In this document: positions 1 to 64,000 of the stretch, piece after piece | Layout: each line of letters begins with the position of its first letter | Numbering within the stretch: the first letter of the stretch is position 1 | Source: Candidatus Woesebacteria bacterium | GTDB lineage: Bacteria; Patescibacteriota; Microgenomatia; UBA8517 | Length of the DNA: 64,000 nucleotides | NCBI GenBank assembly: GCA_016432525.1 | Contig: CP066693.1 | Location: 30,017 to 94,016, forward strand | Direction: 5' to 3' | Notes under the pieces: model-generated | What the model saw: the letters and a program-made list of their open reading frames with translations, nothing else | What the model was told of the DNA's origin: nothing | The model's database searches: none | Translations under genes and position numbers: made by a program

Positions 1-3
1 ACA

Positions 4-2709
4 ATGGACAACTGGGTAGCTGGAAAGTATGGAAATGGTTTAAAATTTGTTCCATCTCTAACAGATGAGATCACAATACCAACAAGTGTTGGTGCAGGAC
101 TAGGCAACATTACCGTAGAAGGTTGGGTTTACTTTAACACCTTTGGCGATTATGTCACCTTCGACACATCGTTTGGTCGTTGGAATTCTAATTCACTTGG
201 AAATATAGGAGTTTGGCAAATAAGCACAACGGGCGTTTCTTGCGGGGCAAATAGCGGTGTCGCCATGCCGGCTTTAAAAACATGGTTTCACTTTGCCATA
301 ACTTATAATGGTTCGGGCTGTACATTTTATATAAACGGTGTGGCAGCCGCTACCGCAACTGGAGCCTCAGGAGTGACGAATACTTATACCTGTACGTCTG
401 CAATAGGAATGCAGGATAATGATTGTTCAAGCTCACACCAAAGAAAATGGGATGGGAACTTGGACGAGTTTAAAATTTATAACTACGTCCTTGCCCCATC
501 ACAAATTCTTGAAGATATGAATGGTGGCCATCCGGTTGGAGGTTCTCCTGTTGCTTCACAGGTTATTTACTGGAAATTAGATGAGGGTTATGGAACAGGA
601 GCTAATAGCGTACATAATTCAGGTAACGGCGGATCAACATATAATGGTAATAATACAGGAGCTGCATGGCTTACTAATACAACGTGCAAAGTAAATGGCT
701 GCCTTAATTTTGATACAACAACAGATAATGTAAGCGCAGGAGATGTTGCGTTTGTTGATAGTTTAACTGGTTTTGCAACTTCATTCTGGATTAATCCACA
801 GACTCTGGCAGTAAATCAGTCAATTATTTCAAAAAATAATACAAGCCAGAAAAGTTTTGCAATTGTAACTGATGCTGTAACAAGCTCCGAAATTCGTGTC
901 CATATTGCAGCAACTTTAGCTGAAGCTGATAACACAACATACTGTACAACATCAGGTTTAGGTCTAACTACATCTACTTGGCAACACATTACAGTTGTAT
1001 ATGATGGAACACAAGCTACTGCTGCCAACAGAGTTAAAGTATATAAAAATGGTATCCCAATTACCTGCACAATGACTGGAACTTTTCCAACGAGTATGAC
1101 CTCAGGAAGTACTTCAAATCTCAAACTTGGAGATGATGATTCAGCAACTTACTCCTCTCTTCTCATGTATCTTGATGAAGTGAAAATATATAATGCAGCA
1201 CTAACCCAGAATCAAGTCAATATAGAGGCAAATTTTGGTGGAGGAATTAATTTTTCAACTGGCCAAAACGAAGCAGCATTACTTAATGATGGCGCAGGTG
1301 TTGCTCCTGTTGGTTATTGGAATCTTGAAGAAAATACGGGAACAACAGCTTTCAACGAAGGATCGCAAAATGGTACAGGTAATATGGCAATCAATTCTTG
1401 TAGTGGTGGAGCGGGAGTCGCAACCGGATGGGTATCTGGGAAATACGGCACCGGTCTTAAATTTTCCGGAGTATCTGCGGTTGGAAGTGTAGGCCGTGGA
1501 ATATCAACATTTCAATCATGGATGGATCCCGCATCTTTCTCGGTTTCGTTCTGGATGAATACACCAAGCGTTTCACAAAACAAGATGCTTGTTGATCGTT
1601 ATGCGTCAAACGTCACCAATATCGCCTGGGCAGTTCTTCAAAACAATGCCGATCTTCAGATCTATGTTTCGCCTGACGGCACGAGTGCTAATCGTCAAAC
1701 ATTCACCGGCACGTCCGCTCCTTTGGTTGCCAATACATGGCAACACATTGAAGTGGTATTCACTAATGGAACCGGGTTTTCCGTTTACGTCAATGGAATT
1801 CTGAAAGAGACGTTTAGCTATGTTTCTGCGATTTTTGCTAACACCATGCCCTTAATATTGGCTTCTGACAACGGATGCAATCAACTTTTTAACGGCAGTC
1901 TGGACGAAGTAAAATTCTATAATTACGTCCGGACTCAAGCTCAAGTAGTCTATGACTTCAATCGTGGTAAACCAGTCGGCTGGTGGAAGTTTAATGAATG
2001 CCAAGGCACTACAGCCAATGATGCATCAGGGAATGCAAATAATGGGGCAATAACTATTACTGCCACAGGCGGAAATACAAACGGTGTTGGCACATGCACT
2101 ACCGCTAGTAGCGCTTGGGGTACCGGCGCCACCGGTAAATTTAACAGCAGTCTTAACTTTGACGGCAACGGAGATTATGTTAATATGCCTAACTCACCAA
2201 ACCAAAATATTACTGGCAGATTAACGGTCTCTGCATGGGTTTATCCTACCTCTTTCCAAGGATCCTCTCCTTTTATAAACGGAATTGTTGACAAAGGCCA
2301 AAATATTGCAGCTCCTCCTTATATACTTCGTTTAGGAGATGCTGCCATTTCTGCCGGAACACCTCAATTTGTAATTGATGATACTATAGCGACTGATTAC
2401 AAGATAGACGCAGGGACAACAGTCTCTCTCAACTCATGGTCAATGGTCACAGGCACATATGATGGAACAAATCTTAAAATATATATTAACGGTATACTGA
2501 AAAATACAAACAATATCGGTTCAATTGCCATGTCCACAACCACAAACCCCTTACGAATTGGATGGAATTGGGATGGTCGTTATTTTGCAGGCCAAATTGA
2601 TGACGTCAGAATTTATAACTATGCCCTATCTGCTACTCAAATCCAAGAGTTATATAACCAAGGTGGTGGAGTAAGATTTGGGCCAGTTACTGGTACACCA
2701 GCACCGTAA
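4..2709 (+). CDS. Large surface/secreted protein with about four Laminin-G/concanavalin-A-like lectin (LamG_3) repeats; 5'-partial at the window edge.
   Basis: Recurrent C-terminal repeat signature LDEFKIYNYVLAPSQI / LDEVKIYNAALTQNQV / LDEVKFYNYVRTQAQV / IDDVRIYNYALSATQI, typical of the LamG_3 family. Each follows a Trp-rich beta-sandwich segment (WVSGKYG, WxHI). The ORF runs to the window start. Confidence 0.7.
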   Translation: MDNWVAGKYGNGLKFVPSLTDEITIPTSVGAGLGNITVEGWVYFNTFGDYVTFDTSFGRWNSNSLGNIGVWQISTTGVSCGANSGVAMPALKTWFHFAITYNGSGCTFYINGVAAATATGASGVTNTYTCTSAIGMQDNDCSSSHQRKWDGNLDEFKIYNYVLAPSQILEDMNGGHPVGGSPVASQVIYWKLDEGYGTGANSVHNSGNGGSTYNGNNTGAAWLTNTTCKVNGCLNFDTTTDNVSAGDVAFVDSLTGFATSFWINPQTLAVNQSIISKNNTSQKSFAIVTDAVTSSEIRVHIAATLAEADNTTYCTTSGLGLTTSTWQHITVVYDGTQATAANRVKVYKNGIPITCTMTGTFPTSMTSGSTSNLKLGDDDSATYSSLLMYLDEVKIYNAALTQNQVNIEANFGGGINFSTGQNEAALLNDGAGVAPVGYWNLEENTGTTAFNEGSQNGTGNMAINSCSGGAGVATGWVSGKYGTGLKFSGVSAVGSVGRGISTFQSWMDPASFSVSFWMNTPSVSQNKMLVDRYASNVTNIAWAVLQNNADLQIYVSPDGTSANRQTFTGTSAPLVANTWQHIEVVFTNGTGFSVYVNGILKETFSYVSAIFANTMPLILASDNGCNQLFNGSLDEVKFYNYVRTQAQVVYDFNRGKPVGWWKFNECQGTTANDASGNANNGAITITATGGNTNGVGTCTTASSAWGTGATGKFNSSLNFDGNGDYVNMPNSPNQNITGRLTVSAWVYPTSFQGSSPFINGIVDKGQNIAAPPYILRLGDAAISAGTPQFVIDDTIATDYKIDAGTTVSLNSWSMVTGTYDGTNLKIYINGILKNTNNIGSIAMSTTTNPLRIGWNWDGRYFAGQIDDVRIYNYALSATQIQELYNQGGGVRFGPVTGTPAP

Positions 2710-2759
2710 TTGATCTCGTTGACAGGGTGTAGTAATAAATTGTAAAAATAATAACCAAA

Positions 2760-4799
2760 ATGAAACCAAAATACCTTGAAACAATAGACCGCTATCTTTT
2801 ATATTTCCTAATTTTTGCCTTTCCTTTAATCTTTTTTCCCATTTTCCCCAATCCTTACACAACTCCCAAATTAGCCTTCCTGGTTTTTATAATATCAATA
2901 AGTTTAATCCTGAAGGCAGTTCGATCAATCAAAACAGGAACACTTTCAATTTCAATTGGAAAATTTGATCTTCCAATAATTTTAATTGCCGTTTCATTTT
3001 TGTTAAGCACTTATCTTCAAACCCCCAATAAAGCAGAGAGCTTTTTCCTTCCAGGTGAGGTAACTTTTTTGATTGCAGGCATAATTTTGTATTTTGCGCT
3101 CAATCAGCTAAATGAAAAAGCCAAAGACAACTTAAAGCTTATTCTTCTTTTGTCAGCATCTCTTTATTCAATATCAATAATCGCAAGCCAGGCAGGTTTA
3201 GGAAAACTTATTCCCCAGCTTCCCTCCTATGCTAAAGATGCAAATTTCAATCTCGCAGGCTCTCTTATTGCAACACTTTTTTTGCTGGTTCCACCGGTTC
3301 CTTTTGCCATAAAAATCCTAAAAAAGGATAGCTTCTTCCCAAAAATAATTTCAGGTGTCGCGCTTTCCTTGTCAGCTCTTGCTTTAGCAATTACAATTCT
3401 AAACATTCTTCCAGGCAAACCAAACTCTCCTCTTATACCCTCTGTTCAATCAAGCTGGATAGTTGCTGTTGAAACCTTAAAAACAAGCCCGCTTTTAGGT
3501 GTAGGCCCTGGAAATTACATCACAGCCTTCAATCTTTTCAGGCCAGTCACTTATAACCAAACCCCTCTTTGGCAAACACGATTTAATTCAGCGTCAAATT
3601 TCTATCTCACTGTTCTAACAGAAACAGGAATAGTAGGCTTTGGAAGCCTTCTTATTCTTTCATTTGCAGTATTTAGGCTTATTAAAAGCGGATCCCAAGA
3701 AAAAACTTTTAATACCAATCTTTTAGATAAATTACCAGTTGCTTTAATACTAATACTTTTACTATTGTTCCCTTATCACGAAGTCGCAATTGTTTTGCTA
3801 TTTGTTCTAGCCTCCCTGGCAACAAAAGTCCACAAACTAAATCTATCAACTGTTGCTCTAAATTATGGAAATATAGATTCAAATTCAGATAAAAGAACGA
3901 ATTTTGTAAAGCTAATCCCAACCCTTTGTGTAACAATCCCATTAATCATAATAACTTTATTAATCAATTTCTCTTTAATTAGCTCTCTAAAAGCCGAAAA
4001 AACATACAAAAAAGCAATTGATGCAGTTTCACAAAATGATGGGAAGAAAGCTTACGACAATTTAATATCAGCTATAAATACCAATCCTTTTGTTGATCGT
4101 TATCATTTAACTTACGCCCAAATCAATCTTGCTCTTGCAAATTCAATCTCTCAAAACCCAAACCTGACAGACAGTGACAAAAACACAGTTACTCAACTTA
4201 TAAATCAGGCAGTCACAGAAGGCAAAGCAGGAGTATCTCTAAATCCCCAAAGATCAGGAAATTGGGAAGTTCTTGCAAATATTTACAAATCAATAATATC
4301 AGTTGCTAAAGACGCAGATAAATTCACTATTCAAACTTATTCTCAAGCTGTTGCCCTTGATCCGGTTAATCCAAACTTAAGAATTGCTCTCGGTAGTGTT
4401 TACTATTCGCTCAAAGATTATGACGATGCTATCGATTCTCTTAAACTCGCAGTAATTTCAAAACCAGATTTTGCAAATGCCCATTACAACTTAAGTCTAG
4501 CCTATAAAGCAAAAGGAGATATTAACCTTGCAATTTCAGAAATGAACTCTACTCTTAATTTGGTCCAAAAAGATTCCCAGGATTACCAAGTTGCACAAAA
4601 GGCTTTAGACGAGCTTAAAAAAGATAAACCAGTTGAAACCTCAAAATCTGAAAATCTAACTACACCAGAAGTAGCTAAAACAAATCCACTGCAAAAACAA
4701 ATCGATCTTTCAAAAGAAGCAACCCCTCCAGCCTCCCCCAAACTCCCTGGAGCATCTCCGACCCCATCACCAATTCCTTCTCCTTCTACAAACCAATAA
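2760..4799 (+). CDS. Polytopic membrane protein with an O-antigen-ligase/Wzy-like core and C-terminal TPR repeats.
   Basis: About 10-12 hydrophobic helices in the N-terminal 400 aa. The C-terminal roughly 250 aa has TPR-like repeats (…AYDNLISAINTNP…, …YYSLKDYDDAIDSLKLAVISKPDFANAHYNLSLAYKAKGD…) and a Pro/Ser-rich tail. This architecture is common in CPR genomes. Confidence 0.6.
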   Translation: MKPKYLETIDRYLLYFLIFAFPLIFFPIFPNPYTTPKLAFLVFIISISLILKAVRSIKTGTLSISIGKFDLPIILIAVSFLLSTYLQTPNKAESFFLPGEVTFLIAGIILYFALNQLNEKAKDNLKLILLLSASLYSISIIASQAGLGKLIPQLPSYAKDANFNLAGSLIATLFLLVPPVPFAIKILKKDSFFPKIISGVALSLSALALAITILNILPGKPNSPLIPSVQSSWIVAVETLKTSPLLGVGPGNYITAFNLFRPVTYNQTPLWQTRFNSASNFYLTVLTETGIVGFGSLLILSFAVFRLIKSGSQEKTFNTNLLDKLPVALILILLLLFPYHEVAIVLLFVLASLATKVHKLNLSTVALNYGNIDSNSDKRTNFVKLIPTLCVTIPLIIITLLINFSLISSLKAEKTYKKAIDAVSQNDGKKAYDNLISAINTNPFVDRYHLTYAQINLALANSISQNPNLTDSDKNTVTQLINQAVTEGKAGVSLNPQRSGNWEVLANIYKSIISVAKDADKFTIQTYSQAVALDPVNPNLRIALGSVYYSLKDYDDAIDSLKLAVISKPDFANAHYNLSLAYKAKGDINLAISEMNSTLNLVQKDSQDYQVAQKALDELKKDKPVETSKSENLTTPEVAKTNPLQKQIDLSKEATPPASPKLPGASPTPSPIPSPSTNQ

Positions 4800-5480
4800 A
4801 TGCAAGAGTATTTCTACAAAAGATTAGTTAAGGATTTAAGTTCTTTTCCAGCTCTCATTGTTGCCGCAATCCTAGCAACCAAAATCTACTCTCTAAAAAT
4901 AATTATCTTGGCTGCCTTAGTAAATTATCTTCTAATGATAGTTGCTTTCATCTATAATGACATCGAAGATCGCATAGAAGATAAAAAAAGTCACGAAAAA
5001 AGATTTAAAAACCCATTTTCCTTTCATGTTCTATCCTTAAATCAGGGTTATTTAATAATCGCTCTAATATCGTTAGTATCCCTAATTATTAGCTATCGCC
5101 TTGGAGGTACAAAACTTTTATTTATAGCTCTTTCTAATCTGTTGGTCAGTGTTTTATATTCATACAAAAAATTCCGCCTTAAATCAGTACCTTTAATAGA
5201 TCTACTCTCCCACTCATACATGCTCGCAAGTGTCCAAATACTTTACTTTATGAGCCTACCTCAAGCAATAAATTCAACAAACACTTTACTCGTCCTTTTG
5301 GGAGTTACAGCTATTTCAATTGGTGGATCTTTATATAATCAACAGAGAGATTACGAAGATGACCAAAAAGCTTCAATCAAAAATACTGCAAGTATAATAG
5401 GGAAAAAATTGACCTTTAAATTGGCTAAACTAACTTATCTCTCAGGATTTTTAATTGTAATCTTAGGACTCATAAAATAG
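4800..5480 (+). CDS. UbiA-family prenyltransferase-like membrane protein (short).
   Basis: NDxxDxxxD motif (YNDIEDRIEDKK) after the first transmembrane segment and a second Asp-rich patch (RDYEDD). Multiple transmembrane helices. The start codon abuts the upstream stop. Confidence 0.5.
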   Translation: MQEYFYKRLVKDLSSFPALIVAAILATKIYSLKIIILAALVNYLLMIVAFIYNDIEDRIEDKKSHEKRFKNPFSFHVLSLNQGYLIIALISLVSLIISYRLGGTKLLFIALSNLLVSVLYSYKKFRLKSVPLIDLLSHSYMLASVQILYFMSLPQAINSTNTLLVLLGVTAISIGGSLYNQQRDYEDDQKASIKNTASIIGKKLTFKLAKLTYLSGFLIVILGLIK

Positions 5481-5551
5481 TGGACTCTCCGGGAATTGAA
5501 CCCGGAACTCTACAATGCGAATGTAGCGGTATTCCGTTTACCTAAGAGCCC
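5481..5551 (-). tRNA. tRNA-Ala (anticodon CGC).
   Basis: The reverse complement folds as a cloverleaf. Acceptor GGGCTCT/AGAGTCC carries the G3:U70 alanine identity pair. T-arm is CCGGG-TTCAATT-CCCGG. The anticodon loop TTCGCAT gives CGC. CCA is not encoded. Confidence 0.8.
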
Positions 5552-6628
5552 TTATCTCAACACACTTAAGGGGTTAACTCTTGTACCATTTGCATGTACT
5601 TCAAAATGAAGGTGAGTGCCAGTTGACCTTCCCGTAGATCCCATTTGTCCAATTGCGTTTCCTGCATTCACAGACTGTCCTACTGTCACATAAATCTTTT
5701 GTAGATGTCCGTAAAGCGTTTGGTAGCCATTTCCGTGATCTATAATAACTCTGTATCCATATCCAGTATTATCCCATCCAGACGCAACCACACGTCCAGA
5801 ATCAGCTGCTAAAACATTTGGAGCAGCAGGGTTTGCAATATCAATTCCAGGATGATACCAGCTAAAGTTCTGAGTAATAACTCCCTGAGTTGGCCAAACA
5901 AAGCCTCCAGTTGCAACAACCGTACCGGCATCAGGAGTAATCCTTTTTATATAAGTATTAGGAGACCATAATTGCTCATCAGGTTTTACTCCTTCAGGAA
6001 CAATAACAGTTTGACCTATAGCAAGCTCAAATGTTTCATCGTTCACAAAAGTATTGAAAGGATAATCAACTATTGCCTGTGCCGATGCATCGTATTTCTT
6101 TGCAATCGAAGAAACAGTATCCCCTTTTTGGACCTTATGAGAAATTCCAGTTATAGGCAAAATTTCCAAAACTTGCCCTACTTTTATTGCGTCAGGTGAA
6201 GCAAGGTCATTTTGCCAACGAATTGTATCGGTTGATATACCAAATTTTTGGGCAATCGAAGAAACAGTATCCCCTTCGGCAACAGTATATTCAATAATTT
6301 TATCTCTCTGATCAGAAAGAAAAGTGTTTGTATCAACCGCCTCAGTTGAAGCAGATAAAACAGCAGAAGGGGATGAAATGCTCCAAGGGTTGACCGATCT
6401 TCCAGGAAACTCAGATGCAATAGAAGGAGAAATAATAACTGATAAAGCAGCCAATGATGCCATTCCAGAATGAGTCAAAAGCTTAGCTCTTTTTCCTCTT
6501 TTTTTGTACAAATGATTTACAATTATTCCCTTTTTACTTTCCAGGCCTATTAATTGAACGCGAAATACGCTAATCAAAAAATTAGAAAGTTCAACTAAAA
6601 AAGTCTTAATCTCTTTGAAGATTCCCAC
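5552..6628 (-). CDS. Secreted peptidoglycan hydrolase with two LysM domains and a C-terminal M23 (LytM) peptidase.
   Basis: LysM-like repeats (YTVAEGDTVSSIAQKFGIS…, HKVQKGDTVSSIAKKYDAS…). M23 HxH motif (GTHLHFEVHANGTRVNP) and HPGIDI. The true start is probably the internal Met before a signal peptide (MASLAALSVIISPSIA, near position 6465). Confidence 0.8.
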   Translation of the reverse strand: MGIFKEIKTFLVELSNFLISVFRVQLIGLESKKGIIVNHLYKKRGKRAKLLTHSGMASLAALSVIISPSIASEFPGRSVNPWSISSPSAVLSASTEAVDTNTFLSDQRDKIIEYTVAEGDTVSSIAQKFGISTDTIRWQNDLASPDAIKVGQVLEILPITGISHKVQKGDTVSSIAKKYDASAQAIVDYPFNTFVNDETFELAIGQTVIVPEGVKPDEQLWSPNTYIKRITPDAGTVVATGGFVWPTQGVITQNFSWYHPGIDIANPAAPNVLAADSGRVVASGWDNTGYGYRVIIDHGNGYQTLYGHLQKIYVTVGQSVNAGNAIGQMGSTGRSTGTHLHFEVHANGTRVNPLSVLR

Positions 6629-6672
6629 CGCAAAATGAAGATATCACAAAAAGCTTCGGGAAGTCAATTAAG

Positions 6673-7884
6673 TTACACTGTCTTCAAACTATCTATAAAC
6701 TCCTCATTTGTTTTTGTCTTTTTAAGTCTTTCTATTAAAGTTTCTGTTCTTTCGTCATTGTTTACCATTTCAAGCATTCGTCTTAGTGTATGGATCTTAG
6801 GCAAGGCCTCTTTCCCATACAAAAGCTCTTCTTGTCGTGTACCAGATCTTGTTACGTCAATTGAAGGAAATATTCTTTTGTCAGCCAAACGTCGATCCAA
6901 GTGAAGCTCCATATTTCCAGTTCCTTTAAACTCCTCATAAATTAGATCATCCATTTTTGATCCAGTATCAACCAAAGCAGTTCCAATAATAGTTAATGAT
7001 CCTGCGTTTTCAATCTTTCGAGCAGCTCCAAAAAACTTCTTGGCAGGGTACAAGGCTTGTGGATCAAAACCTCCAGTCAAAGTGCGCCCGGATGAAGGAA
7101 GTGCTAAATTATATGCACGAGCCAAACGTGTAATTGAATCCAGAAGTATTACAACATCCATTCCTTTTTCTACAAGTCTTTTAGCCCGGTCCAAAGCAAG
7201 CTCAGCAAGCCTTGTCTGTTCTTCAGGTGCCTCATCAAAATTAGATGCACCAACCTCACCAAGTCCATTAGTTACCTCTTTCATATGTCTTAAGATGTCA
7301 GTTACCTCCTCAGGTCTCTCACCAATTAAGACAGCCATCAAATGAACTTTCTGCCTCTTTCCTTTTCCTGCCTCTGGATAGTTTTTAGCAACTCCTGAAA
7401 TCAAATCTTTTAAAAGCCATGTTTTACCTGCTTTTGGAGGTGAAACAATAAGTCCTCTTTGGCCAAACCCAATAGGAGCAATTAAATCAACCAACCTCGT
7501 GGTCAAAATTTCTGAGGTAGTTGATAGTTTAATTTGCTCATCCGGATAAATTGCCAAAAGGGACTCAAAATCTGTTCTCTTTCCAGTTTCAGTTGCAGGT
7601 TCACCATTTACAGTTTCAACTTTCAAAAGTCCCCAATATCTTTCATTCTCTTTTGGTCTGCGAGCAAGACCTGAAACCAAATCTCCATTTCTTAGGTTAA
7701 ACCTTCTAATCTGAGATGAAGAAATATAAATGTCCTCGCTTGATGGAGAAAATTTTGGACGCAAAAGCCCAGAGCCTTCATTTGCGATATCAAGTATCCC
7801 TGTTATTTTTTCTGTAGGAAGACCGCTGTCTGGCAAAATTCGATCATCTACAACTAAAGCGTTATCTTGATGTGTATTATTCAT
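6673..7884 (-). CDS. rho: Transcription termination factor Rho.
   Basis: N-terminal OB/CSD-like RNA-binding region (RFNLRNGDLVSG…). RecA-type Walker A GFGQRGLIVSPPKAGKT and Walker B VILLDSITRLARAYN. Length and motif order are typical of Rho. Confidence 0.9.
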   Translation of the reverse strand: MNNTHQDNALVVDDRILPDSGLPTEKITGILDIANEGSGLLRPKFSPSSEDIYISSSQIRRFNLRNGDLVSGLARRPKENERYWGLLKVETVNGEPATETGKRTDFESLLAIYPDEQIKLSTTSEILTTRLVDLIAPIGFGQRGLIVSPPKAGKTWLLKDLISGVAKNYPEAGKGKRQKVHLMAVLIGERPEEVTDILRHMKEVTNGLGEVGASNFDEAPEEQTRLAELALDRAKRLVEKGMDVVILLDSITRLARAYNLALPSSGRTLTGGFDPQALYPAKKFFGAARKIENAGSLTIIGTALVDTGSKMDDLIYEEFKGTGNMELHLDRRLADKRIFPSIDVTRSGTRQEELLYGKEALPKIHTLRRMLEMVNNDERTETLIERLKKTKTNEEFIDSLKTV

Positions 7885-7934
7885 ACGAGGACGTGGGCAT
7901 TTATTATGCTTCTTTTGTTAGAAGTAAGAATATA

Positions 7935-10900
7935 TTACTTTCTTCTTCGAGCTTTGTCAACAATAACTAAAAAAACAAAGCCAAAAATCATGACCATTCC
8001 TAAAAATTCCAAAGTCTGAGGCCAATAAAATATTACTAATTTATAGTGCCCTTTCGGCAAAATCCAGCCATTTTCCCAAGAATTAACTTTAACATGGGCA
8101 CTCGCGGGCAAGCTAATCCATCCTTTATCATATCCCTGAGGCAAAGAAAACAAAGAATTATCTTTCAAAACATTAAGATCAAATTCATACCAAAATGTTC
8201 CAATTTTACGAGAACTATTAACCTGAACCAAATTCTCTTGTGGCTGTATGTTTCCATCAAAAACCTTCAAATTTGACAACCAGTTTAAAGGAATAGAGTA
8301 AAGATAAACGCCATCCAGATAATTTAAAGAGTCCTCGCCTCCCAACGATCTAGTCTCAAGATTCAAGATAAATTCATTTTTGGCAAAATTAACAGATTTC
8401 AAAAGACCAAAACTTTGATCAAATTTTCCGGAATTTAAAAGCATTTCAAGATCATTATTATTAGTTGCCTTATCGAATACATAAAATTTCATTCCGCGAC
8501 CAGTTACATTTTCTCCAACTAGTCTTAAAATAAAATCATTATCTGTCGCTACATTGGAAATGTTTGAGAAGTCACAAGAAGCACCTCTCCCAGAAGCCTC
8601 ATAAAAAAGTCTTCCAGATATTGTTTTCTTATAAACTTCACCTCTTTGTAAAACATCGCAATTGGAGGGCGAGTTTCTTCCAGTTTTTGAAAAATCTACT
8701 TTCTCAGGCTTGACTGGAAATGTAACCTCAAGCTCGTCTCCTTTATTAAAACTAACATCAATTGCTCGATCACTATTAAAGCCGTTCCAAATACCAGAAA
8801 AGCTAAAGCTTCCAATTTCGGGATATGAAAAAACTTTTGGTGCTTTGTAAGAAATATTCCATGTCTCGCCGCTCTTTTCAGACGGTCTTGCCGAAACCAC
8901 TAACCAATAATTTTTCCCCGAAGAAACCAAAATCTGCCTTGTAACTTCACTCCACTCAGTTGATACAAAACTGTGATAAAAAACATCGTTATTTAAACAA
9001 TCTGACCGACCTTCAATAACTATACAAAAATCCGGCCTTGATTCGCTAACTGATTTATAAGGCAAACTAACTTCCAAAAGTGATTCAGGGCTTCCCTGAA
9101 ACTCCCCCAATCTAAGAGAAGCGCACCCAATTGCATCGCGACTTGTAAAATCAATTTGATCTCCATTTACCTTAAATCCTATCGCCCCAGATCTGCCTTC
9201 TCTTTCCCAACATTTGTTTATCGAAGATGTCAAAAAAAGACTGGTCAGATCAATGCTTTTTCCATTTGATGCGTCAAAAACTTTCACCTGAACGCTTTCC
9301 TTTGTATCTACTCTAACTCCAGATATATTTATTGTTTCATTATTTTTTAGATAAAAATAAGTATTTGAAATTCCAATAGCAACCTTTGAATAATCATTTC
9401 TTACATCAATTAAAATCGGCTTAATATTACTTAATTCAATTAGCTCCTGATTTCTCTTGAACATATAAGGATTATTAAACTCAATCTTGATTTGATGGTT
9501 CTCGTAACTTGCTTTTCCAGAAAGATCAACATAAGTTTGAGAATTCAAAGATGGCAGAAAAAGTTTGGAAAGTATCCCTTCAATCTTTCTCTTGATAGAT
9601 ACATATTCTGCTCCACCAATATCATGAGAATAGTCAATTCCTGTAATTTCTTCTCTCAATACATCAGAAAAAGGATACTGATTATTTACTTTTATTGAAG
9701 ACGCATAATCAGAAACATTCTCAAAAACACTATCTTTACGCACTAAATTACCACTACTTTCCACATTTGAATAAAAGGCTGGCTGCTCTTGTTTGCTAAA
9801 TTGAAAAACCGTCAAAAAATCTTTTTGAAAAACTATTTTTCCACCAATACTTTCAAAAATCGCAAGTGATTTATCAAATTTAAATACATCACGGTCCGCT
9901 TCTGGATAAATAACACTTTTATCCATCAAAACATAAGTAACATTATATTTTTTAATTACATTCAAAACCCCAGTCGCATCTTCTGCGTAAACTGCCGTAT
10001 TTATCTCATGGTAAAAGCTCTCATCAGAATTACTCCAGACATCAAATGCACGATCTAAAATAGGCTGTGGAATTCCATACCAAAGAAATCCAGATCCACG
10101 ATATCCCCAAGTGTAAAAATTCCAACCCCAAAAAGTCTGTACAGGATAAAAAGCAATTCGCCCCTGCTTATCTTGATTTTTAAAATAGTCAAAAAGAGAA
10201 AAATACTGCTTTGGTATATCAATTCTCATAGTTGGGGATATTAAATATCCTTGAAAAACAGGTTTTGCAAATACTAAAGTCCCTGAAATAATTAAAGAAG
10301 CTACCACAAACAAAAGTATTTCTTTCTTCAAAAATCTTGATACCAAAGCCAAAAAAGAAGCTATTCCTATCGAATAAATTAATGCCATCAATACCGCCCA
10401 TTTAGTGAAGACTGAGCGAAATATTTGATCAAATAAAGGCAGTGGTAAGCTTCCTCCCATCATCAGGTAAAAACCCAAAACAAATACAAAAAATATTGAA
10501 GATCGGACATTAAGTTTTTTGTTAAAAAGCAAATAAATTATTCCAATCAAAGAAATTCCAAAGATCAAATATCCTACAGCTAAAGTATTCGAAGTTAAAT
10601 ATTTCTTCCAGTAATCATATAAGTAAGTGAACTTATTATCCCTCCCTAAATCAGTATATTCAAGCCAAAATCCACGTAAAGTTGAAACACTCGCTAAATT
10701 TCCAAAGCCCTTATTCATAAGCTGGGTTTCCGGCGTTGATAAAACATTAATTTTTGAGGTTGTGACAACCGAAGAATTTGTCAGAGTAAAATATAAAACT
10801 GGAAATAACCAAAAGGAAGTTGCTATAAACAAAGTCAAAAAAAGTTTTAAGACTCTTTTAATCCCCGTCTTTTTTAATCTAAAAATTGTCTCAATTGCAA

Positions 10901-11501
10901 AAGCTACCAAAATTACAGCAAGAACAACAAAAAGAGTTTGCACATAAAACGATGTTGCGCCAACAATTAGAAACGAAAATAGCAAAATTAAATCTCTTCT
11001 CTTACCAGCTGTTAGATATTTAATTGAAAAATAGATAAACCAAGGCAAAAAACCATAAAAACTCACAAAAGCTTCATATGGATTGTAAAAATTCTGAACT
11101 GTTGCAAGATTTAAAAGATAATATAAAGCCGATGTAAATGAAATTAATCCAGACCCTTTTTTAGTCAATACATACACTCCAAATGGGCCCAAAAATAGCA
11201 TCCCAAATGTCCAAAAATATCTCAAAAAATTTTGCGGCAGAACTGCCGATGTCAAAAATAAAAACAGCTGTCGTGGCAAATCCGCTGCATGGGCCATTCC
11301 CCCTAAAAGCCCCAGTCCCTGATATTCTTGCCAAACTGCAGAAATAGACCTAGATATATTTACCCCGAAATTAAATTCAGGATGTAAATTATCCCAACCT
11401 GTAAGATAAGTTCCCGGAGTGTAATTTCTAACACAAACTATAAAAATAACAATAAAAAGCAAGACAGGGTAAATTGAAAAACGTTTTAAAAAGTTAACCA
11501 T
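7935..11501 (-). CDS. Very large (1188 aa) polytopic membrane protein. The N-terminal half has about 12-14 transmembrane helices and may be a GT-C/YfhO-like glycosyltransferase (not established); the C-terminal half is a large extracytoplasmic domain.
   Basis: A long uninterrupted ORF. Dense hydrophobic helices run through about residue 430. Large hydrophilic loops are rich in Y/W/N. I cannot place the fold reliably from sequence. Confidence 0.7.
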   Translation of the reverse strand: MVNFLKRFSIYPVLLFIVIFIVCVRNYTPGTYLTGWDNLHPEFNFGVNISRSISAVWQEYQGLGLLGGMAHAADLPRQLFLFLTSAVLPQNFLRYFWTFGMLFLGPFGVYVLTKKGSGLISFTSALYYLLNLATVQNFYNPYEAFVSFYGFLPWFIYFSIKYLTAGKRRDLILLFSFLIVGATSFYVQTLFVVLAVILVAFAIETIFRLKKTGIKRVLKLFLTLFIATSFWLFPVLYFTLTNSSVVTTSKINVLSTPETQLMNKGFGNLASVSTLRGFWLEYTDLGRDNKFTYLYDYWKKYLTSNTLAVGYLIFGISLIGIIYLLFNKKLNVRSSIFFVFVLGFYLMMGGSLPLPLFDQIFRSVFTKWAVLMALIYSIGIASFLALVSRFLKKEILLFVVASLIISGTLVFAKPVFQGYLISPTMRIDIPKQYFSLFDYFKNQDKQGRIAFYPVQTFWGWNFYTWGYRGSGFLWYGIPQPILDRAFDVWSNSDESFYHEINTAVYAEDATGVLNVIKKYNVTYVLMDKSVIYPEADRDVFKFDKSLAIFESIGGKIVFQKDFLTVFQFSKQEQPAFYSNVESSGNLVRKDSVFENVSDYASSIKVNNQYPFSDVLREEITGIDYSHDIGGAEYVSIKRKIEGILSKLFLPSLNSQTYVDLSGKASYENHQIKIEFNNPYMFKRNQELIELSNIKPILIDVRNDYSKVAIGISNTYFYLKNNETINISGVRVDTKESVQVKVFDASNGKSIDLTSLFLTSSINKCWEREGRSGAIGFKVNGDQIDFTSRDAIGCASLRLGEFQGSPESLLEVSLPYKSVSESRPDFCIVIEGRSDCLNNDVFYHSFVSTEWSEVTRQILVSSGKNYWLVVSARPSEKSGETWNISYKAPKVFSYPEIGSFSFSGIWNGFNSDRAIDVSFNKGDELEVTFPVKPEKVDFSKTGRNSPSNCDVLQRGEVYKKTISGRLFYEASGRGASCDFSNISNVATDNDFILRLVGENVTGRGMKFYVFDKATNNNDLEMLLNSGKFDQSFGLLKSVNFAKNEFILNLETRSLGGEDSLNYLDGVYLYSIPLNWLSNLKVFDGNIQPQENLVQVNSSRKIGTFWYEFDLNVLKDNSLFSLPQGYDKGWISLPASAHVKVNSWENGWILPKGHYKLVIFYWPQTLEFLGMVMIFGFVFLVIVDKARRRK

Positions 11502-11514
11502 AAAAGGTCCTTAT

Positions 11515-12855
11515 TTATTCTCTAACAAATTCCGGAGAGTATAAAGTAGTTCCAGAGAGAACAGCAGGGTTTATACATACAAAATCATATTTCAAAGAAA
11601 CAAGATTCCAGCTTCGCCCCATTGAAATTTCTGCTCCAGCCAAAGACAATTTTTTCTGCAAATCTGTATCCTTTATTAAATTTATAAGTCGACTTTCAAG
11701 AGATCTTTTTCTCATCGAGAAAATTATACTTTCTTTATTTATTAAATAATTTTTTAGACTATTTTGAATATCGCTCTCTTCAAAGTTAGATGAAAATTTT
11801 TGCGAAACCAAGATAGGTTTTGCGTACTGAAATGCTAAAGAAAGAGCACCGCTTGCTGACATACGAGCTCTATATGGAAATACAACTAGATCCGAAGCTG
11901 CAAAAACAGATTTAACTTCACTTTCAGCTACAAATGCCAAGGAAATTACATTTTTCTTATCTAAATTTATTAATCTATTCAATTTTTTAGAAAATTGAAA
12001 ATAAGATAAGGTACCTCGAAGAGTTGGGCTTTCTCCACCTGCAAGCAAAAGCCTTATTTTGAGTCTGGGATTTTCCTTGGCTATTCGAGAAAGGCAAGAC
12101 ACTATAAAATCAGTTCCCTTATAAGCTGATCTATATCCAAAAGCAAGCACAATAAATTCATCTTTTTTAACTCCAAATTTTTCTCTTGAACTAGCTCTTA
12201 AAAAAGGTGAAAGCCCCTGGTAAGATTCACTTCCATGCGCAATAACAAAAATCTTATTTAAGCTAACATGCTTTGACAATCGTTTCTTTAAAAAATTGTC
12301 ATGAACAATAAAAGCATTTGCAGATAAATTCATAAATTTATAAAAAATAGACAAAAATCTATTTAACACAAAAACTTTAAATCCGTGTCTTTTAATTCCA
12401 AGATGAGCTGAAAGTTCATTCAAATCATTTGAAACCTGATGAATTGCAATACTTACAAACTTCCCTCTTCCCTTAAGTGAGCAAAGATAGAAAATTAAAG
12501 GAAAAAGCGTAATTTTACCTCCATATATACTAAACTCAAATTGCAGATTAATAGAGCTTATTTTAGAAAATTGACGAATAATTTTCTCCATTTGTAAAAA
12601 CATCAATGGATTGCCCAAAGTATAAGTTGGCATAACCAATATATTGCCATTGATAATATAAGGGTCAGTTTTTTCTCTTTTTTCGCAAACAACAACTATT
12701 TTTCTGTTTGCTGGAAAGGCTGATAAAAGAAGTTTAGTGTATCGACAAATTGCATTATCAGACGCAACTTCTCCACCCTCGCTTGGAAATGAAGAAATAA
12801 CCAAAAGGGCATCTTCTAAATTAAATTGATTGATTATTTGATCTGTTAATTTCAT
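11515..12855 (-). CDS. Family-4 glycosyltransferase (GT-B; GT4/GT1-type).
   Basis: C-terminal GT-B signature with paired Glu/acidic residues (…LVVFPYRARMSASGALSLAFQYAKPILVS…, EX7E-like). The size and a Rossmann-like N-terminal half fit. Confidence 0.65.
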   Translation of the reverse strand: MKLTDQIINQFNLEDALLVISSFPSEGGEVASDNAICRYTKLLLSAFPANRKIVVVCEKREKTDPYIINGNILVMPTYTLGNPLMFLQMEKIIRQFSKISSINLQFEFSIYGGKITLFPLIFYLCSLKGRGKFVSIAIHQVSNDLNELSAHLGIKRHGFKVFVLNRFLSIFYKFMNLSANAFIVHDNFLKKRLSKHVSLNKIFVIAHGSESYQGLSPFLRASSREKFGVKKDEFIVLAFGYRSAYKGTDFIVSCLSRIAKENPRLKIRLLLAGGESPTLRGTLSYFQFSKKLNRLINLDKKNVISLAFVAESEVKSVFAASDLVVFPYRARMSASGALSLAFQYAKPILVSQKFSSNFEESDIQNSLKNYLINKESIIFSMRKRSLESRLINLIKDTDLQKKLSLAGAEISMGRSWNLVSLKYDFVCINPAVLSGTTLYSPEFVRE

Positions 12856-12896
12856 TTTTCAAAGTTGGCAAAGAAGAATTTGTAAATTTTGAAAAT

Positions 12897-12958
12897 TGCC
12901 GCGCATGTCAATCAGAGTCTTTCTTGTTAGAAAGTTTTGTCTCTAATTGACAGCGCGG
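12897..12958 (-). terminator. Nested inverted repeat downstream of the 12990..14144 gene; candidate intrinsic terminator or structured element.
   Basis: The outer arms ttGCCGCGCATGTCAAT … ATTGACAGCGCGGgt enclose an inner hairpin CTTTCT-tgtt-AGAAAG. On the minus strand the structure is followed by TTTTCAAAATTT. Confidence 0.35.
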
Positions 12959-12989
12959 GTGCTAGCTAAACTAGCGCTAAGGCATACTG

Positions 12990-14144
12990 TTAGGAAATCG
13001 TGATCGGGGCAAGGCCGTCAATGCCGGTCGGAGTAACAACGTCACCAACCTGAAGGCCAATAACCTTCAAATTGTCATTCGTGATCCAACCTGTCATCTT
13101 CGACATATCCCAAAATTGCGGGAACTCAACGGCCAAGACCTGGTCTTGCAAATCCACACTTTCGTGTGTCTTGTCGAACATCTCGGCGGTCCAGTTGCGC
13201 GTACCACTAGCGCGGATCAAAACCAAGGTATTGCACCCGGTCTGCCCAACGCTCGCGGTAAACGACTTTGCATCCTCATCCAGAATCCCATTCACCGACA
13301 CCAGCGTCGGGTTATCGATCATCGCGCATGATGCACTTTTCGGATCAGGTGACTTGACATCACTCTCGCCTGTCCCAAACTCGACAGTTGTCCCGTCGCT
13401 TTTGTGAAGGACAATAGGCCAATTGTAAGGCTTGTCAGCCTTCAACATGTTTTGGCGCTTCGCCATCACAAACTCGAGGGCAATCGACGGTTTGTTCAAA
13501 GAGTTCGGATCCTGATCCATGTTCCAACCTGGGTCATACGCCCAAATCGAACCTTCAGCGTAGTCGAAAAAACCATTTGTCGCTGAAAGAACAGATTTGT
13601 TCGCAAGCCCATTGGCCCTTAAAACCCAGATGTGGTGTTTGGACTCTTTCAGGTCCTGACGGCCTTCAATCAAAAGGTTACAACCGTTAGCAACAGAGTC
13701 CACCAGATATAACTTGGTGTCAAACCGTAGAGTGTTGGCAACAGGCGCGGTAATCCGTTTACCAGTACCCTTGATATCACACACAGGATACTTAAGAACA
13801 GGCTTTAAAGCCTCTTCAACCGCAGCCAAGTTGGCAACCTTCTCGCTCATCCAAGCCGCACGAACGTAGTGGCCGTCCTTATCAAACAGTCGGGCCAAAA
13901 CCCAGCTATCTCCGCCGACCTGCTTGCGGGCGTTTACCTCAACATAACCGTCAGCTGGTGCAACCGCAAGTTGAGCGCTCGACGAAAGTGCCGAAGCTCG
14001 CATGTTGGTCGGGTTCCCAACCTTGTAAAGGGCGGGAGCCACCCAAGTGACAGTAGCAGGCTCCTGAGCCTTAACCGGCATGCTGCCAATCAAAAGCCCA
14101 ACGACAAAAAGAAAAACGAATACGAAAGTCAGACGCTTGTTCAT
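12990..14144 (-). CDS. Secreted hypothetical protein (384 aa) encoded in a higher-GC islet.
   Basis: Signal peptide MNKRLTFVFVFLFVVGLLIGSMPVKAQEP. The coding sequence is clearly richer in G+C than the flanking genes (12990..15027). I recognise no motif. Confidence 0.6.
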   Translation of the reverse strand: MNKRLTFVFVFLFVVGLLIGSMPVKAQEPATVTWVAPALYKVGNPTNMRASALSSSAQLAVAPADGYVEVNARKQVGGDSWVLARLFDKDGHYVRAAWMSEKVANLAAVEEALKPVLKYPVCDIKGTGKRITAPVANTLRFDTKLYLVDSVANGCNLLIEGRQDLKESKHHIWVLRANGLANKSVLSATNGFFDYAEGSIWAYDPGWNMDQDPNSLNKPSIALEFVMAKRQNMLKADKPYNWPIVLHKSDGTTVEFGTGESDVKSPDPKSASCAMIDNPTLVSVNGILDEDAKSFTASVGQTGCNTLVLIRASGTRNWTAEMFDKTHESVDLQDQVLAVEFPQFWDMSKMTGWITNDNLKVIGLQVGDVVTPTGIDGLAPITIS

Positions 14145-14181
14145 TTTATCCTCCTCTTAGGACGATCAAAGACACACGATA

Positions 14182-14511
14182 CTAGCCAGCAGGAGTAGCT
14201 TTCTGAATCTGCTCCTCTATTTGCTGGGTTTGCTTAAGAAAATCAGCAGTCAATATCAGCGGTGTACTAGTCTCAGTCGACACCAAAGTAAATGTCTCAC
14301 TAGGTTGAATTGTTGGAACAATAATCGGCGTCGCCGACGATGTATTTGTCAGCTCCAATGTAGCACTTGGTTCAATGACACGTGATGTCATTGTCTTGCC
14401 AATCACTTTCACTTCCATCGTAGTGTGCAGTTGAAATCCTGCAAGTGAAACGCAAAGAAAAGCAATAACAAGAAGCGCACTCCAAGAAGCAATCAATTGT
14501 TTTCTGTTCAT
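14182..14511 (-). CDS. Small N-terminally membrane-anchored hypothetical protein (109 aa) in the higher-GC islet.
   Basis: N-terminal hydrophobic helix (LIASWSALLVIAFLCVSLAGF) followed by a Thr/Ser-rich segment. It is co-directional and closely spaced with its neighbours. Confidence 0.45.
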   Translation of the reverse strand: MNRKQLIASWSALLVIAFLCVSLAGFQLHTTMEVKVIGKTMTSRVIEPSATLELTNTSSATPIIVPTIQPSETFTLVSTETSTPLILTADFLKQTQQIEEQIQKATPAG

Positions 14512-14523
14512 GTCCCCTTAGCC

Positions 14524-15027
14524 CTATCTCATGGCAATAGCCAAGATAAAAACGATAGCGCCTCCAAAGGACAATCCAAAGAAAACAGATCCGAGGACAA
14601 TTTCCCACCACTTGAAAGTGATGAGTCCTCTCTGCTTTCGCTCAAGGCGATCGAGCTGTTGTCGCATTTGCGCGACAAAATCAGTGATCAGAATGTTCTG
14701 TTGCTTTCCGTCTGTCTGAACCGTAACCGAAAGAGCTTCGGCCATTTGTCCTGAAAGCCGCCTTGCGATCTCATCAGCAACCTTATCCATTACCTCCTCG
14801 TCTGACATCGATCGAGTTGGTTCAGCGAACGGGTCATGAGCTGCTGACAAAGGCTGAGCAACTGGTCTAACAATCCGCGGCGGATTTGACATCGATCTTG
14901 AAGTCGTCCTATGCGGACCACCAGCTGACACTGGTCCAGGATCAAGATCTCTAAAGATCCCATCAATATCAGAAACAACCTGCTCTTTTTTTGGATCTTT
15001 TTTAGATCCGTGTCCAAAGATACCCAT
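14524..15027 (-). CDS. Hypothetical protein (167 aa) with a C-terminal transmembrane anchor, in the higher-GC islet.
   Basis: Hydrophilic, partly disordered N-terminus. The C-terminus is a transmembrane helix (WWEIVLGSVFFGLSFGGAIVFILAIA). First gene of the three-gene high-GC unit. Confidence 0.45.
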   Translation of the reverse strand: MGIFGHGSKKDPKKEQVVSDIDGIFRDLDPGPVSAGGPHRTTSRSMSNPPRIVRPVAQPLSAAHDPFAEPTRSMSDEEVMDKVADEIARRLSGQMAEALSVTVQTDGKQQNILITDFVAQMRQQLDRLERKQRGLITFKWWEIVLGSVFFGLSFGGAIVFILAIAMR

Positions 15028-15091
15028 CTTATCCTCCGCTTGAATTTCGTATACAATATTCGGGATTTATTCCCAAAATTATGCCTTATTT

Positions 15092-15382
15092 TTAATGTAC
15101 TTTGTTAAATTTATTTGATAGATAGAATAACGCAATTGAACCAAAAATAAAGCCAGCTCCAATTAAAGGTAAATTAATATCTCCTATAGCAGTTGGTGCA
15201 GGACGAAACACTTCCTCTGTTGGAGTTGAAACACCACAAACTACCCCTCCACCATATTGAGTTACACAATTTTCTTGCGCAAACGCAATTTTAGGAAAGG
15301 CAATCAATGTTATTACTGTAATAGCTGTTAGAATAAATTTCTTCATATTTTCAAAAATATATATGACTGAGTAGCATATCAT
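15092..15382 (-). CDS. Small secreted protein with a sortase-sorting-signal-like C-terminus; candidate sortase substrate. The start is probably the internal MKKF.
   Basis: Signal peptide MKKFILTAITVITLIAFPKIAFA. The C-terminal tail is NLPLIG-AGFIFGSIALFYL-SNKFNKVH. This is an LPxxG-like motif, then a hydrophobic stretch, then a basic tail. It lies immediately downstream of a sortase gene. Confidence 0.45.
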   Translation of the reverse strand: MICYSVIYIFENMKKFILTAITVITLIAFPKIAFAQENCVTQYGGGVVCGVSTPTEEVFRPAPTAIGDINLPLIGAGFIFGSIALFYLSNKFNKVH

Positions 15383-15403
15383 CCTTATAGGATAATGTCA
15401 AGC

Positions 15404-16132
15404 CTAAATCTCTAATAACTTTCCGTAAGCAAATACACGAACTGGAGAATTTAAATCATTACATGTATACAAAATCAAATCTGCTGAAAAATCGGATACA
15501 TTTTCGCCAACCGCTACTCCATAGATTGCATAAATATATTTTCTCTGACGCCATGTTATTTCAACTGTATCCCCTGGTTGAAGTCTTGGTAAATTGTAAA
15601 AAGAATTAAGATGGCGATATGTATTATCCCATGAAAGATATCCAAATCTGTGTGCAGCCAAAATTAAAGGAAGGCTTCTATCATAAGCTGTGCCATATGA
15701 AGGATCTCTCCAAACTCCCTTTTTCAAGGCATCTTCATAATTAGCCTCCGCTGCCTCATTAATAGCAGTATTTACTCCAATTGAAGAAATAGTAATCCTA
15801 TTTTCATTTGAAAGTTGAGAATTCTTTGGAGGCTGATAGTTAGATTTTCTTCTAATCCAGCTTTGTTTTTGCTCCTCTAAAGGTTTAACCTCGTCCTGAG
15901 CTTTAGATGAAGGCAAAGATTGGGTAGTGCTTTTGGCTGAAATCTTATACAAAACAGAAGGTCCGTATGATAATAAAAGTACTAGAATTCCCAAAATTGC
16001 AAAAACCAAAGATGCTTTCTTAAGAATCTTAGACATACTAAATTTCCCTGATTTTTGAGATACCTCACTCAAGGCTATTTTAGAGAAATCAGTTGCTGGA
16101 ATATATCCAGGATAATTATTTATGTAGTTCAT
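15404..16132 (-). CDS. Sortase-family transpeptidase. The start is probably the internal Met near 16036 (MSKILKK…).
   Basis: N-terminal transmembrane anchor. Conserved His context (LILAAHRFGY). Catalytic Cys in a TLxTC-like motif (LILYTCND). Downstream conserved Arg (RVFAYGKL). Confidence 0.7.
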   Translation of the reverse strand: MNYINNYPGYIPATDFSKIALSEVSQKSGKFSMSKILKKASLVFAILGILVLLLSYGPSVLYKISAKSTTQSLPSSKAQDEVKPLEEQKQSWIRRKSNYQPPKNSQLSNENRITISSIGVNTAINEAAEANYEDALKKGVWRDPSYGTAYDRSLPLILAAHRFGYLSWDNTYRHLNSFYNLPRLQPGDTVEITWRQRKYIYAIYGVAVGENVSDFSADLILYTCNDLNSPVRVFAYGKLLEI

Positions 16133-16135
16133 AAA

Positions 16136-16203
16136 AAAACAGCTCCAAAAGGTGCGGGTAGTAAGCCTGCCCTACGTACCACCCGCCCCTTTTAAAGCTG
16201 TTT
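16136..16203 (-). terminator. Long GC-rich hairpin followed by a T-run on the minus strand; intrinsic terminator for the upstream radA region.
   Basis: AAACAGCT-CCAAAAGG-TGCGGGTAGTAAGCCTGCCCTACGTACCACCCGC-CCCTTTT-AAAGCTGTTT. The minus strand reads …CTACCCGCACCTTTTGGAGCTGTTTTTTTATG. It abuts the annotated 5' end of the sortase ORF. Confidence 0.5.
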
Positions 16204-16526
16204 AAGTTAAAAGCCTATTGACAGTATAAAGTTAACTTTATACTCTAAAATTGATTTGTCGCTTTGCCTGTCCTAGACAAATCAAGCTAATTTTTAAAAG
16301 GGCATCTCTAAACGTGGCGAGTTCGAGTTAGTTTAAGTCAGCTCGAAAACCCAGCGATAGCAGATGCTCTTTTGCTTCCTAAATACTATCACCCATTTTT
16401 TTAAAAGTCAAATCCCATAACATATACAACCTCCTAATCTACTACAACCTATAATTTCACCAACAAAATTTCAGCCTCGATTTTCGATCAAATTTCGGCC
16501 AATCTAATAAATGTGGATAACTAAAA

Positions 16527-17846
16527 CTATTTTCGAAGGAAACGCTTTATAATCTCAGATACGTAAGAAAAACTTTTGGGAGAGGCAATCATTTTATATC
16601 CAAGCCTTTTAGCCTCTTTCACTCTTTTAGCCTCAGAAAAAACACCTCTTATTTCTCCCAAAAGCCCAACCTCACCAAAACAGACAAACCCTGAAGGAAT
16701 CGCTTTATCAAAATAAGAAGAAGCAATACATAAAGCAATTGCAAGATCAGCTCCAGGCTCGCGAATATTTATTCCCCCAACCACATTCACAAATACATCA
16801 AAATTCTGGATTGGAATTCCACATCTCCTCTCAAGTACCGCCAAAATCACATCAATTCTTCGTGCCTCAATTCCCTGCACAACTCTTCGAGGGTACATAA
16901 GCTTTGTTGGAACAATTAAAGATTGTATCTCAACAATTATTGGCCTTGTCCCTTCCATCAAAACACTTCCACAAGTTCCAGATACTCTTTTACTTTCTTT
17001 ATCCAAAAACATATCAGATAAATTGGCAACAGACTCAAGCCCATTCTCCTTCATTTCAAAAATCCCAACCTCATCAGTTGCTCCATATCGATTTTTGTAT
17101 GCTCTAATCATTCGAGTTGCCAAATTTTTGTCTCCTTCAAACCACAAAACAGTATCAACTAAATGTGCCAAAGTCGCAGGCCCTGCCACATTTCCCTCTT
17201 TAGTTACATGACCAACAATAAAAGTTGGAATTCCGGTTTTCTTTGCCATTCTAACAATCCTGTAAGTAGACTCTCTAACCTGCCCAACCGATCCAGCCAT
17301 TCCAGACAAATCGCTTGTTGAAACAGTTTGGATAGAATCAATTACCAGTGCAGAAGTCTTCTTGTTTCCAGAAGAATTTGTAACCGTAGATAAAATCGAA
17401 TCAATATCGCTTTCCTCAATAATACTAATACTTTTATTCTTGACTTTTAGTCTGTCAGCTCTGATTTTAATTTGATTAACTGATTCTTCAGACGATGCAT
17501 AAAGACAATTGTCCAAGTTGTCACAAACTTGCAAAAGTATTGTTGATTTTCCAATTCCAGGCTCTCCAGAAAGTAGAATCACCTGTCCTAGCACTAATCC
17601 TCCACCCAAAACCCGATCAAGCTCAGATATTTTTGTTGAAACTCGATTTAATTTCTTTGAATTAACTGAAGAAAGTAAAATAGGTTCAACTTTTTTTCCA
17701 CCTTTCGCGCTAGTTCCAGACCCATCTGACTCTAAAACAGTTTCGACCATACTGCTCCATGCTCCACAATTTGGGCATTTTCCACTCCAACCAACTTGAG
17801 AGTAGCCACATTGTTGACAGACGTAGGAAGATCTTGCCTTTGCCAT
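16527..17846 (-). CDS. radA: DNA repair protein RadA/Sms.
   Basis: N-terminal C4 zinc ribbon CQQCGYSQVGWSGKCPNCGAWSS. RecA-like Walker A GEPGIGKST. KNRYG motif and a Lon-protease-like C-terminal domain. The ORF extends to 18038, but the true start is the MAKARSSYVCQQCG Met. Confidence 0.9.
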   Translation of the reverse strand: MAKARSSYVCQQCGYSQVGWSGKCPNCGAWSSMVETVLESDGSGTSAKGGKKVEPILLSSVNSKKLNRVSTKISELDRVLGGGLVLGQVILLSGEPGIGKSTILLQVCDNLDNCLYASSEESVNQIKIRADRLKVKNKSISIIEESDIDSILSTVTNSSGNKKTSALVIDSIQTVSTSDLSGMAGSVGQVRESTYRIVRMAKKTGIPTFIVGHVTKEGNVAGPATLAHLVDTVLWFEGDKNLATRMIRAYKNRYGATDEVGIFEMKENGLESVANLSDMFLDKESKRVSGTCGSVLMEGTRPIIVEIQSLIVPTKLMYPRRVVQGIEARRIDVILAVLERRCGIPIQNFDVFVNVVGGINIREPGADLAIALCIASSYFDKAIPSGFVCFGEVGLLGEIRGVFSEAKRVKEAKRLGYKMIASPKSFSYVSEIIKRFLRK

Positions 17847-17925
17847 AGGCTCATTATGCCACAAAAAAACGGCAGGCAACACTTTATAAAAACAAGTGTG
17901 CGCTGCCGCAACAAAAATAAACTCA

Positions 17926-18501
17926 CTACACAGTTGCATAAACTGTCCCCATCGGTAGAACCATTCCGTAAACTCTGCGCTCTCGCCTTGCATCAATGGC
18001 CAACTTAATCTGCAAAGCCTCTGGGTGCCCAGGCGCATATTTCAAAACAAATCTTATGCTATTTAGAGCACCTGGACGATTATTCTCTCGAACGAATCGC
18101 CTTGCATCCTCAAGATGCTGCACTATCAATATCTCTCTTTGAGCCTTTAGCTCCATTGCCTGCTTTTGAGCAGCCAGCTCAATGCGAGAGAAAACACAAC
18201 TCGCCTCCTCAAGCCAATCCCACAAATCAGAAATAAAATTGAAACGAGAAGGGAAATATATGCCATAGCTTCGAGCTCTTTCAATCCTTTGCTCTAAGCA
18301 AATGGCCGGCTGCTCTGGTTTTACCCAGATTGTTGCAGCGCAACATTCAATTGCCCCAGCCAGTTCATATCGAATCAACTCGATGCGCCCTTGCAAATGA
18401 TCGGGCTGTTCCCACAGATCTCCAAAGGAAAACTCAATTCCTATCGCCTTGGCCTCAGCAACAGCTTCAGCTAGAAAATTTTGAGACATGGTTTCCTCCA
18501 C
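17926..18501 (-). CDS. Hypothetical protein (about 190 aa) with noticeably higher GC than its neighbours.
   Basis: An uninterrupted ORF between radA and rpsA. G+C is visibly above the local roughly one-third background. I recognise no motif. Confidence 0.45.
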   Translation of the reverse strand: MEETMSQNFLAEAVAEAKAIGIEFSFGDLWEQPDHLQGRIELIRYELAGAIECCAATIWVKPEQPAICLEQRIERARSYGIYFPSRFNFISDLWDWLEEASCVFSRIELAAQKQAMELKAQREILIVQHLEDARRFVRENNRPGALNSIRFVLKYAPGHPEALQIKLAIDARRERRVYGMVLPMGTVYATV

Positions 18502-18582
18502 CTATTTTGAAAATGTAAAGATTGCGATGATTTACGTTGGCAAAATAATAACAGAAGCTTAAGCCAAAATCAAATTATAGGA

Positions 18583-19674
18583 TTATTTGTAAGCAACAGG
18601 CTTTGAAGTAAGAACTAAACCTAAAGATATTTTTCTATTTTCAGGATCAATTTCCTCAATATAGCAATTGACAGTATCTGAAACCTTTATTTTTTGTGCA
18701 GGCGGAATTTTTGTTATGTGAATTAGTCCCTCAATTCCAGGCTCCAAAACTACAAATGCCCCAAAATCTGAAATCCTTGATACTTTACCTTTGAATTTAT
18801 CATCAACTTTATATTTCTTTAAAGCGCTGATCCAAGGATCTTCAGCTGCTTGCTTTATAGAAAGAGCCAACTTCCCTTGTCTTACTCCAATCACTTTTAC
18901 TTTCACCTTTTCTCCTTCGGCTAAATAATCAGATGGCTTTCCACTTTTCTCCCAAGAAAGTTCAGAAAAATGAACCAAACCTTCAACAGTAACTTTATCT
19001 ATATCAATTGCTACAAATGCTCCAAAGTCAGTAATATTAGAAACATGACCTGTATAAATTTCTCCCTCTTTAATTTTTGTGAGAGCTTTACTTATCTTTT
19101 TAATTTCATCCGCTTCAGACACATATTTTTCTGAAAAAACAACCTTTTTATGGTCACGATCAACATCTAAAACTTTAACTTTTATGCTTTTGTCTATGTA
19201 TGATTCAATTTTTGAAAAAGTCTTTTTACCAACCTGACTCATAGGGATAAAACCAGAAACCATTCCATATTCAACCACAACTCCGGAGGGAGTTACATTT
19301 TTAACAATCGCAGAAATTTCTAAATCTTTATCCATTGCCTCATACAAGCTGTCCCAGATAGAATCACTTGAAGCATTCTTAAGAGAAATTAAAACATACC
19401 CTTCCTTTGTTTCAGGCTCAACAATTGTAGCCTGTACTTTATCTCCTACTTTCAAAGTCTTTAGATAATCACGAGCTTCCTGGAAATAAATATCATTCAA
19501 AACTGCCTCACTTTTTCCACCAACATCAAAGCTTGCATAACGCTTTGAAAGCTCAGTTAAAGTTGCATCAACTTTTTGGCCTCTTGCAAATCCAACAAGT
19601 TTTTTTGAATACAATGATAAAAGCTCCTCCATATTTTGGGGAGTCAAATTATTTTTTGAAGTTTTTTGTTTCAA
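18583..19674 (-). CDS. rpsA: 30S ribosomal protein S1 (short form with four S1 domains).
   Basis: Repeated S1 OB-fold segments (GKVSRISDFGAFVVLEPGIEGLIHITKI, YTGHVSNITDFGAFVAIDIDKVTVEGLVHFSEL, and others). It sits immediately downstream of the rRNA operon. Confidence 0.8.
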   Translation of the reverse strand: MKQKTSKNNLTPQNMEELLSLYSKKLVGFARGQKVDATLTELSKRYASFDVGGKSEAVLNDIYFQEARDYLKTLKVGDKVQATIVEPETKEGYVLISLKNASSDSIWDSLYEAMDKDLEISAIVKNVTPSGVVVEYGMVSGFIPMSQVGKKTFSKIESYIDKSIKVKVLDVDRDHKKVVFSEKYVSEADEIKKISKALTKIKEGEIYTGHVSNITDFGAFVAIDIDKVTVEGLVHFSELSWEKSGKPSDYLAEGEKVKVKVIGVRQGKLALSIKQAAEDPWISALKKYKVDDKFKGKVSRISDFGAFVVLEPGIEGLIHITKIPPAQKIKVSDTVNCYIEEIDPENRKISLGLVLTSKPVAYK

Positions 19675-19737
19675 CTTTCATTTCCTTCTTTCTGTTTACT
19701 TACCTTACCCCAATTCAATCAGGGTTGTGTGCTTTGT

Positions 19738-19862
19738 TCTTTCGGCCTTGACCTATTTTCTCGTAAGGTTGCCCAAAAAATATCGTCGGCGCTAAAGCGT
19801 TTTACGACTCTGTTCGGAATGGGAAGAGGTAGTTCCACTTCGCTCAAAAAGCCGAAAGAGCA
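19738..19862 (-). rRNA. rrf: 5S rRNA.
   Basis: The reverse complement contains 5S core motifs (CCATTCCGAAC…GTAAAACGC…TAGCGCCGA) aligned to the E. coli 5S segment CCCATGCCGAAC…GTGAAACGCCGTAGCGCCGATG. Helix I closes as CTTTCGGC/GCCGAAAG. It lies just 3' of the 23S on the same strand. Confidence 0.6.
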
Positions 19863-20202
19863 AAAAACACAATCCTACCTACACAGGCAGATTTTATACT
19901 CTGATTACTGAAGAGAAAGGTTCGCATTAATTCGATCTATTCGCACTGGTAAGCTTAACGCCTTACGGCGCTTCCACTGCCAGCCGATTAACCTGGTGTT
20001 CTTCCAGGGATCTTATAGAGTTCTAATCTTGGAGTTGGCTTCCCACTTAGATGCTTTCAGTGGTTATCACATAGGAATGTAGCTACCCGGCGCTGCTACT
20101 GACGTAACAACCGGCACACCAGGGATTCCTCCAGCCTGGTCCTCTCGTACTAAGGCTAGCTCTCCTCAAAACTCAAAACGCATGTACTGGATAGAGTCCG
20201 AC

Positions 20203-21032
20203 ATTATTGTTACATCGATTATTCGATGGTCTCGTCATTTTCATTCTGCGAGACTCCCATTGTCGCCAACAGGGTCCGACCATATCTTGTCGTTTAAAAA
20301 AAACGACTCTGGCGTATGGCCTGTGAGGATTCTAATTTATATATGATTTAAGAATTTGCTCTCTGGACACCCTTCTTTTACGAGTATTCATAGAATATGC
20401 AATTTCTAAAATTCTTTTTATTCCACTTTTTTTTAAATGCTCTTTATTATTCACAAGTTGAATAACTTGCTTGAATTTTTCAAAAGCATCCTTTTTAATA
20501 ACAAACTTGTTATCAAAAAATGGAATAACCTTGTCTCTCAAACTTGGCAAATCACGTACAACAAATGCAAGTGAATTGTCATTTTTATCAGTTAAACTAT
20601 TTGCTTTAATATAGCCACAAAATAACCTCTCTTTTAATTTTTCCAAAACTTGCCTTCCAGCAGGATTTTGAGAAACCTTAAAAAAATAAATTACTTGCCA
20701 ACCAGTTTTTGTTTCTTTCGAAGGAACTATACCTATGTAAAACATCCCTTCTCCTTCAACAAAACCTGCAAAATAATCGTCACTAATAAATTGAGACATA
20801 TAAATTAGCCTTTCCTGCTGATAATCTCAGGTTAATGATTTTTACTAGTACACAAATTGTACACTAGTACACTAATATTTTACGAGACTTTCCAGCATAT
20901 AGCCAGATTTATATTCCTTTATTTAATTATCTAGACAAAAAGATAAACATTTTCTACTTCGAATCAGTTTGTTCAACGTCAAAAGGATGAGACCGCTCTT
21001 AGACTTGTCAACACCAAATGTCTTAGGTGTTC
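20203..21032 (-). mobile_element. Intron in the 23S rRNA (presumed group I) inserted at the I-CreI-type site after …GAGACAGTT; it carries a LAGLIDADG homing-endonuclease ORF.
   Basis: The rRNA match runs up to aactgtctc (21033..21041) and resumes at gagtccgac… (about 20202), matching E. coli 23S CGTCGTGAGACAGTT^CGGTCCCTATC. The intervening 830 nt are not rRNA-like and contain ORF 20332..20799. Confidence 0.7.
20332..20799 (-). CDS. LAGLIDADG-family homing endonuclease (single-motif type) encoded in the 23S intron.
   Basis: N-terminal motif FAGFVEGEGMF, a LAGLIDADG variant. About 155 aa, basic C-terminus, nested inside the rRNA gene. Confidence 0.85.
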   Translation of the reverse strand: MSQFISDDYFAGFVEGEGMFYIGIVPSKETKTGWQVIYFFKVSQNPAGRQVLEKLKERLFCGYIKANSLTDKNDNSLAFVVRDLPSLRDKVIPFFDNKFVIKKDAFEKFKQVIQLVNNKEHLKKSGIKRILEIAYSMNTRKRRVSREQILKSYIN

Positions 21033-21655
21033 AACTGTCTCGCGACGTTCTGAACCCAGCTCACGTAGCACTTTAATGGGCGAACAGACCAACCCTTGGA
21101 AGCTTCTACACCTCCAGGATGTGCTGAGCCGACATCGAGGTAGCGAACCGCGCCGTCGCTATGGACGCTCGGGCGCGACTACTCTGTTATCCCCGGGGTA
21201 GTTTTTATCCGTTAAGCTCCGTCCCAACCCATGAGGGATCGGAGGATCACTAAGACCTGCTTTCGCATCTGCGCGGCATGTCTGCCTTGCAGTCAAGCAC
21301 TCTTATACCTTTACGCTTACACTACGATTTCCATCCGTAGCAAGAGTACCTTTGTGCCCCTGCGTTACAATTTAGCAGGGTACCGCCCCAGTAAAACTGC
21401 CCATCTAGCACTTTCCCCTCCCACGTTTTCAGAGGGATTGGGTGAGATTCATCGTATTTCAAAGAGAGGTGTTACATTGTTGTCCCGCTAAGCGGGACTC
21501 CCTCCTACGCTACACAGTTAAAATCGATAAATCAATGCCAAACTACAGTAAAACTCCACGGGGTCTTTTTGTCCAAGTACATGTAGGCCGCGTCTTCACA
21601 GCCACCGCAATTTCGCCGAGTAGAGGCTTAAGACAGTTATTAGCTCGTGACGCCA

Positions 21656-21687
<32 letters not shown>

Positions 21688-22526
21688 CTTCGCTACCGTA
21701 GAACAGTTATAGTTACTGCTGCCGTTTACTGGAGCTTGAGTTCAGAGCCAGTACACCCGAAGGTGCAAAGACCCCTCCCCTTAACTTACCAGCACTGGGC
21801 AGGCGTCAGCCCGTATACATAAGATTAACTCTTTTGCACGGACATGTGTTTTTGATAAACAGTCGACTAATAAACTTTAGTTGCATCCCGCTAAGCGGGA
21901 AACCCATCTCCCTAAGTTACGGGTAATTTTTTTGCCGAGTTCCTTAAACCTCTTTCTCTCGCTCGCCTTAGTCTTCTCGACCAGCCCACCTGTGTCGGTT
22001 TGCGGTACGGCTTAATTTGTCTCTCACTGCGAATTTTTTCTTGTAAGCTAAATTAGCTAAAATCACCCCGCTATTCGCGAGACTTTGCACCACCTAAACT
22101 AAACATCGAAACGGATTTTCCAATCTCGACTATTTTGGCTTCTGCACGTCATTTCACAAAGACGCTTTAGAAATCTAACTCAGTCAATCCCCAGCTGATA
22201 ACGATACAAAATAAGTACTAGAATTTTAACTAGTTGTCCATCGGTTACGCCATTACGGCCTCACCTTAGGTACCGACTAACCCGTCGAGGACGAACCTCG
22301 CGACGGAAACCTTGGGCATTCGGCGGTCCTGATTCTCACAGGACTCGTTCGCTACTCATACCGGCATTCTCACTTCCAACCGCTCCACCACACTTTACAG
22401 TATAGCTTCACAGCTGTTGGAACGCTCCCCTACCACTCCTTTACACCCAAAGGTGTAAAAAAATCTCAAGCTTCGGCACTAACTTTAATCCTCGATAAAT
22501 CTTCGGCGCGTGCGCTCAGTCGACCA

Positions 22527-22585
<59 letters not shown>

Positions 22586-23156
22586 ATGAACGACACACTT
22601 CCTTTCAAACTTAAGTTAGATTTAGAGGCCTTAGCTGTGAGTCTGGATTCTTTTCCTTTAGTCGCATCAGCTTAGCCCGATGCGGCTGTCTAGTCGCCCA
22701 TATTTCAAGTTATTCGGAGTTTGATTGAATCAAATTGCTTGCGCTCTCTGACCCATCCAGTGCTCTACCACCCTGAAATTTTTGACGACCACGGTCCCTA
22801 TAGACCTTTCGGGGAGAACCAGCTATCTCCGAGTTCGATTGGCATATTACCGCTATCCACAAGTCATCCGATGTTATTGCAACAACAACCGGTTCGGGCC
22901 TCCTCCTGTATTTCTACAGGACTCACCCTGCTCATGGCTAGATCACTCGGTTTCGGGTCTATTCTAAGCTACATAATTGTTCGGGCTATTCACCCTAGCT
23001 TTCACTTTGCCTTCTCCCGCTAAACGGGATTAAGCTGCAGCATAAAATAACTCGCCGGTTCATTCTTCAATAGGCACGAGATCACCCCCATCGCTGAGAG
23101 CTCTCTCGGTTTGTCCGCAAACAGTTTCAGGTTCTATTTCACTGAGCGTTCCGCTC

Positions 23157-23198
<42 letters not shown>

Positions 23199-23844
23199 CG
23201 CACCCTTATTTAGTCTTGGAGGATGGTTCCCCCGGATTCCCACAGAGTATGTACTCCATGGTACTTGGGATACTTCTAGAGGTTTTTTTGATTTCGCATA
23301 CGAGGCTTTCACTCTCTATGGCTTGATATTCCAAAAAATTCTGCTATCGCAAAAACTCTCATATTAAAGTCCCGCAACCCCTTCGTGATGCAAGCATCAC
23401 GAAAGTTTAGACTGTTACCATTTCGCTCGCCGCTACTTCGGTAATCTTTGTTAATTTCTCTTCCTCACCCTACTTAGATGTTTCAGTTCGGGTGGTTCCC
23501 TCCATACACCTTAGTAATTCCGATAAATCGAAATATTTGGGGCATAGGTCCCCGATAAATCGAGGGGGTTTTCCCATTCGGACATCGCCGGATCAAAGCT
23601 TCGTGGCAGCTCCCCGGCGCGTTTCGCGCGCCATGTGCGTCCTTCTTCGGAAGATGCGACCTAGGCATCCACTGTCTGCGTTAGTATTAAACTGCGACCT
23701 TTCTCTTCAGATGTCAAAGTACAAACCATAATTATTAGTTATCCGTAAATAAGCTCTAACTAAAGTAAAGCCAATTTACCAATAACCAATCAATCTTGTG
23801 GACCGTTCTGTCCAGCTCTTTTTTAATGTATTCACGACCTTAAG

Positions 23845-23918
23845 TGGACCTGAGCGGGATCGAACCGCTGACCTCATCATTGCAAATGATGCGCTCTATC
23901 CAGCTGAGCTACAGGCCC
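23845..23918 (-). tRNA. tRNA-Ala (anticodon TGC).
   Basis: Reverse complement GGGCCTGTAGCTCAGCTGGATAGAGCGCATCATTTGCAATGATGAGGTCAGCGGTTCGATCCCGCTCAGGTCCA. G3:U70. Anticodon loop TTTGCAA. It occupies the canonical spacer position 5' of the 23S. Confidence 0.9.
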
Positions 23919-24162
23919 TCGACCTGTCGCCTTAGGCGACCGTTTTGGCCAGCTGAACTATCGGCCCGTAAATAAAATGTGCAACAAAAAACCGACACTA
24001 GGTCGGTCATCCGATACAAGCCACCCCAAAAAGGGAGTTGCGCTTATTAAAAATTATTAAAAAAAATTCCTTTGCTCATCAATAATTCAATCGGATACGT
24101 TACCTAAAATTAGGTTAAGGCAAATTATATATTTATTAAAGCTAATAGTCAATTAGTATTTG

Positions 24163-24234
24163 TGGGCGCGCATGGGATCGAACCATGGACCTCTTTCTTA
24201 TCAGGAAAGCGCTCTACCACTGAGCCACGCGCCC
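24163..24234 (-). tRNA. tRNA-Ile (anticodon GAT).
   Basis: Reverse complement GGGCGCGTGGCTCAGTGGTAGAGCGCTTTCCTGATAAGAAAGAGGTCCATGGTTCGATCCCATGCGCGCCCA. Anticodon loop CTGATAA. Canonical Ile–Ala spacer tRNA pair. Confidence 0.9.
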
Positions 24235-24326
24235 AAGCTCAACTAGTTTACCTCAAATTGGCCTTAAACTCAACGAACATGCTATAATAGACCCATAATC
24301 CGCAGTTTGACAGAAAGGAAACGGGT

Positions 24327-24638
24327 ATGTTCAGAGATTTTGGTGATAGTAGAACCAGAACCAACCGTCCAATTTTCAGTTCTAACCAAATTAAAAATGT
24401 TTCTGAGCTCAAAAGAGGAATGAAAGTGCTTGTGTGTTCAAGTCTTAAAAACCATAAAAGCTACGTTGCCATCTTAACAATCAGCCCAGACCAAAACGAA
24501 AAAGGAGAATGGTTTATACATTACAAAAGAGAAGAAGACAAGATCGGGCTGGAAAGTCGCACTTTCCTTTGCGACCACAGCGTTGTTTCTTACGAAGACG
24601 GTAGATGGAACAACGCCAACTGGTTAGAAAAGATTTGA
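24327..24638 (+). CDS. Hypothetical protein (103 aa) encoded within the rRNA spacer region on the opposite strand.
   Basis: ORF with an upstream purine-rich stretch (acagaaaggaaacgggtATG). I recognise no motif. Confidence 0.4.
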   Translation: MFRDFGDSRTRTNRPIFSSNQIKNVSELKRGMKVLVCSSLKNHKSYVAILTISPDQNEKGEWFIHYKREEDKIGLESRTFLCDHSVVSYEDGRWNNANWLEKI

Positions 24639-24643
24639 TTTTT

Positions 24644-24681
24644 GCCCCTCTAAAGAGGAAAACTTTCTCTTCTAGAGGGGC
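24644..24681 (+). promoter_or_regulatory. Perfect 9-bp-stem hairpin immediately upstream of a TATAAT-like box and the 24702 start codon.
   Basis: GCCCCTCTA-aagaggaaaactttctcttc-TAGAGGGGC followed by tcgTATATAATacaattagtATG. It may act as a terminator for the upstream ORF and/or an operator or leader structure. Confidence 0.3.
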
Positions 24682-24701
24682 TCGTATATAATACAATTAG
24701 T

Positions 24702-26975
24702 ATGGCAAAATTGGTTACACTTCTTCTTAAACTCCCCAGAAACACTGAGGTAACACCTGAATCAGCCCAAACTTTTTTGGCAGCTTTAACTCAAATTAAT
24801 TCTCGTTCAACTCTCCATAGAATCAGGGGAATCCAAGAACGCCCGCTGGCTTTAGAAATTGCTTTAGTTAATCAACAAATCAGGTTTCAAATTACTTGCT
24901 CTGAGGATATGGCAGGTTTTGTCGAAACTCAAATCCAGTCTAACTATCCTCTTGTACTTATTGAAAAAGTTCCTGACTCTTTAGAAAATCAACCACTTTT
25001 TGTAACCGAACTAACTCTCAAAAAAGGAAATTTTTATCCCCTGGCAATTTTTTCAAGCTTTACAGATATAGATCCTCTTTCATCTATTCTCTCAGTTCTC
25101 TCAAAATCAAACCCTGATCAAATTTCAATCATCCAATTTGCATTAGAGTCAACCTCTGGCTCTTGGCAATCCATGGGGCAAAAATACTCAGACTACGGGA
25201 CAAAAAAAGAGGATGGAACTTATAGCCCAAGACCGGACTCAGCTATCATAAAAGAAAAAATTTCTTACCCAGGTTTTCTTGTCTCAATTCGCCTAGGATC
25301 AAACACGAAAGAAACCCTAAGAGAATTATCATCTGCCTTTGGTGTTTTCACCCGCGCTGATGCAAACTCTTTTTCGTCAAAAAGTAAAGGAATCTTTGGA
25401 TCTTCTCCTCTCAAAAACCTTCGCGACAGAACTGTTGCAGGTGGTGTAATTCTTAATCTTCCAGAACTCGCTACTGTTTGGCATCTTCCATCTGCCAAAA
25501 TAAAAACCTCGTCAATTGTTTGGGGAACATCAGTTTTATCAGAGCCACCAGATAATCTTCCAATTTCAGATGACAAAGACGAAAAAGCAAAAGAAGACAT
25601 CAACTTCTTTGGAAAAGTTCTTTTCAAAAACCGCGAAACAATCTACGGAATAAAAACAGTTGATCGCCGCCGCCACATCTGGTTAGTTGGAAAGACAGGA
25701 ACAGGTAAATCTACCTTCATAGCCAACATGGCAATTGACGATCTTAAAAAAGGTCGTGGTCTTGGAGTAATTGATCCTCATGGCGATCTTTGCGATATAA
25801 TCTTGGATTTCATTCCCTCAAGTCGCATCAACGATACAGTCATTTTTAATCCAGCAGATAAAGACTTTCCAATTGTCATCAATCCTCTTGAAGTTAAAAA
25901 CAAAGAAGAAGCAGAGCTTGTGGTTTCAGGAATTGTTGCAATTTTTAATAAAATTTTTGGATTTAGTTGGGGACCTCGTCTTGAATATATTTTAAGAAAC
26001 ACTCTTTTAACTCTTGCAGCAATTCCTGATAGCACTTTGGAAAATGTCTTAACAGCTTTAACTAACCCAACATATCGAAAAAGAATGATTGACCAAACAA
26101 CTGACCCAGTTCTCAAAAATTTCTGGGTTAATGAGTTTAGTAAAATGCCAGACAAACAAAGAGAAGAAGCAGTTGCCCCAATTCTAAACAAAGTTGGTCA
26201 ATTTGTTACATCCCCTCTTATTAGGAGAATAATAGGAAGCCCTCACAGTTCAATTCAAATCGATCAAATCATGAATGAAGGAAAAATAATTCTTGCCAAT
26301 CTTTCTCAAGGACGAGTAGGTGAAGATAACGCAGCCTTATTAGGAGCAATGTTAATCACCAAATTCCAGTTAGCTGCAATGCGAAGAGTTGATATTCCAG
26401 AAACCGAAAGACGCGATTTTTTCCTATATGTTGACGAATTCCAAAATTTTGCAACTCCATCATTTATGAAAATCTTATCAGAGGCAAGAAAATACCGACT
26501 CTCTTTAATGCTTGCAAATCAATATATGGCTCAAATCCCCGAAGAAGTTCAAAAATCAATTTTGGGAAATGCCGGAACCATTGTCTCATTCACAGTAGGA
26601 GCAGAAGATGGCGCCATTCTTCAAAAAGAATTTGGAGAAGTATTTACCCAAAACGACTTGGTCAATTTAGTAAATCACCAAGTAGCAATGAGACTTATGG
26701 TTGATGGACACTCAACTCGTCCATTTCTATCCCAAACTCTTCCACTTCCTCAATCAAGAAATCAAAATAAGCAAACGGTGATTAAAGTTTCTAGAGAGCG
26801 TTGGTCCAATAAAACTCCAATTCCGCCTCCACCAGTAATAATAGATTTGCCACCAACTCCTCAGCCAATGCACCAACAGCAGCAAGGCTATCGTCCTCAA
26901 TATCATTCTCAAAAAAGATTCGGCAGTTACAGAAGAAACTTCAAATCGAGTGTTGACCAGACAAAACATCAGTGA
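24702..26975 (+). CDS. TraD/TraG/VirD4-family (type IV coupling-protein-like; FtsK/HerA superfamily) P-loop ATPase. It has a soluble N-terminal domain of about 290 aa and a low-complexity Pro/Gln-rich C-terminal tail.
   Basis: HIWLVGKTGTGKSTFIANMAIDDLKKGRGLGVIDPHGDL (Walker A plus the VIDPxGD pattern, as in TrwB/TraD). Walker B / substrate-binding segment FFLYVDEFQNFATPSF…LSEARKYRLSLMLANQ. No N-terminal transmembrane helices. Confidence 0.65.
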   Translation: MAKLVTLLLKLPRNTEVTPESAQTFLAALTQINSRSTLHRIRGIQERPLALEIALVNQQIRFQITCSEDMAGFVETQIQSNYPLVLIEKVPDSLENQPLFVTELTLKKGNFYPLAIFSSFTDIDPLSSILSVLSKSNPDQISIIQFALESTSGSWQSMGQKYSDYGTKKEDGTYSPRPDSAIIKEKISYPGFLVSIRLGSNTKETLRELSSAFGVFTRADANSFSSKSKGIFGSSPLKNLRDRTVAGGVILNLPELATVWHLPSAKIKTSSIVWGTSVLSEPPDNLPISDDKDEKAKEDINFFGKVLFKNRETIYGIKTVDRRRHIWLVGKTGTGKSTFIANMAIDDLKKGRGLGVIDPHGDLCDIILDFIPSSRINDTVIFNPADKDFPIVINPLEVKNKEEAELVVSGIVAIFNKIFGFSWGPRLEYILRNTLLTLAAIPDSTLENVLTALTNPTYRKRMIDQTTDPVLKNFWVNEFSKMPDKQREEAVAPILNKVGQFVTSPLIRRIIGSPHSSIQIDQIMNEGKIILANLSQGRVGEDNAALLGAMLITKFQLAAMRRVDIPETERRDFFLYVDEFQNFATPSFMKILSEARKYRLSLMLANQYMAQIPEEVQKSILGNAGTIVSFTVGAEDGAILQKEFGEVFTQNDLVNLVNHQVAMRLMVDGHSTRPFLSQTLPLPQSRNQNKQTVIKVSRERWSNKTPIPPPPVIIDLPPTPQPMHQQQQGYRPQYHSQKRFGSYRRNFKSSVDQTKHQ

Positions 26976-27192
26976 TAAAAATGTATTAGAGATAAACGGC
27001 AAACCTCTCCTTTGCAGATGAGCGAAAATCGGTGCTTACTCGTCAATTGAAGGCCGTAAGTCTCCGAGGAAGAAGTTTGATGCATAAATTGCATAAAATG
27101 TATTCATCAAACACCTCAAACTTCTTCCTCTCCTTTTTTTAAAAAACTTTAAAATACTCCCATAGTCAACAAATAACTGGAGGTACCTTAAA

Positions 27193-27696
27193 ATGTCCAA
27201 GTTAGTCATGGCAATTGCCATATTCACGTCAATCTTTTTCGTATCGCTACCAATTCACGCGCAGGAAAATCTAAATGTTACAGTTTCTGCATCAGAGCTT
27301 CCACAAACAGGAACAAAAATTCTCGCAACAATGAATAATGGAATCAGCTTCGCGTTCGTCTCAAAAGACGAAAGTGGAGGGTGTGTCCAAATTCGTTGGT
27401 CAAACATAGCTATAAAATGCTTTGACAGAAGCACCTTGGAAAAAATTGTGATAACAACTATTCCATCTGGAGAAACACAGTATTTGAGTTTCTCCATAGT
27501 TGTCTTTAGAAAAGGAAACCTAGCTAAAGGAATCGATAGTATTTCTTCAGAAACCAAGCTGACAGAACTCGTCAAAGGCATCAAAAACCTCTTTAAAAAC
27601 GTAGCAGAATTGCTTGAAGCAAGAGATATTCATTGTATTGCAACTGCGGCTGCAGAAACTAAATCGGTCACCTTAGACATTTGGACAGAAATATAG
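27193..27696 (+). CDS. Secreted hypothetical protein (167 aa).
   Basis: A good ribosome-binding site (ctggaggtacc) 7-8 nt upstream. Signal peptide MSKLVMAIAIFTSIFFVSLPIHAQE. A terminator-like hairpin follows directly. Confidence 0.5.
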   Translation: MSKLVMAIAIFTSIFFVSLPIHAQENLNVTVSASELPQTGTKILATMNNGISFAFVSKDESGGCVQIRWSNIAIKCFDRSTLEKIVITTIPSGETQYLSFSIVVFRKGNLAKGIDSISSETKLTELVKGIKNLFKNVAELLEARDIHCIATAAAETKSVTLDIWTEI

Positions 27697-27705
27697 AATA
27701 AACCA

Positions 27706-27753
27706 AAAACCCGCTTTCAAGACGAGATTGTTCTCATCCCAAAAGCGGGTTTC
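27706..27753 (+). terminator. Inverted repeat after the 27193..27696 gene.
   Basis: AAACCCGCTTT-caagacgagattgttctcatccca-AAAGCGGGTTT followed by ctctttg. An 11-bp stem with a long loop and a weak T tract. Confidence 0.4.
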
Positions 27754-27999
27754 TCTTTGACCACCAAGACCATGACTGAAAGTGTGACTCGGTTATTTTC
27801 CTTAAATCAAAAAGACTTAAGGATAGCCTTAACCGTTGTCTAAAAGACTGGGTGTAAAAATTCACACTCCTTAGAAAGGAGGTGATCCATCCCCACCTTC
27901 CAGTAGGGATACCTTGTTACGACTTAATCCTCATCGCTGGTTTCAACTTCCTCCGATTCAATCGAAGTTCGGCTGCCCCCAACTTTGCTGACTTGACGG

Positions 28000-28877
28000 A
28001 TTGCACTTCATTGAAGTTATCGTGCGTTCCCAATCACATCAATGTGACGTCTGGTTTCTGTCCAGACTCCCGGCGAGCGGCTTTCCCGCACCGGGCGAGC
28101 CATAATGCCTATTCATTGAAAATTTCAGTCCTTTAATATATTCCAACTCTTTCGAATTAAGTTTCCTAATATCTTGTCTGCCTTTTACTATTCCAGCTAT
28201 TTTTCGAAAAGCTTCAAAACTTTTCGCTTTATAACCTAATAGCTTATATTTCTGAAAAAACGGGATAATAACATTATAGATATCGTCTCGTTTTGTTACT
28301 TCAAAAACAAAAGCAGGAAGTCGACCATCTCTAGCCGAACTTTTCTGATATACAGTTCCAATTCTAAAAAATTTCTGGACTTTAAAAAGTAAAGTTTTGT
28401 TTCCTTCTGCCTGAGCAATAAAAAATCTTAGATCAATTCTAAAATCTTTTCTCAAACTTACTAAAAAACACCCTTCTCCTTCTGTAAATCCAACAATATA
28501 TAAAGCTGAAAGCATTACGTATTTCCCTTCAATAATTACAATTTCAGTGTAACGAATATTACCCGAAAATGTCAATACCTACTATGGAAATGCTGACTTC
28601 CTAAAAAGCAATTACTTCAATCTTTTTAGGATCTCCCAGGGTCATTATGTTCTCTCTTCCTAGCATGAATGATGGGCTTTTTAAATCGACTTCCTTCCGA
28701 CCGCCCGGCGAAAGTCGTGCGAGCCTTTTTGATATCATCCCTGCTATTTGCCTCAAGCCCTCCAACCATATCAGTTACCCAATATGGTCTGCTTATTTTT
28801 TGGCTACTTGGTAGGATTTCAACCTACTAGAGGACATAACTGCCTGGCGCGTTGTTACCTAAATCTATATTACTATA
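28000..28877 (-). mobile_element. Intron in the 16S rRNA inserted within the conserved TGACGG^GCGGTGTGTAC block (near E. coli position 1395-1400); it carries a LAGLIDADG ORF.
   Basis: The rRNA match stops at …acttgacgg (27999) and resumes at ggcggtgtgtacaag (28878). The intervening sequence holds ORF 28039..28575 plus about 300 nt of structured non-rRNA sequence. Confidence 0.7.
28039..28575 (-). CDS. LAGLIDADG-family homing endonuclease encoded in the 16S intron.
   Basis: Motif VGFTEGEGCF near the probable true start (MLSALYIVGFTEGEG). About 160-178 aa. Confidence 0.85.
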   Translation of the reverse strand: MTFSGNIRYTEIVIIEGKYVMLSALYIVGFTEGEGCFLVSLRKDFRIDLRFFIAQAEGNKTLLFKVQKFFRIGTVYQKSSARDGRLPAFVFEVTKRDDIYNVIIPFFQKYKLLGYKAKSFEAFRKIAGIVKGRQDIRKLNSKELEYIKGLKFSMNRHYGSPGAGKPLAGSLDRNQTSH

Positions 28878-30366
28878 GGCGGTGTGTACAAGACCTGAGA
28901 ACGTATTCACCGGAGTATAGCTGACCTCCGATTACTACCAATTCCGCGTTCATGAGGGCGAGTTGCAGCCCTCAATCCCCACTGAGAAGCCGTTTTTGGG
29001 ATTAGCTCCAGATTACTCTTTGGCAACCCATTGTCGGCTCCATTGTAGCATGTGTGTCGCCCAAGGTATAAGGGCCATGCTGACTTGACATCATCCCCAC
29101 TTCCTTCCCGCACTAGGCGAGATAGTATCCCATGGATATATAACATGGGAAAGGGGTTGCGCTCGTTACCCCACTTAAGGGAACACCCCACGGCACGAGC
29201 TGACGACAGCCATGCAACACCTGTTGCCCCTTTTTTAATTACTTAAAAATCAGTCCATATTTCTACAGACCTAAAGAGGGCAATGTCAAACCTTGGTAAG
29301 GTCCTACGGTTCGTCTCGAATTGAACCACATGCTCCACTGGTTGTGCAGGTCCCCGTCAATTCCTTTGAGTTTTAACCTTGCGGTCGTACTCCCCAGGCG
29401 GCTCGCTTAACGCGTTAGCTTACGGAACTGAATCTTACGATCCAATCCCTAGCGAGCATAGTTTACGGCTAGGACTACAGGGGTCTCTAATCCCTTTTGC
29501 TCCCCTAGCTGTCGTTCCTCAGCGTCAAAAAATTCCTAGTTACCTGCCTTCGCCCTTGGAGTTCCTATTGGTATCAACGGATTTCACCCCTACACCAATA
29601 GTTCCAGTAACCCCGAAATATTTCAAACCAGTTAGTATTATCCCCCTTCCCGAGGTTGAGCCCCGGTCTTTAAAGAATAACTTAACAAGTCGCCTACGAA
29701 ACGCTTTACGCCCAGTAAATCCGGATAACGCTTGTGCCCCACGTATTACCGCAGCTGCTGGCACGTGGTTAGCGGGCACTTATTCTACTAATTATCTCTA
29801 ATTAATCAAAAGAGGTTTACGATCCGAAGACCTTCATCCCTCACGCGGTGTCGCGACGTCAGACTTTCGTCCATTGCGTACGATTCCTAGTTGCTGCCAC
29901 CCGTAGGTGTATGGGCCGTGTCTCAGTCCCATTCTGGGGGGTCATGCTCTCACACCCCCTACCCGTCGTAGGTTTGGTAGGCCATTACCCTACCAACTGC
30001 CTGATGGGAAATAGGCTCCTCCATCGGCGCGCAGTTATGCGCTTTTATCCGAAGATGTCATCCGGTATTAGCTCGTCTTTCGACGAGGTATTCCGAACCA
30101 TTGGGTAGATTCCTATTTTATACTCAGCCGTTCGCGACTAACTGTATTGCTACAGCTCGTCCCACTTGCATGCCTAAGGCACACCGCCAGCGTTCATCCT
30201 GGGCCAGGATCAAACCCTCAAAAAAGTGACGGAAACAAACTAAATAAAATTAAATAGCGTGTTCCATCGGAAACGCTTCCAGTCATGTCTTGATTGTCAA
30301 AGTTCTGTGTTATGAAGTGTTGTTACCCAAAAGGGAAGTTAACGCTTAGATTTTTTTGAATAAAAA

Positions 30367-30384
30367 AACCGCTCTGAGGCGGTG
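30367..30384 (-). terminator. Intrinsic terminator for the 30463..30696 gene. It also marks the upstream edge of the 16S promoter region.
   Basis: Minus strand ggatcACCGCCTCAGAGCGGTtttttttattc. A GC stem with a six-base loop followed by T7. Confidence 0.5.
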
Positions 30385-30462
30385 ATCCAAATTTGCCTTC
30401 AAAAGCTGGTCCTTTAATTCATCTAGAGATATTATATCAGATTATTTATGGAGGTCAATGCC

Positions 30463-30696
30463 TTATAAAAGTTTTCTAAACTCAATCTTATATTGCCCTT
30501 TACCAGTATTGTTGATTTGAATTCCACTATATGTCCAACCAGGAAGATCAGCTTTGAAACTGGTAAGTTCCTTTGAATCGAAAGAAACAATTAATAAATT
30601 TTCTTCTCCGTTAGAAAAATCAATATTCGTATAACCCATATTTGTCAAAATTTCTGTTACTTTTTTTATTAGATCTTCTTTATTCATGATAGTCAA
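30463..30696 (-). CDS. Hypothetical small protein (77 aa).
   Basis: ORF only; its stop overlaps the next gene's start, suggesting an operon with 30693..31310. Confidence 0.35.
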   Translation of the reverse strand: MTIMNKEDLIKKVTEILTNMGYTNIDFSNGEENLLIVSFDSKELTSFKADLPGWTYSGIQINNTGKGQYKIEFRKLL

Positions 30697-31310
30697 TCAA
30701 TATATATTATATCCTCTCTTAAAACGCCATTGGGAATTTGTTTATGGATAACTTCATTTGCTATTCCATATTTTAAGGCATCTTGTGCAGAAATAGTAAC
30801 CCCTTCTTCCATAAGAGATTTAACCTTCGTAAGGGGGAGGTTGGTATTTTCAGAAATAAAATAAGCTATCCTGCTGTTATTTGTTTGAGTCGCTGATAAG
30901 GCATCTTTTAATTCTCTTTCGTTAAAAGAACCAGTAGTCGATGCTCCATGTAGGTAGAACTTAGCATGTGATTCTGCCGATCTTTGTTTCGCAGATAAAT
31001 ATACTACGTTCGCTATGGAATCAATATGATTAGTAGCATGTATTACGATAGGTATTTTAGAATTCTGAATTATAGTTGCCAGTTGGAAACCATGATATAT
31101 ACTTCCACCAAAAGATGAAAAGAATATCACTATTCTACCTACGCCATTCTTCCCAGCATTGTTCATAGCGCTTAGTAATCTTTCAGCAGGTTCTTTATCT
31201 ATCACTCCGGAAAATAATATAAAGTAATCACTCATCAACGATACAGTCTGTCTCTTTTTTGTTGAACTAATAACTTTGTTTTTCCGTTTCTGTTTCTTGA
31301 CCTTAGGCAT
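30693..31310 (-). CDS. ClpP/crotonase-fold (SDH/S49-like) serine peptidase-like protein.
   Basis: Segment RIVIFFSSFGGSIYHGFQLATII… resembles the ClpP/SppA nucleophile region (G-x-A/S-x-S-x-G). About 205 aa with a basic N-terminus. The assignment is tentative. Confidence 0.45.
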   Translation of the reverse strand: MPKVKKQKRKNKVISSTKKRQTVSLMSDYFILFSGVIDKEPAERLLSAMNNAGKNGVGRIVIFFSSFGGSIYHGFQLATIIQNSKIPIVIHATNHIDSIANVVYLSAKQRSAESHAKFYLHGASTTGSFNERELKDALSATQTNNSRIAYFISENTNLPLTKVKSLMEEGVTISAQDALKYGIANEVIHKQIPNGVLREDIIYID

Positions 31311-31328
31311 TCTGGCGCCATTTTACAC

Positions 31329-31736
31329 TCATATTTCGACAAATTCCATCAATTTTCTCTTCGCCTCCTTGTAACTCACCATCCATAAATATAAATAACT
31401 TGATAAAAATTTCGCAGCTTTTTCTACATCTTTCTCATCGTATTTAATTCCTTTTGATTTCAAATATTTTACTTGAGCCTTAATAGCCAAAAGTTCTTCC
31501 TCTAATCTAAATTTTGGTAAAAAAACATATTTTATTTCCCACAAAAACCACCCCATCTCTTTCTGTCTTTTAATATGAGTCTGTTCATGAATAATTACTG
31601 CAACTCTTTCAGAGTCAGGGTTTTTAGATTTTAGATGTTCATAAAGCCACTTTGGAACATAAATATTTGGATATATTGCTTGTGCAGTATGTTGAAAAAA
31701 AATCGGCTTAACCTTTACATTTTTTGGCAATCTCAT
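31329..31736 (-). CDS. Small HExxH zinc-metallopeptidase-like protein (ImmA/IrrE- or SprT/WLM-like).
   Basis: HEQTH motif (AVIIHEQTHIKRQ) in a protein of about 135 aa. Confidence 0.45.
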   Translation of the reverse strand: MRLPKNVKVKPIFFQHTAQAIYPNIYVPKWLYEHLKSKNPDSERVAVIIHEQTHIKRQKEMGWFLWEIKYVFLPKFRLEEELLAIKAQVKYLKSKGIKYDEKDVEKAAKFLSSYLYLWMVSYKEAKRKLMEFVEI

Positions 31737-32091
31737 GAAGAAATCTTACTCCTCTTCCTCCTCAGATTCCAAATTTATGTTATCATTGCCCAAAGCACAT
31801 AAACAAACAGAGGTAGAAATGCCTTACGCAATCGTATGTTACAAATGTCCTTTTTGTGGAGCAGTCTACACAGACGAAAGACTTGCTAATCATTGCGCAT
31901 CACAAGGAAATCCTGGGCAAAAATTTACTGATAGATATATAACAATCAATGGATATGAAATAGAAATCCTAGAATCTCTAATCCAAAATGTCTTCGGTTA
32001 CCATGTAAGATTCTATCGCATCAAAACTGCACTCGAAATTCGAGTGATACCCGAGGCCTTAATCTTGGAATTACTCTCCAAGGAAAACTAA
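31735..32091 (+). CDS. Hypothetical protein with a CxxC…CxxC-like zinc-ribbon signature.
   Basis: CYKCPFCGAVYTDERLANHCAS. Confidence 0.35.
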   Translation: MKKSYSSSSSDSKFMLSLPKAHKQTEVEMPYAIVCYKCPFCGAVYTDERLANHCASQGNPGQKFTDRYITINGYEIEILESLIQNVFGYHVRFYRIKTALEIRVIPEALILELLSKEN

Positions 32092-32115
32092 ATCTAAAAA
32101 ATAAAGGAGTAAGCC

Positions 32116-32382
32116 GTGAACCAGCAGAGTTTCGTTCAAAAGCTAAACAAAGCATTGTTCCCTTTCACTCTCTTGGGTTGGATTACCATACCAGTCATTT
32201 TGATTTCAAATGCCATGAAGAAACCAGAAATACTATTCATATTTCTGGTTGTATATTTCGGGGCAATGGCAGTTCGCGTTGCCTATTTCTTAGGAAGAGA
32301 ACATAAAACAACCAAAAAAGAAAAAGTGAAAATCATCGATCCAAACGATGATTACATGAACCATTGGTGGGACAGAATTTAA
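32116..32382 (+). CDS. Small membrane protein (88 aa).
   Basis: Two predicted transmembrane helices. RBS-like aaaggag upstream. Confidence 0.4.
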   Translation: MNQQSFVQKLNKALFPFTLLGWITIPVILISNAMKKPEILFIFLVVYFGAMAVRVAYFLGREHKTTKKEKVKIIDPNDDYMNHWWDRI

Positions 32383-32431
32383 AAAAACAAGGGCAAACCT
32401 TAAAAACTTTTTTTGGTTTGCCCAACAATTC

Positions 32432-32914
32432 TCAACAATTCAGTCTGCCTTTATCGATAATAGGGTCAATAAGAATTGGCCTTGCGTTGTCAGAAAAAGG
32501 TTTGATATTAAATCTTCCATCATCTTTTACATTAAGAACACTCACCAAAATCCATTCGCCATTGTCTTTCTGATATTGCATAATCATTCCAACAACAAAA
32601 TCTGTTCTCCCAGCATTTCTAGCCAATTGCCTTCTAACAATCGCCCTTTCACTCAATTCAACTATGATATTGACCCATTTTCTCAAGGCATTGCTACTTA
32701 ATTTAAGTACATTGTCAGCTCCTTCAAGACGACCTATTTCTAAAGCTACTTCTTCCAGCTTCGCTCTCTTTTCTTTTTTACTCTGCTGATTTTCAAGCTC
32801 CTCAAGCATCTTTTTGACTTTTCCCAGGCTCCTCTTATTCAGCAAATACTTGTTAAATTTACTGTAATCTGCATAGTTCCTACCAAAAACAGACCTCGTC
32901 ATTTCTCTCTCCAT
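32432..32914 (-). CDS. Hypothetical protein (160 aa).
   Basis: ORF only; charged, coiled-coil-like N-terminus. Confidence 0.4.
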   Translation of the reverse strand: MEREMTRSVFGRNYADYSKFNKYLLNKRSLGKVKKMLEELENQQSKKEKRAKLEEVALEIGRLEGADNVLKLSSNALRKWVNIIVELSERAIVRRQLARNAGRTDFVVGMIMQYQKDNGEWILVSVLNVKDDGRFNIKPFSDNARPILIDPIIDKGRLNC

Positions 32915-32979
32915 TTTTGTTTAATATCAAAGAACATCCAATTCTACCATACTTTTTTCCCAAATTTTTGGGAAAAAAC

Positions 32980-33007
32980 TTGACAAACGTAAAATTAGTG
33001 ATATATT
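32980..33007 (+). promoter_or_regulatory. Sigma70-like promoter (TTGACA-16 nt-TATATT).
   Basis: cTTGACAaacgtaaaattagtgaTATATTtg. It is followed within about 45 nt by an intrinsic terminator (33050..33078). Confidence 0.4.
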
Positions 33008-33049
33008 TGTAAATTACAAGTGAGAATTTTTCTCGCACTTAAAAAAGTT

Positions 33050-33078
33050 TAAGGACCCAGCCGGGTCTTTTTTTGTTT
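33050..33078 (+). terminator. Intrinsic terminator or attenuator hairpin upstream of the 33095 ORF.
   Basis: aaaaaagtttaaGGACCCagccGGGTCtttttttgttt. It is preceded by a second hairpin AAGTGAGA…TCTCGCACTT. Confidence 0.45.
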
Positions 33079-33094
33079 AAAACCGTTAAAAATA

Positions 33095-33325
33095 TTGGAG
33101 GGTATCACCATGTGTACCCAAAAATATCAAGCACCTCCCCGGGAACATAGAGATCCCGATGAGGGCCTGACACGGGAGCAGTTGATCGAACGAAACAGGA
33201 AATTGGCCGCAAAGCGGGCTCTAGATGAGGGTGAAAGGCTAGCATATTGTTGTATGCCAACAGACCCAACAGGTCTAAACCCAAAAAATCTAGCTAAAAG
33301 AGCCAACTCGTACACAACCAACTGA
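33095..33325 (+). CDS. Hypothetical small protein (76 aa).
   Basis: ORF with an RBS (ttggaggg). Basic, and richer in G+C than its neighbours. Confidence 0.3.
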   Translation: MEGITMCTQKYQAPPREHRDPDEGLTREQLIERNRKLAAKRALDEGERLAYCCMPTDPTGLNPKNLAKRANSYTTN

Positions 33326-33381
33326 TTCCACAAAATAGGGGCAAACCTGCAATAAAATGCAACAAGGTTTGCCCCAAAGAC

Positions 33382-33717
33382 TTATAGCCTTCTCCTCTCA
33401 TCTATAATCTCTACACCTAAATCTACAAACATTTGACTTAACGATCTCCATTCTAGATACACAAAAAACCTATTTGAACCCTGATATACATTTTCTTTTT
33501 CCAGAATCTCCTCTTCTGCCAAAATCACCTTAAAAAGGCCTGTAAACTCTGGTCTTATGTATACCTCGCAGAAAAACCTCTTATCACAATCTCTCTGATC
33601 GGGAATGGCAACAGCATTACAGTCTGGCAAAAAATGCAAAGTTTTAATCCCTTCGGCTGTGTTACCAACAATATTCAAGCTCTTAAGAGGCTTATTCCGA
33701 GACATGGACTCCTCCAA
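33382..33717 (-). CDS. Hypothetical protein (111 aa).
   Basis: ORF only. Confidence 0.35.
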   Translation of the reverse strand: MEESMSRNKPLKSLNIVGNTAEGIKTLHFLPDCNAVAIPDQRDCDKRFFCEVYIRPEFTGLFKVILAEEEILEKENVYQGSNRFFVYLEWRSLSQMFVDLGVEIIDERRRL

Positions 33718-33753
33718 AAATTAGTCTGTCAAGGCCTATATTATATCAGAAGA

Positions 33754-34017
33754 TTATTTTCTTTTCCTTTTTAATCTTTCTTTTTCGAAGAAAAATAAAT
33801 AAATTAAAGGAAGTATTCCCAAAGAATTTATAATGAGAAGTCCAATAAACCAGTATTTCTGTCCATTACGAGCAGATTTCCATAAAGAAATTCCTTTTAA
33901 AATTACATCAACAATTGCAAATATTGCTATAAAAGAAAAAACTCCGTAAGATGCAGGTCCCAAGAAAAAATTCATCCAATTTCCGTTTCCATAATTTTGG
34001 TACATCATTGGCCACAT
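33754..34017 (-). CDS. Small membrane protein (87 aa).
   Basis: Two or three predicted transmembrane helices and a basic C-terminus. Confidence 0.35.
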   Translation of the reverse strand: MWPMMYQNYGNGNWMNFFLGPASYGVFSFIAIFAIVDVILKGISLWKSARNGQKYWFIGLLIINSLGILPLIYLFFFEKERLKRKRK

Positions 34018-34030
34018 AGTAATTTAAATC

Positions 34031-34621
34031 TTAGAACCCTAATTTTTCATTTACAAGTATCAAATATGCTCTATCTTTTTGAATCTCACGATTTATAATT
34101 AATAGTTTGCTCACAAAACTTCCAGTATTAATATTATGAGCTTTATTTAGTCTCACACTTTCCAAAGGAAGTACGTAATCATAAATTCGTTTTATTCCCC
34201 CATTAACATCATTAACTAATTTTTGAATTCCAACAATCCATACAACATGATTTGCTCCATATACATATGCAGGAAGTTGTGACCCAGTATTTGAAGCAAT
34301 CAAAACTTTTCCATCGTAAGTTAAGGCATGCACACTCCCAATTGCCCAATCAGGGGAACCACCCATCTTTTTCATTTCCCACTTTTGACTTTTAGGATCC
34401 ATTTGAGAAAATTTCTTTCTTACAGATTCATATTCATCGGATTCATCAATTACATCTTTTATTCCAGTCTCCGTTAAAGTCACAGAAGACATAGTAAAAA
34501 CTTCAGCTTTTTTAGGGATAATTTCTAAAACTTTCTTTTTTGCTTCCTCTTTATTCTCAACAAAAAAGGACTCAATTCCATTTGCCTTTAATGCATCAAT
34601 TACTTTTTTGTACTCTTGCAT
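34031..34621 (-). CDS. LUD-domain (YkgG/LutC-like, DUF162) protein.
   Basis: Overall pattern …VLIASNTGSQL…HVVWIVGIQKLVNDV…AYLILVNEKLGF resembles lactate-utilisation/LUD-domain proteins. Tentative. Confidence 0.45.
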   Translation of the reverse strand: MQEYKKVIDALKANGIESFFVENKEEAKKKVLEIIPKKAEVFTMSSVTLTETGIKDVIDESDEYESVRKKFSQMDPKSQKWEMKKMGGSPDWAIGSVHALTYDGKVLIASNTGSQLPAYVYGANHVVWIVGIQKLVNDVNGGIKRIYDYVLPLESVRLNKAHNINTGSFVSKLLIINREIQKDRAYLILVNEKLGF

Positions 34622-35040
34622 TATTTCTTAAGCTCTCTTTTTTTAACAAGTTTATAAACCGGAACAATTTCCCTCAGCTCTCCATCTTCTCCTTCAAATT
34701 CATTAGCACCAGTCATTCTCTGAAACTCTCTCAAATGATATGAAAGAGCGTCCTGATGTTCTTTCAATTCATCTTTCAAAATCTTGATTTTTTCAGAAAC
34801 AGCTTTCGCCTCAGGTCTATTAAGTATCTGCTTTTTAATTTGTGCTTTTAGTTGGTTTGCTTTCTTTGCAGCTTGTGAATGTTCAGCATAAGCCAGATCA
34901 TTATCAAAAATTGAGTCAAGCATTTCTTTTTGAGGCTGGATTTCTTCTTTTACTCTATCTATCTTAGCAATACGATCATTTATTGCTCCTTCAACTCTCA
35001 TTAAATCATCTGCTTTCACTGAAGGCTTATCATTATCCAT
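34621..35040 (-). CDS. Coiled-coil hypothetical protein (139 aa).
   Basis: A highly charged, heptad-like sequence. Confidence 0.4.
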   Translation of the reverse strand: MDNDKPSVKADDLMRVEGAINDRIAKIDRVKEEIQPQKEMLDSIFDNDLAYAEHSQAAKKANQLKAQIKKQILNRPEAKAVSEKIKILKDELKEHQDALSYHLREFQRMTGANEFEGEDGELREIVPVYKLVKKRELKK

Positions 35041-35258
35041 AACTTAAATACTTTAATGAAGTAGCAAAAAATTATCAAGAGGAAGATCTGCTGCGAACCG
35101 TGGACGCTGTTAGAACATACATCCTCAGTTCGACTGATTGTATTACATTCCCGAAGTTGCAGCCAGTGCCCGTCGTATGAGGGGGGGGTACGGGTCGCCG
35201 TCAAGTTACTTTATTCTGGGACTCCTTTACGCTTTCAAAACTCGAAACAGTTTGAACA

Positions 35259-36467
35259 TTACAGCTCGATAGCAAATCGGGGTGAGAAAGAGGTGTCTGT
35301 TGCTGATACTGATTGAATCTTGTCATAGATAAACATCTTGATACCTACATGACCCGAGTTACCACCGCTTGTATCCCATCCCCAGAAGTATTCCATCCCT
35401 CGTCCATCTTTTTTTCTGATCCTGTATTCAAATGCGTAAGGCTCAATAAGTCGAGCTACCCCATCATAAACCATTCTAATCAGATTCTGCGTTCTGCCCG
35501 CAGCAATGATCACATTTCTTTCTGCCGACGGGAAGTAACTGAAGACTGATGATGCACCAAAACCTTTTGTCAATCGAGCATATCCACCACCATAATTCAC
35601 TGGAGTGGTAGCAAACGAAGGAGCAGGAATGAAAGCGAACAGTCCTGTGACCAGATCTTTGAATCCAGTAACAGCACGATCGAAATCAAAAAGGCTGAAT
35701 ACAGGGGCGATTATCTCCTGCCAGAAAGGGCGATACTCCTCAACTGGAACATTGAGTAGCAGATCTTTGGCAGTATTAGGATTGGATTCATAGATAGTCT
35801 TTTTCAAAAAGGTGCTAATCACCTCAGGACGATTGACCTGATACTCATTGCTGATGAGAATCGAATACACCAAATCAAATAAATCCGTGACCTTCCTCCT
35901 TTGAAGTGCTGCATTCATTTTCGAAGCGAGTATTTCTTCAAGCTTGTGACACCGAATCACTGCCGTGCACTTATCCTCATCTGAGTATGGATGAATCAAG
36001 GAGCGTGATTGTACGGGAAGAAAAATCTTATCGAATGTTGTCACATCTAACTGGATTTTGAGTACGATTTCTTCCTCGCCATAAAAACTCTTGAAGTAAA
36101 TCCTCGCCTCATAAACCTGTGTCTGTTCATTGTCGAATCCAGGCTTTTTGTCGATTCGCGTTTTGTCGGTCTCGAATGATACACCAGATCGATCTTGAGC
36201 ATAGTTACACACTTCCTGTAGCTGCCTACTCAAATCCGATGGATCAACTGCATCAAGGACAGAGAAATCCAAATCTTTCGAAAAACGAGTATTGTGTAAG
36301 TAGGTCTTTCTGAGCGCGTTACCACCTTTGAGGATCAGTTTCTCACCTAATCCAGACTCTCCATAGATTCCCGATAATAACCATCCAAAAACATAGTCCC
36401 TCTGTAAATTGGAGGTGTTGATCTGGAACTCCTTAGCTTTCTGCTCGATCTCTGAGTTCTGTATCAT
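35259..36467 (-). CDS. AbiEii/AbiGii-family nucleotidyltransferase-like protein (type IV TA toxin-like). It has a long C-terminal extension and no obvious AbiEi partner.
   Basis: LKGGNALRKTYLHNTRFSKDLDFSV matches the AbiEii/DUF1814 N-terminal nucleotidyltransferase signature (GG[TN]AL…R[FY]SxDLDF). First gene of the higher-GC block. Confidence 0.6.
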   Translation of the reverse strand: MIQNSEIEQKAKEFQINTSNLQRDYVFGWLLSGIYGESGLGEKLILKGGNALRKTYLHNTRFSKDLDFSVLDAVDPSDLSRQLQEVCNYAQDRSGVSFETDKTRIDKKPGFDNEQTQVYEARIYFKSFYGEEEIVLKIQLDVTTFDKIFLPVQSRSLIHPYSDEDKCTAVIRCHKLEEILASKMNAALQRRKVTDLFDLVYSILISNEYQVNRPEVISTFLKKTIYESNPNTAKDLLLNVPVEEYRPFWQEIIAPVFSLFDFDRAVTGFKDLVTGLFAFIPAPSFATTPVNYGGGYARLTKGFGASSVFSYFPSAERNVIIAAGRTQNLIRMVYDGVARLIEPYAFEYRIRKKDGRGMEYFWGWDTSGGNSGHVGIKMFIYDKIQSVSATDTSFSPRFAIEL

Positions 36468-36471
36468 AATA

Positions 36472-36499
36472 AAAAAAGCTGCAATCAGCAGCTTTTGAT
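36472..36499 (-). terminator. Bidirectional intrinsic terminator between the hydrolase and AbiEii-like genes.
   Basis: aaaaaaAGCTGCaatcaGCAGCTtttga. The minus strand reads AGCTGC-tgatt-GCAGCT-TTTTTT. Confidence 0.5.
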
Positions 36500-36542
36500 C
36501 AATTGTATCACTTTTTGCTTCGATTCGAACGCAGAAGATGTT

Positions 36543-37415
36543 TTATTTGGAAGTATTTAACCAACTAATGACTCGACCTGCTACCTCGTCTTCATGTTCA
36601 AAGTAACTATGCGGAGCTCCTTCTATGACATCAGCATCAAACTGAGGACAGCTTTTTGCCTTGCTTTTGATCACATCCAACGCTTCTCGAACGGGCAAGA
36701 TTGCAGCATCGTCCTTACTACCAAAAAGGGCAAGGGTTGGTATTTTGACATTTTCAATAATTGACGATTTATCCTTGTCATAAGTATTGAATACATCAAT
36801 TGGATTCCCTCGTTCTCCGAAATCTATGTATGTTGCAGCACAGAGGTAGTACCAATTCCAGAGAAGTCTCGGAAGCAATTCCTCACCCTTGCCCTCTTTG
36901 ACCATTTTCTTTGATAAGTTCAAAACATCTTGATGGTCTTTTTCAGCTTCTGCGAGACCTACCATATCAGGTGGAGATATGAGGACTAACTTTGACACTC
37001 TTTGATCTCTGGTTTTCGCTAAGTAATAAGCAACTTTTACTGCACCAAGGCTGTGTCCCTGAAGCACTATGTTTTTGTAATTATGTGAAGCAATGAAGTC
37101 CGTCCATGCTTCAATGTCCAGAAGGCTATCCTCAAACCTCTCACGGGAATTACCCAATCGCTTGAACTCCTCTTTTTCACCAGCAATTGGAAAATCTGCA
37201 ATTATGTCGTGACCGCGAGTATTGATTGCCCAAAATGTCCAACCATTTTGCGTAAATACTTTTGCCATTGAATCCAAAAATCGATTCTCATAGAAATTAC
37301 CAGCCATTCCATGAACATGTAAGATAGCTTTTTTCGATGATTGATCTGGCTCATACAAAAGACCTTGAAGTATGAGTTTATCTTTCGTTGTGACTCGAAG
37401 AAACTGAGTTTTCAT
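36543..37415 (-). CDS. Alpha/beta-hydrolase-fold protein (esterase/lipase-like).
   Basis: Nucleophile elbow GHSLG (VLQGHSLGAVKV) and an HGMAGN oxyanion-type motif. About 290 aa. Confidence 0.6.
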   Translation of the reverse strand: MKTQFLRVTTKDKLILQGLLYEPDQSSKKAILHVHGMAGNFYENRFLDSMAKVFTQNGWTFWAINTRGHDIIADFPIAGEKEEFKRLGNSRERFEDSLLDIEAWTDFIASHNYKNIVLQGHSLGAVKVAYYLAKTRDQRVSKLVLISPPDMVGLAEAEKDHQDVLNLSKKMVKEGKGEELLPRLLWNWYYLCAATYIDFGERGNPIDVFNTYDKDKSSIIENVKIPTLALFGSKDDAAILPVREALDVIKSKAKSCPQFDADVIEGAPHSYFEHEDEVAGRVISWLNTSK

Positions 37416-38353
37416 ACAGTGTTTTGTGGCTTGCCAGCTACTGCTCCTGAAATATTTTCAACCCAAATTACAAACAGGTTACTCAATGCTTCCTTCGTGT
37501 ACCAACCAAACCCCTTGATTCCAATTGCATTATCAACTTCTGCAAGTTGTGTATTCTCAAGATCCTCAGCCTCATATGCATAGCCGTACACCTTACCAGA
37601 TTTGATTGCATTAGCCATTGCTTGCTCATCGATCAATTCTCTGTCAACTGTGTTAACAATGACTACACCATCTTTCATTTTCTCAAGTTCTTTTTTACCT
37701 ATCATGTTTTTCAACTCAGGGCTATCTTTAAGATGCAAGGTAATTGCATCAGACCCGTGGAGAACTTCATCAAAAGTCTTCATTTCAACACCATTCTGTG
37801 ACCGTGGTGAGGGGTTGTATGCAATCACTTTCATTCCAATCCCTTGACCTAACTCAGCCACTCTACTTCCGATGCTTCCCAAACCAATTATTCCCAAAGT
37901 TTTGCCTTTGAGCTCAAAACCCATTTCAAGTTGATACTTGCCCTTCTGTGTTTTTCTGTCTGTTACTAAGATGTGTTTTGCAAGACCGAGAAGTAATCCA
38001 AGTGTATGTTCTGCCACCGATTCTCTGGAATAACCAGGAATATTACTGACAGTAATATTTCGTTTTTTGCAATAATCAAGATCTACCCACCCGTATGTTG
38101 TGGTAGAAAGACAAACCGCGTGCAGCTTTGGAAGGGACTCCATCATTTTTTTCAAAACATTTCGAGCTTTTTCAAATCCACCTAATGGGTCAGGATCGAC
38201 AGCAATAATTTCTGCGCCTTTCGCTATCTCAATGAGCTTTTGCAATGGAAGTTCGGAACGATTCTCTACAAAAACTGCTTCTCCAAACTTCCTGAGCACT
38301 TCCTGTTGCTCTTGTGTGAACTCTGATGCTGGAGCAAAAATCGCTATCTTCAT
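37412..38353 (-). CDS. D-isomer-specific 2-hydroxyacid dehydrogenase (NAD-binding).
   Basis: Rossmann GxGxxG in GKTLGIIGLGSIGSRVA, plus the catalytic Arg/Glu/His context typical of the family. It overlaps the upstream gene by 4 nt. Confidence 0.75.
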   Translation of the reverse strand: MKIAIFAPASEFTQEQQEVLRKFGEAVFVENRSELPLQKLIEIAKGAEIIAVDPDPLGGFEKARNVLKKMMESLPKLHAVCLSTTTYGWVDLDYCKKRNITVSNIPGYSRESVAEHTLGLLLGLAKHILVTDRKTQKGKYQLEMGFELKGKTLGIIGLGSIGSRVAELGQGIGMKVIAYNPSPRSQNGVEMKTFDEVLHGSDAITLHLKDSPELKNMIGKKELEKMKDGVVIVNTVDRELIDEQAMANAIKSGKVYGYAYEAEDLENTQLAEVDNAIGIKGFGWYTKEALSNLFVIWVENISGAVAGKPQNTV

Positions 38354-38383
38354 ATGACAATATGATACACCTTGTCTCTTTTT

Positions 38384-38611
38384 TCAGAAAGGGAGAAGTT
38401 CAGACGAGCTCACCTTCAGGGCTTTTGCAATCTTGTAGAGGGTTCTGATGGTTGGATTTCGTTCACCTCTTTCAATCATCCCGATGTATGTCCTGTGCAT
38501 CGAAAGTTTTGCAGCCAGATCCTCTTGAGATACTCCAGCCTCCTTTCGAATCTTTTGCATCTTGTGCCCGAACTTCTCGAGCATATCTCGATGAGTGATA
38601 GGTTTACCCAT
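38384..38611 (-). CDS. XRE-family helix-turn-helix transcriptional regulator (phage cI/Cro-like repressor).
   Basis: KIRKEAGVSQEDLAAKLSMHRTYIGMIERGERNPTIRTLYKIAKAL is a canonical XRE HTH. It is divergently oriented to 38655..38987. Confidence 0.8.
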   Translation of the reverse strand: MGKPITHRDMLEKFGHKMQKIRKEAGVSQEDLAAKLSMHRTYIGMIERGERNPTIRTLYKIAKALKVSSSELLPF

Positions 38612-38654
38612 ATCCTAATCGTAGAGACTGTGAGTATCATTCTCGACATACTCC

Positions 38655-38987
38655 TTGTATGCAAATGTGCTACAATGTAGATGTTTTCCTATGAGCAATA
38701 TTCGTATTTTTGTAGTAGTAGTTGTGATCATCCTGGTGGGATATTTCACCTGGGATACAGTTGTTAAATTAGATGCAGATGTGACCCTCAACAGTGGTGG
38801 TCAAAGCAGCTATGCTCAGCAGTATTTCGGCACTGGGTACACCAAAGAGCAAATGATCAAGCTGAAGAAAGATACTTCAGATTCAATCTTGAGGCGCGGG
38901 ATCTTTCTGGATGCAGCCACACTTCTAACTGGAGCATTCGCACTCCTGGCAACTGGTAAGTTACAATCAAAGAGGAAGGAATCATGA
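38655..38987 (+). CDS. Small membrane protein (110 aa), divergent from the XRE regulator.
   Basis: N-terminal transmembrane helix (IFVVVVVIILVGYF) and a second near the C-terminus. Confidence 0.4.
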   Translation: MYANVLQCRCFPMSNIRIFVVVVVIILVGYFTWDTVVKLDADVTLNSGGQSSYAQQYFGTGYTKEQMIKLKKDTSDSILRRGIFLDAATLLTGAFALLATGKLQSKRKES

Positions 38988-39153
38988 GAAAGAAGTTGAA
39001 ATCAAAGCAGAAAGTTACAAGGCAATCAAATGCACAACGAGGGCTCAAACTCAAGGAAGGGCAATACTACGCTGTATTTGTGCCGAAGAAACACTGATCT
39101 GCTACAATACAATTAACTCCTCCACTTCGATTGATCCTCCTGTTGAAAAGATT

Positions 39154-39504
39154 ATGGTTATGATGCTCAAACCTCGACACCAGAAGTTCGTTCGGGCGTT
39201 CGTTGAGAATGGTGGCAACGCTACCAGAGCTGCGCAAGTAGCTGGTTATGGTAGTGGTGATGGGTATTCGCGTCTTGCGGGACATCGACTGATAACAAAC
39301 GATAACATCAAAAACTTGGTTGTGGCTGAAATGGAAGCTACTGGACTTGGTTTGAAATCACTTGTCAGAAGGCTCAGACAGGTCATTTTTCATCCTCAAG
39401 AGCTTGATGGTATCTCAGTTACAGCTATGAACGCTATCGGAAAATGGCAAGGATGGAATAAACCCTTGACAAAAGTGGACTTGATAGTTCATAGTTTTGA
39501 ATAA
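39154..39504 (+). CDS. Phage terminase small-subunit-like protein.
   Basis: KPRHQKFVRAFVENGGNATRAAQVAGYGSGDGYSRLAGHRLITNDNI matches the Terminase_2/TerS (P27-family) N-terminal HTH region. Confidence 0.6.
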   Translation: MVMMLKPRHQKFVRAFVENGGNATRAAQVAGYGSGDGYSRLAGHRLITNDNIKNLVVAEMEATGLGLKSLVRRLRQVIFHPQELDGISVTAMNAIGKWQGWNKPLTKVDLIVHSFE

Positions 39505-39696
39505 TAAGTAAATAACGCTTCGTTCATTTTGAATAAGGAAAAAGCGTTGATCTCGGTAATGACCTAAGGACAAGCAGATAGCTGTCAAAGGTACAAGGCA
39601 GACCGCCCCGACAATCAGAACCGAGTGAGCCGAAACCCTCAAATTGAGCAGTACCAGCCGAAAGGCTGACTGTAAGATCTGAGGATTTTTTATTTT

Positions 39697-39722
39697 GCAG
39701 CCTTTCATGGCTGCTTTTTTTA
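39697..39722 (+). terminator. Intrinsic terminator after the TerS-like gene.
   Basis: GCAGCC-tttcatg-GCTGC-TTTTTTTat. Confidence 0.5.
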
Positions 39723-39734
39723 TGGCTCACTCGT

Positions 39735-39944
39735 ATGGTCACACCAGAAGCGTTGCAATCATTCAAAGAAATATGCAAGAGAAAGGGCATCAAAATTGAT
39801 GACCAGACCGCTCTTGACTATGCTGAAAGACTCCTGGGACTCATAAGCGCTATCTATCGACCAATTTCGAAGGATAGTCCGTTTTTGAAAGGAGGTGTGT
39901 ATGCTCCAGCAAAATCCAAAACCAGAAGAAAAACTCAGGACTGA
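39735..39944 (+). CDS. Hypothetical small protein (69 aa).
   Basis: ORF only. RBS aaggagg is present near its 3' end for the next gene. Confidence 0.3.
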   Translation: MVTPEALQSFKEICKRKGIKIDDQTALDYAERLLGLISAIYRPISKDSPFLKGGVYAPAKSKTRRKTQD

Positions 39945-40087
39945 TTTGAGCTTGGCTGAGCTGAAGTTGATTGACTTCATCCGAAAGCTCAAATGGGGTT
40001 CGGCTGAGATCACTGTCCAAAACTCACAGCCTGTGATCGTTAAAGTAGCTGTGCAGACAGTCAAATTGACTTGAGGAGCAAAAGCCT

Positions 40088-41083
40088 ATGCAAAACGGAG
40101 AAAACCGAAGCATGAACGGATTCACACAAGTAGAGAACTTCCTTATCGATGAGGTTATGCCTCGTCTAAGGCGACCTACAGCCTGGAGACTGATCACTGC
40201 GATCCTAAGGGACTCTGTGGGTTGGCAGCGCGAGTGGACTGAATGGCATACACGAAAATGGTGTGCAGAAAAAGCAGGGTGTTCAGTGGAAGCAATCACT
40301 GATGTTTGGAATGAGACAGTGCCAAAGATTCTCCTCATGCAAGATGATCGATTCAAAATGCTCACAACGACTGCTGAACGACAGCATGCGGGCAACAGAA
40401 GGAGGCTTACTCGAATGAAAATCAATCCACAGATTCACAAAACATACTTGAGTATTTTTTCCTCAAGTGACTATCACCCAAAGAAAAAATCCACAAGTAC
40501 TCGAGGGAAAAGTGCCGACACTCAAAGAAAGGATGATAGAAAGGAGAATGATCCTGAAGGATCAGCTGAACTCCGTTCTGACATATCAGATAAGCAGAAA
40601 AAACTACTACAACTGGAGGCGTTACTCTCCATAGATGATATTCAGTTTCTGAAATCGCTACTCGATAACTACCCCGAGCTTGATGCTGTCAAAGTAGCCA
40701 CAGACGCTTCAGAGTGGATCAACGATGAAGGACGAGCAAATATCGGTAGTCGAAAACACCTGATAAAAAAGTTTTTCAGCACAGCCCATGAGAAGCTCTT
40801 GAAGCAAAAGCACATGTATGGGCTCAATCAGGCGATGATTTTTCTGGACGGATTCTATCGAATCTATCCTGAACGAAAACCCAAAAAGTTGAAAACTCTG
40901 CTACGACAAGCAAAATTCTACATTGAGGTAGTTGGAAAAGGATACACTAATGAGCAAATGCTTGAGACAGCAAAATGGATGACTTCTATGCTCCATTGGG
41001 CGAATCGATTTGGGTTTGAGGATGTCATCACCGTCTTACCTGCTTATTGTGTGGAAAAAAGAAAAAGGAGGTTGCAAACATGA
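40088..41083 (+). CDS. Putative replication-initiation / replisome-organiser protein (phage or plasmid type).
   Basis: N-terminal wHTH-like segment ENFLIDEVMPRLRRPTAWRLITAILRDSVGWQREW resembles phage replication protein / DnaD-like N-domains. Basic, low-complexity middle section. Tentative. Confidence 0.4.
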   Translation: MQNGENRSMNGFTQVENFLIDEVMPRLRRPTAWRLITAILRDSVGWQREWTEWHTRKWCAEKAGCSVEAITDVWNETVPKILLMQDDRFKMLTTTAERQHAGNRRRLTRMKINPQIHKTYLSIFSSSDYHPKKKSTSTRGKSADTQRKDDRKENDPEGSAELRSDISDKQKKLLQLEALLSIDDIQFLKSLLDNYPELDAVKVATDASEWINDEGRANIGSRKHLIKKFFSTAHEKLLKQKHMYGLNQAMIFLDGFYRIYPERKPKKLKTLLRQAKFYIEVVGKGYTNEQMLETAKWMTSMLHWANRFGFEDVITVLPAYCVEKRKRRLQT

Positions 41084-42900
41084 ATGCTCGTTTGAAAAGA
41101 ATGACCAAAAGAGGTAGTATGTATGATACAAGGAGTATGAAAAATTCAACTTCGATAGGAGAAATCCGATGGGCAGAATACAATCGTCGTTCATCTGACG
41201 AGGGGAAGAAAAAGCAGCTACTTTCAAATAAGTCACAGACTGATGAGCTCGCGAAAAGATATCCCGAAAACGACTTCAAGCGCAAGCATCATATTCAAGA
41301 GTCAGATAGTGCGTTCCATCCGAATAACAGACCAAGGTTCGAACAGTTAATGCAACTTATTGAAGCTGGTGAGATCAACGGCATCATCTGTTGGCATCCT
41401 GACAGGCTCTCAAGGAACTCAATTGATGCAGGACGCATCGTTCATTTGCTCAAGATTGGACAACTCAAGGAGATCAAGTTTGGCTCATATCACTTCGAAA
41501 ATACACCTGAAGGAAGGATGTTTCTGCAGTTAGCTCTGAGTCAGTCAGAATACTACTCGGACAAGTTGTCTGTAGATGTCAAACGAGGCAACACAACACA
41601 CCTGGAGAACGGACAGTGGCTCGGTGCTGCTCCACCAGGCTACCTCAACCTTATTGATCCACTTACAAAGCAAAAATATGTTGATCTCGATCCTGAGAGA
41701 TTCCCACTTCTGCAAAAAGCTGGCAAGCTTTTTCTCACTGGTCGCCATCGAGCAATGGAAGTCTTGGATATTCTCAATAATGAGTGGGGATACCGCAGTC
41801 GAAAAACCGAGAAACAGGGTGATAAACCAATGAGCAAAAGTGGTTTCTACAAGTTCCTTTCAAATCCTTTCTACTTTGGTCAAATGATAAGATCCGAGGG
41901 TGAGTTCACGGGTAGTCACAAGTCAATGTTCACCGAGTCAGAGTTCGATCGAATCCAGATTCTACTTGGTAGAAAGGGACGACTTAGGAACGATGTTCAT
42001 AAGTTTCCTTTCAAAGAGTTACTCAAGTGTGGAGAATGTGGTGGGTCAGTTACCTGTGAGGAAAAATGGCAGATAATTTGCTCGAACTGCAAAACCAAGT
42101 TCCACAAGGGCAAAAAGACCGATCAGTGCCCACAGTGCCATACTTTGATTGAGGCAATGGTCGATCCGACCATTCTCCACTATGTGTATTATCACTGCAC
42201 GAAGCGGGTGAACAGAAACTGTACTCAGGGTTGTATTTCAAAAGGTGATCTTGAAAAAACTGCAGATGTGGAACTTCAAAAGTTTGAGATCGATGAGACC
42301 TTCAGAGACTGGGCTATCGAGCATTTGAATAAGCTCAATAAGATTGAGGTCACTGATCGGGAAAAAATTAGAGGATCACTCAAAGTTGCATACGATGATT
42401 GTGTCAAAAAGATTGATAACTTACTCTCGTTGAAGATCTCAGTACAGAACACTGATGGTAGTGCGATTTCAGAAGCAGAGTACCTTAGCCAAAGACGGTC
42501 ACTACTGGAAGAAAAAGAGAGCCTTCTGGAACGACTCAATGATGTAGATCAGAGACAAAACACCTGGCTTGAACTTTCAGAGCGCACTTTCAATTTTGCT
42601 CTCTATGCTCGTCACTGGTTCGCCTACGGAGACTTACTACAAAAAACTCAGATACTTGCTGGACTTGGTTCGAACCTTCTGATACAGGACAAAAAGTTAT
42701 TGATAGATCGGCACAAACAGCTTTTTCTAATTGAGAAAGGGAAAAAGGAAGCAGAGAATCTTGGCTACTCGTTCGAACCTACAAAAAAGCCCGATTTGAC
42801 AACACAATCGGCTCCTTCTGAAGTCATTCGTTCTGCTTGGCTGCGGGACAGGGATTCGAACCCCGGTACCAAGATCCAAAGTCTTGTGTCCTACCACTAG
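41047..42900 (+). CDS. Large serine recombinase (resolvase/invertase catalytic domain, recombinase domain and zinc ribbon). The start is probably the second Met near 41080.
   Basis: Catalytic YNRRSSDEG (Y-x-R-x-S-S). Recombinase-domain segment LSRNSIDAGRIVHLL. Zinc ribbon CGECGGSVTCEE…CSNCKTKF…CPQCH. The last roughly 20 codons overlap tRNA-Gln on the opposite strand. Confidence 0.85.
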   Translation: MCGKKKKEVANMNARLKRMTKRGSMYDTRSMKNSTSIGEIRWAEYNRRSSDEGKKKQLLSNKSQTDELAKRYPENDFKRKHHIQESDSAFHPNNRPRFEQLMQLIEAGEINGIICWHPDRLSRNSIDAGRIVHLLKIGQLKEIKFGSYHFENTPEGRMFLQLALSQSEYYSDKLSVDVKRGNTTHLENGQWLGAAPPGYLNLIDPLTKQKYVDLDPERFPLLQKAGKLFLTGRHRAMEVLDILNNEWGYRSRKTEKQGDKPMSKSGFYKFLSNPFYFGQMIRSEGEFTGSHKSMFTESEFDRIQILLGRKGRLRNDVHKFPFKELLKCGECGGSVTCEEKWQIICSNCKTKFHKGKKTDQCPQCHTLIEAMVDPTILHYVYYHCTKRVNRNCTQGCISKGDLEKTADVELQKFEIDETFRDWAIEHLNKLNKIEVTDREKIRGSLKVAYDDCVKKIDNLLSLKISVQNTDGSAISEAEYLSQRRSLLEEKESLLERLNDVDQRQNTWLELSERTFNFALYARHWFAYGDLLQKTQILAGLGSNLLIQDKKLLIDRHKQLFLIEKGKKEAENLGYSFEPTKKPDLTTQSAPSEVIRSAWLRDRDSNPGTKIQSLVSYH

Positions 42901-42911
42901 ACGATCCCGCA
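42841..42911 (-). tRNA. tRNA-Gln (anticodon TTG).
   Basis: Reverse complement TGCGGGATCGTCTAGTGGTAGGACACAAGACTTTGGATCTTGGTACCGGGGTTCGAATCCCTGTCCCGCAG. U1:A72 and G73 (glutamine identity). Anticodon loop CTTTGGA. Closely related to the tRNA-Glu at 46080..46152. Confidence 0.8.
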
Positions 42912-43057
42912 ATATAAAGAAGCTCTAAAGTTCTATATTTTATCACAAAAAACTATAAATGAAGAAAAACTGTAGAATAAAAAAGTCCAAGAACTGCTGC
43001 GTAATTTCTACGTATTAGCGTTGAAAAACGCAAGCAGTTCTTGAGTGGTGAGGTGTT

Positions 43058-43333
43058 TTACCCGTTGCGCCTAGCCTGGGTCTTGAACTCAACGATTTTC
43101 GTTGACTCCTCCACCTTCGGCTTGCTCAAAACATTGCCAGCATGGCCATCAAACAGGACAGCTGTGACCAAACTCATGTCGATCACAATGTCGTGCTGAC
43201 TCCTAGCTCTTTCAGCAACTGCGGCTGCATTGGCCCCTACAGGAACTTCTACCGTGACACGGTTTGCTCCGTATACAACGGTAACGGTAACAGCAACCTT
43301 GAGGGGCGCGGGCTCAGTAATCCGACTCGTCAT
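43058..43333 (-). CDS. Ubiquitin-like beta-grasp protein (91 aa) ending …RRNG.
   Basis: Its secondary-structure pattern aligns with ubiquitin: KVAVTVTVVY / RVTVEVPVG / helix AAAVAERARSQ / LVTAVLFDGHAGNVL (compare LIFAGKQLEDG) / KIVEFKTQARRNG (compare LHLVLRLRGG). Last gene of the E1–JAB operon. Confidence 0.6.
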   Translation of the reverse strand: MTSRITEPAPLKVAVTVTVVYGANRVTVEVPVGANAAAVAERARSQHDIVIDMSLVTAVLFDGHAGNVLSKPKVEESTKIVEFKTQARRNG

Positions 43334-43412
43334 CTTACACCTCCATAAAAAAACAAAATGTGCTTCAAAGTTTGACCTAAGAATCCGATAGTATCACGCC
43401 ATTAAATTGATG

Positions 43413-44225
43413 TCAAACCAAAGCATCTGAAATGGATCTCAAAGAAGGCCCCCACAAACCATTCTGGTTTGCGTACACAGCACCTTCAAAAGAGTATGCA
43501 GTAATTTTGTCAGCCAAGTATGCGATAAACACTTGAAACATTAGTGTTGCAGTAGAAATATTAGAAGCAAGTGTTTGTTCTGCACCTTCATCTGTCGCAG
43601 CACTACAGCTCGCTTCATTCCTATTGATGGTTCCATTCAAAAGAACTCCTCTCTCTGCCTTAGCCAGTTCTGAAATCTCAGGATGCAAAGTTAAAAGACT
43701 AGGGGTTATATCTTTTCCTCCACGTCTTATGTGAATACTTACATCCCAATCCAGTTTGTTTGTTCCTCCGTTGACTACACACACATTTCTCAATGATTGT
43801 GCATATTCAGACACAACAGACCTAGGATAGTAAGCGTCAACACAAAGAAAGATCAAGGAACTTTCTTTAACAACATCCGAAACAGGAACTGTTTCTACTC
43901 CATGAATCCTATTATGATCAGTACGAGATACAACCATTTTAGGTATAGCTTCTAATCCCTGAAGCCTCCCCTCAAAACGCATTGTATATGTACCAACCAG
44001 GCTATTCGCTTTATTTCCAGGACGGGCAAAAAACTGTCTTGCACGATTTTTGTCTTCAAAACGATCGTGATCAACAACCAAAAAACGCCGTTTTATAAGC
44101 CCTCTTTCATGAAACATATACTGTGTTAGAAAAAGGGCAAGCCAACTCCCATTACCTCCAGCACCAATTAAGACAATCGAATCGGGAATCATTGATTTTC
44201 TCCTCTCCGAACATACCATAACCAA
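43413..44225 (-). CDS. Minimal E1-like activating enzyme (ThiF/MoeB family). The start is probably Met-12 near 44192.
   Basis: Rossmann nucleotide loop IVLIGAGGNGSWLALFL. Conserved Asp/Arg (LVVDHDRFEDKNRARQ). Candidate catalytic Cys in EASCSAATDEG. Confidence 0.75.
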   Translation of the reverse strand: MVMVCSERRKSMIPDSIVLIGAGGNGSWLALFLTQYMFHERGLIKRRFLVVDHDRFEDKNRARQFFARPGNKANSLVGTYTMRFEGRLQGLEAIPKMVVSRTDHNRIHGVETVPVSDVVKESSLIFLCVDAYYPRSVVSEYAQSLRNVCVVNGGTNKLDWDVSIHIRRGGKDITPSLLTLHPEISELAKAERGVLLNGTINRNEASCSAATDEGAEQTLASNISTATLMFQVFIAYLADKITAYSFEGAVYANQNGLWGPSLRSISDALV

Positions 44226-44881
44226 TCTTCTGGAAAGTAAGAAATCTGATCAGGCATATCAATCAAAAAATCCGGGCTAAGAATAAATCTAAGCCCACAT
44301 ATTGTGACTGACACGCTCATATTAACTGGACCATCAAATACCCTGCCGAGTGTAATGTATATTCCATCAACGCCAGTTTCATTAAAATCATCCTCAAGAC
44401 TATGGCCCGCAAGCATTATTCCATGAGAGTGAATAATCCCAACTGCCAAAAATCCTTCTGGTATCGGCTCAATCTCCCTATGCTGGACCGAAGCGAAACT
44501 TACCTTCTGATGTAGTGGCCTAAAATCCCACTTGTCCTCCTCCGGAGAGTAAAGAATTTGAAGCATTGCCTCACTTTGAAATTTTTCATACACCTTTCTA
44601 AAAAACCCTTTAGCCATCAATATAAGACCATACGGGATCTTCGAGAAAGAAGTGTAGATTTTCTGTTCAAAATTAAGAAGGTCCTCCGGTTGACAAGATT
44701 CAATTATTTTTCTGTTTGTTGGAGCTACAATTTCAATCCAAGTTTCATCTCCTTGTTTTATGCAACCCCAAAGAAAATTGCCGTTCTTGGCAACAACATA
44801 AAGTAAACGTTTGTTGGTTGGAAATTCAAAATTTCGGTCATAAAACACAATCCTCTCACCCATGTAAGTCATCTTAACCAA
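44189..44881 (-). CDS. JAB/MPN (JAMM) metallopeptidase (deubiquitinase-like).
   Basis: Full JAMM motif HSHGIMLAGHSLEDD (HxHx7Sx2D) with upstream Glu. About 230 aa. Its ends overlap both neighbours, indicating an operon. Confidence 0.75.
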   Translation of the reverse strand: MVKMTYMGERIVFYDRNFEFPTNKRLLYVVAKNGNFLWGCIKQGDETWIEIVAPTNRKIIESCQPEDLLNFEQKIYTSFSKIPYGLILMAKGFFRKVYEKFQSEAMLQILYSPEEDKWDFRPLHQKVSFASVQHREIEPIPEGFLAVGIIHSHGIMLAGHSLEDDFNETGVDGIYITLGRVFDGPVNMSVSVTICGLRFILSPDFLIDMPDQISYFPEDWLWYVRRGENQ

Positions 44882-45201
44882 TCCTCCTCAGGAAAATAAT
44901 CCTGACCTCGATGTCTCATCTGATTTAAATATGGCTGAATTAAAGAATCCGCCTCTTTTCTAGTACGATATCCTAAAACAAACTCTTTATCACTAGATGA
45001 TACTTTCTCTATCATCGCATAAGCGATTGCAAGATATATCTCATCCTCTGAAAAACCAGGGAATCTCATAAGAATCGCTTTGACCATTCGTTTAGTTATC
45101 CATTCAAATAACCAATATTCCCCGATTACATCTATGATATTTCGAAGTTTATTCTTAACTGTTAAGTCAGTGTATAACCACTCTTTCAGTTTAATCGACA
45201 T
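44869..45201 (-). CDS. Hypothetical protein (110 aa) within the Ubl/E1/JAB operon.
   Basis: ORF overlapping both neighbours. No Cys. I recognise no motif. Confidence 0.4.
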   Translation of the reverse strand: MSIKLKEWLYTDLTVKNKLRNIIDVIGEYWLFEWITKRMVKAILMRFPGFSEDEIYLAIAYAMIEKVSSSDKEFVLGYRTRKEADSLIQPYLNQMRHRGQDYFPEEDWLR

Positions 45202-45203
45202 TG

Positions 45204-45956
45204 TTAACCTCCTATGTTACGGTCTAATGCTTCTGTAACTGTCAAGTCCGCAGGAAACCAACCAATAGAAGTTATAAACCTTCTCCACGACTTCTTTCTA
45301 CTTTTCCTCACCCAATCCCCAAAATTTTTGGGGTGGTTTCTAGCAGAATGCATATTTCCTTCAAGAAGGTCATCTAAGTCAGAGTTATAGATGCTATTCC
45401 AAAATATATCCACAGCCTGGCCAAGTTTACCTATTAGAGTTCTTTGTCTTGATGCTTCACTAAAATTCATGCAAAGTCTCTTTCCATGGTTGTTGGGTAA
45501 ATTTGCATAAAAGAGTGGATCATTATAAGAACCAATCGCTTGGTTTCTATAATACACAGCTGCGGAAACGTCACCACAAGAGTCTTCTTGAACCACAAAA
45601 ACTACATATGGAAACGCAAGAGGCTTCGCTACCCAAACTAAGGAACTTACTCCAAACAAGCTAGATCCTAGTTTAATATTCCTTATTGAAGGCTCAAATT
45701 CAATCATCACCCTTTTCCAGTTGCTACTTTTTCTAATTGCTACAATTCGTCCACCACTAAAAGTTGGAAGAAAAAAGTCGTTGATTGCATTAAGCCGTAT
45801 AGCGGTAAGCACATCTTCAAACCTGTATTGCGATCCGTCAACATTTGCCTCAATACGAAATCCCCCTTCTGTTTCTTTAAGAACTACACCTCCTAATTCA
45901 TAGAGAATTCCATCGTTGATTAGATACGGTTTATTCTTACCCATCTTTAACTCCAT
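45204..45956 (-). CDS. Operon-leading 250-aa protein ending in Gly-Gly. It has a possible degenerate E2 (UBC-like) active-site context; the role is speculative.
   Basis: C-terminus …TEALDRNIGG*. The segment LPNNHGKRLCMNF loosely resembles the E2 HPN…G…C motif. First gene of the five-gene operon. Confidence 0.45.
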   Translation of the reverse strand: MELKMGKNKPYLINDGILYELGGVVLKETEGGFRIEANVDGSQYRFEDVLTAIRLNAINDFFLPTFSGGRIVAIRKSSNWKRVMIEFEPSIRNIKLGSSLFGVSSLVWVAKPLAFPYVVFVVQEDSCGDVSAAVYYRNQAIGSYNDPLFYANLPNNHGKRLCMNFSEASRQRTLIGKLGQAVDIFWNSIYNSDLDDLLEGNMHSARNHPKNFGDWVRKSRKKSWRRFITSIGWFPADLTVTEALDRNIGG

Positions 45957-45998
45957 TTCATTATTTTAACGAGCGATATAGAAATTATATAAAAAAAG

Positions 45999-46070
45999 TG
46001 AGCCCGACAGGGATCGAACCTGCGACATTCTCCTTAAAAGGGAGCTGCTCTACCGCTGAGCTACGGGCTC
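45999..46070 (-). tRNA. tRNA-Lys (anticodon TTT).
   Basis: Reverse complement GAGCCCGTAGCTCAGCGGTAGAGCAGCTCCCTTTTAAGGAGAATGTCGCAGGTTCGATCCCTGTCGGGCTCA. Anticodon loop CTTTTAA. Confidence 0.85.
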
Positions 46071-46079
46071 AAATTTCAG

Positions 46080-46152
46080 TGACCCCACAGGGATTCGAAC
46101 CCTGGTACTCAGGCTGAAAACCTGATGTCCTAGGCCACTAGACGATGGGGCC
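46080..46152 (-). tRNA. tRNA-Glu (anticodon TTC).
   Basis: Reverse complement GGCCCCATCGTCTAGTGGCCTAGGACATCAGGTTTTCAGCCTGAGTACCAGGGTTCGAATCCCTGTGGGGTCA. Anticodon loop TTTTCAG. Confidence 0.85.
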
Positions 46153-46176
46153 AAAATTGCTACAATATTATATTGT

Positions 46177-46728
46177 ATGGACAAGCTCAAAGCAAATAAA
46201 CTTAGAAAAAGCAGTCCTAACCCTTCTGATCTCAAAAAAATCAAAAGGAATCCAATTTATTTTATTTTGGACGAAGTCATTGATACTTACAATATCGGAT
46301 CCCTTTTCAGGCTTGCTGATGCAGTAGGAGTGGAAAAAATGTATCTCTGTGGAAATATGGAATTTCCCCCTTCATCCCGTGTTCATAAAGCAGCAGTGGG
46401 AACCGAAAACTGGGTCCCCTGGGAAAAACGTGACTCAACATTAGAGGTAATAAAAGAATTAAAAGAAAAAAGCCTGCCTGCCGGTAGGCAGGGCGTTCAA
46501 ATACTTGCAGTTGAACAATCAAAAAATTCAATCTCTTATAAAGATTTAAAACCAAATTTTCCAGTTGCATTAGTTTTGGGAAATGAAACTAGAGGAATAA
46601 GTGAAGAAATTTTACAAAAGGTAGATTTATCAGTAGAGCTTCCAATGATGGGAATTAATAATTCCTTTAATGTTTGGGGAACCGCAGCTGTTGTAGCTTA
46701 TAAACTCCTGGAATTTTTATTTATTTAA
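46177..46728 (+). CDS. SpoU/TrmH-family (SPOUT) RNA 2'-O-methyltransferase.
   Basis: Motifs LVLGNETRGISEE and …MMGINNSFNVWGTAAVVAY at the SPOUT knot region. Confidence 0.7.
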   Translation: MDKLKANKLRKSSPNPSDLKKIKRNPIYFILDEVIDTYNIGSLFRLADAVGVEKMYLCGNMEFPPSSRVHKAAVGTENWVPWEKRDSTLEVIKELKEKSLPAGRQGVQILAVEQSKNSISYKDLKPNFPVALVLGNETRGISEEILQKVDLSVELPMMGINNSFNVWGTAAVVAYKLLEFLFI

Positions 46729-47527
46729 GCGCGCTATCGATAGCACCTTGCATGTCTTTAAAGCTATAAGCTCCAGCAAAAGGAGTTGTATTTACAAAAA
46801 ATCCAGGTGTCCCAGATACTCCAAGGCCTTGGGCGATTGTTGTATCAGAAGTAAGTTTACTATCATATTTTCCGCTATCAAGACACGATTTCATGAATGT
46901 TGAATCAACCACATTCTTTAAAAAATCAGCAACTTTTTGAGATTGAGCCTTATCATTTTTAACATCATTATTCATTAAATTATATCCGCTATTACTCATA
47001 ATAAGGTCATGTGCTTCCCAAAATTTACCCTTCTCATCAGCACAATATAAAGCTTTCATCCCCATTTCTCCGTTTCCGTGTCCAGGAAAGTAAACATACA
47101 AAAATGATGCTTTACCAGAGTCCACTAGCTTTCTCATACCAGTAACCGGAGCCTGATAAGTTCCACCGTCACTATCCAACTTAAATGTCGCACCCATTTG
47201 GGAATTAAGCTGGGGATCTTCTCCTCCAGCTACATGACAATAAGGACAAGATGGATCACCAACTTCAACAAACAAAACTTTTCGATTTGCATCCCCAAAT
47301 TTAATTAAATCATTATTAGCAAAAAGTTTTTTAATTTGATCAAGTGTAACAGTTGCAGCTTGTTGAGCTGGCGTTGGGTTTGTTGTTGTAGCTGTATTTG
47401 TTGTAGTTGTTCCTGAAACGCTCCCTTTCTCAAGTTGAGTTACTTTCTGCCACAAAATACCCATTCCAAAAACAAGAGCGAAAATTACAACTAAAAATAC
47501 AGAAGAAAATCTATCCAAAAGTCGCAT
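46721..47527 (-). CDS. DsbA-like thiol:disulfide oxidoreductase (thioredoxin fold), membrane-anchored or secreted.
   Basis: N-terminal transmembrane helix. CPYC active site (VGDPSCPYCHVAGG). Confidence 0.7.
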   Translation of the reverse strand: MRLLDRFSSVFLVVIFALVFGMGILWQKVTQLEKGSVSGTTTTNTATTTNPTPAQQAATVTLDQIKKLFANNDLIKFGDANRKVLFVEVGDPSCPYCHVAGGEDPQLNSQMGATFKLDSDGGTYQAPVTGMRKLVDSGKASFLYVYFPGHGNGEMGMKALYCADEKGKFWEAHDLIMSNSGYNLMNNDVKNDKAQSQKVADFLKNVVDSTFMKSCLDSGKYDSKLTSDTTIAQGLGVSGTPGFFVNTTPFAGAYSFKDMQGAIDSALK

Positions 47528-47540
47528 AGAAATAATTCTC

Positions 47541-48467
47541 TTAGAGATTCTTCATATTGTCAAGATAGGAAATCGTATCCATACCAGCCATACAACCAAA
47601 CCCAGCAGCAGTTATTGCCTGTTTATAATGATTGTCGTGTACGTCTCCAGCAACAAATACCCCCTCTATATTAGTTTTAGTGTGATCAAAAACTTTAATA
47701 AACCCATGCTCATCCATATCAATTTTATCTTTAAAAATATCACTATCTGGTTTATGTCCAATAGCTATAAAAAGCCCGTCAACCAAAAGCTCAGTTTGAC
47801 TATTGTCACGATTATTCTTAATTATTAACTTTTCAAGCTTTGTGTCGCCTTCTGCTTCAATTACTTCTGTATTCCACAAAATCTTAATTTTTTTATCGTT
47901 CAAAACTTTATCTTGCATAGTTTTACTTGCCCTAAAACTATCCCTTCTGTGAATTAGAGTAAGTTCCTTAACAAATTTAGTTAAAACTAATGCCTCCTCC
48001 ATTGCAGAATCTCCACCTCCAACAACAGCAACTCTTTTATCTTTAAAAAAGGGAGCATCGCAAGGAGCACAAGAAGAAACACCTCTACCTATTAGATTAG
48101 AGATTCCCGGAGCATTAAGCCAAAGAGTCTGTGCTCCAGTTGCAATAATGACACTTCTTGATAAATATTTGTTTTCACTAACTATTTCAAAAGGTTTTTT
48201 TGAAAAATCAACTTTAGTTACAGCTTTCTCAATAAACGAAGCCCCAAACCTTTCAGCTTGTCTTCTCATAAGCCCCATTAAATCCGGCCCCATAATCCCT
48301 TCAGGAAATCCAGGAAAATTATCAACTGTAGTAGTTAACATCAGCTGCCCTCCCCAATTTTCACCACCAAAAATCAATGTATTCAAAGAACCTCTAGTGG
48401 TATAAATTGCAGAAGTTAAAGCTGAAGGGCCAGAACCTATTATGGTTACATCCCAAATTTTGTCCAT
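47541..48467 (-). CDS. trxB: Thioredoxin-disulfide reductase.
   Basis: FAD-binding GSGPSALTSAIY. Redox-active CAPC. NAD(P)-binding GGGDSAMEEA. About 308 aa. Confidence 0.85.
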   Translation of the reverse strand: MDKIWDVTIIGSGPSALTSAIYTTRGSLNTLIFGGENWGGQLMLTTTVDNFPGFPEGIMGPDLMGLMRRQAERFGASFIEKAVTKVDFSKKPFEIVSENKYLSRSVIIATGAQTLWLNAPGISNLIGRGVSSCAPCDAPFFKDKRVAVVGGGDSAMEEALVLTKFVKELTLIHRRDSFRASKTMQDKVLNDKKIKILWNTEVIEAEGDTKLEKLIIKNNRDNSQTELLVDGLFIAIGHKPDSDIFKDKIDMDEHGFIKVFDHTKTNIEGVFVAGDVHDNHYKQAITAAGFGCMAGMDTISYLDNMKNL

Positions 48468-48475
48468 AAGCTTTT

Positions 48476-48736
48476 CTATACTGCACCACCAGTGTTTCCA
48501 GTATTATTACCTCCCCCAATTGGAGGAATAGCTGTTTCCTCTGTAGGCTCACCCACAGAAGCAACTGGTTCAGTTGATTCTACTGGCTCAACAGGAGATT
48601 CTCCTGTTGGTCCGACTGGCATTGCAGGAGTATCTGCAACTGGCGCCTGAGAAGTAGTATCAGCTCCCATTCCAGTGTCTCCTGGCATTGTTGGCATTGT
48701 TCCCGTCATAGGTTTTGTTGTTGTGTCATCTTGCAT
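48476..48736 (-). CDS. Low-complexity Thr/Pro/Gly-rich small protein (86 aa); may not be a real gene.
   Basis: ORF between trxB and trxA on the same strand; compositionally biased. Confidence 0.3.
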   Translation of the reverse strand: MQDDTTTKPMTGTMPTMPGDTGMGADTTSQAPVADTPAMPVGPTGESPVEPVESTEPVASVGEPTEETAIPPIGGGNNTGNTGGAV

Positions 48737-48762
48737 TTAAATCACCTCCTTTTAAATTTTGG

Positions 48763-49083
48763 CTATAAGCCACGCTTCATTAAATCTTCAAATGCTTTTT
48801 TTCCTTTAAACCCAATCTCTCGCCCAATCTCTTTGCCACCTTTAAAAAGAACAGTCGTTGGGATTGACATAATTCCATATTTAGAAGAAGTGCTTTGGTT
48901 TACATCAACATCAAGTTTTGCAACAACTATCTTTTCTTTATATTCATCTGATAATTCCTCCAAAACTGGTCCAGCCATTTTACAAGGCCCACACCAGGTA
49001 GCCCAAAAATCAACTAAAACTGGCATTTTGTTCTGAAGAACTTTTGCATCAAAATCTGAGTCAGTTACATTAACAGTTGCCAT
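48763..49083 (-). CDS. trxA: Thioredoxin.
   Basis: WCGPC active site (FWATWCGPCKM). 106 aa. Confidence 0.85.
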   Translation of the reverse strand: MATVNVTDSDFDAKVLQNKMPVLVDFWATWCGPCKMAGPVLEELSDEYKEKIVVAKLDVDVNQSTSSKYGIMSIPTTVLFKGGKEIGREIGFKGKKAFEDLMKRGL

Positions 49084-49119
49084 TGATGAGTCTAACTATA
49101 AAAGCTTAAGGGAATATTG

Positions 49120-49926
49120 TCAATGATCACGCGATATATAAAGCCCACCCCAAAGCCCTCCAAAATCGCCCAGTTTAGATTTAACAATTTTGGGTACTTC
49201 AAAAAAATTTCCTATTAAACCATTAACGTTTCGAATTATGTGATTGATATCAATTTGATACATCACTCCTCCCCCTAAAATAAGAATGTTAGGGGACCAA
49301 TGTAAAATTGTATTAGAAACTCCAACCGCTAAATATCTTTCAACTTCTTCCCAAATTTTTGGATCATTTATATCCATCGGACTTTTGCCATATCTTCTTT
49401 CAATTGAAAGTCCACTAATATACGATTCCAAATCTCTACTTTCTCTCAAATCTATTATTTGATGTCCTATTTCAAAACCCGCTGCATTCACATCAATTGC
49501 ACGATCAACTATTCTCACGCCATTTACTCCGCTACTAACTGTTACATAACAAACTATTCTTTCATCTTTTCCTGCCCCGTATACTGCCTCTCCAAGTCCA
49601 GTCAAAAGACAGTCATTATAAATTAAAACACTCATCCCAAGTTTCTCCTCTAAAGTTTTCTTGATAGGTTTATTTACCCAATCAGCTAAATTTGATTTCA
49701 AAAGTCTGTCATGATCTTTATCCATAGGTCCAGCCAAACCAACAATTGCTCTTTCACTTTTAATTTCATTCAGCAAATTTTTGGCACGAACAGATATAAG
49801 ATTCATTGCCTCGTCAAAATTTTTTGGAGTATCAAAAGCATCTTGGTCTGTAATACTAGATAGATCGGAAGAAACCCCAATTCTTGTTTTCGATGCCCCA
49901 ATATCAAAAAACAAATTAGTACTCAT
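49120..49926 (-). CDS. ASKHA-superfamily sugar-kinase-like protein (ROK/BadF/glucokinase-type).
   Basis: N-terminal phosphate-1 loop FFDIGASKTRIGV. Later glycine-rich segments (GLGEAVYGAG, ILGGGVM). Tentative subfamily. Confidence 0.5.
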   Translation of the reverse strand: MSTNLFFDIGASKTRIGVSSDLSSITDQDAFDTPKNFDEAMNLISVRAKNLLNEIKSERAIVGLAGPMDKDHDRLLKSNLADWVNKPIKKTLEEKLGMSVLIYNDCLLTGLGEAVYGAGKDERIVCYVTVSSGVNGVRIVDRAIDVNAAGFEIGHQIIDLRESRDLESYISGLSIERRYGKSPMDINDPKIWEEVERYLAVGVSNTILHWSPNILILGGGVMYQIDINHIIRNVNGLIGNFFEVPKIVKSKLGDFGGLWGGLYISRDH

Positions 49927-51881
49927 TTTTCCAACTCTTCCATTTTTTTAATATATTCTAAAACAGTTATTACAAACTCTGCGTGACTCCAAGAAAGCGG
50001 AGATGCCGAAAGCTGTGCTCCAGTAAAAGGATCAACCTGCTCAGATAATACACCAGATGGTAGTGCATTTTTGAAGACCCAGTTAAGCCATTCTTTCACT
50101 TTTTTAAGATCATCCAATGTCTTAGAAACAGAGATTTGATACTCCGAAAACCACAAAGTTGTTATAAACCAAGGATTCCCAGGAATATCTTTTGAAACTC
50201 TGTAATATTGATCATTTTCAAATCTTGAAATTCCTGACAATTTTGTCTGGCATATAAGCTTGTCTTTGATTACTTTCAAAAAAGACGTAAGTTGTGGCTC
50301 TTCTGTTCCTAAAACTCCAAATTTAAAAAGTCCATAAAAACTGCTCATGTCGACTGTATTATCATGAAGTATTTTCCCGTCCTTAATATCAATTAGTTTA
50401 TAAAAATAACCTCCTTGGGTTTCATAAAGATATTTCAAAATTGCTTCCTTCATTTGCATTGCTCCATCCATATAAATTTTTTCATCCTTTTCTTTTCCCA
50501 AAAGTTTTGCAAAATTAGAAGAAGCAATCAAAGCCGCATAAACATTTGATGCTGTATAAGTCGAAATTCCAAATTTCATTTCCCATAAATCATACGAAGG
50601 CGCACAAAGCTGTGTAGTTCCATCACGAAACCCCAACATAAAATTTGAAGCAGGACGAATCAAACTATCATAGACATTCTCAATAAATTCCAAATCAAGT
50701 GCGTGTTGGTAGTGATTCCAAAGAGCCCAAATAACACTTGCAGTTTCATCTTCCTGAATAGGAAGTTGTCTCACACCATCTTTAATATAAGGGTGCCATG
50801 AAGATCCAACAGATTTATCTGCTCTATATTTATGAAAAAAATACCCTTCAGTAGAAATTACATCATTCGCAAACTCAAAAAATTTCCTCGATACTTCAGG
50901 ATACCCCGCCATGTCTAGTGCTCTTGCTACATATGCCCCGTCCCTCATCCAAACATAACCATAAGTATCATGCCCGTACTGAAGCATATCCGAGTCCCCC
51001 GATGCGATAATTGATCCATTGTTGTCAACATGAGCCCGCATAATAAGAAGTGATTTTTTAAATAAATCAATAACATCGCTAGATAAATCATAAAAGTCAA
51101 ATCCCATTTTATTGACCCAAGCATGCCAAAAATCCTCAGTTGATTTAATTAAGTGGGAAATTGTTTTAACTTTTACACTTTTGTAAAGATCTTTAGCCTC
51201 TTTTAAAGTCTTCGCATAAGTAAGATACAAGCTAAATTCAAATTGTGAATTTGTATCAATATTCCCCGAAAAACAAATCGTTGAATCAACCGGGCCATGT
51301 TCAATTGGGTTTTTTGACAAAACTCCATCCTCACTATCACGCCAAGTTCCTTCCTGACCTCGATATTGGAAAAAACCAATTGTATAATCATCAAAGCTCT
51401 TTCCATTATTATCACCACCAATTACAACAATCCGCCTTCCCTTATAGTGAACAATTGTGTCATCTGCTGGGTCGAAGTAAGCAGTATCTCCTCGAACTGT
51501 TTCATAAAAATGAAATTGGTGATTAAAAAAAACTTTTACCTGACGTTTATAATTTGCCTTATTTTTAACACTAACTTTCCTTATAAAAATATCCGCCTCG
51601 TTATATAAAACATCATGAAATAAAAGCTCAACCTTGAGTTTCTCATTAACCGCAATAATGCTCGAAGATAAAGTTTCATGCCTTAAATCAATTAAGGTAT
51701 TCCAATCACTTGAATTTATCCAACTAAATACTCCATCAACAAATATTCCAATCCTATCCAAACACCCTTCATACATATGATTCTCAAGTCCTACATAATG
51801 GAAATAAAAATCACGAATTAATCCTTTTGAGTCAAAACACAAAAGAGAGCTTCCATTCCCCAAAACCAAAGATCTAGGCAT
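49923..51881 (-). CDS. Glycoside hydrolase family 15-like protein (glucoamylase/glucodextranase-type (alpha/alpha)6 barrel with an N-terminal beta-sandwich).
   Basis: GYVWMRDGAYVARAL (the WxRD motif of GH15). About 650 aa with an N-terminal domain of about 250 aa. Confidence 0.65.
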   Translation of the reverse strand: MPRSLVLGNGSSLLCFDSKGLIRDFYFHYVGLENHMYEGCLDRIGIFVDGVFSWINSSDWNTLIDLRHETLSSSIIAVNEKLKVELLFHDVLYNEADIFIRKVSVKNKANYKRQVKVFFNHQFHFYETVRGDTAYFDPADDTIVHYKGRRIVVIGGDNNGKSFDDYTIGFFQYRGQEGTWRDSEDGVLSKNPIEHGPVDSTICFSGNIDTNSQFEFSLYLTYAKTLKEAKDLYKSVKVKTISHLIKSTEDFWHAWVNKMGFDFYDLSSDVIDLFKKSLLIMRAHVDNNGSIIASGDSDMLQYGHDTYGYVWMRDGAYVARALDMAGYPEVSRKFFEFANDVISTEGYFFHKYRADKSVGSSWHPYIKDGVRQLPIQEDETASVIWALWNHYQHALDLEFIENVYDSLIRPASNFMLGFRDGTTQLCAPSYDLWEMKFGISTYTASNVYAALIASSNFAKLLGKEKDEKIYMDGAMQMKEAILKYLYETQGGYFYKLIDIKDGKILHDNTVDMSSFYGLFKFGVLGTEEPQLTSFLKVIKDKLICQTKLSGISRFENDQYYRVSKDIPGNPWFITTLWFSEYQISVSKTLDDLKKVKEWLNWVFKNALPSGVLSEQVDPFTGAQLSASPLSWSHAEFVITVLEYIKKMEELEK

Positions 51882-53085
51882 AAATCTGAAGTTTCCTCTC
51901 TATCCGAGTCTCCAAATCAGTCAAAACCCTCATGAAATAAATAAATGCATCATATGGTGAATCATAAGGATTAAAATATTTATGGACATCGCCATCGTTA
52001 AACCATTTCGTACACATATAATAAAAATGATCAGATGTCGTAAGCCTTCTCCAGTCCTCAATAAGTTTTGCATTATTTGTTAAAAACACTTTTTTCTCAA
52101 GTTCATACACTCTCCTTAAAGCATCTTTTTGAATATCATTAGACATCCAAGCCGACAAATCCCTTTCAACATCAGCCCAGGAAATAAAATTTGGGCAGGA
52201 CAAATCCCCAATAGGTTTATATCTTTTTATGGCATCCGTTGGAGTTACAAAATCATTATCTGGATGTTTCAATATTTCACTTGGCAAATTTTCCAAAAAT
52301 TTAAATATTCCAGTATCCTCCCATTGATGTTCTCCAAAAGTTTCATAATCCATAAAAAGATTCACAACCTGCCCATTCCCGTTTATTGAAGAAACCCACT
52401 GTGCAAATTTTTCAGAAGTCAAAGGCCATTCACTCCACGATCGAGAAGAAAACCTAAATGCAATATCATCCGAAAGCTTGTAATTTTTAAGAAGTACTTT
52501 TAGATCCTTAGAGCCAGCTGCTTTATACACAAAATTAGGACTTCTCCAATCCAAAACATGATCTGCTCCTTCAGTAATTATACCTTTATAGCCAATCTTC
52601 TCGATAAATCGCCCTAAATCATCATTATAAATTAACTCCGTATTCCTAAAAACAGTAGGTGTTACTCCAAAAAGCTCTTTTATTTTCTTTTTGTGAAGTT
52701 CAATTTGAGATACGAATTCGGATCTTGAGTATAAAAACGAAAGAGAGTGATAATACGTTTCAGAAAGTAGCTCAACTCTGCCTGTATCAACTAGTTTTTG
52801 GAAAGATTTTAAAGTAGGCTTGGAATATTCTTCAAGTTGTTCCAAAAAAACCCCAGACAAAGAATAAGAAACACAAAATTTTGGGTATTTTTTCAAAAGC
52901 TTTAAAATTAATTTATTTGTAGGAAGGTAACACTTCTCAGAAACCTTCTTGATAATTTTTCGGTTATTAAGATTGCTCTCACTTTTATCATCAAAATAAG
53001 AAGAATTTTTTCCAATATCATAAATTCTATATTTTTTAATTCTTCTTGGCTGATGTACTTGAAAATAGAAACAAACAGATGCCAT
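51874..53085 (-). CDS. Glycoside hydrolase family 57 protein (alpha-amylase / 4-alpha-glucanotransferase type).
   Basis: N-terminal CFYFQVHQPRR (the GH57 HQP signature). Confidence 0.7.
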   Translation of the reverse strand: MASVCFYFQVHQPRRIKKYRIYDIGKNSSYFDDKSESNLNNRKIIKKVSEKCYLPTNKLILKLLKKYPKFCVSYSLSGVFLEQLEEYSKPTLKSFQKLVDTGRVELLSETYYHSLSFLYSRSEFVSQIELHKKKIKELFGVTPTVFRNTELIYNDDLGRFIEKIGYKGIITEGADHVLDWRSPNFVYKAAGSKDLKVLLKNYKLSDDIAFRFSSRSWSEWPLTSEKFAQWVSSINGNGQVVNLFMDYETFGEHQWEDTGIFKFLENLPSEILKHPDNDFVTPTDAIKRYKPIGDLSCPNFISWADVERDLSAWMSNDIQKDALRRVYELEKKVFLTNNAKLIEDWRRLTTSDHFYYMCTKWFNDGDVHKYFNPYDSPYDAFIYFMRVLTDLETRIERKLQIYA

Positions 53086-54294
53086 TTATGTCTTTAAAAG
53101 ATGATTATAAATATCAATTGTCTTATCAGCTGCCTTATCCCAAGTGCATTTCATCGCTTGGTCATGCCCTTCGTGAGATAAAACTTGTCTTAAATTCTTA
53201 TACTGGGTAAGGGCTAAAATCTTATCTGCCATGTCCATTACGTCCCAGAAGTCGCTCTTGAGCGATGCATCAACCACTTCAGAAACTCCAGATTGTTTTG
53301 AAATTAAGATTGGCGTTCCATAAGCCAAAGACTCAAGCGCAGTCAAACCAAATGGTTCAGAAACAGAAGGCATCACAAAAACATCTGAAAGTTTGTAAAG
53401 ATTTGACAACTCCTCTCCTCTCAAAAAACCCGCAAAAAGCACTCTATTTGAAATTCCCATACGCGCGGCCTCCATTATAATTTGATTTTGCATATCTCCA
53501 GATCCTGCTATTACAAATAACACTTTCTTATTGTATTCCAAAACTTTTTTGGCAACCTGCAGAAAATAATCAGGCCCTTTTTGAAGCGTAATCCTCCCTA
53601 CAAAAGAAACTATGCTGTATCCCATTTCCTTAAGTTTGACAATTCCCGAAATATCAGCTCTATTAGGAACATCAAAAGAATCAGGGTTGATACCATTGTG
53701 GACAACATGCACCTTTGATGAATCAATTCCATAATTTGATGTCAGAATATTTTTAGTTAAATTTGAAACAGCAATTACGTCGGTTGCACGGCTGCACCCT
53801 TCTTTCTCTATTTCATAAACTTGTTGGTTTACACCTGTTCCTCCGGTTCTATCAAACTCAGTTGCATGAACATGTGTAACTAATGGCGCACCACTTGTTT
53901 CTTGTGCAGCCTCGCCAGCCAAGAAAGAAAGCCAATCATGAGCATGAATAATATCATGGTCAACCTCAGATGCAATTTCAGATGCAAGCTTCGCATATCT
54001 TGCTACCTCCGCCAATAAATTATTTCCATAAATTGACCGAGCTCTTAATGCCTTCAAACCATAAGACTCAGAAGTTACATACGCCGAAAGTAATGAATTT
54101 ACCCCAATACATTTTAAGCTTGAGTCAGCAAAACGAAACTTCATGTAATTTACATTTACATCAAATCTTTTAGGAAGAACAAATGTTATATCAATGCCTT
54201 TAGAAGAAAGGGCCTGAGTCAAACCCATACATGCAACTCCCAATCCTCCGCTGTTATATGGTGGGAATTCCCACCCGAACATCAATATTTTCAT
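53086..54294 (-). CDS. Glycogen-synthase-like glycosyltransferase (GT5/GT4, GT-B fold).
   Basis: N-terminus MKILMFGWEFPPYNSGGLGVACMGLTQALSSKGI matches the glycogen/starch-synthase 'E-x-P…GGL' ADP-sugar-binding signature. Confidence 0.7.
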   Translation of the reverse strand: MKILMFGWEFPPYNSGGLGVACMGLTQALSSKGIDITFVLPKRFDVNVNYMKFRFADSSLKCIGVNSLLSAYVTSESYGLKALRARSIYGNNLLAEVARYAKLASEIASEVDHDIIHAHDWLSFLAGEAAQETSGAPLVTHVHATEFDRTGGTGVNQQVYEIEKEGCSRATDVIAVSNLTKNILTSNYGIDSSKVHVVHNGINPDSFDVPNRADISGIVKLKEMGYSIVSFVGRITLQKGPDYFLQVAKKVLEYNKKVLFVIAGSGDMQNQIIMEAARMGISNRVLFAGFLRGEELSNLYKLSDVFVMPSVSEPFGLTALESLAYGTPILISKQSGVSEVVDASLKSDFWDVMDMADKILALTQYKNLRQVLSHEGHDQAMKCTWDKAADKTIDIYNHLLKT

Positions 54295-54363
54295 GGCAAG
54301 CTGGACCCACCTAGTAGGCCTTATCTTACTATACCTCCTTTTTAAAAAAATGAATATGTTCTT

Positions 54364-54903
54364 TTAGAAGATTACGGATAGTCCAAATACTAAAATTGTT
54401 CCAATAACCAAATATAAGGCTGCTTGTCCTCGATCAAGGTTAAATCTAAATTTTGTAAACCAATGATTGATTGTATCAATGGTTACTAAATCTATAAATT
54501 GATCAATTAATAGATGGAGTGAAAATCCAATAACTATTCCTCTACCTAAAAGGTTCATTGAAGAACTAAGAACAAAGAAAGTCAGAATAAAAAAAATAAT
54601 TTGAAACAAAAAATTATGAAATACCAGATTAGTTCTTTCAGATCTACTCTCGGAAAGTAAAGCAAATGCTCTCAGAAAATCGCGTTTATTAACTTCGTAT
54701 GTAACCCTCTGTGAAGTAAGCTCATACGGTCGCATTAAATAAACATAAAGAATATGATCGATATCAGGAAGCATTGTCCCAACAAGTCCTCCAATCCAGA
54801 AAGAATAATAAGAAAGATTAATCCACTTCTTGATTAAAGATATAAAAAAGAAAAACAGCAAGAATGAAATTATGTGAACAAAAACTTCACGCTTAAGAGC
54901 CAT
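54364..54903 (-). CDS. Membrane protein, possibly a metal-dependent hydrolase (DUF457/YdjM-like).
   Basis: Several transmembrane helices and an LPDIDH motif. Tentative. Confidence 0.35.
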   Translation of the reverse strand: MALKREVFVHIISFLLFFFFISLIKKWINLSYYSFWIGGLVGTMLPDIDHILYVYLMRPYELTSQRVTYEVNKRDFLRAFALLSESRSERTNLVFHNFLFQIIFFILTFFVLSSSMNLLGRGIVIGFSLHLLIDQFIDLVTIDTINHWFTKFRFNLDRGQAALYLVIGTILVFGLSVIF

Positions 54904-54925
54904 TCTTCATCATGATAACACAATT

Positions 54926-55903
54926 TTAGTCGATAAATACCTGCACAAACATCTTCCCGTACACCCCATTATCAATAACTCCAATTCCAATTTTCTTAAA
55001 TCGCTTGTCTAGTATATTTTCTCTGTGTCCTTCTGAATTCATAAGCCCTTGATGTGCAGTAGAAAGTGTTGGAGCAAGCGCTAAATTTTCCCCAGCAAAA
55101 GAATAAATAATCCCTACTTTATTAAGTCTATCACCAACATCTTCTCCTTCAGGTGAATAATGACTAAAATACTTCCTTTCCCACATATCCGTAGCATGTC
55201 CCCTCGCAACAGGAACAATATCTGAATCCCAAGTAAGGTTCGAAATTCCTCTTTTCTGTCTTTCCGAGTTCACTAACTTAAACATTTCAGTTTCCGAATT
55301 CTCATCAACAGTAAGTACCTTGTTGTCAACATTTAAACTGACACTCTCGCGTGTTCCAGGCTCAACAGTTAAATAAGTTAATGTGTCTTTAATAAGTCCA
55401 CCAAAAACCTCATCAAACTTACTTTCAACAAAGGACATTTGTGTAATCAAACTTCCACCAATTTTCGAGTTAGAGATATCACCTTTTATCTTTGGAGTAA
55501 TAGGAAGCCCTAAAATAAGTGTTAAAAAGAAAGAAATTAAAACAAGACTTTGCAAAAACGAAGGTATAATCGATAAAATCCTAACCCAAATTCCCAGTAA
55601 GTATTTCTTAGGAATTTTAGAAATCAAACTCAAAAAAAGGAAACTTAAAACTCCTTGCATTAAAATTGAAATCACCAAAAAAGAAATAACATTAGAAACA
55701 GAATTTGACAATGAAAAATTAGTTTTGATTAAATTTGCACCAAATTTATATAGCCACAAAGAAATTGAAAATGACCCAACAAGAGAAATAAGCTCAGCCA
55801 AACTTACCCAAAATCCTATTTGAAAACCTTCAAACACAAAGAAGATAATTATTCCCAAAATGATCAAATCCACCCAGTTACCCTGTAAGCTTGGAATATT
55901 CAT
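54926..55903 (-). CDS. Fusion of a CvpA-like membrane domain with a C-terminal CAP/SCP (cysteine-rich secretory protein family) domain.
   Basis: The N-terminal 150 aa are polytopic (CvpA-like). The C-terminus GHATDMWERKYFSHYSPEGEDVGDRL…AGENLA…HQGLMNSEGHRENIL carries CAP-domain signature blocks. Confidence 0.5.
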   Translation of the reverse strand: MNIPSLQGNWVDLIILGIIIFFVFEGFQIGFWVSLAELISLVGSFSISLWLYKFGANLIKTNFSLSNSVSNVISFLVISILMQGVLSFLFLSLISKIPKKYLLGIWVRILSIIPSFLQSLVLISFFLTLILGLPITPKIKGDISNSKIGGSLITQMSFVESKFDEVFGGLIKDTLTYLTVEPGTRESVSLNVDNKVLTVDENSETEMFKLVNSERQKRGISNLTWDSDIVPVARGHATDMWERKYFSHYSPEGEDVGDRLNKVGIIYSFAGENLALAPTLSTAHQGLMNSEGHRENILDKRFKKIGIGVIDNGVYGKMFVQVFID

Positions 55904-56175
55904 GACTTTTGGTTTCTGAGTTGTTTAACTTTCCACATAAACAAACGGGGCTTGCTTTTAGCATTATAAGCATCGGAAACAAAACTACGAGCAGCATCAA
56001 GTATACCTCGAGGAGTCTCTTTTGCAAGCTTTATATAAAGCGATTTATGCTTCAAATCATTAAACTCAACAGCCAAATCATATCCGTATTTTTGAAATTC
56101 TACAGATATATATTTTTCTTTCTTTACCTCAAACTTTTTTAAAACATCAGATATGTGGGAAAAATCTTTTGTCAT
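55900..56175 (-). CDS. Hypothetical small protein (91 aa).
   Basis: ORF only; overlaps its neighbours. Confidence 0.3.
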   Translation of the reverse strand: MTKDFSHISDVLKKFEVKKEKYISVEFQKYGYDLAVEFNDLKHKSLYIKLAKETPRGILDAARSFVSDAYNAKSKPRLFMWKVKQLRNQKS

Positions 56176-56662
56176 CTATGATCTTTTTAATAACATCATT
56201 TATTTTACCAATTTCATCCTCTTTGAATTCTTCCAAAACATACTGCTCTCCTAAAGTTCGATTATTATCACGATTATCTACTCCAACTCTAACTCGCCAA
56301 AATTCTTTTGAATTTAAACTTTCCTCAATTGAGTAAATTCCATTATGAAGCTTAGGTCCCACCCCTTTTTGAATTTTTGTCTCCCCCAAAGACAAATCTA
56401 AATCATCATGGATTACCCAAAGATCGTTTAAATCTACCTTATAAAAATCCACGAGTTTTGAAACAGCTTCCCCTGAAGCGTTCATAAAAGTTTGTGGCTT
56501 CACCAAGATTACATCTCCAGATTGCAAAATTAGGCAGTTAAATTTTTTTTGAAATCCAAACTTGCCTCCATCGGCCAATGCATCCAAAACCATAAAACCA
56601 ACATTATGCCTGGTCTTTGAATATTTCTCTCCTGGATTTCCAAGTCCAACAATAACTTTCAT
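56147..56662 (-). CDS. pth: Peptidyl-tRNA hydrolase.
   Basis: MKVIVGLGNPGEKYSKTRHNVGFMVLD is the canonical Pth N-terminus. A catalytic His is present. Confidence 0.85.
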   Translation of the reverse strand: MKVIVGLGNPGEKYSKTRHNVGFMVLDALADGGKFGFQKKFNCLILQSGDVILVKPQTFMNASGEAVSKLVDFYKVDLNDLWVIHDDLDLSLGETKIQKGVGPKLHNGIYSIEESLNSKEFWRVRVGVDNRDNNRTLGEQYVLEEFKEDEIGKINDVIKKIIDDKRFFPHI

Positions 56663-56674
56663 ATAGAAAGTATT

Positions 56675-57001
56675 TTACACCTTAGGGAGGAGTTGTTTTG
56701 AAATTTTTCCAAAAAAAGGAACTTCCCACATTTGTCCTTGCATTGCTTTGTACATTAATACTAGCCAAAGAACAAATCCAAGTATCATTACAAGTGGTAT
56801 CAAAAATGCCAATATTACAGTCATTCCAAGTACAAAATCCACTATAAAAAGACCTACAAATGTAATTATTGATTGCATTGCATGAAAGCGGACAAATTTA
56901 TCCTTTTCCAAAACTAGAAATAAGACTCCAGTAACTGGCCCAAAAAGATAAGCCAATGCTCCTGCTGTTTCTTGTTTTAATCCTTTCGCAGATTTAGCCA
57001 T
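56675..57001 (-). CDS. Small membrane protein (DUF4870-like).
   Basis: Three transmembrane helices. LAYLFGPVTGVLFL…RFHAMQS motif. Confidence 0.4.
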   Translation of the reverse strand: MAKSAKGLKQETAGALAYLFGPVTGVLFLVLEKDKFVRFHAMQSIITFVGLFIVDFVLGMTVILAFLIPLVMILGFVLWLVLMYKAMQGQMWEVPFFGKISKQLLPKV

Positions 57002-57113
57002 TCATAATCACCCCGGTTCTTATATTAATCTTTCCAAAAAAGTAGGCTTTGGTCAATACCCACAAAAAAAACGCCCTTCAAGGTTGTATTCCCTCTCCAG
57101 GCGCAAGATAATG

Positions 57114-57632
57114 TTAATAAATTTGTTTTACTTTTCTTTCTTCTTCCTCCATCTGAGCAACCCGCCCTTTCTGGATATAAAGTATTGAGTTTGCTTGCGC
57201 AACCTCACCAGCCAACAAACCACATGCTGCTTTCTGCACTGAAATTGGATATTGCCAAAGCTCCTGTGTGCTTCTCCTGACTTTCTTACATGCCACCTTA
57301 AATTTCATCTTGGCTTCACTAGTTTTATCTCTCAGATACTCTTTATAAACAACATCTTCATCTAATTGCAATTGATAAAGTTGCTTTATCTTTCCTTGTA
57401 ATTCCTTAGCAAGTTGAGATTTCAAAAGTTCATATGCTTTTTTGCCCAACAATTCAAGACTGTTAAGCTTTTTCCTTTGCCTTCGTCTTGATATTTCGCG
57501 GATTCCATCCTCGAAAGTTGCATAAACCCCAAGTCTAATCGAAAGTGGCATTGAATAAAACTGTGTTAAATCCTGATCTGTTTCAATAAGCTTCAAAAAG
57601 AGATTTCCAGCTTCTTCAACCTGGTTTTGCAT
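57114..57632 (-). CDS. Hypothetical protein (172 aa), helical/charged.
   Basis: ORF only. Confidence 0.35.
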   Translation of the reverse strand: MQNQVEEAGNLFLKLIETDQDLTQFYSMPLSIRLGVYATFEDGIREISRRRQRKKLNSLELLGKKAYELLKSQLAKELQGKIKQLYQLQLDEDVVYKEYLRDKTSEAKMKFKVACKKVRRSTQELWQYPISVQKAACGLLAGEVAQANSILYIQKGRVAQMEEEERKVKQIY

Positions 57633-57693
57633 ATAACCTCCAAAACTAACCTGTCAAAGATATCAAGAAGTATATCAAAATATACCAACAAAT

Positions 57694-59391
57694 TCATCTT
57701 TTCTGAAGTTCAAAAAGATCCTTCAATTCTTTCAATGTAGTTGCCTCTTTAAAAGATTTGTCATCTCGAAAATTTACAAGTCTAGGGAAACGAAGCGCAT
57801 ACTCTGCTGTATGTTTAGTGCTTTTTGTAATATCATCGGCAGCCAACTCAACAATAAGTGATGAAGTAACCCAAAAATCCGGCTCTAAATCTTTATGAAC
57901 TTCATACTCTTTTGGTTTTTCTTTTACAAAAATCTTTTTAAGTCGCAAGTTTAGTTCCCTAAATTGCTCATCAGTTAGCCCCGTTCCTACTTTAGTTATA
58001 GTCTTAACAGTCTCTCCATCTCTAACTCCAACCAAAAATTGCCCCACCCCAAATTGGCTTCGTTTCCCTCGCCCTTGTGTATATCCCATCACAATTGCAT
58101 CAACTGTATCAGTAAGCTTCCCAGTTTTAGTCTCTGCCTCTTTCATCTTGACCCATCTGAAACCAGTTCTTCCTGGGACATAAGCACTTTCTGCCTTCTT
58201 AACAATTATCCCCTCAAGCCCACTTTTAAGTTTCTCCTCATATTCTCTCTCAATAACACTTGGATCCTCTGTTATTATATGCTCATCAACTTTTAATAAA
58301 TTCCCATTAATCACCGTGTCTGAAAGAATTTTTCTTCTTTCTATATAGTTTTTATCCATCAAACTCTCTCCATCCTTATACAAAATATCAAACACCTGAA
58401 ACCGAAGTGGAATCTTACTTTTAATATTTTCGATGTCGTGTTTTCTTCTTCTCTGCATTGTAGTTTGAAAATCTAAAAATTGTTTTTGCTTCTCATCCAT
58501 CCCAATAGCCTCGCTATCTAAAATAACGCTTTTAGCCTTTATATGTCTTTTAATCTCCAAAAGCTCCGGGAACATATAAGAAACGTCGTTTAAGTTTCGA
58601 GTGTATGCAAAAACATTATTCCCATTCATGTGAATCAAAACTCTTACACCATCAAACTTTGGCTCAACTGCAACTTTTCCCATTTTTTTGATCATCTCAG
58701 ATGGTGATTTCAATCTTTGAGCAAGCATTGGAGAAACCGGAATTCCAATAATTGGGGCAACATTTTTTGTGGCCTTTTCTACTCCTTTTTCTTTTATAGC
58801 CTTGGCCAAAAGCCCAATATCAGGCATAACTCTGTATGCTTTCTCGATTTGTGCTTTTAAGCTCTTATCTCCCTTCTCCATCCATGAAAGAGCATCAATC
58901 ATAGTTAGATCAGAAAATCCAAGCCTAAGCTTCCCCAAAAGAATTCTTACAACATATTTCGCACTTTGAGAATCCAAATCTTTTACAAGATCAGAAGTGA
59001 GGGTAATTTTTCTCTCTACACTTCCCTCTCCTCCAGCCTTCGCGATCTCACTCAATTTACCAAATACTTGAGAAACTGAAATTTTAGATGTTTTTCCTCT
59101 CAAAACATCAAAAGCAGTGTCTCCCAAATCACCATACTTCTTGTAAATTGTAACTATTTCGTGATTTTCTTTACCAGAAGCCTTGGCAATAACACTAATC
59201 ATATGTTTTTCTGCCAAATTAAAAACCACCTGTTTATAAGAAGGCGCAATTCCGCCCTGTAATAGATAACAAACTTGAGAAATCTCGCTCCCGCACTCTT
59301 TAAAGAGCTCTGACAAAATAATAGTCATTTCATTCCTTGAGGCAGTCAAGTCAAGTTTCTTTAAAAATTCAGAGAGTTTTCTAAATTCCAT
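57694..59391 (-). CDS. ATP-dependent DNA ligase.
   Basis: Adenylation motif I KFDGVR (EPKFDGVRVLIHMNG). Motifs III–V and an OB domain follow downstream. 565 aa. Confidence 0.8.
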   Translation of the reverse strand: MEFRKLSEFLKKLDLTASRNEMTIILSELFKECGSEISQVCYLLQGGIAPSYKQVVFNLAEKHMISVIAKASGKENHEIVTIYKKYGDLGDTAFDVLRGKTSKISVSQVFGKLSEIAKAGGEGSVERKITLTSDLVKDLDSQSAKYVVRILLGKLRLGFSDLTMIDALSWMEKGDKSLKAQIEKAYRVMPDIGLLAKAIKEKGVEKATKNVAPIIGIPVSPMLAQRLKSPSEMIKKMGKVAVEPKFDGVRVLIHMNGNNVFAYTRNLNDVSYMFPELLEIKRHIKAKSVILDSEAIGMDEKQKQFLDFQTTMQRRRKHDIENIKSKIPLRFQVFDILYKDGESLMDKNYIERRKILSDTVINGNLLKVDEHIITEDPSVIEREYEEKLKSGLEGIIVKKAESAYVPGRTGFRWVKMKEAETKTGKLTDTVDAIVMGYTQGRGKRSQFGVGQFLVGVRDGETVKTITKVGTGLTDEQFRELNLRLKKIFVKEKPKEYEVHKDLEPDFWVTSSLIVELAADDITKSTKHTAEYALRFPRLVNFRDDKSFKEATTLKELKDLFELQKR

Positions 59392-59393
59392 TA

Positions 59394-59603
59394 CTATATT
59401 CTAACCCTATGACTCAAGTACGAGGAAAAGAAAATATAAGTAAATGCAACTAAGGCTAGAAACAAAATCCCAAAAAACAAATTTAAAACCCCACCCCACT
59501 GGTGATGGGCAATACGAGAAAGTCCATCCCCTATTAAAGTCAATCCAAAAAGTGAAGGTAAAACTAAAATCATGTATAAAAATTGCGGATCATTAGGTAT
59601 CAT
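59394..59603 (-). CDS. Small membrane protein (69 aa).
   Basis: Two transmembrane helices; translationally coupled to the upstream Fic gene. Confidence 0.3.
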   Translation of the reverse strand: MIPNDPQFLYMILVLPSLFGLTLIGDGLSRIAHHQWGGVLNLFFGILFLALVAFTYIFFSSYLSHRVRI

Positions 59604-60667
59604 ACTTGGCTGGCAACAACATAGCGCGAGGCCTTTGTTGTTCCCTCTTTTTTTATTATACCGTGAGAAAGCAGGCTCTTCATATCCCTCAAAATAGTAT
59701 CCTCTGAAACCATCGGCAAAACTCCCTTCAAGTCTTTCATTACAGCTGATCCAGTATCAGTCAAATATTCAACAATTCTCATTTGTCTCTCCGAAAGTGA
59801 TACTTGTTCTCCAAGTTTCACTTTAAATTTAGTATCAATTGAAAGCTTCCTCACTCTTTCTTTGATTTTGACTACCTCTGTTGCCAAAACCTCAGTAAAA
59901 TACTCGATCCAAGCAGTTAAATCCCTTTCGGCTATATTTAAAGACTGATTATCAACTTTAGAAAAAGCTAAGTAGTAAGCCTCTAAATCATTATCAAAAT
60001 GTTCTTCAATCGAATAAAATTTCTTAATATCATATCCTTCACGAATTAAAACAAAGATAGTAAAAGCTCGAACAGTTCTGCCGTTTCCCTCGACAAATGG
60101 GTGAATACTAACTAGTATGTAATGAGCAATAGCTGCCCTAATTACAGGATGAACTTCGCGTCCTACTTCTGAATTAAACCATTCAAAAAATCCATCCAAC
60201 AAATAAGGTACCTCAACAAAAGATGGAGGTGTAAAAATTACTTTCCCTGTTCCTTCTTCTCGAATTATCACTTCACTAGTTCTTAAAACCCCAATTTTTT
60301 CAATTGGAATAATTCGGCTAACAGTTACTCTGTGGATATCCAAAAGATCATCTGTTGAATAAGTTCCTCTTTTATGTTTCAGTTCTTCAAGTAAATTGAT
60401 TACATTTCTATAGTTAATTACCTCTTGGATGTCCCTGGGTCTCCCAAATACCTCTTCGCCTTCCAAAACTCTTTTGGTCTGCAAAAGTGTAAGATCATTT
60501 CCTTCAATATGAGTTCCATGAAATACAGTACGAATTATGGCATCAGTTTGAAATTCCTTCTCAAACGAAGGGACAAGTGGAGCATTTTCAATAACTTCAC
60601 GTCCACCTTCAATTTGGCCAATGTTTTTAAGTATCTTATTTGTAATGACAAATCTTGGAGTATACAT
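59600..60667 (-). CDS. Fic/Doc-family protein (AMPylator-type) with a C-terminal winged-helix domain.
   Basis: Fic motif HPFVEGNGRTVRA (HPFx[DE]GNGR). Confidence 0.8.
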   Translation of the reverse strand: MYTPRFVITNKILKNIGQIEGGREVIENAPLVPSFEKEFQTDAIIRTVFHGTHIEGNDLTLLQTKRVLEGEEVFGRPRDIQEVINYRNVINLLEELKHKRGTYSTDDLLDIHRVTVSRIIPIEKIGVLRTSEVIIREEGTGKVIFTPPSFVEVPYLLDGFFEWFNSEVGREVHPVIRAAIAHYILVSIHPFVEGNGRTVRAFTIFVLIREGYDIKKFYSIEEHFDNDLEAYYLAFSKVDNQSLNIAERDLTAWIEYFTEVLATEVVKIKERVRKLSIDTKFKVKLGEQVSLSERQMRIVEYLTDTGSAVMKDLKGVLPMVSEDTILRDMKSLLSHGIIKKEGTTKASRYVVASQV

Positions 60668-60754
60668 TCAAAAAATTATCGCACAATTTCCGCAAATTTC
60701 AAGTTTAAATAAAAACTGGGGACCAGATTTTTGTTCTAATCCCCAGAAAAATAA

Positions 60755-61021
60755 CTACTTAATTCTCAATCTCCTTTCGTGCATCAAATCAACTTGCACC
60801 CTTGCAGCAGGATAAAAAACCGCTGTTCCTGCAAGAAGTAACGTTGCTCCCAAAAATCCATCCCCTTGTAACAAGAGTCCCACAGCAGCAAGGAAAAAGA
60901 CGATTGACAACACAAGGAACTTTTTGCGAACACCAGCTCTTATCTGGTACCACATCTCAAACTCCTTTTGTACTAAGTTAGTCGATAAAAAAATAATACC
61001 AGAATCAATACCAAAAAACAA
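60755..61021 (-). CDS. Small membrane protein (88 aa).
   Basis: Two transmembrane helices. Confidence 0.3.
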   Translation of the reverse strand: MFFGIDSGIIFLSTNLVQKEFEMWYQIRAGVRKKFLVLSIVFFLAAVGLLLQGDGFLGATLLLAGTAVFYPAARVQVDLMHERRLRIK

Positions 61022-61031
61022 ATTATAGGTT

Positions 61032-61901
61032 TTATTTCAAAAGAAAAGCCATAACAGAGGGAATACTATCAGCCAAATCATCACTATTATAAGAAATCCC
61101 AACTTTTTTATAAAGTTCATCAGCAGTAGTCTTTACTATATAAGAAGAAGCACAAGCAGACAAAAGTGAATCATTTTTAGTCAAAAGTGAAGCTGCAAGT
61201 CCAGCTAACACGTCCCCTGTTCCACCTTTGGTAAGCCCAGCATTTCCCCCATCAACCTCAACAACTTCATCTTTAAAATAAACAGAAGTTTTGGGTCCCT
61301 TCAAAACAATTACACATTTATATTTTTTGGAGGCATCTATTGGGTCCAAACTACCAAAAAGTATTTCATACTCCTTTTTGTTTGGAGTCAAAATTGAATT
61401 CTCTGGAATAAATTTAGGATCCATTGTTTGAAGCGATCCCGCATCAATTACCCATTTCTTGTCTGAAAATTTTGAAAGTAGGTCCTCGGTAGTTGATTTT
61501 GTAAGTTGGCACGCCTCATCACACTCTTCTGCCTTATGTCTATCTTTTTCCTTGTGATATCTCATAAAACCCGGTCCAATTAAAATAGCATCAGATTTCT
61601 TGATGTAATCTTCTATTTCATCCCAGTCAACCCAAATAAAAGAAGATAAATCAGCCTTTATGTAAGAAGTAATCTCTTGCATGCTCGATTCAGGTGAGCT
61701 AAAAAAAACCATATCAACAATTCTAGATGCAACGCGAAGCGACAAAAGCGGCGCTCCATGAAAAAGTTTTGATCCACCAATAATAGTTAATTGCCCATTC
61801 TGCTCACCATTCGAATTAACTGGAGGTTTATAAAGTTTTTGTAGATCGCTTTTTTCAAACTTTTTCATCTTAATCGTTCGGGGCCCCTCTTTGGGACCCA
61901 T
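61032..61901 (-). CDS. ADP/ATP-dependent NAD(P)H-hydrate dehydratase (YjeF C-terminal / carbohydrate-kinase-like domain).
   Basis: C-terminal GGNAGLTKGGTGDVLAGLAASLL (the GxGDxLxG signature). Confidence 0.7.
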   Translation of the reverse strand: MGPKEGPRTIKMKKFEKSDLQKLYKPPVNSNGEQNGQLTIIGGSKLFHGAPLLSLRVASRIVDMVFFSSPESSMQEITSYIKADLSSFIWVDWDEIEDYIKKSDAILIGPGFMRYHKEKDRHKAEECDEACQLTKSTTEDLLSKFSDKKWVIDAGSLQTMDPKFIPENSILTPNKKEYEILFGSLDPIDASKKYKCVIVLKGPKTSVYFKDEVVEVDGGNAGLTKGGTGDVLAGLAASLLTKNDSLLSACASSYIVKTTADELYKKVGISYNSDDLADSIPSVMAFLLK

Positions 61902-62103
61902 TAGTTACAGCCTGAAGTCTACTTACTCCACTTCTTTGAAGCCACTCCGGCACTTCTGGCTCTATTACTTCTTCTCCCTCTGGTTTTTGGCTTTCTTTTA
62001 CCGGCTCTTGTGCTTTAGCTGGCCACTCCCTTGGAGCTTTTGCCATTTCTATCTTTTCCTTTTCAGAAAAAAAAGATAGTTGTATAAGTCTGTCTTTCTT
62101 CAT
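61870..62103 (-). CDS. Hypothetical small acidic protein (77 aa).
   Basis: ORF only; overlaps the downstream gene's start by about 30 nt. Confidence 0.25.
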   Translation of the reverse strand: MKKDRLIQLSFFSEKEKIEMAKAPREWPAKAQEPVKESQKPEGEEVIEPEVPEWLQRSGVSRLQAVTNGSQRGAPND

Positions 62104-62112
62104 ACAGGTATA

Positions 62113-63132
62113 TTAACCCCCTAACTCTATCTTTTCAACTCCTTTAAACTCGGGCACATAATGCGGCTCAGATGTCGTAATAATTACTTGAAGTCCTGAT
62201 GAATTTTTCATAACCAATTCGCGGTGGGCTGAATCAAGTTCAGAAAATATATCATCTAAAAGTAAAGTTGGATTTTGAAAAGTCATAGATTTTACATAAG
62301 AAAGTTCGCAAAGTTTAATCCACAAAACTCCCATTCTTTGCTCTCCCCGAGAACCAAATATCGACAAATCCTTACCATCCTTTACAAATTTAAAATCATC
62401 TCTATGAGGTCCCACCAAAGTAGTACAAGCTGCAATTTCTTGGTTTTTATAAGTCTCAAGTCGTGCCTCACTTATTACACTTTTGTCGTATTCAAGGCTA
62501 AACACCTGACCATCCAAAGGAATATAATTATTTGCATATTCAATAAACTCCTCTCGCTTCTTCGTCAAAAAGTCTCCATTTTTAATAAGAAGTTGGTTCC
62601 AAAATAAAAGCTGCGAAGGCGAAACTCCTTCCTCTCTTATTCTAAAAAGCAGCTTGTTTCTATTCCTCACTCCTTTTTCATACGAAAGAAGGCATCTTCT
62701 ATACTCCCGGTCCACTTGTGATAAAACCATATCCAAAAAATTTCTTCTTAAAGAGGGTTGATGTGTCACCAAATCCAAATCCCAAGGCCCAAACAAAACT
62801 GCTTTAAAATTCCCAGAAAAATCAACTAAACGTTTATTGACTCCATTAACACGAAGTCGCTTCCTAAATTCAATCTTTGAAATCAAAACTTCCAAATCCA
62901 CATTAGTAGTTTTAGAGTCTATTCTTGCAAGATCCTCTCCTTCCTTTATCATTTCGTTTTCTTTAAAGGCTTTAAAACTTTTCCCCGTCGAAGTCAAATA
63001 AATTGCCTCCAAAATATTAGTTTTTCCAGACGCATTAGGAGCAATAATCACGGAAATCTCAGGGGAAAATTTAAACTGTTTCTTAGAAAAATTACGAAAG
63101 TTGAAAAGAAGTAAAGAATTGATCACGCCCAA
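62113..63132 (-). CDS. recF: DNA replication and repair protein RecF.
   Basis: Walker A IIAPNASGKTNILEAIYL and the SMC-like signature region. 339 aa. Confidence 0.85.
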   Translation of the reverse strand: MGVINSLLLFNFRNFSKKQFKFSPEISVIIAPNASGKTNILEAIYLTSTGKSFKAFKENEMIKEGEDLARIDSKTTNVDLEVLISKIEFRKRLRVNGVNKRLVDFSGNFKAVLFGPWDLDLVTHQPSLRRNFLDMVLSQVDREYRRCLLSYEKGVRNRNKLLFRIREEGVSPSQLLFWNQLLIKNGDFLTKKREEFIEYANNYIPLDGQVFSLEYDKSVISEARLETYKNQEIAACTTLVGPHRDDFKFVKDGKDLSIFGSRGEQRMGVLWIKLCELSYVKSMTFQNPTLLLDDIFSELDSAHRELVMKNSSGLQVIITTSEPHYVPEFKGVEKIELGG

Positions 63133-63203
63133 TTATAAAACAAAAAAAGCCCTGCAGCATTATTTAAACACCACAGGGCACACAAAAAATTTGGGATACA
63201 AAA

Positions 63204-63389
63204 TCAAAAGAGCGACTTACTTATCACAATATTGAACAAAAGAAGCGCAATTGATATGAGCAGCAAATTTTGTCCAAACTTTAACCCGATTCCAATCATG
63301 TCCATATCAGAGTCTCTCATAGCAGTAAAAGTAATTGCCAGACCTGCACTCCCCGAAGCAAGAGCTCCCATTAACAAAATGCTAGACAT
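63204..63389 (-). CDS. Small membrane protein (61 aa).
   Basis: Two hydrophobic helices. Confidence 0.25.
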   Translation of the reverse strand: MSSILLMGALASGSAGLAITFTAMRDSDMDMIGIGLKFGQNLLLISIALLLFNIVISKSLF

Positions 63390-63458
63390 TTTTCACCTCA
63401 AAGTGCTTTTAAATGATAAGCAATTATAAGATGTTTAAAATAAAACTTCAACTATGGG

Positions 63459-64000
63459 TTATTTCTGACACTTGGGGCAAAAGTATGTACCCCTCCCTCC
63501 TAAAGTAGTCTTAACTATTATTGTTCCACATCGTTTGCATTTAGTTTTCTGTTTCCCGTAAACCAAAGTGTGCATCTGGTATGACCCTTCTGAACCTTCC
63601 GGAGTAACAAACGAAAGCTCACTAGCTCCTCCATATTTCATTCCAGTCTCTAAAACTTTCAAAATTGCTTTATATAAATCTTTTTGCTCATCCTCATTCA
63701 AACTATTAGAAGTTCTGGAAGGTAGTATTTTTGATTCCCAAAGTGCATCGTTTGCATAAATGTTTCCAATTCCACCTATTTTTGATTGATCCATCAAAAC
63801 TACCTTTATTACTCTCTTTGTTTTAGAAATAATATTTTTGAATTCTTCTAAAGTTAGTTTTCCAAAAGGCTCAGGACCAAGTTTTTTAATAAAATCAAAA
63901 TCCACTACATCTTTTGTTTTAACAATCTTTATCCAGCCAAAACGCCTCACATCGTTGTAATACAAAATCCCGCCATGATCCAAATTAAAAATAACATGGG
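63459..64000 (-). CDS. mutM: Formamidopyrimidine-DNA glycosylase (Fpg/Nei family). The C-terminal part is present; the N-terminus lies beyond the window end.
   Basis: H2TH region and C-terminal zinc finger CKRCGTIIVKTTLGGRGTYFCPKCQ. The ORF is open to the window edge. Confidence 0.7.
   Translation of the reverse strand, partial: HVIFNLDHGGILYYNDVRRFGWIKIVKTKDVVDFDFIKKLGPEPFGKLTLEEFKNIISKTKRVIKVVLMDQSKIGGIGNIYANDALWESKILPSRTSNSLNEDEQKDLYKAILKVLETGMKYGGASELSFVTPEGSEGSYQMHTLVYGKQKTKCKRCGTIIVKTTLGGRGTYFCPKCQK

Follow-up and report, generated by a model that had tools for sequence, protein, structure and literature searches.

Organization of the cassette and its surroundings

The DNA analysed here (the window) is a 64,000-nucleotide stretch of the chromosome of a Candidatus Woesebacteria bacterium. 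It carries a cassette of five co-directional ORFs on the minus strand, which encode, in this order, an E2-like protein, a 110-aa protein, a JAB peptidase, an E1 and a ubiquitin-like protein (Ubl). All five had been listed in an earlier note on this DNA and all were found in place: the E2-like protein at 45956-45204 (250 aa), the small orphan at 45201-44869 (110 aa), the JAB at 44881-44189 (230 aa), the E1 at 44225-43413 (270 aa) and the Ubl at 43333-43058 (91 aa). Once the likely true starts are taken, ATGA start/stop overlaps are found at two junctions. The sole intergenic gap, just 5' of the Ubl gene and its GGAGG ribosome-binding site, contains a promoter-like site (TTGACA-17-TGnTACTAT, 43388..43416, minus strand) with a 10/12 consensus match. 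Since the total number of such sites in the region is not above shuffled expectation, this one is only suggestive.

The five genes are real and under purifying selection. They are not chance ORFs, since other Patescibacteria carry the cassette at 32-48% identity and dN/dS relative to the closest relative is 0.23-0.36 across the cassette genes. Ca. Woesebacteria RIFOXYB1_FULL_38_16 and strains also carry the five-gene cassette. Five genes are likewise present, between CPR-like housekeeping flanks, in another genome from the series of Rifle-aquifer metagenomes, where the middle gene encodes 64 aa, and a Patescibacteria MAG has a four-gene form. Three of the five proteins are under every curated family threshold of Pfam and NCBIfam.

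ARAGORN and Rfam confirm the flanking tRNA genes reported previously, all on the same strand as the cassette. The tRNA-Glu(UUC) and tRNA-Lys(UUU) genes (45998..46152) lie 41 nt upstream of the E2-like ORF. The tRNA-Gln(UUG) gene (42838..42911) lies 146 nt downstream of the Ubl gene and marks the boundary with an integrated element that encodes a large serine recombinase and a small terminase-like protein. An AbiEii toxin is also encoded close to the cassette. A Patescibacteria relative at 32-43% protein identity has the same neighbourhood of tRNA-Gln, tRNA-Lys and tRNA-Glu with TrxB and a DsbA-like protein. A tRNA-Glu gene is located directly upstream of the cassette in relatives L011 and L012, and a tRNA-Gln gene follows it in L001. 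Other cassette-bearing loci have no tRNA genes nearby, and cassettes of other relatives sit among housekeeping genes.

The conjugation enzymes

The E1 start placed by alignment (ATG 44192) overlaps the JAB stop and gives a minimal 259-aa ThiF-type protein (43413..44192, minus strand), identified by Pfam, motifs and hhalign. It consists of a single Rossmann/ThiF domain (Pfam ThiF, E=1.6e-8, above threshold). The motifs GAGGNGS, VVDHDxF, NxxRQFF, PGNKA and FLCVDxxYPR are conserved in four lineages, in which the nucleotide, Arg, Lys and Asp motifs and Cys196 are invariant. Cys196 (259-aa numbering) is a candidate thioester site; the Cys of EASCSAAT, previously put forward as the active residue, is conserved in four lineages. 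By hhalign, the E1 matches a PRTRC_ThiF-like E1 at 96.8% (E=2.7e-10), Cys aligned to Cys, while it scores 18.4 bits against NCBIfam PRTRC_ThiF (cutoff 144.75).

The E2-like protein (45204..45956, minus strand; 246 aa from the deposited start, M5 at 45944) was identified from its profile relatives, hhalign to Prok-E2_D and an AlphaFold2 model (pLDDT 86.8), for which a Foldseek search returned no significant match. Its N-terminal part, up to about residue 60, is a beta/helix domain, and a UBC-like domain comes next. The latter contains an LPN-x7-Cys162 motif, with a Leu where the His of classical E2 stands. The earlier note had described this segment (LPNNHGKRLC) as possibly E2-like but degenerate. 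The first part of this description holds and the second does not: the motif is the best conserved of the family, N155 and C162 being invariant in 47 sequences. His208, downstream of Cys162, is conserved in a narrow clade. A profile search recovered 289 relatives at E<=1e-3, two of which (P0030 and P0033) exceed the Pfam Prok-E2_D gathering threshold. Furthermore, the 47-sequence family matches a bona fide Prok-E2_D/PRTRC_B protein by hhalign at 96.7% (E=3.7e-10), with the Cys aligned. Since scoring of the Woesebacteria protein directly against Pfam gave no match, its membership of Prok-E2_D is established by profile and transitive evidence only. The Gly-Gly at which the ORF ends, as pointed out earlier, is not conserved: relatives end in QGEER, GRDWLR or EDWLD.

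The JAB (44189..44872, minus strand) starts, as deposited, at ATG 44872 and has 227 aa. Its JAMM motif (E...HSHx7Sx2D) is complete, as previously claimed; with the upstream Glu included, it is invariant among relatives. Its match to Pfam Prok-JAB is below threshold (E=0.0026). It aligns over nearly its full length with NCBIfam PRTRC_A (E=7.8e-6; 25.6 bits for a cutoff of 101.8), residues 28-194 covering profile positions 29-184, N-terminal part included. This part is also included in the 169 columns aligned by hhalign with a PRTRC_A-like JAB from Gloeothece (95.6%, E=1.2e-8). As judged from these alignments, the protein carries a JAB-N-like N-terminal extension, with an uncertain placement of the Arg and Trp that are strictly conserved in the class. 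The JAMM peptidase is predicted to be a de-conjugating isopeptidase.

The modifier and the accessory protein

The Ubl (43058..43333, minus strand) ends in R-R-N-Gly91, as noted earlier, and the stop codon directly follows Gly91, so that the protein is made in its mature form. This C-terminus (R-x-N-G*) is found in five members of the Ubl family. The AlphaFold2 model, built from five sequences (pLDDT 77), has a beta-beta-alpha-beta-beta topology that upholds the initial guess of a beta-grasp fold, and SAMP1 and MoaD are among its best structural matches. At the sequence level, the Ubl shows no similarity to PRTRC_C/Prok_Ub. The 91-aa protein is thus predicted, from this model and its conserved tail, to be a beta-grasp protein with a free R-x-N-Gly end.

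The 110-aa protein (44869..45201, minus strand) has no match in Pfam, NCBIfam, PADLOC or PHROGs. Its gene has a dN/dS of 0.28 and an ATGA overlap with the JAB start. The only invariant feature of the protein is a C-terminal EDWL(R/D/H) motif, in which EDWL is invariant in six sequences. Relatives also consistently have a small gene (64-131 aa) between the E2 and JAB genes, and no sequence similarity is detectable among their products or with PRTRC accessory proteins. Because one lineage (P0028 of L011) has the conserved EDWL tail fused onto its E2-like protein, the 110-aa protein probably works with the E2 as an adaptor or docking partner.

A probable divergent chromosomal member of the 6d/PRTRC class

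The five-part inventory of the cassette equals row 6d of the operon types defined by Iyer, Burroughs and Aravind in 2006, which comprises a Ubl, an E2-like protein, a JAB, a ThiF-type E1 and a small accessory protein (PMC1779556). In this class, the Ubl is a small beta-grasp protein that stands alone and whose C-terminus is a single, conserved Gly. The E2-like protein (Pfam Prok-E2_D) has a conserved Cys, lacks the classical E2 His and has a conserved His downstream. The JAB bears an alpha+beta N-terminal domain (JAB-N) with a strictly conserved Arg and Trp, and the fifth protein is fast-evolving and alpha-helical with conserved charged residues (PMC1779556). Type 6d corresponds to the PRTRC core of TIGRFAMs/NCBIfam: PRTRC_C (Ubl), PRTRC_B (Prok-E2_D), PRTRC_A (JAB) and PRTRC ThiF, within models TIGR03734-TIGR03742.

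Several of these features are present in the Woesebacteria cassette: a standalone Ubl with a C-terminal Gly, a Cys-bearing E2-like protein, a JAB with JAB-N and a ThiF-type E1 encoded beside the JAB. Moreover, the three enzymes each match PRTRC-type proteins by hhalign (95.6-96.8%), and the E2-JAB-E1 gene order is that of PRTRC-like cassettes carried by Cytobacillus and Gloeothece plasmids. However, scores are far below the curated NCBIfam cutoffs for PRTRC_A and PRTRC_ThiF, and PRTRC_B and PRTRC_C give no match. Unlike PRTRC systems, the cassette is chromosomal in Patescibacteria and is not accompanied by a ParB homologue or by PRTRC D, E or F, none of which was found in the window neighbourhood or in the flanks of relatives. 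It also differs from 6d/PRTRC in the position of the Ubl gene (after the E1 gene instead of upstream), in a Ubl and a 110-aa protein without detectable similarity to PRTRC_C or accessory proteins, and in the C-terminal EDWL motif proper to its clade. The cassette is best placed as a chromosomal, highly divergent form of the 6d/PRTRC class, which was described computationally, and not of Bil. The early reading as a conjugation-type operon with Ubl, E1, E2-like protein and JAB is supported, and its pointer to the E1-JAB-Ub operons of Iyer, Burroughs and Aravind went in the right direction.

Proposed mechanism

We estimate at roughly 60% the probability that the locus is a complete and functional Ubl-conjugation cassette of the 6d/PRTRC class, kept on the chromosome of Woesebacteria and related Patescibacteria. 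We found no biochemical evidence for any 6d/PRTRC system in the literature, and the steps below are drawn from motifs and family knowledge. The ThiF-type E1 would bind ATP-Mg and adenylate the free C-terminal Gly91 of the beta-grasp protein; Cys196 would then capture the acyl-adenylate as a thioester. The Ubl would be handed to Cys162, in the LPN-x7-C loop of the E2-like protein, and from there to an amine, probably that of a lysine, on one or more target proteins. The JAMM peptidase would take the tag off the targets. Since the Ubl is synthesised already ending in Gly, this peptidase would be needed for reversal and not for maturation. The 110-aa protein would act with the E2, probably as a docking or adaptor element. 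Finally, transcription of the Ubl gene from a promoter of its own may allow an excess of modifier to be made.

Possible roles and origin

No target, E3 or effector could be identified for the cassette. By analogy with operon classes that are characterised or bear an anti-phage name (CBASS, Bil and 6A-MBL for immunity, Bub for conjugation), our best guess is a tentative one, with about one chance in three: a role in conflict or defence, in which phage or host proteins would be tagged. The nearby AbiEii toxin and integrated element weakly favour such a role, whereas the housekeeping context in relatives does not.

The next guess is a stress-related regulation of host proteins. In these bacteria with reduced genomes, the cassette could control how stable or active the proteins of the cell itself are, much as archaeal SAMPylation or pupylation do. 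Its chromosomal, syntenic and housekeeping context in several lineages, the purifying selection acting on it and its retention in very small genomes agree with such a housekeeping or stress function. Against it, the distribution of the cassette is sparse (a handful of lineages among billions of proteins, and one cassette-carrying relative only in the species-representative genome collection), and nothing that would read the tag, such as a proteasome, is evident. We regard this function as unlikely.

The cassette might also serve a mobile element and not the host, as a canonical PRTRC-type module that recently entered a tRNA integration hot-spot by horizontal transfer and is involved in maintenance, establishment or anti-defence. 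Relatives of the 6d/PRTRC class are typically found on plasmids and conjugative elements (PMC1779556). Furthermore, the cassette lies between tRNA genes and adjoins the element with the serine recombinase and the terminase-like gene. Its G+C is slightly above that of its flanks, but the statement that it is clearly higher than the background is weakened by the values: 0.399 for a window median of 0.378 (69th percentile), the Ubl gene (0.529) being the only cassette gene that stands out. In relatives, the G+C of the cassette exceeds that of its flanks by an equally small margin. No ParB, relaxase, conjugation or replication gene accompanies the cassette, the recombinase-bearing element is located beyond tRNA-Gln, no att repeats enclosing the cassette were found and no relative was detected in the viral contigs searched. 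The neighbourhood with the tRNA trio, TrxB and the DsbA-like protein is common to a relative at 32-43% identity, housekeeping genes surround the cassette in other lineages, and the scores fall far short of the NCBIfam PRTRC cutoffs. The horizontal acquisition proposed in the earlier note is consequently not supported as a recent event, and a cargo role appears improbable.

Sulfur transfer provides another explanation, in which a Ubl thiocarboxylate of the MoaD, ThiS, Urm1, SAMP2 or TtuB kind would serve mainly, for instance, the U34 2-thiolation of the flanking tRNAs, conjugation being secondary. The s2U34 tRNAs are those for Gln, Lys and Glu, exactly the three that flank the cassette, and the same trio adjoins it in the relative at 32-43% identity. 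The best NCBIfam matches of the minimal E1 are MoeB (E=4e-5) and ThiF. The archaeal SAMP/UbaA/HvJAMM1 and Thermus TtuB/TtuC systems, which are at once sulfur carriers and protein modifiers, and eukaryotic Urm1/Uba4 likewise combine a minimal MoeB/ThiF-like E1 with a small beta-grasp modifier and a JAMM peptidase for reversal; they thiolate tRNAs, including this Gln/Lys/Glu set. Unlike them, the cassette has a conserved E2-like protein, its modifier ends in Asn-Gly instead of Gly-Gly and no sulfur-transfer partner is linked to it. Pfam and NCBIfam searches of the cassette and its neighbours found no MoaE, ThiG, rhodanese domain, cysteine desulfurase, PP-loop thiouridylase, NcsA/TtuA or other biosynthetic partner, in line with the misfit with MoaD/ThiS asserted at the outset. 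Sulfur transfer requires neither a JAMM peptidase nor an E2-like protein with an invariant Cys, yet both are conserved parts of the cassette. Moreover, other cassette-bearing loci lack nearby tRNA genes, and the 6d/PRTRC relatives on plasmids have no such links. A predominantly sulfur-carrying system is hence quite improbable. We give still less credit to a broader proposal, a ubiquitination system that would be an ancient resident of Patescibacteria, inherited vertically and tied functionally to tRNA-Gln(UUG), tRNA-Lys(UUU) and tRNA-Glu(UUC). In this bacterial counterpart of Urm1/SAMP2, one beta-grasp protein would be both a sulfur carrier for wobble-uridine thiolation and, via a genuine E2 and a JAMM peptidase, a protein modifier. 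If true, such a dual-function cassette would bridge sulfur-carrier systems and E2-dependent ubiquitination as an extant intermediate.

The original label "Bil-like" has the least credit of all: membership of the Bil (bacterial ISG15-like) anti-phage family, with conjugation of the Ubl to phage structural proteins, is highly improbable, as argued by the minimal E1 and the differing gene order. As in Bil types I and II (BilABCD), separate genes of one operon encode the Ubl, E2, JAB-type DUB and E1, and the Ubl would be expected to take the same route, from E1 to E2 to lysine, with a JAMM peptidase for the reverse step. However, the Bil E1 combines a mobile CYS domain with two adenylation domains, one inactive and one active (PMC10557695), whereas the E1 here is a single domain of 259 aa. 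The Bil genes are ordered Ubl-E2-DUB-E1 and their Ubl must first be processed by the DUB (PMC10557695), whereas the cassette reads E2-x-JAB-E1-Ubl and its Ubl ends in Gly. In profile comparisons, each of the three enzymes finds its best match among PRTRC-type proteins. Among anti-phage models, PADLOC (PADLOC-DB 2.0.0, which presumably includes Bil models) gave nothing but a weak match to the Cap2 E1-E2 (E=0.0076) over the Rossmann motif of the E1 (residues 9-64), and NCBIfam, which includes anti-phage families, gave none. Cap2 belongs to type II CBASS (Cap2/Cap3, "6b"), which with Bub ("6e"/DUF6527) and 6A-MBL forms sister classes of E1/E2/JAB operons. These have an E1 fused to E2 or JAB and other partners (CD-NTase, MBL, multi-ubiquitin), whereas all parts are separate and minimal here. 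Type II CBASS itself, defined by an E2-E1 fusion together with a CD-NTase and an effector, was rejected from the ORFs, Pfam and PADLOC: E2 and E1 are separate genes and there is no CD-NTase.

On the reading as a divergent chromosomal 6d/PRTRC cassette, a tiny-genome CPR bacterium carries a complete and conserved five-gene kit, predicted both to add a ubiquitin-like tag and to remove it.

A predicted five-gene conjugation cassette between tRNA genes

Five co-directional minus-strand ORFs (250, 110, 230, 270 and 91 codons) occupy positions 43058-45956 and encode, from 5' to 3', an E2-like protein, an orphan protein, a JAB peptidase, an E1 and a ubiquitin-like protein (Ubl). With the likely true starts, i.e. 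44872 (minus strand) for the JAB gene (227 aa as deposited) and 44192 (minus strand) for the E1 gene (259 aa, by alignment), ATGA start/stop overlaps are found at two junctions. The last gene, encoding the Ubl, is preceded by a gap of 79 nt that contains a GGAGG ribosome-binding site and a promoter-like site (TTGACA-17-TGnTACTAT, 10/12 match). On the same strand, genes for tRNA-Glu(UUC) and tRNA-Lys(UUU) are located 41 nt upstream of the cassette, and one for tRNA-Gln(UUG) follows it after 146 nt. The proteins were deposited from a Candidatus Woesebacteria MAG, in which the contig measures 916,571 bp. The five-gene operon between tRNA genes that the earlier note had described is thus present.

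The E1 matches Pfam ThiF above threshold (E=1.6e-8). The motifs GAGGNGS, VDHDxFE, NxxRQFF, PGNKA and FLCVDxxYPR and the downstream Cys196 (259-aa numbering) are invariant in four lineages; this is the same cysteine that the earlier note had picked as the candidate active residue, and it aligns with a Cys of a PRTRC-type ThiF protein encoded on a Gloeothece plasmid (hhalign 96.8%, E=2.7e-10). The family's N-terminal motifs (GAGGNGSW and VDHDxFE) were also observed in distant E1 genes from an Anaerolineales MAG (L014, 8001-8234) and a Spirulina sp. (L015, 639-851). The JAB matches Pfam Prok-JAB and NCBIfam PRTRC_A, both below threshold. Its JAMM motif (E...HSHx7Sx2D), from which the peptidase had been recognized as carrying a full HxHx7Sx2D, is complete and invariant. 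Furthermore, the JAB profile aligns with a PRTRC_A-like protein of Gloeothece (95.6%, E=1.2e-8); the 169 aligned columns take in the N-terminal extension.

The 250-aa protein gave no direct match to any family, including those of Pfam, NCBIfam, PADLOC and PHROGs. When 1.84 billion representatives were searched with a profile of four sequences, 289 matches at E<=1e-3 were obtained, some of which are above the Pfam Prok-E2_D threshold. In an alignment of 47 sequences, only P116, N155, C162 and W233 are invariant, yielding an LPN-x7-C motif. Compared with a bona fide Prok-E2_D/PRTRC_B protein, this alignment places Cys on Cys (96.7%, E=3.7e-10); two-sequence hhalign comparisons with single Prok-E2_D proteins did not reach significance, which was attained only with the 47-sequence profile. 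The AlphaFold2 model of the protein is confident (pLDDT 86.8). Evidence for the predicted E2 fold is moderate, because Foldseek found no significant match of this model in the PDB. PDB sequences, searched with profiles of all the cassette proteins except the 110-aa one, likewise gave nothing meaningful. The protein does end in Gly-Gly, as previously pointed out, but this end is not conserved in relatives; therefore, it was rejected as the C-terminus of a second modifier. Many relatives of the E2-like domain (P0033, P0037, P0041, P0073 and others) are proteins of 400-870 aa in which the E2-like domain is internal or near the N-terminus and which carry neither a JAMM nor an E1 motif.

No sequence match was found for the 91-aa Ubl. 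Its model, built from five sequences, has a predicted beta-beta-alpha-beta-beta topology (pLDDT 77), and all family members end in R-x-N-Gly directly before the stop codon. The Ubl profile showed no or marginal similarity to PRTRC_C-like proteins and to the 72-aa and 260-aa downstream proteins of relatives. In wider relatives (L020, 4336-5121; L021, 8683-9462), the E1 gene is followed by one for a protein of about 260 aa with a faint SAP match, whose N-terminal 105 or so residues end in ...EFRAEDGEKG. This protein may be a Ubl precursor fusion that would need cleavage by the JAB, a reading to which profile comparison lent no support.

The 110-aa protein is an orphan in which nothing but EDWL(R/D/H) at the C-terminus is invariant. 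Its profile has no similarity to small proteins found in the same position elsewhere. In a Patescibacteria MAG (L011), the separate gene is absent and the E2-like protein terminates in ...EGREYYESEDWLD; in another locus (L010), the E2-like protein ends in GRDWLR. The fusion of this tail to the E2 in L011 links the small protein functionally to the E2. These data expose a new conserved C-terminal element that either accompanies the E2 or is fused to it.

Conservation of the cassette

Relatives were found neither in a first scan of the genome collection nor in viral contigs. In a word-indexed search, the 250-aa protein matched only itself and the JAB matched two relatives. A partial copy, 75-88% identical and followed by tRNA-Gln, is present in L001. 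Candidatus Woesebacteria RIFOXYB1_FULL_38_16 (L002) and related strains (L004-L006) carry the cassette with proteins of 252, 110, 249, 268 and 86 aa (38-48% identity). The Patescibacteria MAG carries a four-gene form (L011-L013), and L010 is a fragment that covers the genes for the E2 and the 110-aa protein. In a further genome from the Rifle-aquifer metagenome series (L016/L017), the cassette has five genes, the middle one of 64 aa, and lies between CPR-like housekeeping genes; this form turned up in 38 of the collection's blocks. L020 and L021 carry further forms with a middle gene of 126-131 aa. The dN/dS ratios between the window and L001 are 0.23 for both the JAB and E1 genes, 0.36 for the Ubl gene and 0.28 for the 110-aa gene. 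Sequence comparison thus indicates that the cassette genes are real and conserved.

A probable divergent member of the 6d class

Iyer, Burroughs and Aravind (2006) defined five types of E1/E2/JAB operons; for their class 6d they point to a JAB-N domain, a Ubl whose C-terminal Gly is conserved and an E2 without the classical His (PMC1779556). The Woesebacteria cassette has this inventory. Searches of plasmids by tblastn gave only weak matches, to "PRTRC system ThiF family protein" and "PRTRC system protein A". Cytobacillus and Gloeothece plasmid cassettes have the order Prok-E2_D(PRTRC_B)-JAB(PRTRC_A)-ThiF, preceded by a Prok_Ub/PRTRC_C-like gene, and the Gloeothece plasmid encodes a ParB about 2.7 kb downstream. 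By contrast, in the Woesebacteria cassette the Ubl gene follows that of the E1, there is no ParB or PRTRC D/E/F, scores fall far short of the NCBIfam PRTRC cutoffs, and the Ubl and the small protein have no similarity to their PRTRC counterparts. Therefore, we file the cassette as a divergent 6d variant and not as PRTRC in the NCBIfam sense. From its sequence, it is a new and minimal variant, located on a CPR chromosome, of a class known from computational description.

The earlier note was right about the kind of operon, a conjugation operon with Ubl, E1, E2 and JAB, but its assignment to the Bil family does not hold. Bil systems have a multidomain E1, the gene order Ubl-E2-DUB-E1 and a Ubl that needs pre-processing by the DUB (PMC10557695), whereas here the E1 is a single domain of 259 aa, the genes are arranged differently and the Ubl is produced in its mature form. 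PADLOC gave only a weak Cap2 match, on the Rossmann motif of the E1, and together with PHROGs nothing useful for the cassette; NCBIfam, whose library includes anti-phage E1 models, gave no anti-phage match.

Genomic context and probable long residence

The earlier note had proposed horizontal acquisition, citing a G+C content clearly above background. The difference is small: 0.399 for the cassette versus a window median of 0.378, which puts the cassette at the 69th percentile among windows of 2.9 kb. The Ubl gene (0.529), which is Ala/Val/Gly-rich, is the only one that stands out. The same offset of +2 to +3 points recurs in three other lineages, and G+C deviation was thus rejected as a sign of recent transfer. 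In the Patescibacteria MAG (32-43% protein identity), the cassette adjoins the same tRNA genes, and genes for Trx, TrxB and a DsbA-like protein lie less than 8 kb away; in the window, TrxB and DsbA-like genes are located just past the flanking tRNAs. The tRNA trio Gln-UUG, Lys-UUU and Glu-UUC lies beside the cassette in the window (42838-42911, 45998-46070 and 46079-46152) and in L011 (6621-6694, 7505-7577 and 7825-7899), but not in L002 or L017. In other lineages, the cassette lies amid housekeeping genes.

On the far side of tRNA-Gln from the cassette is a small remnant of an integrated element (38600-42900 and 35259-36467; G+C 0.42-0.44). It encodes a small Terminase_2-like protein (39154-39504), a 331-aa protein of unknown function (40088-41083) and a large serine recombinase whose ORF runs into tRNA-Gln (41047-42900); an AbiEii toxin gene lies further out. 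No direct repeats that could be att sites were found around the cassette and this element. Taken together, long residence of the cassette is better supported than recent transfer.

Two other features of the window were observed. The rRNA operon (19740-30225, minus strand), comprising the 16S (28829-30225), tRNA-Ile (24163-24234), 23S (20963-23694) and 5S (19740-19856) genes, has an unusually long stretch of about 4.6 kb between 16S and tRNA-Ile that contains ORFs, including a LAGLIDADG-like one (28039-28575). A G+C-rich block (12990-15027; 0.47-0.51 versus about 0.35) encodes a 384-aa secreted and a 167-aa membrane-anchored protein and has no RNA family match.

Proposed mechanism and role

From the established chemistry of E1, E2 and JAMM enzymes, Gly91 of the Ubl would be adenylated by the E1 and then form a thioester on Cys196. 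The Ubl would be handed to Cys162 of the E2 and passed onto target amines, and the JAB would remove the tag again.

Searches of the literature on PRTRC, Prok-E2 and Patescibacteria ubiquitin-like proteins found no functional study of 6d/PRTRC systems. Of the sister classes, type II CBASS, Bil and Bub are protein-conjugating systems, CBASS and Bil serving in phage defence (PMC11601603), and the 6A-MBL class carries an anti-phage name in NCBIfam. By analogy, a role in conflict or defence is our tentative first guess; a host regulatory role comes next.

The tRNAs Gln-UUG, Lys-UUU and Glu-UUC carry 2-thiouridine at the wobble position and, in eukaryotes and archaea, are thiolated in a Ubl-dependent manner. 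Precisely this s2U34 set flanks the cassette in two distant lineages, as would suit a sulfur carrier. However, this reading is weakened by the conservation of the E2 and JAB in the cassette, the Asn-Gly end of the Ubl and the missing biosynthetic partners.

Consisting of five short proteins encoded separately, with an E1 of 259 aa and a Ubl that is produced already mature, the Patescibacteria variant appears close to the smallest complete form of the predicted conjugation system. Its minimal parts, in a stable chromosomal rather than plasmid context, make it suited to biochemical reconstitution. Bacteria with extremely reduced genomes are also predicted to have kept a full tag-and-untag system.
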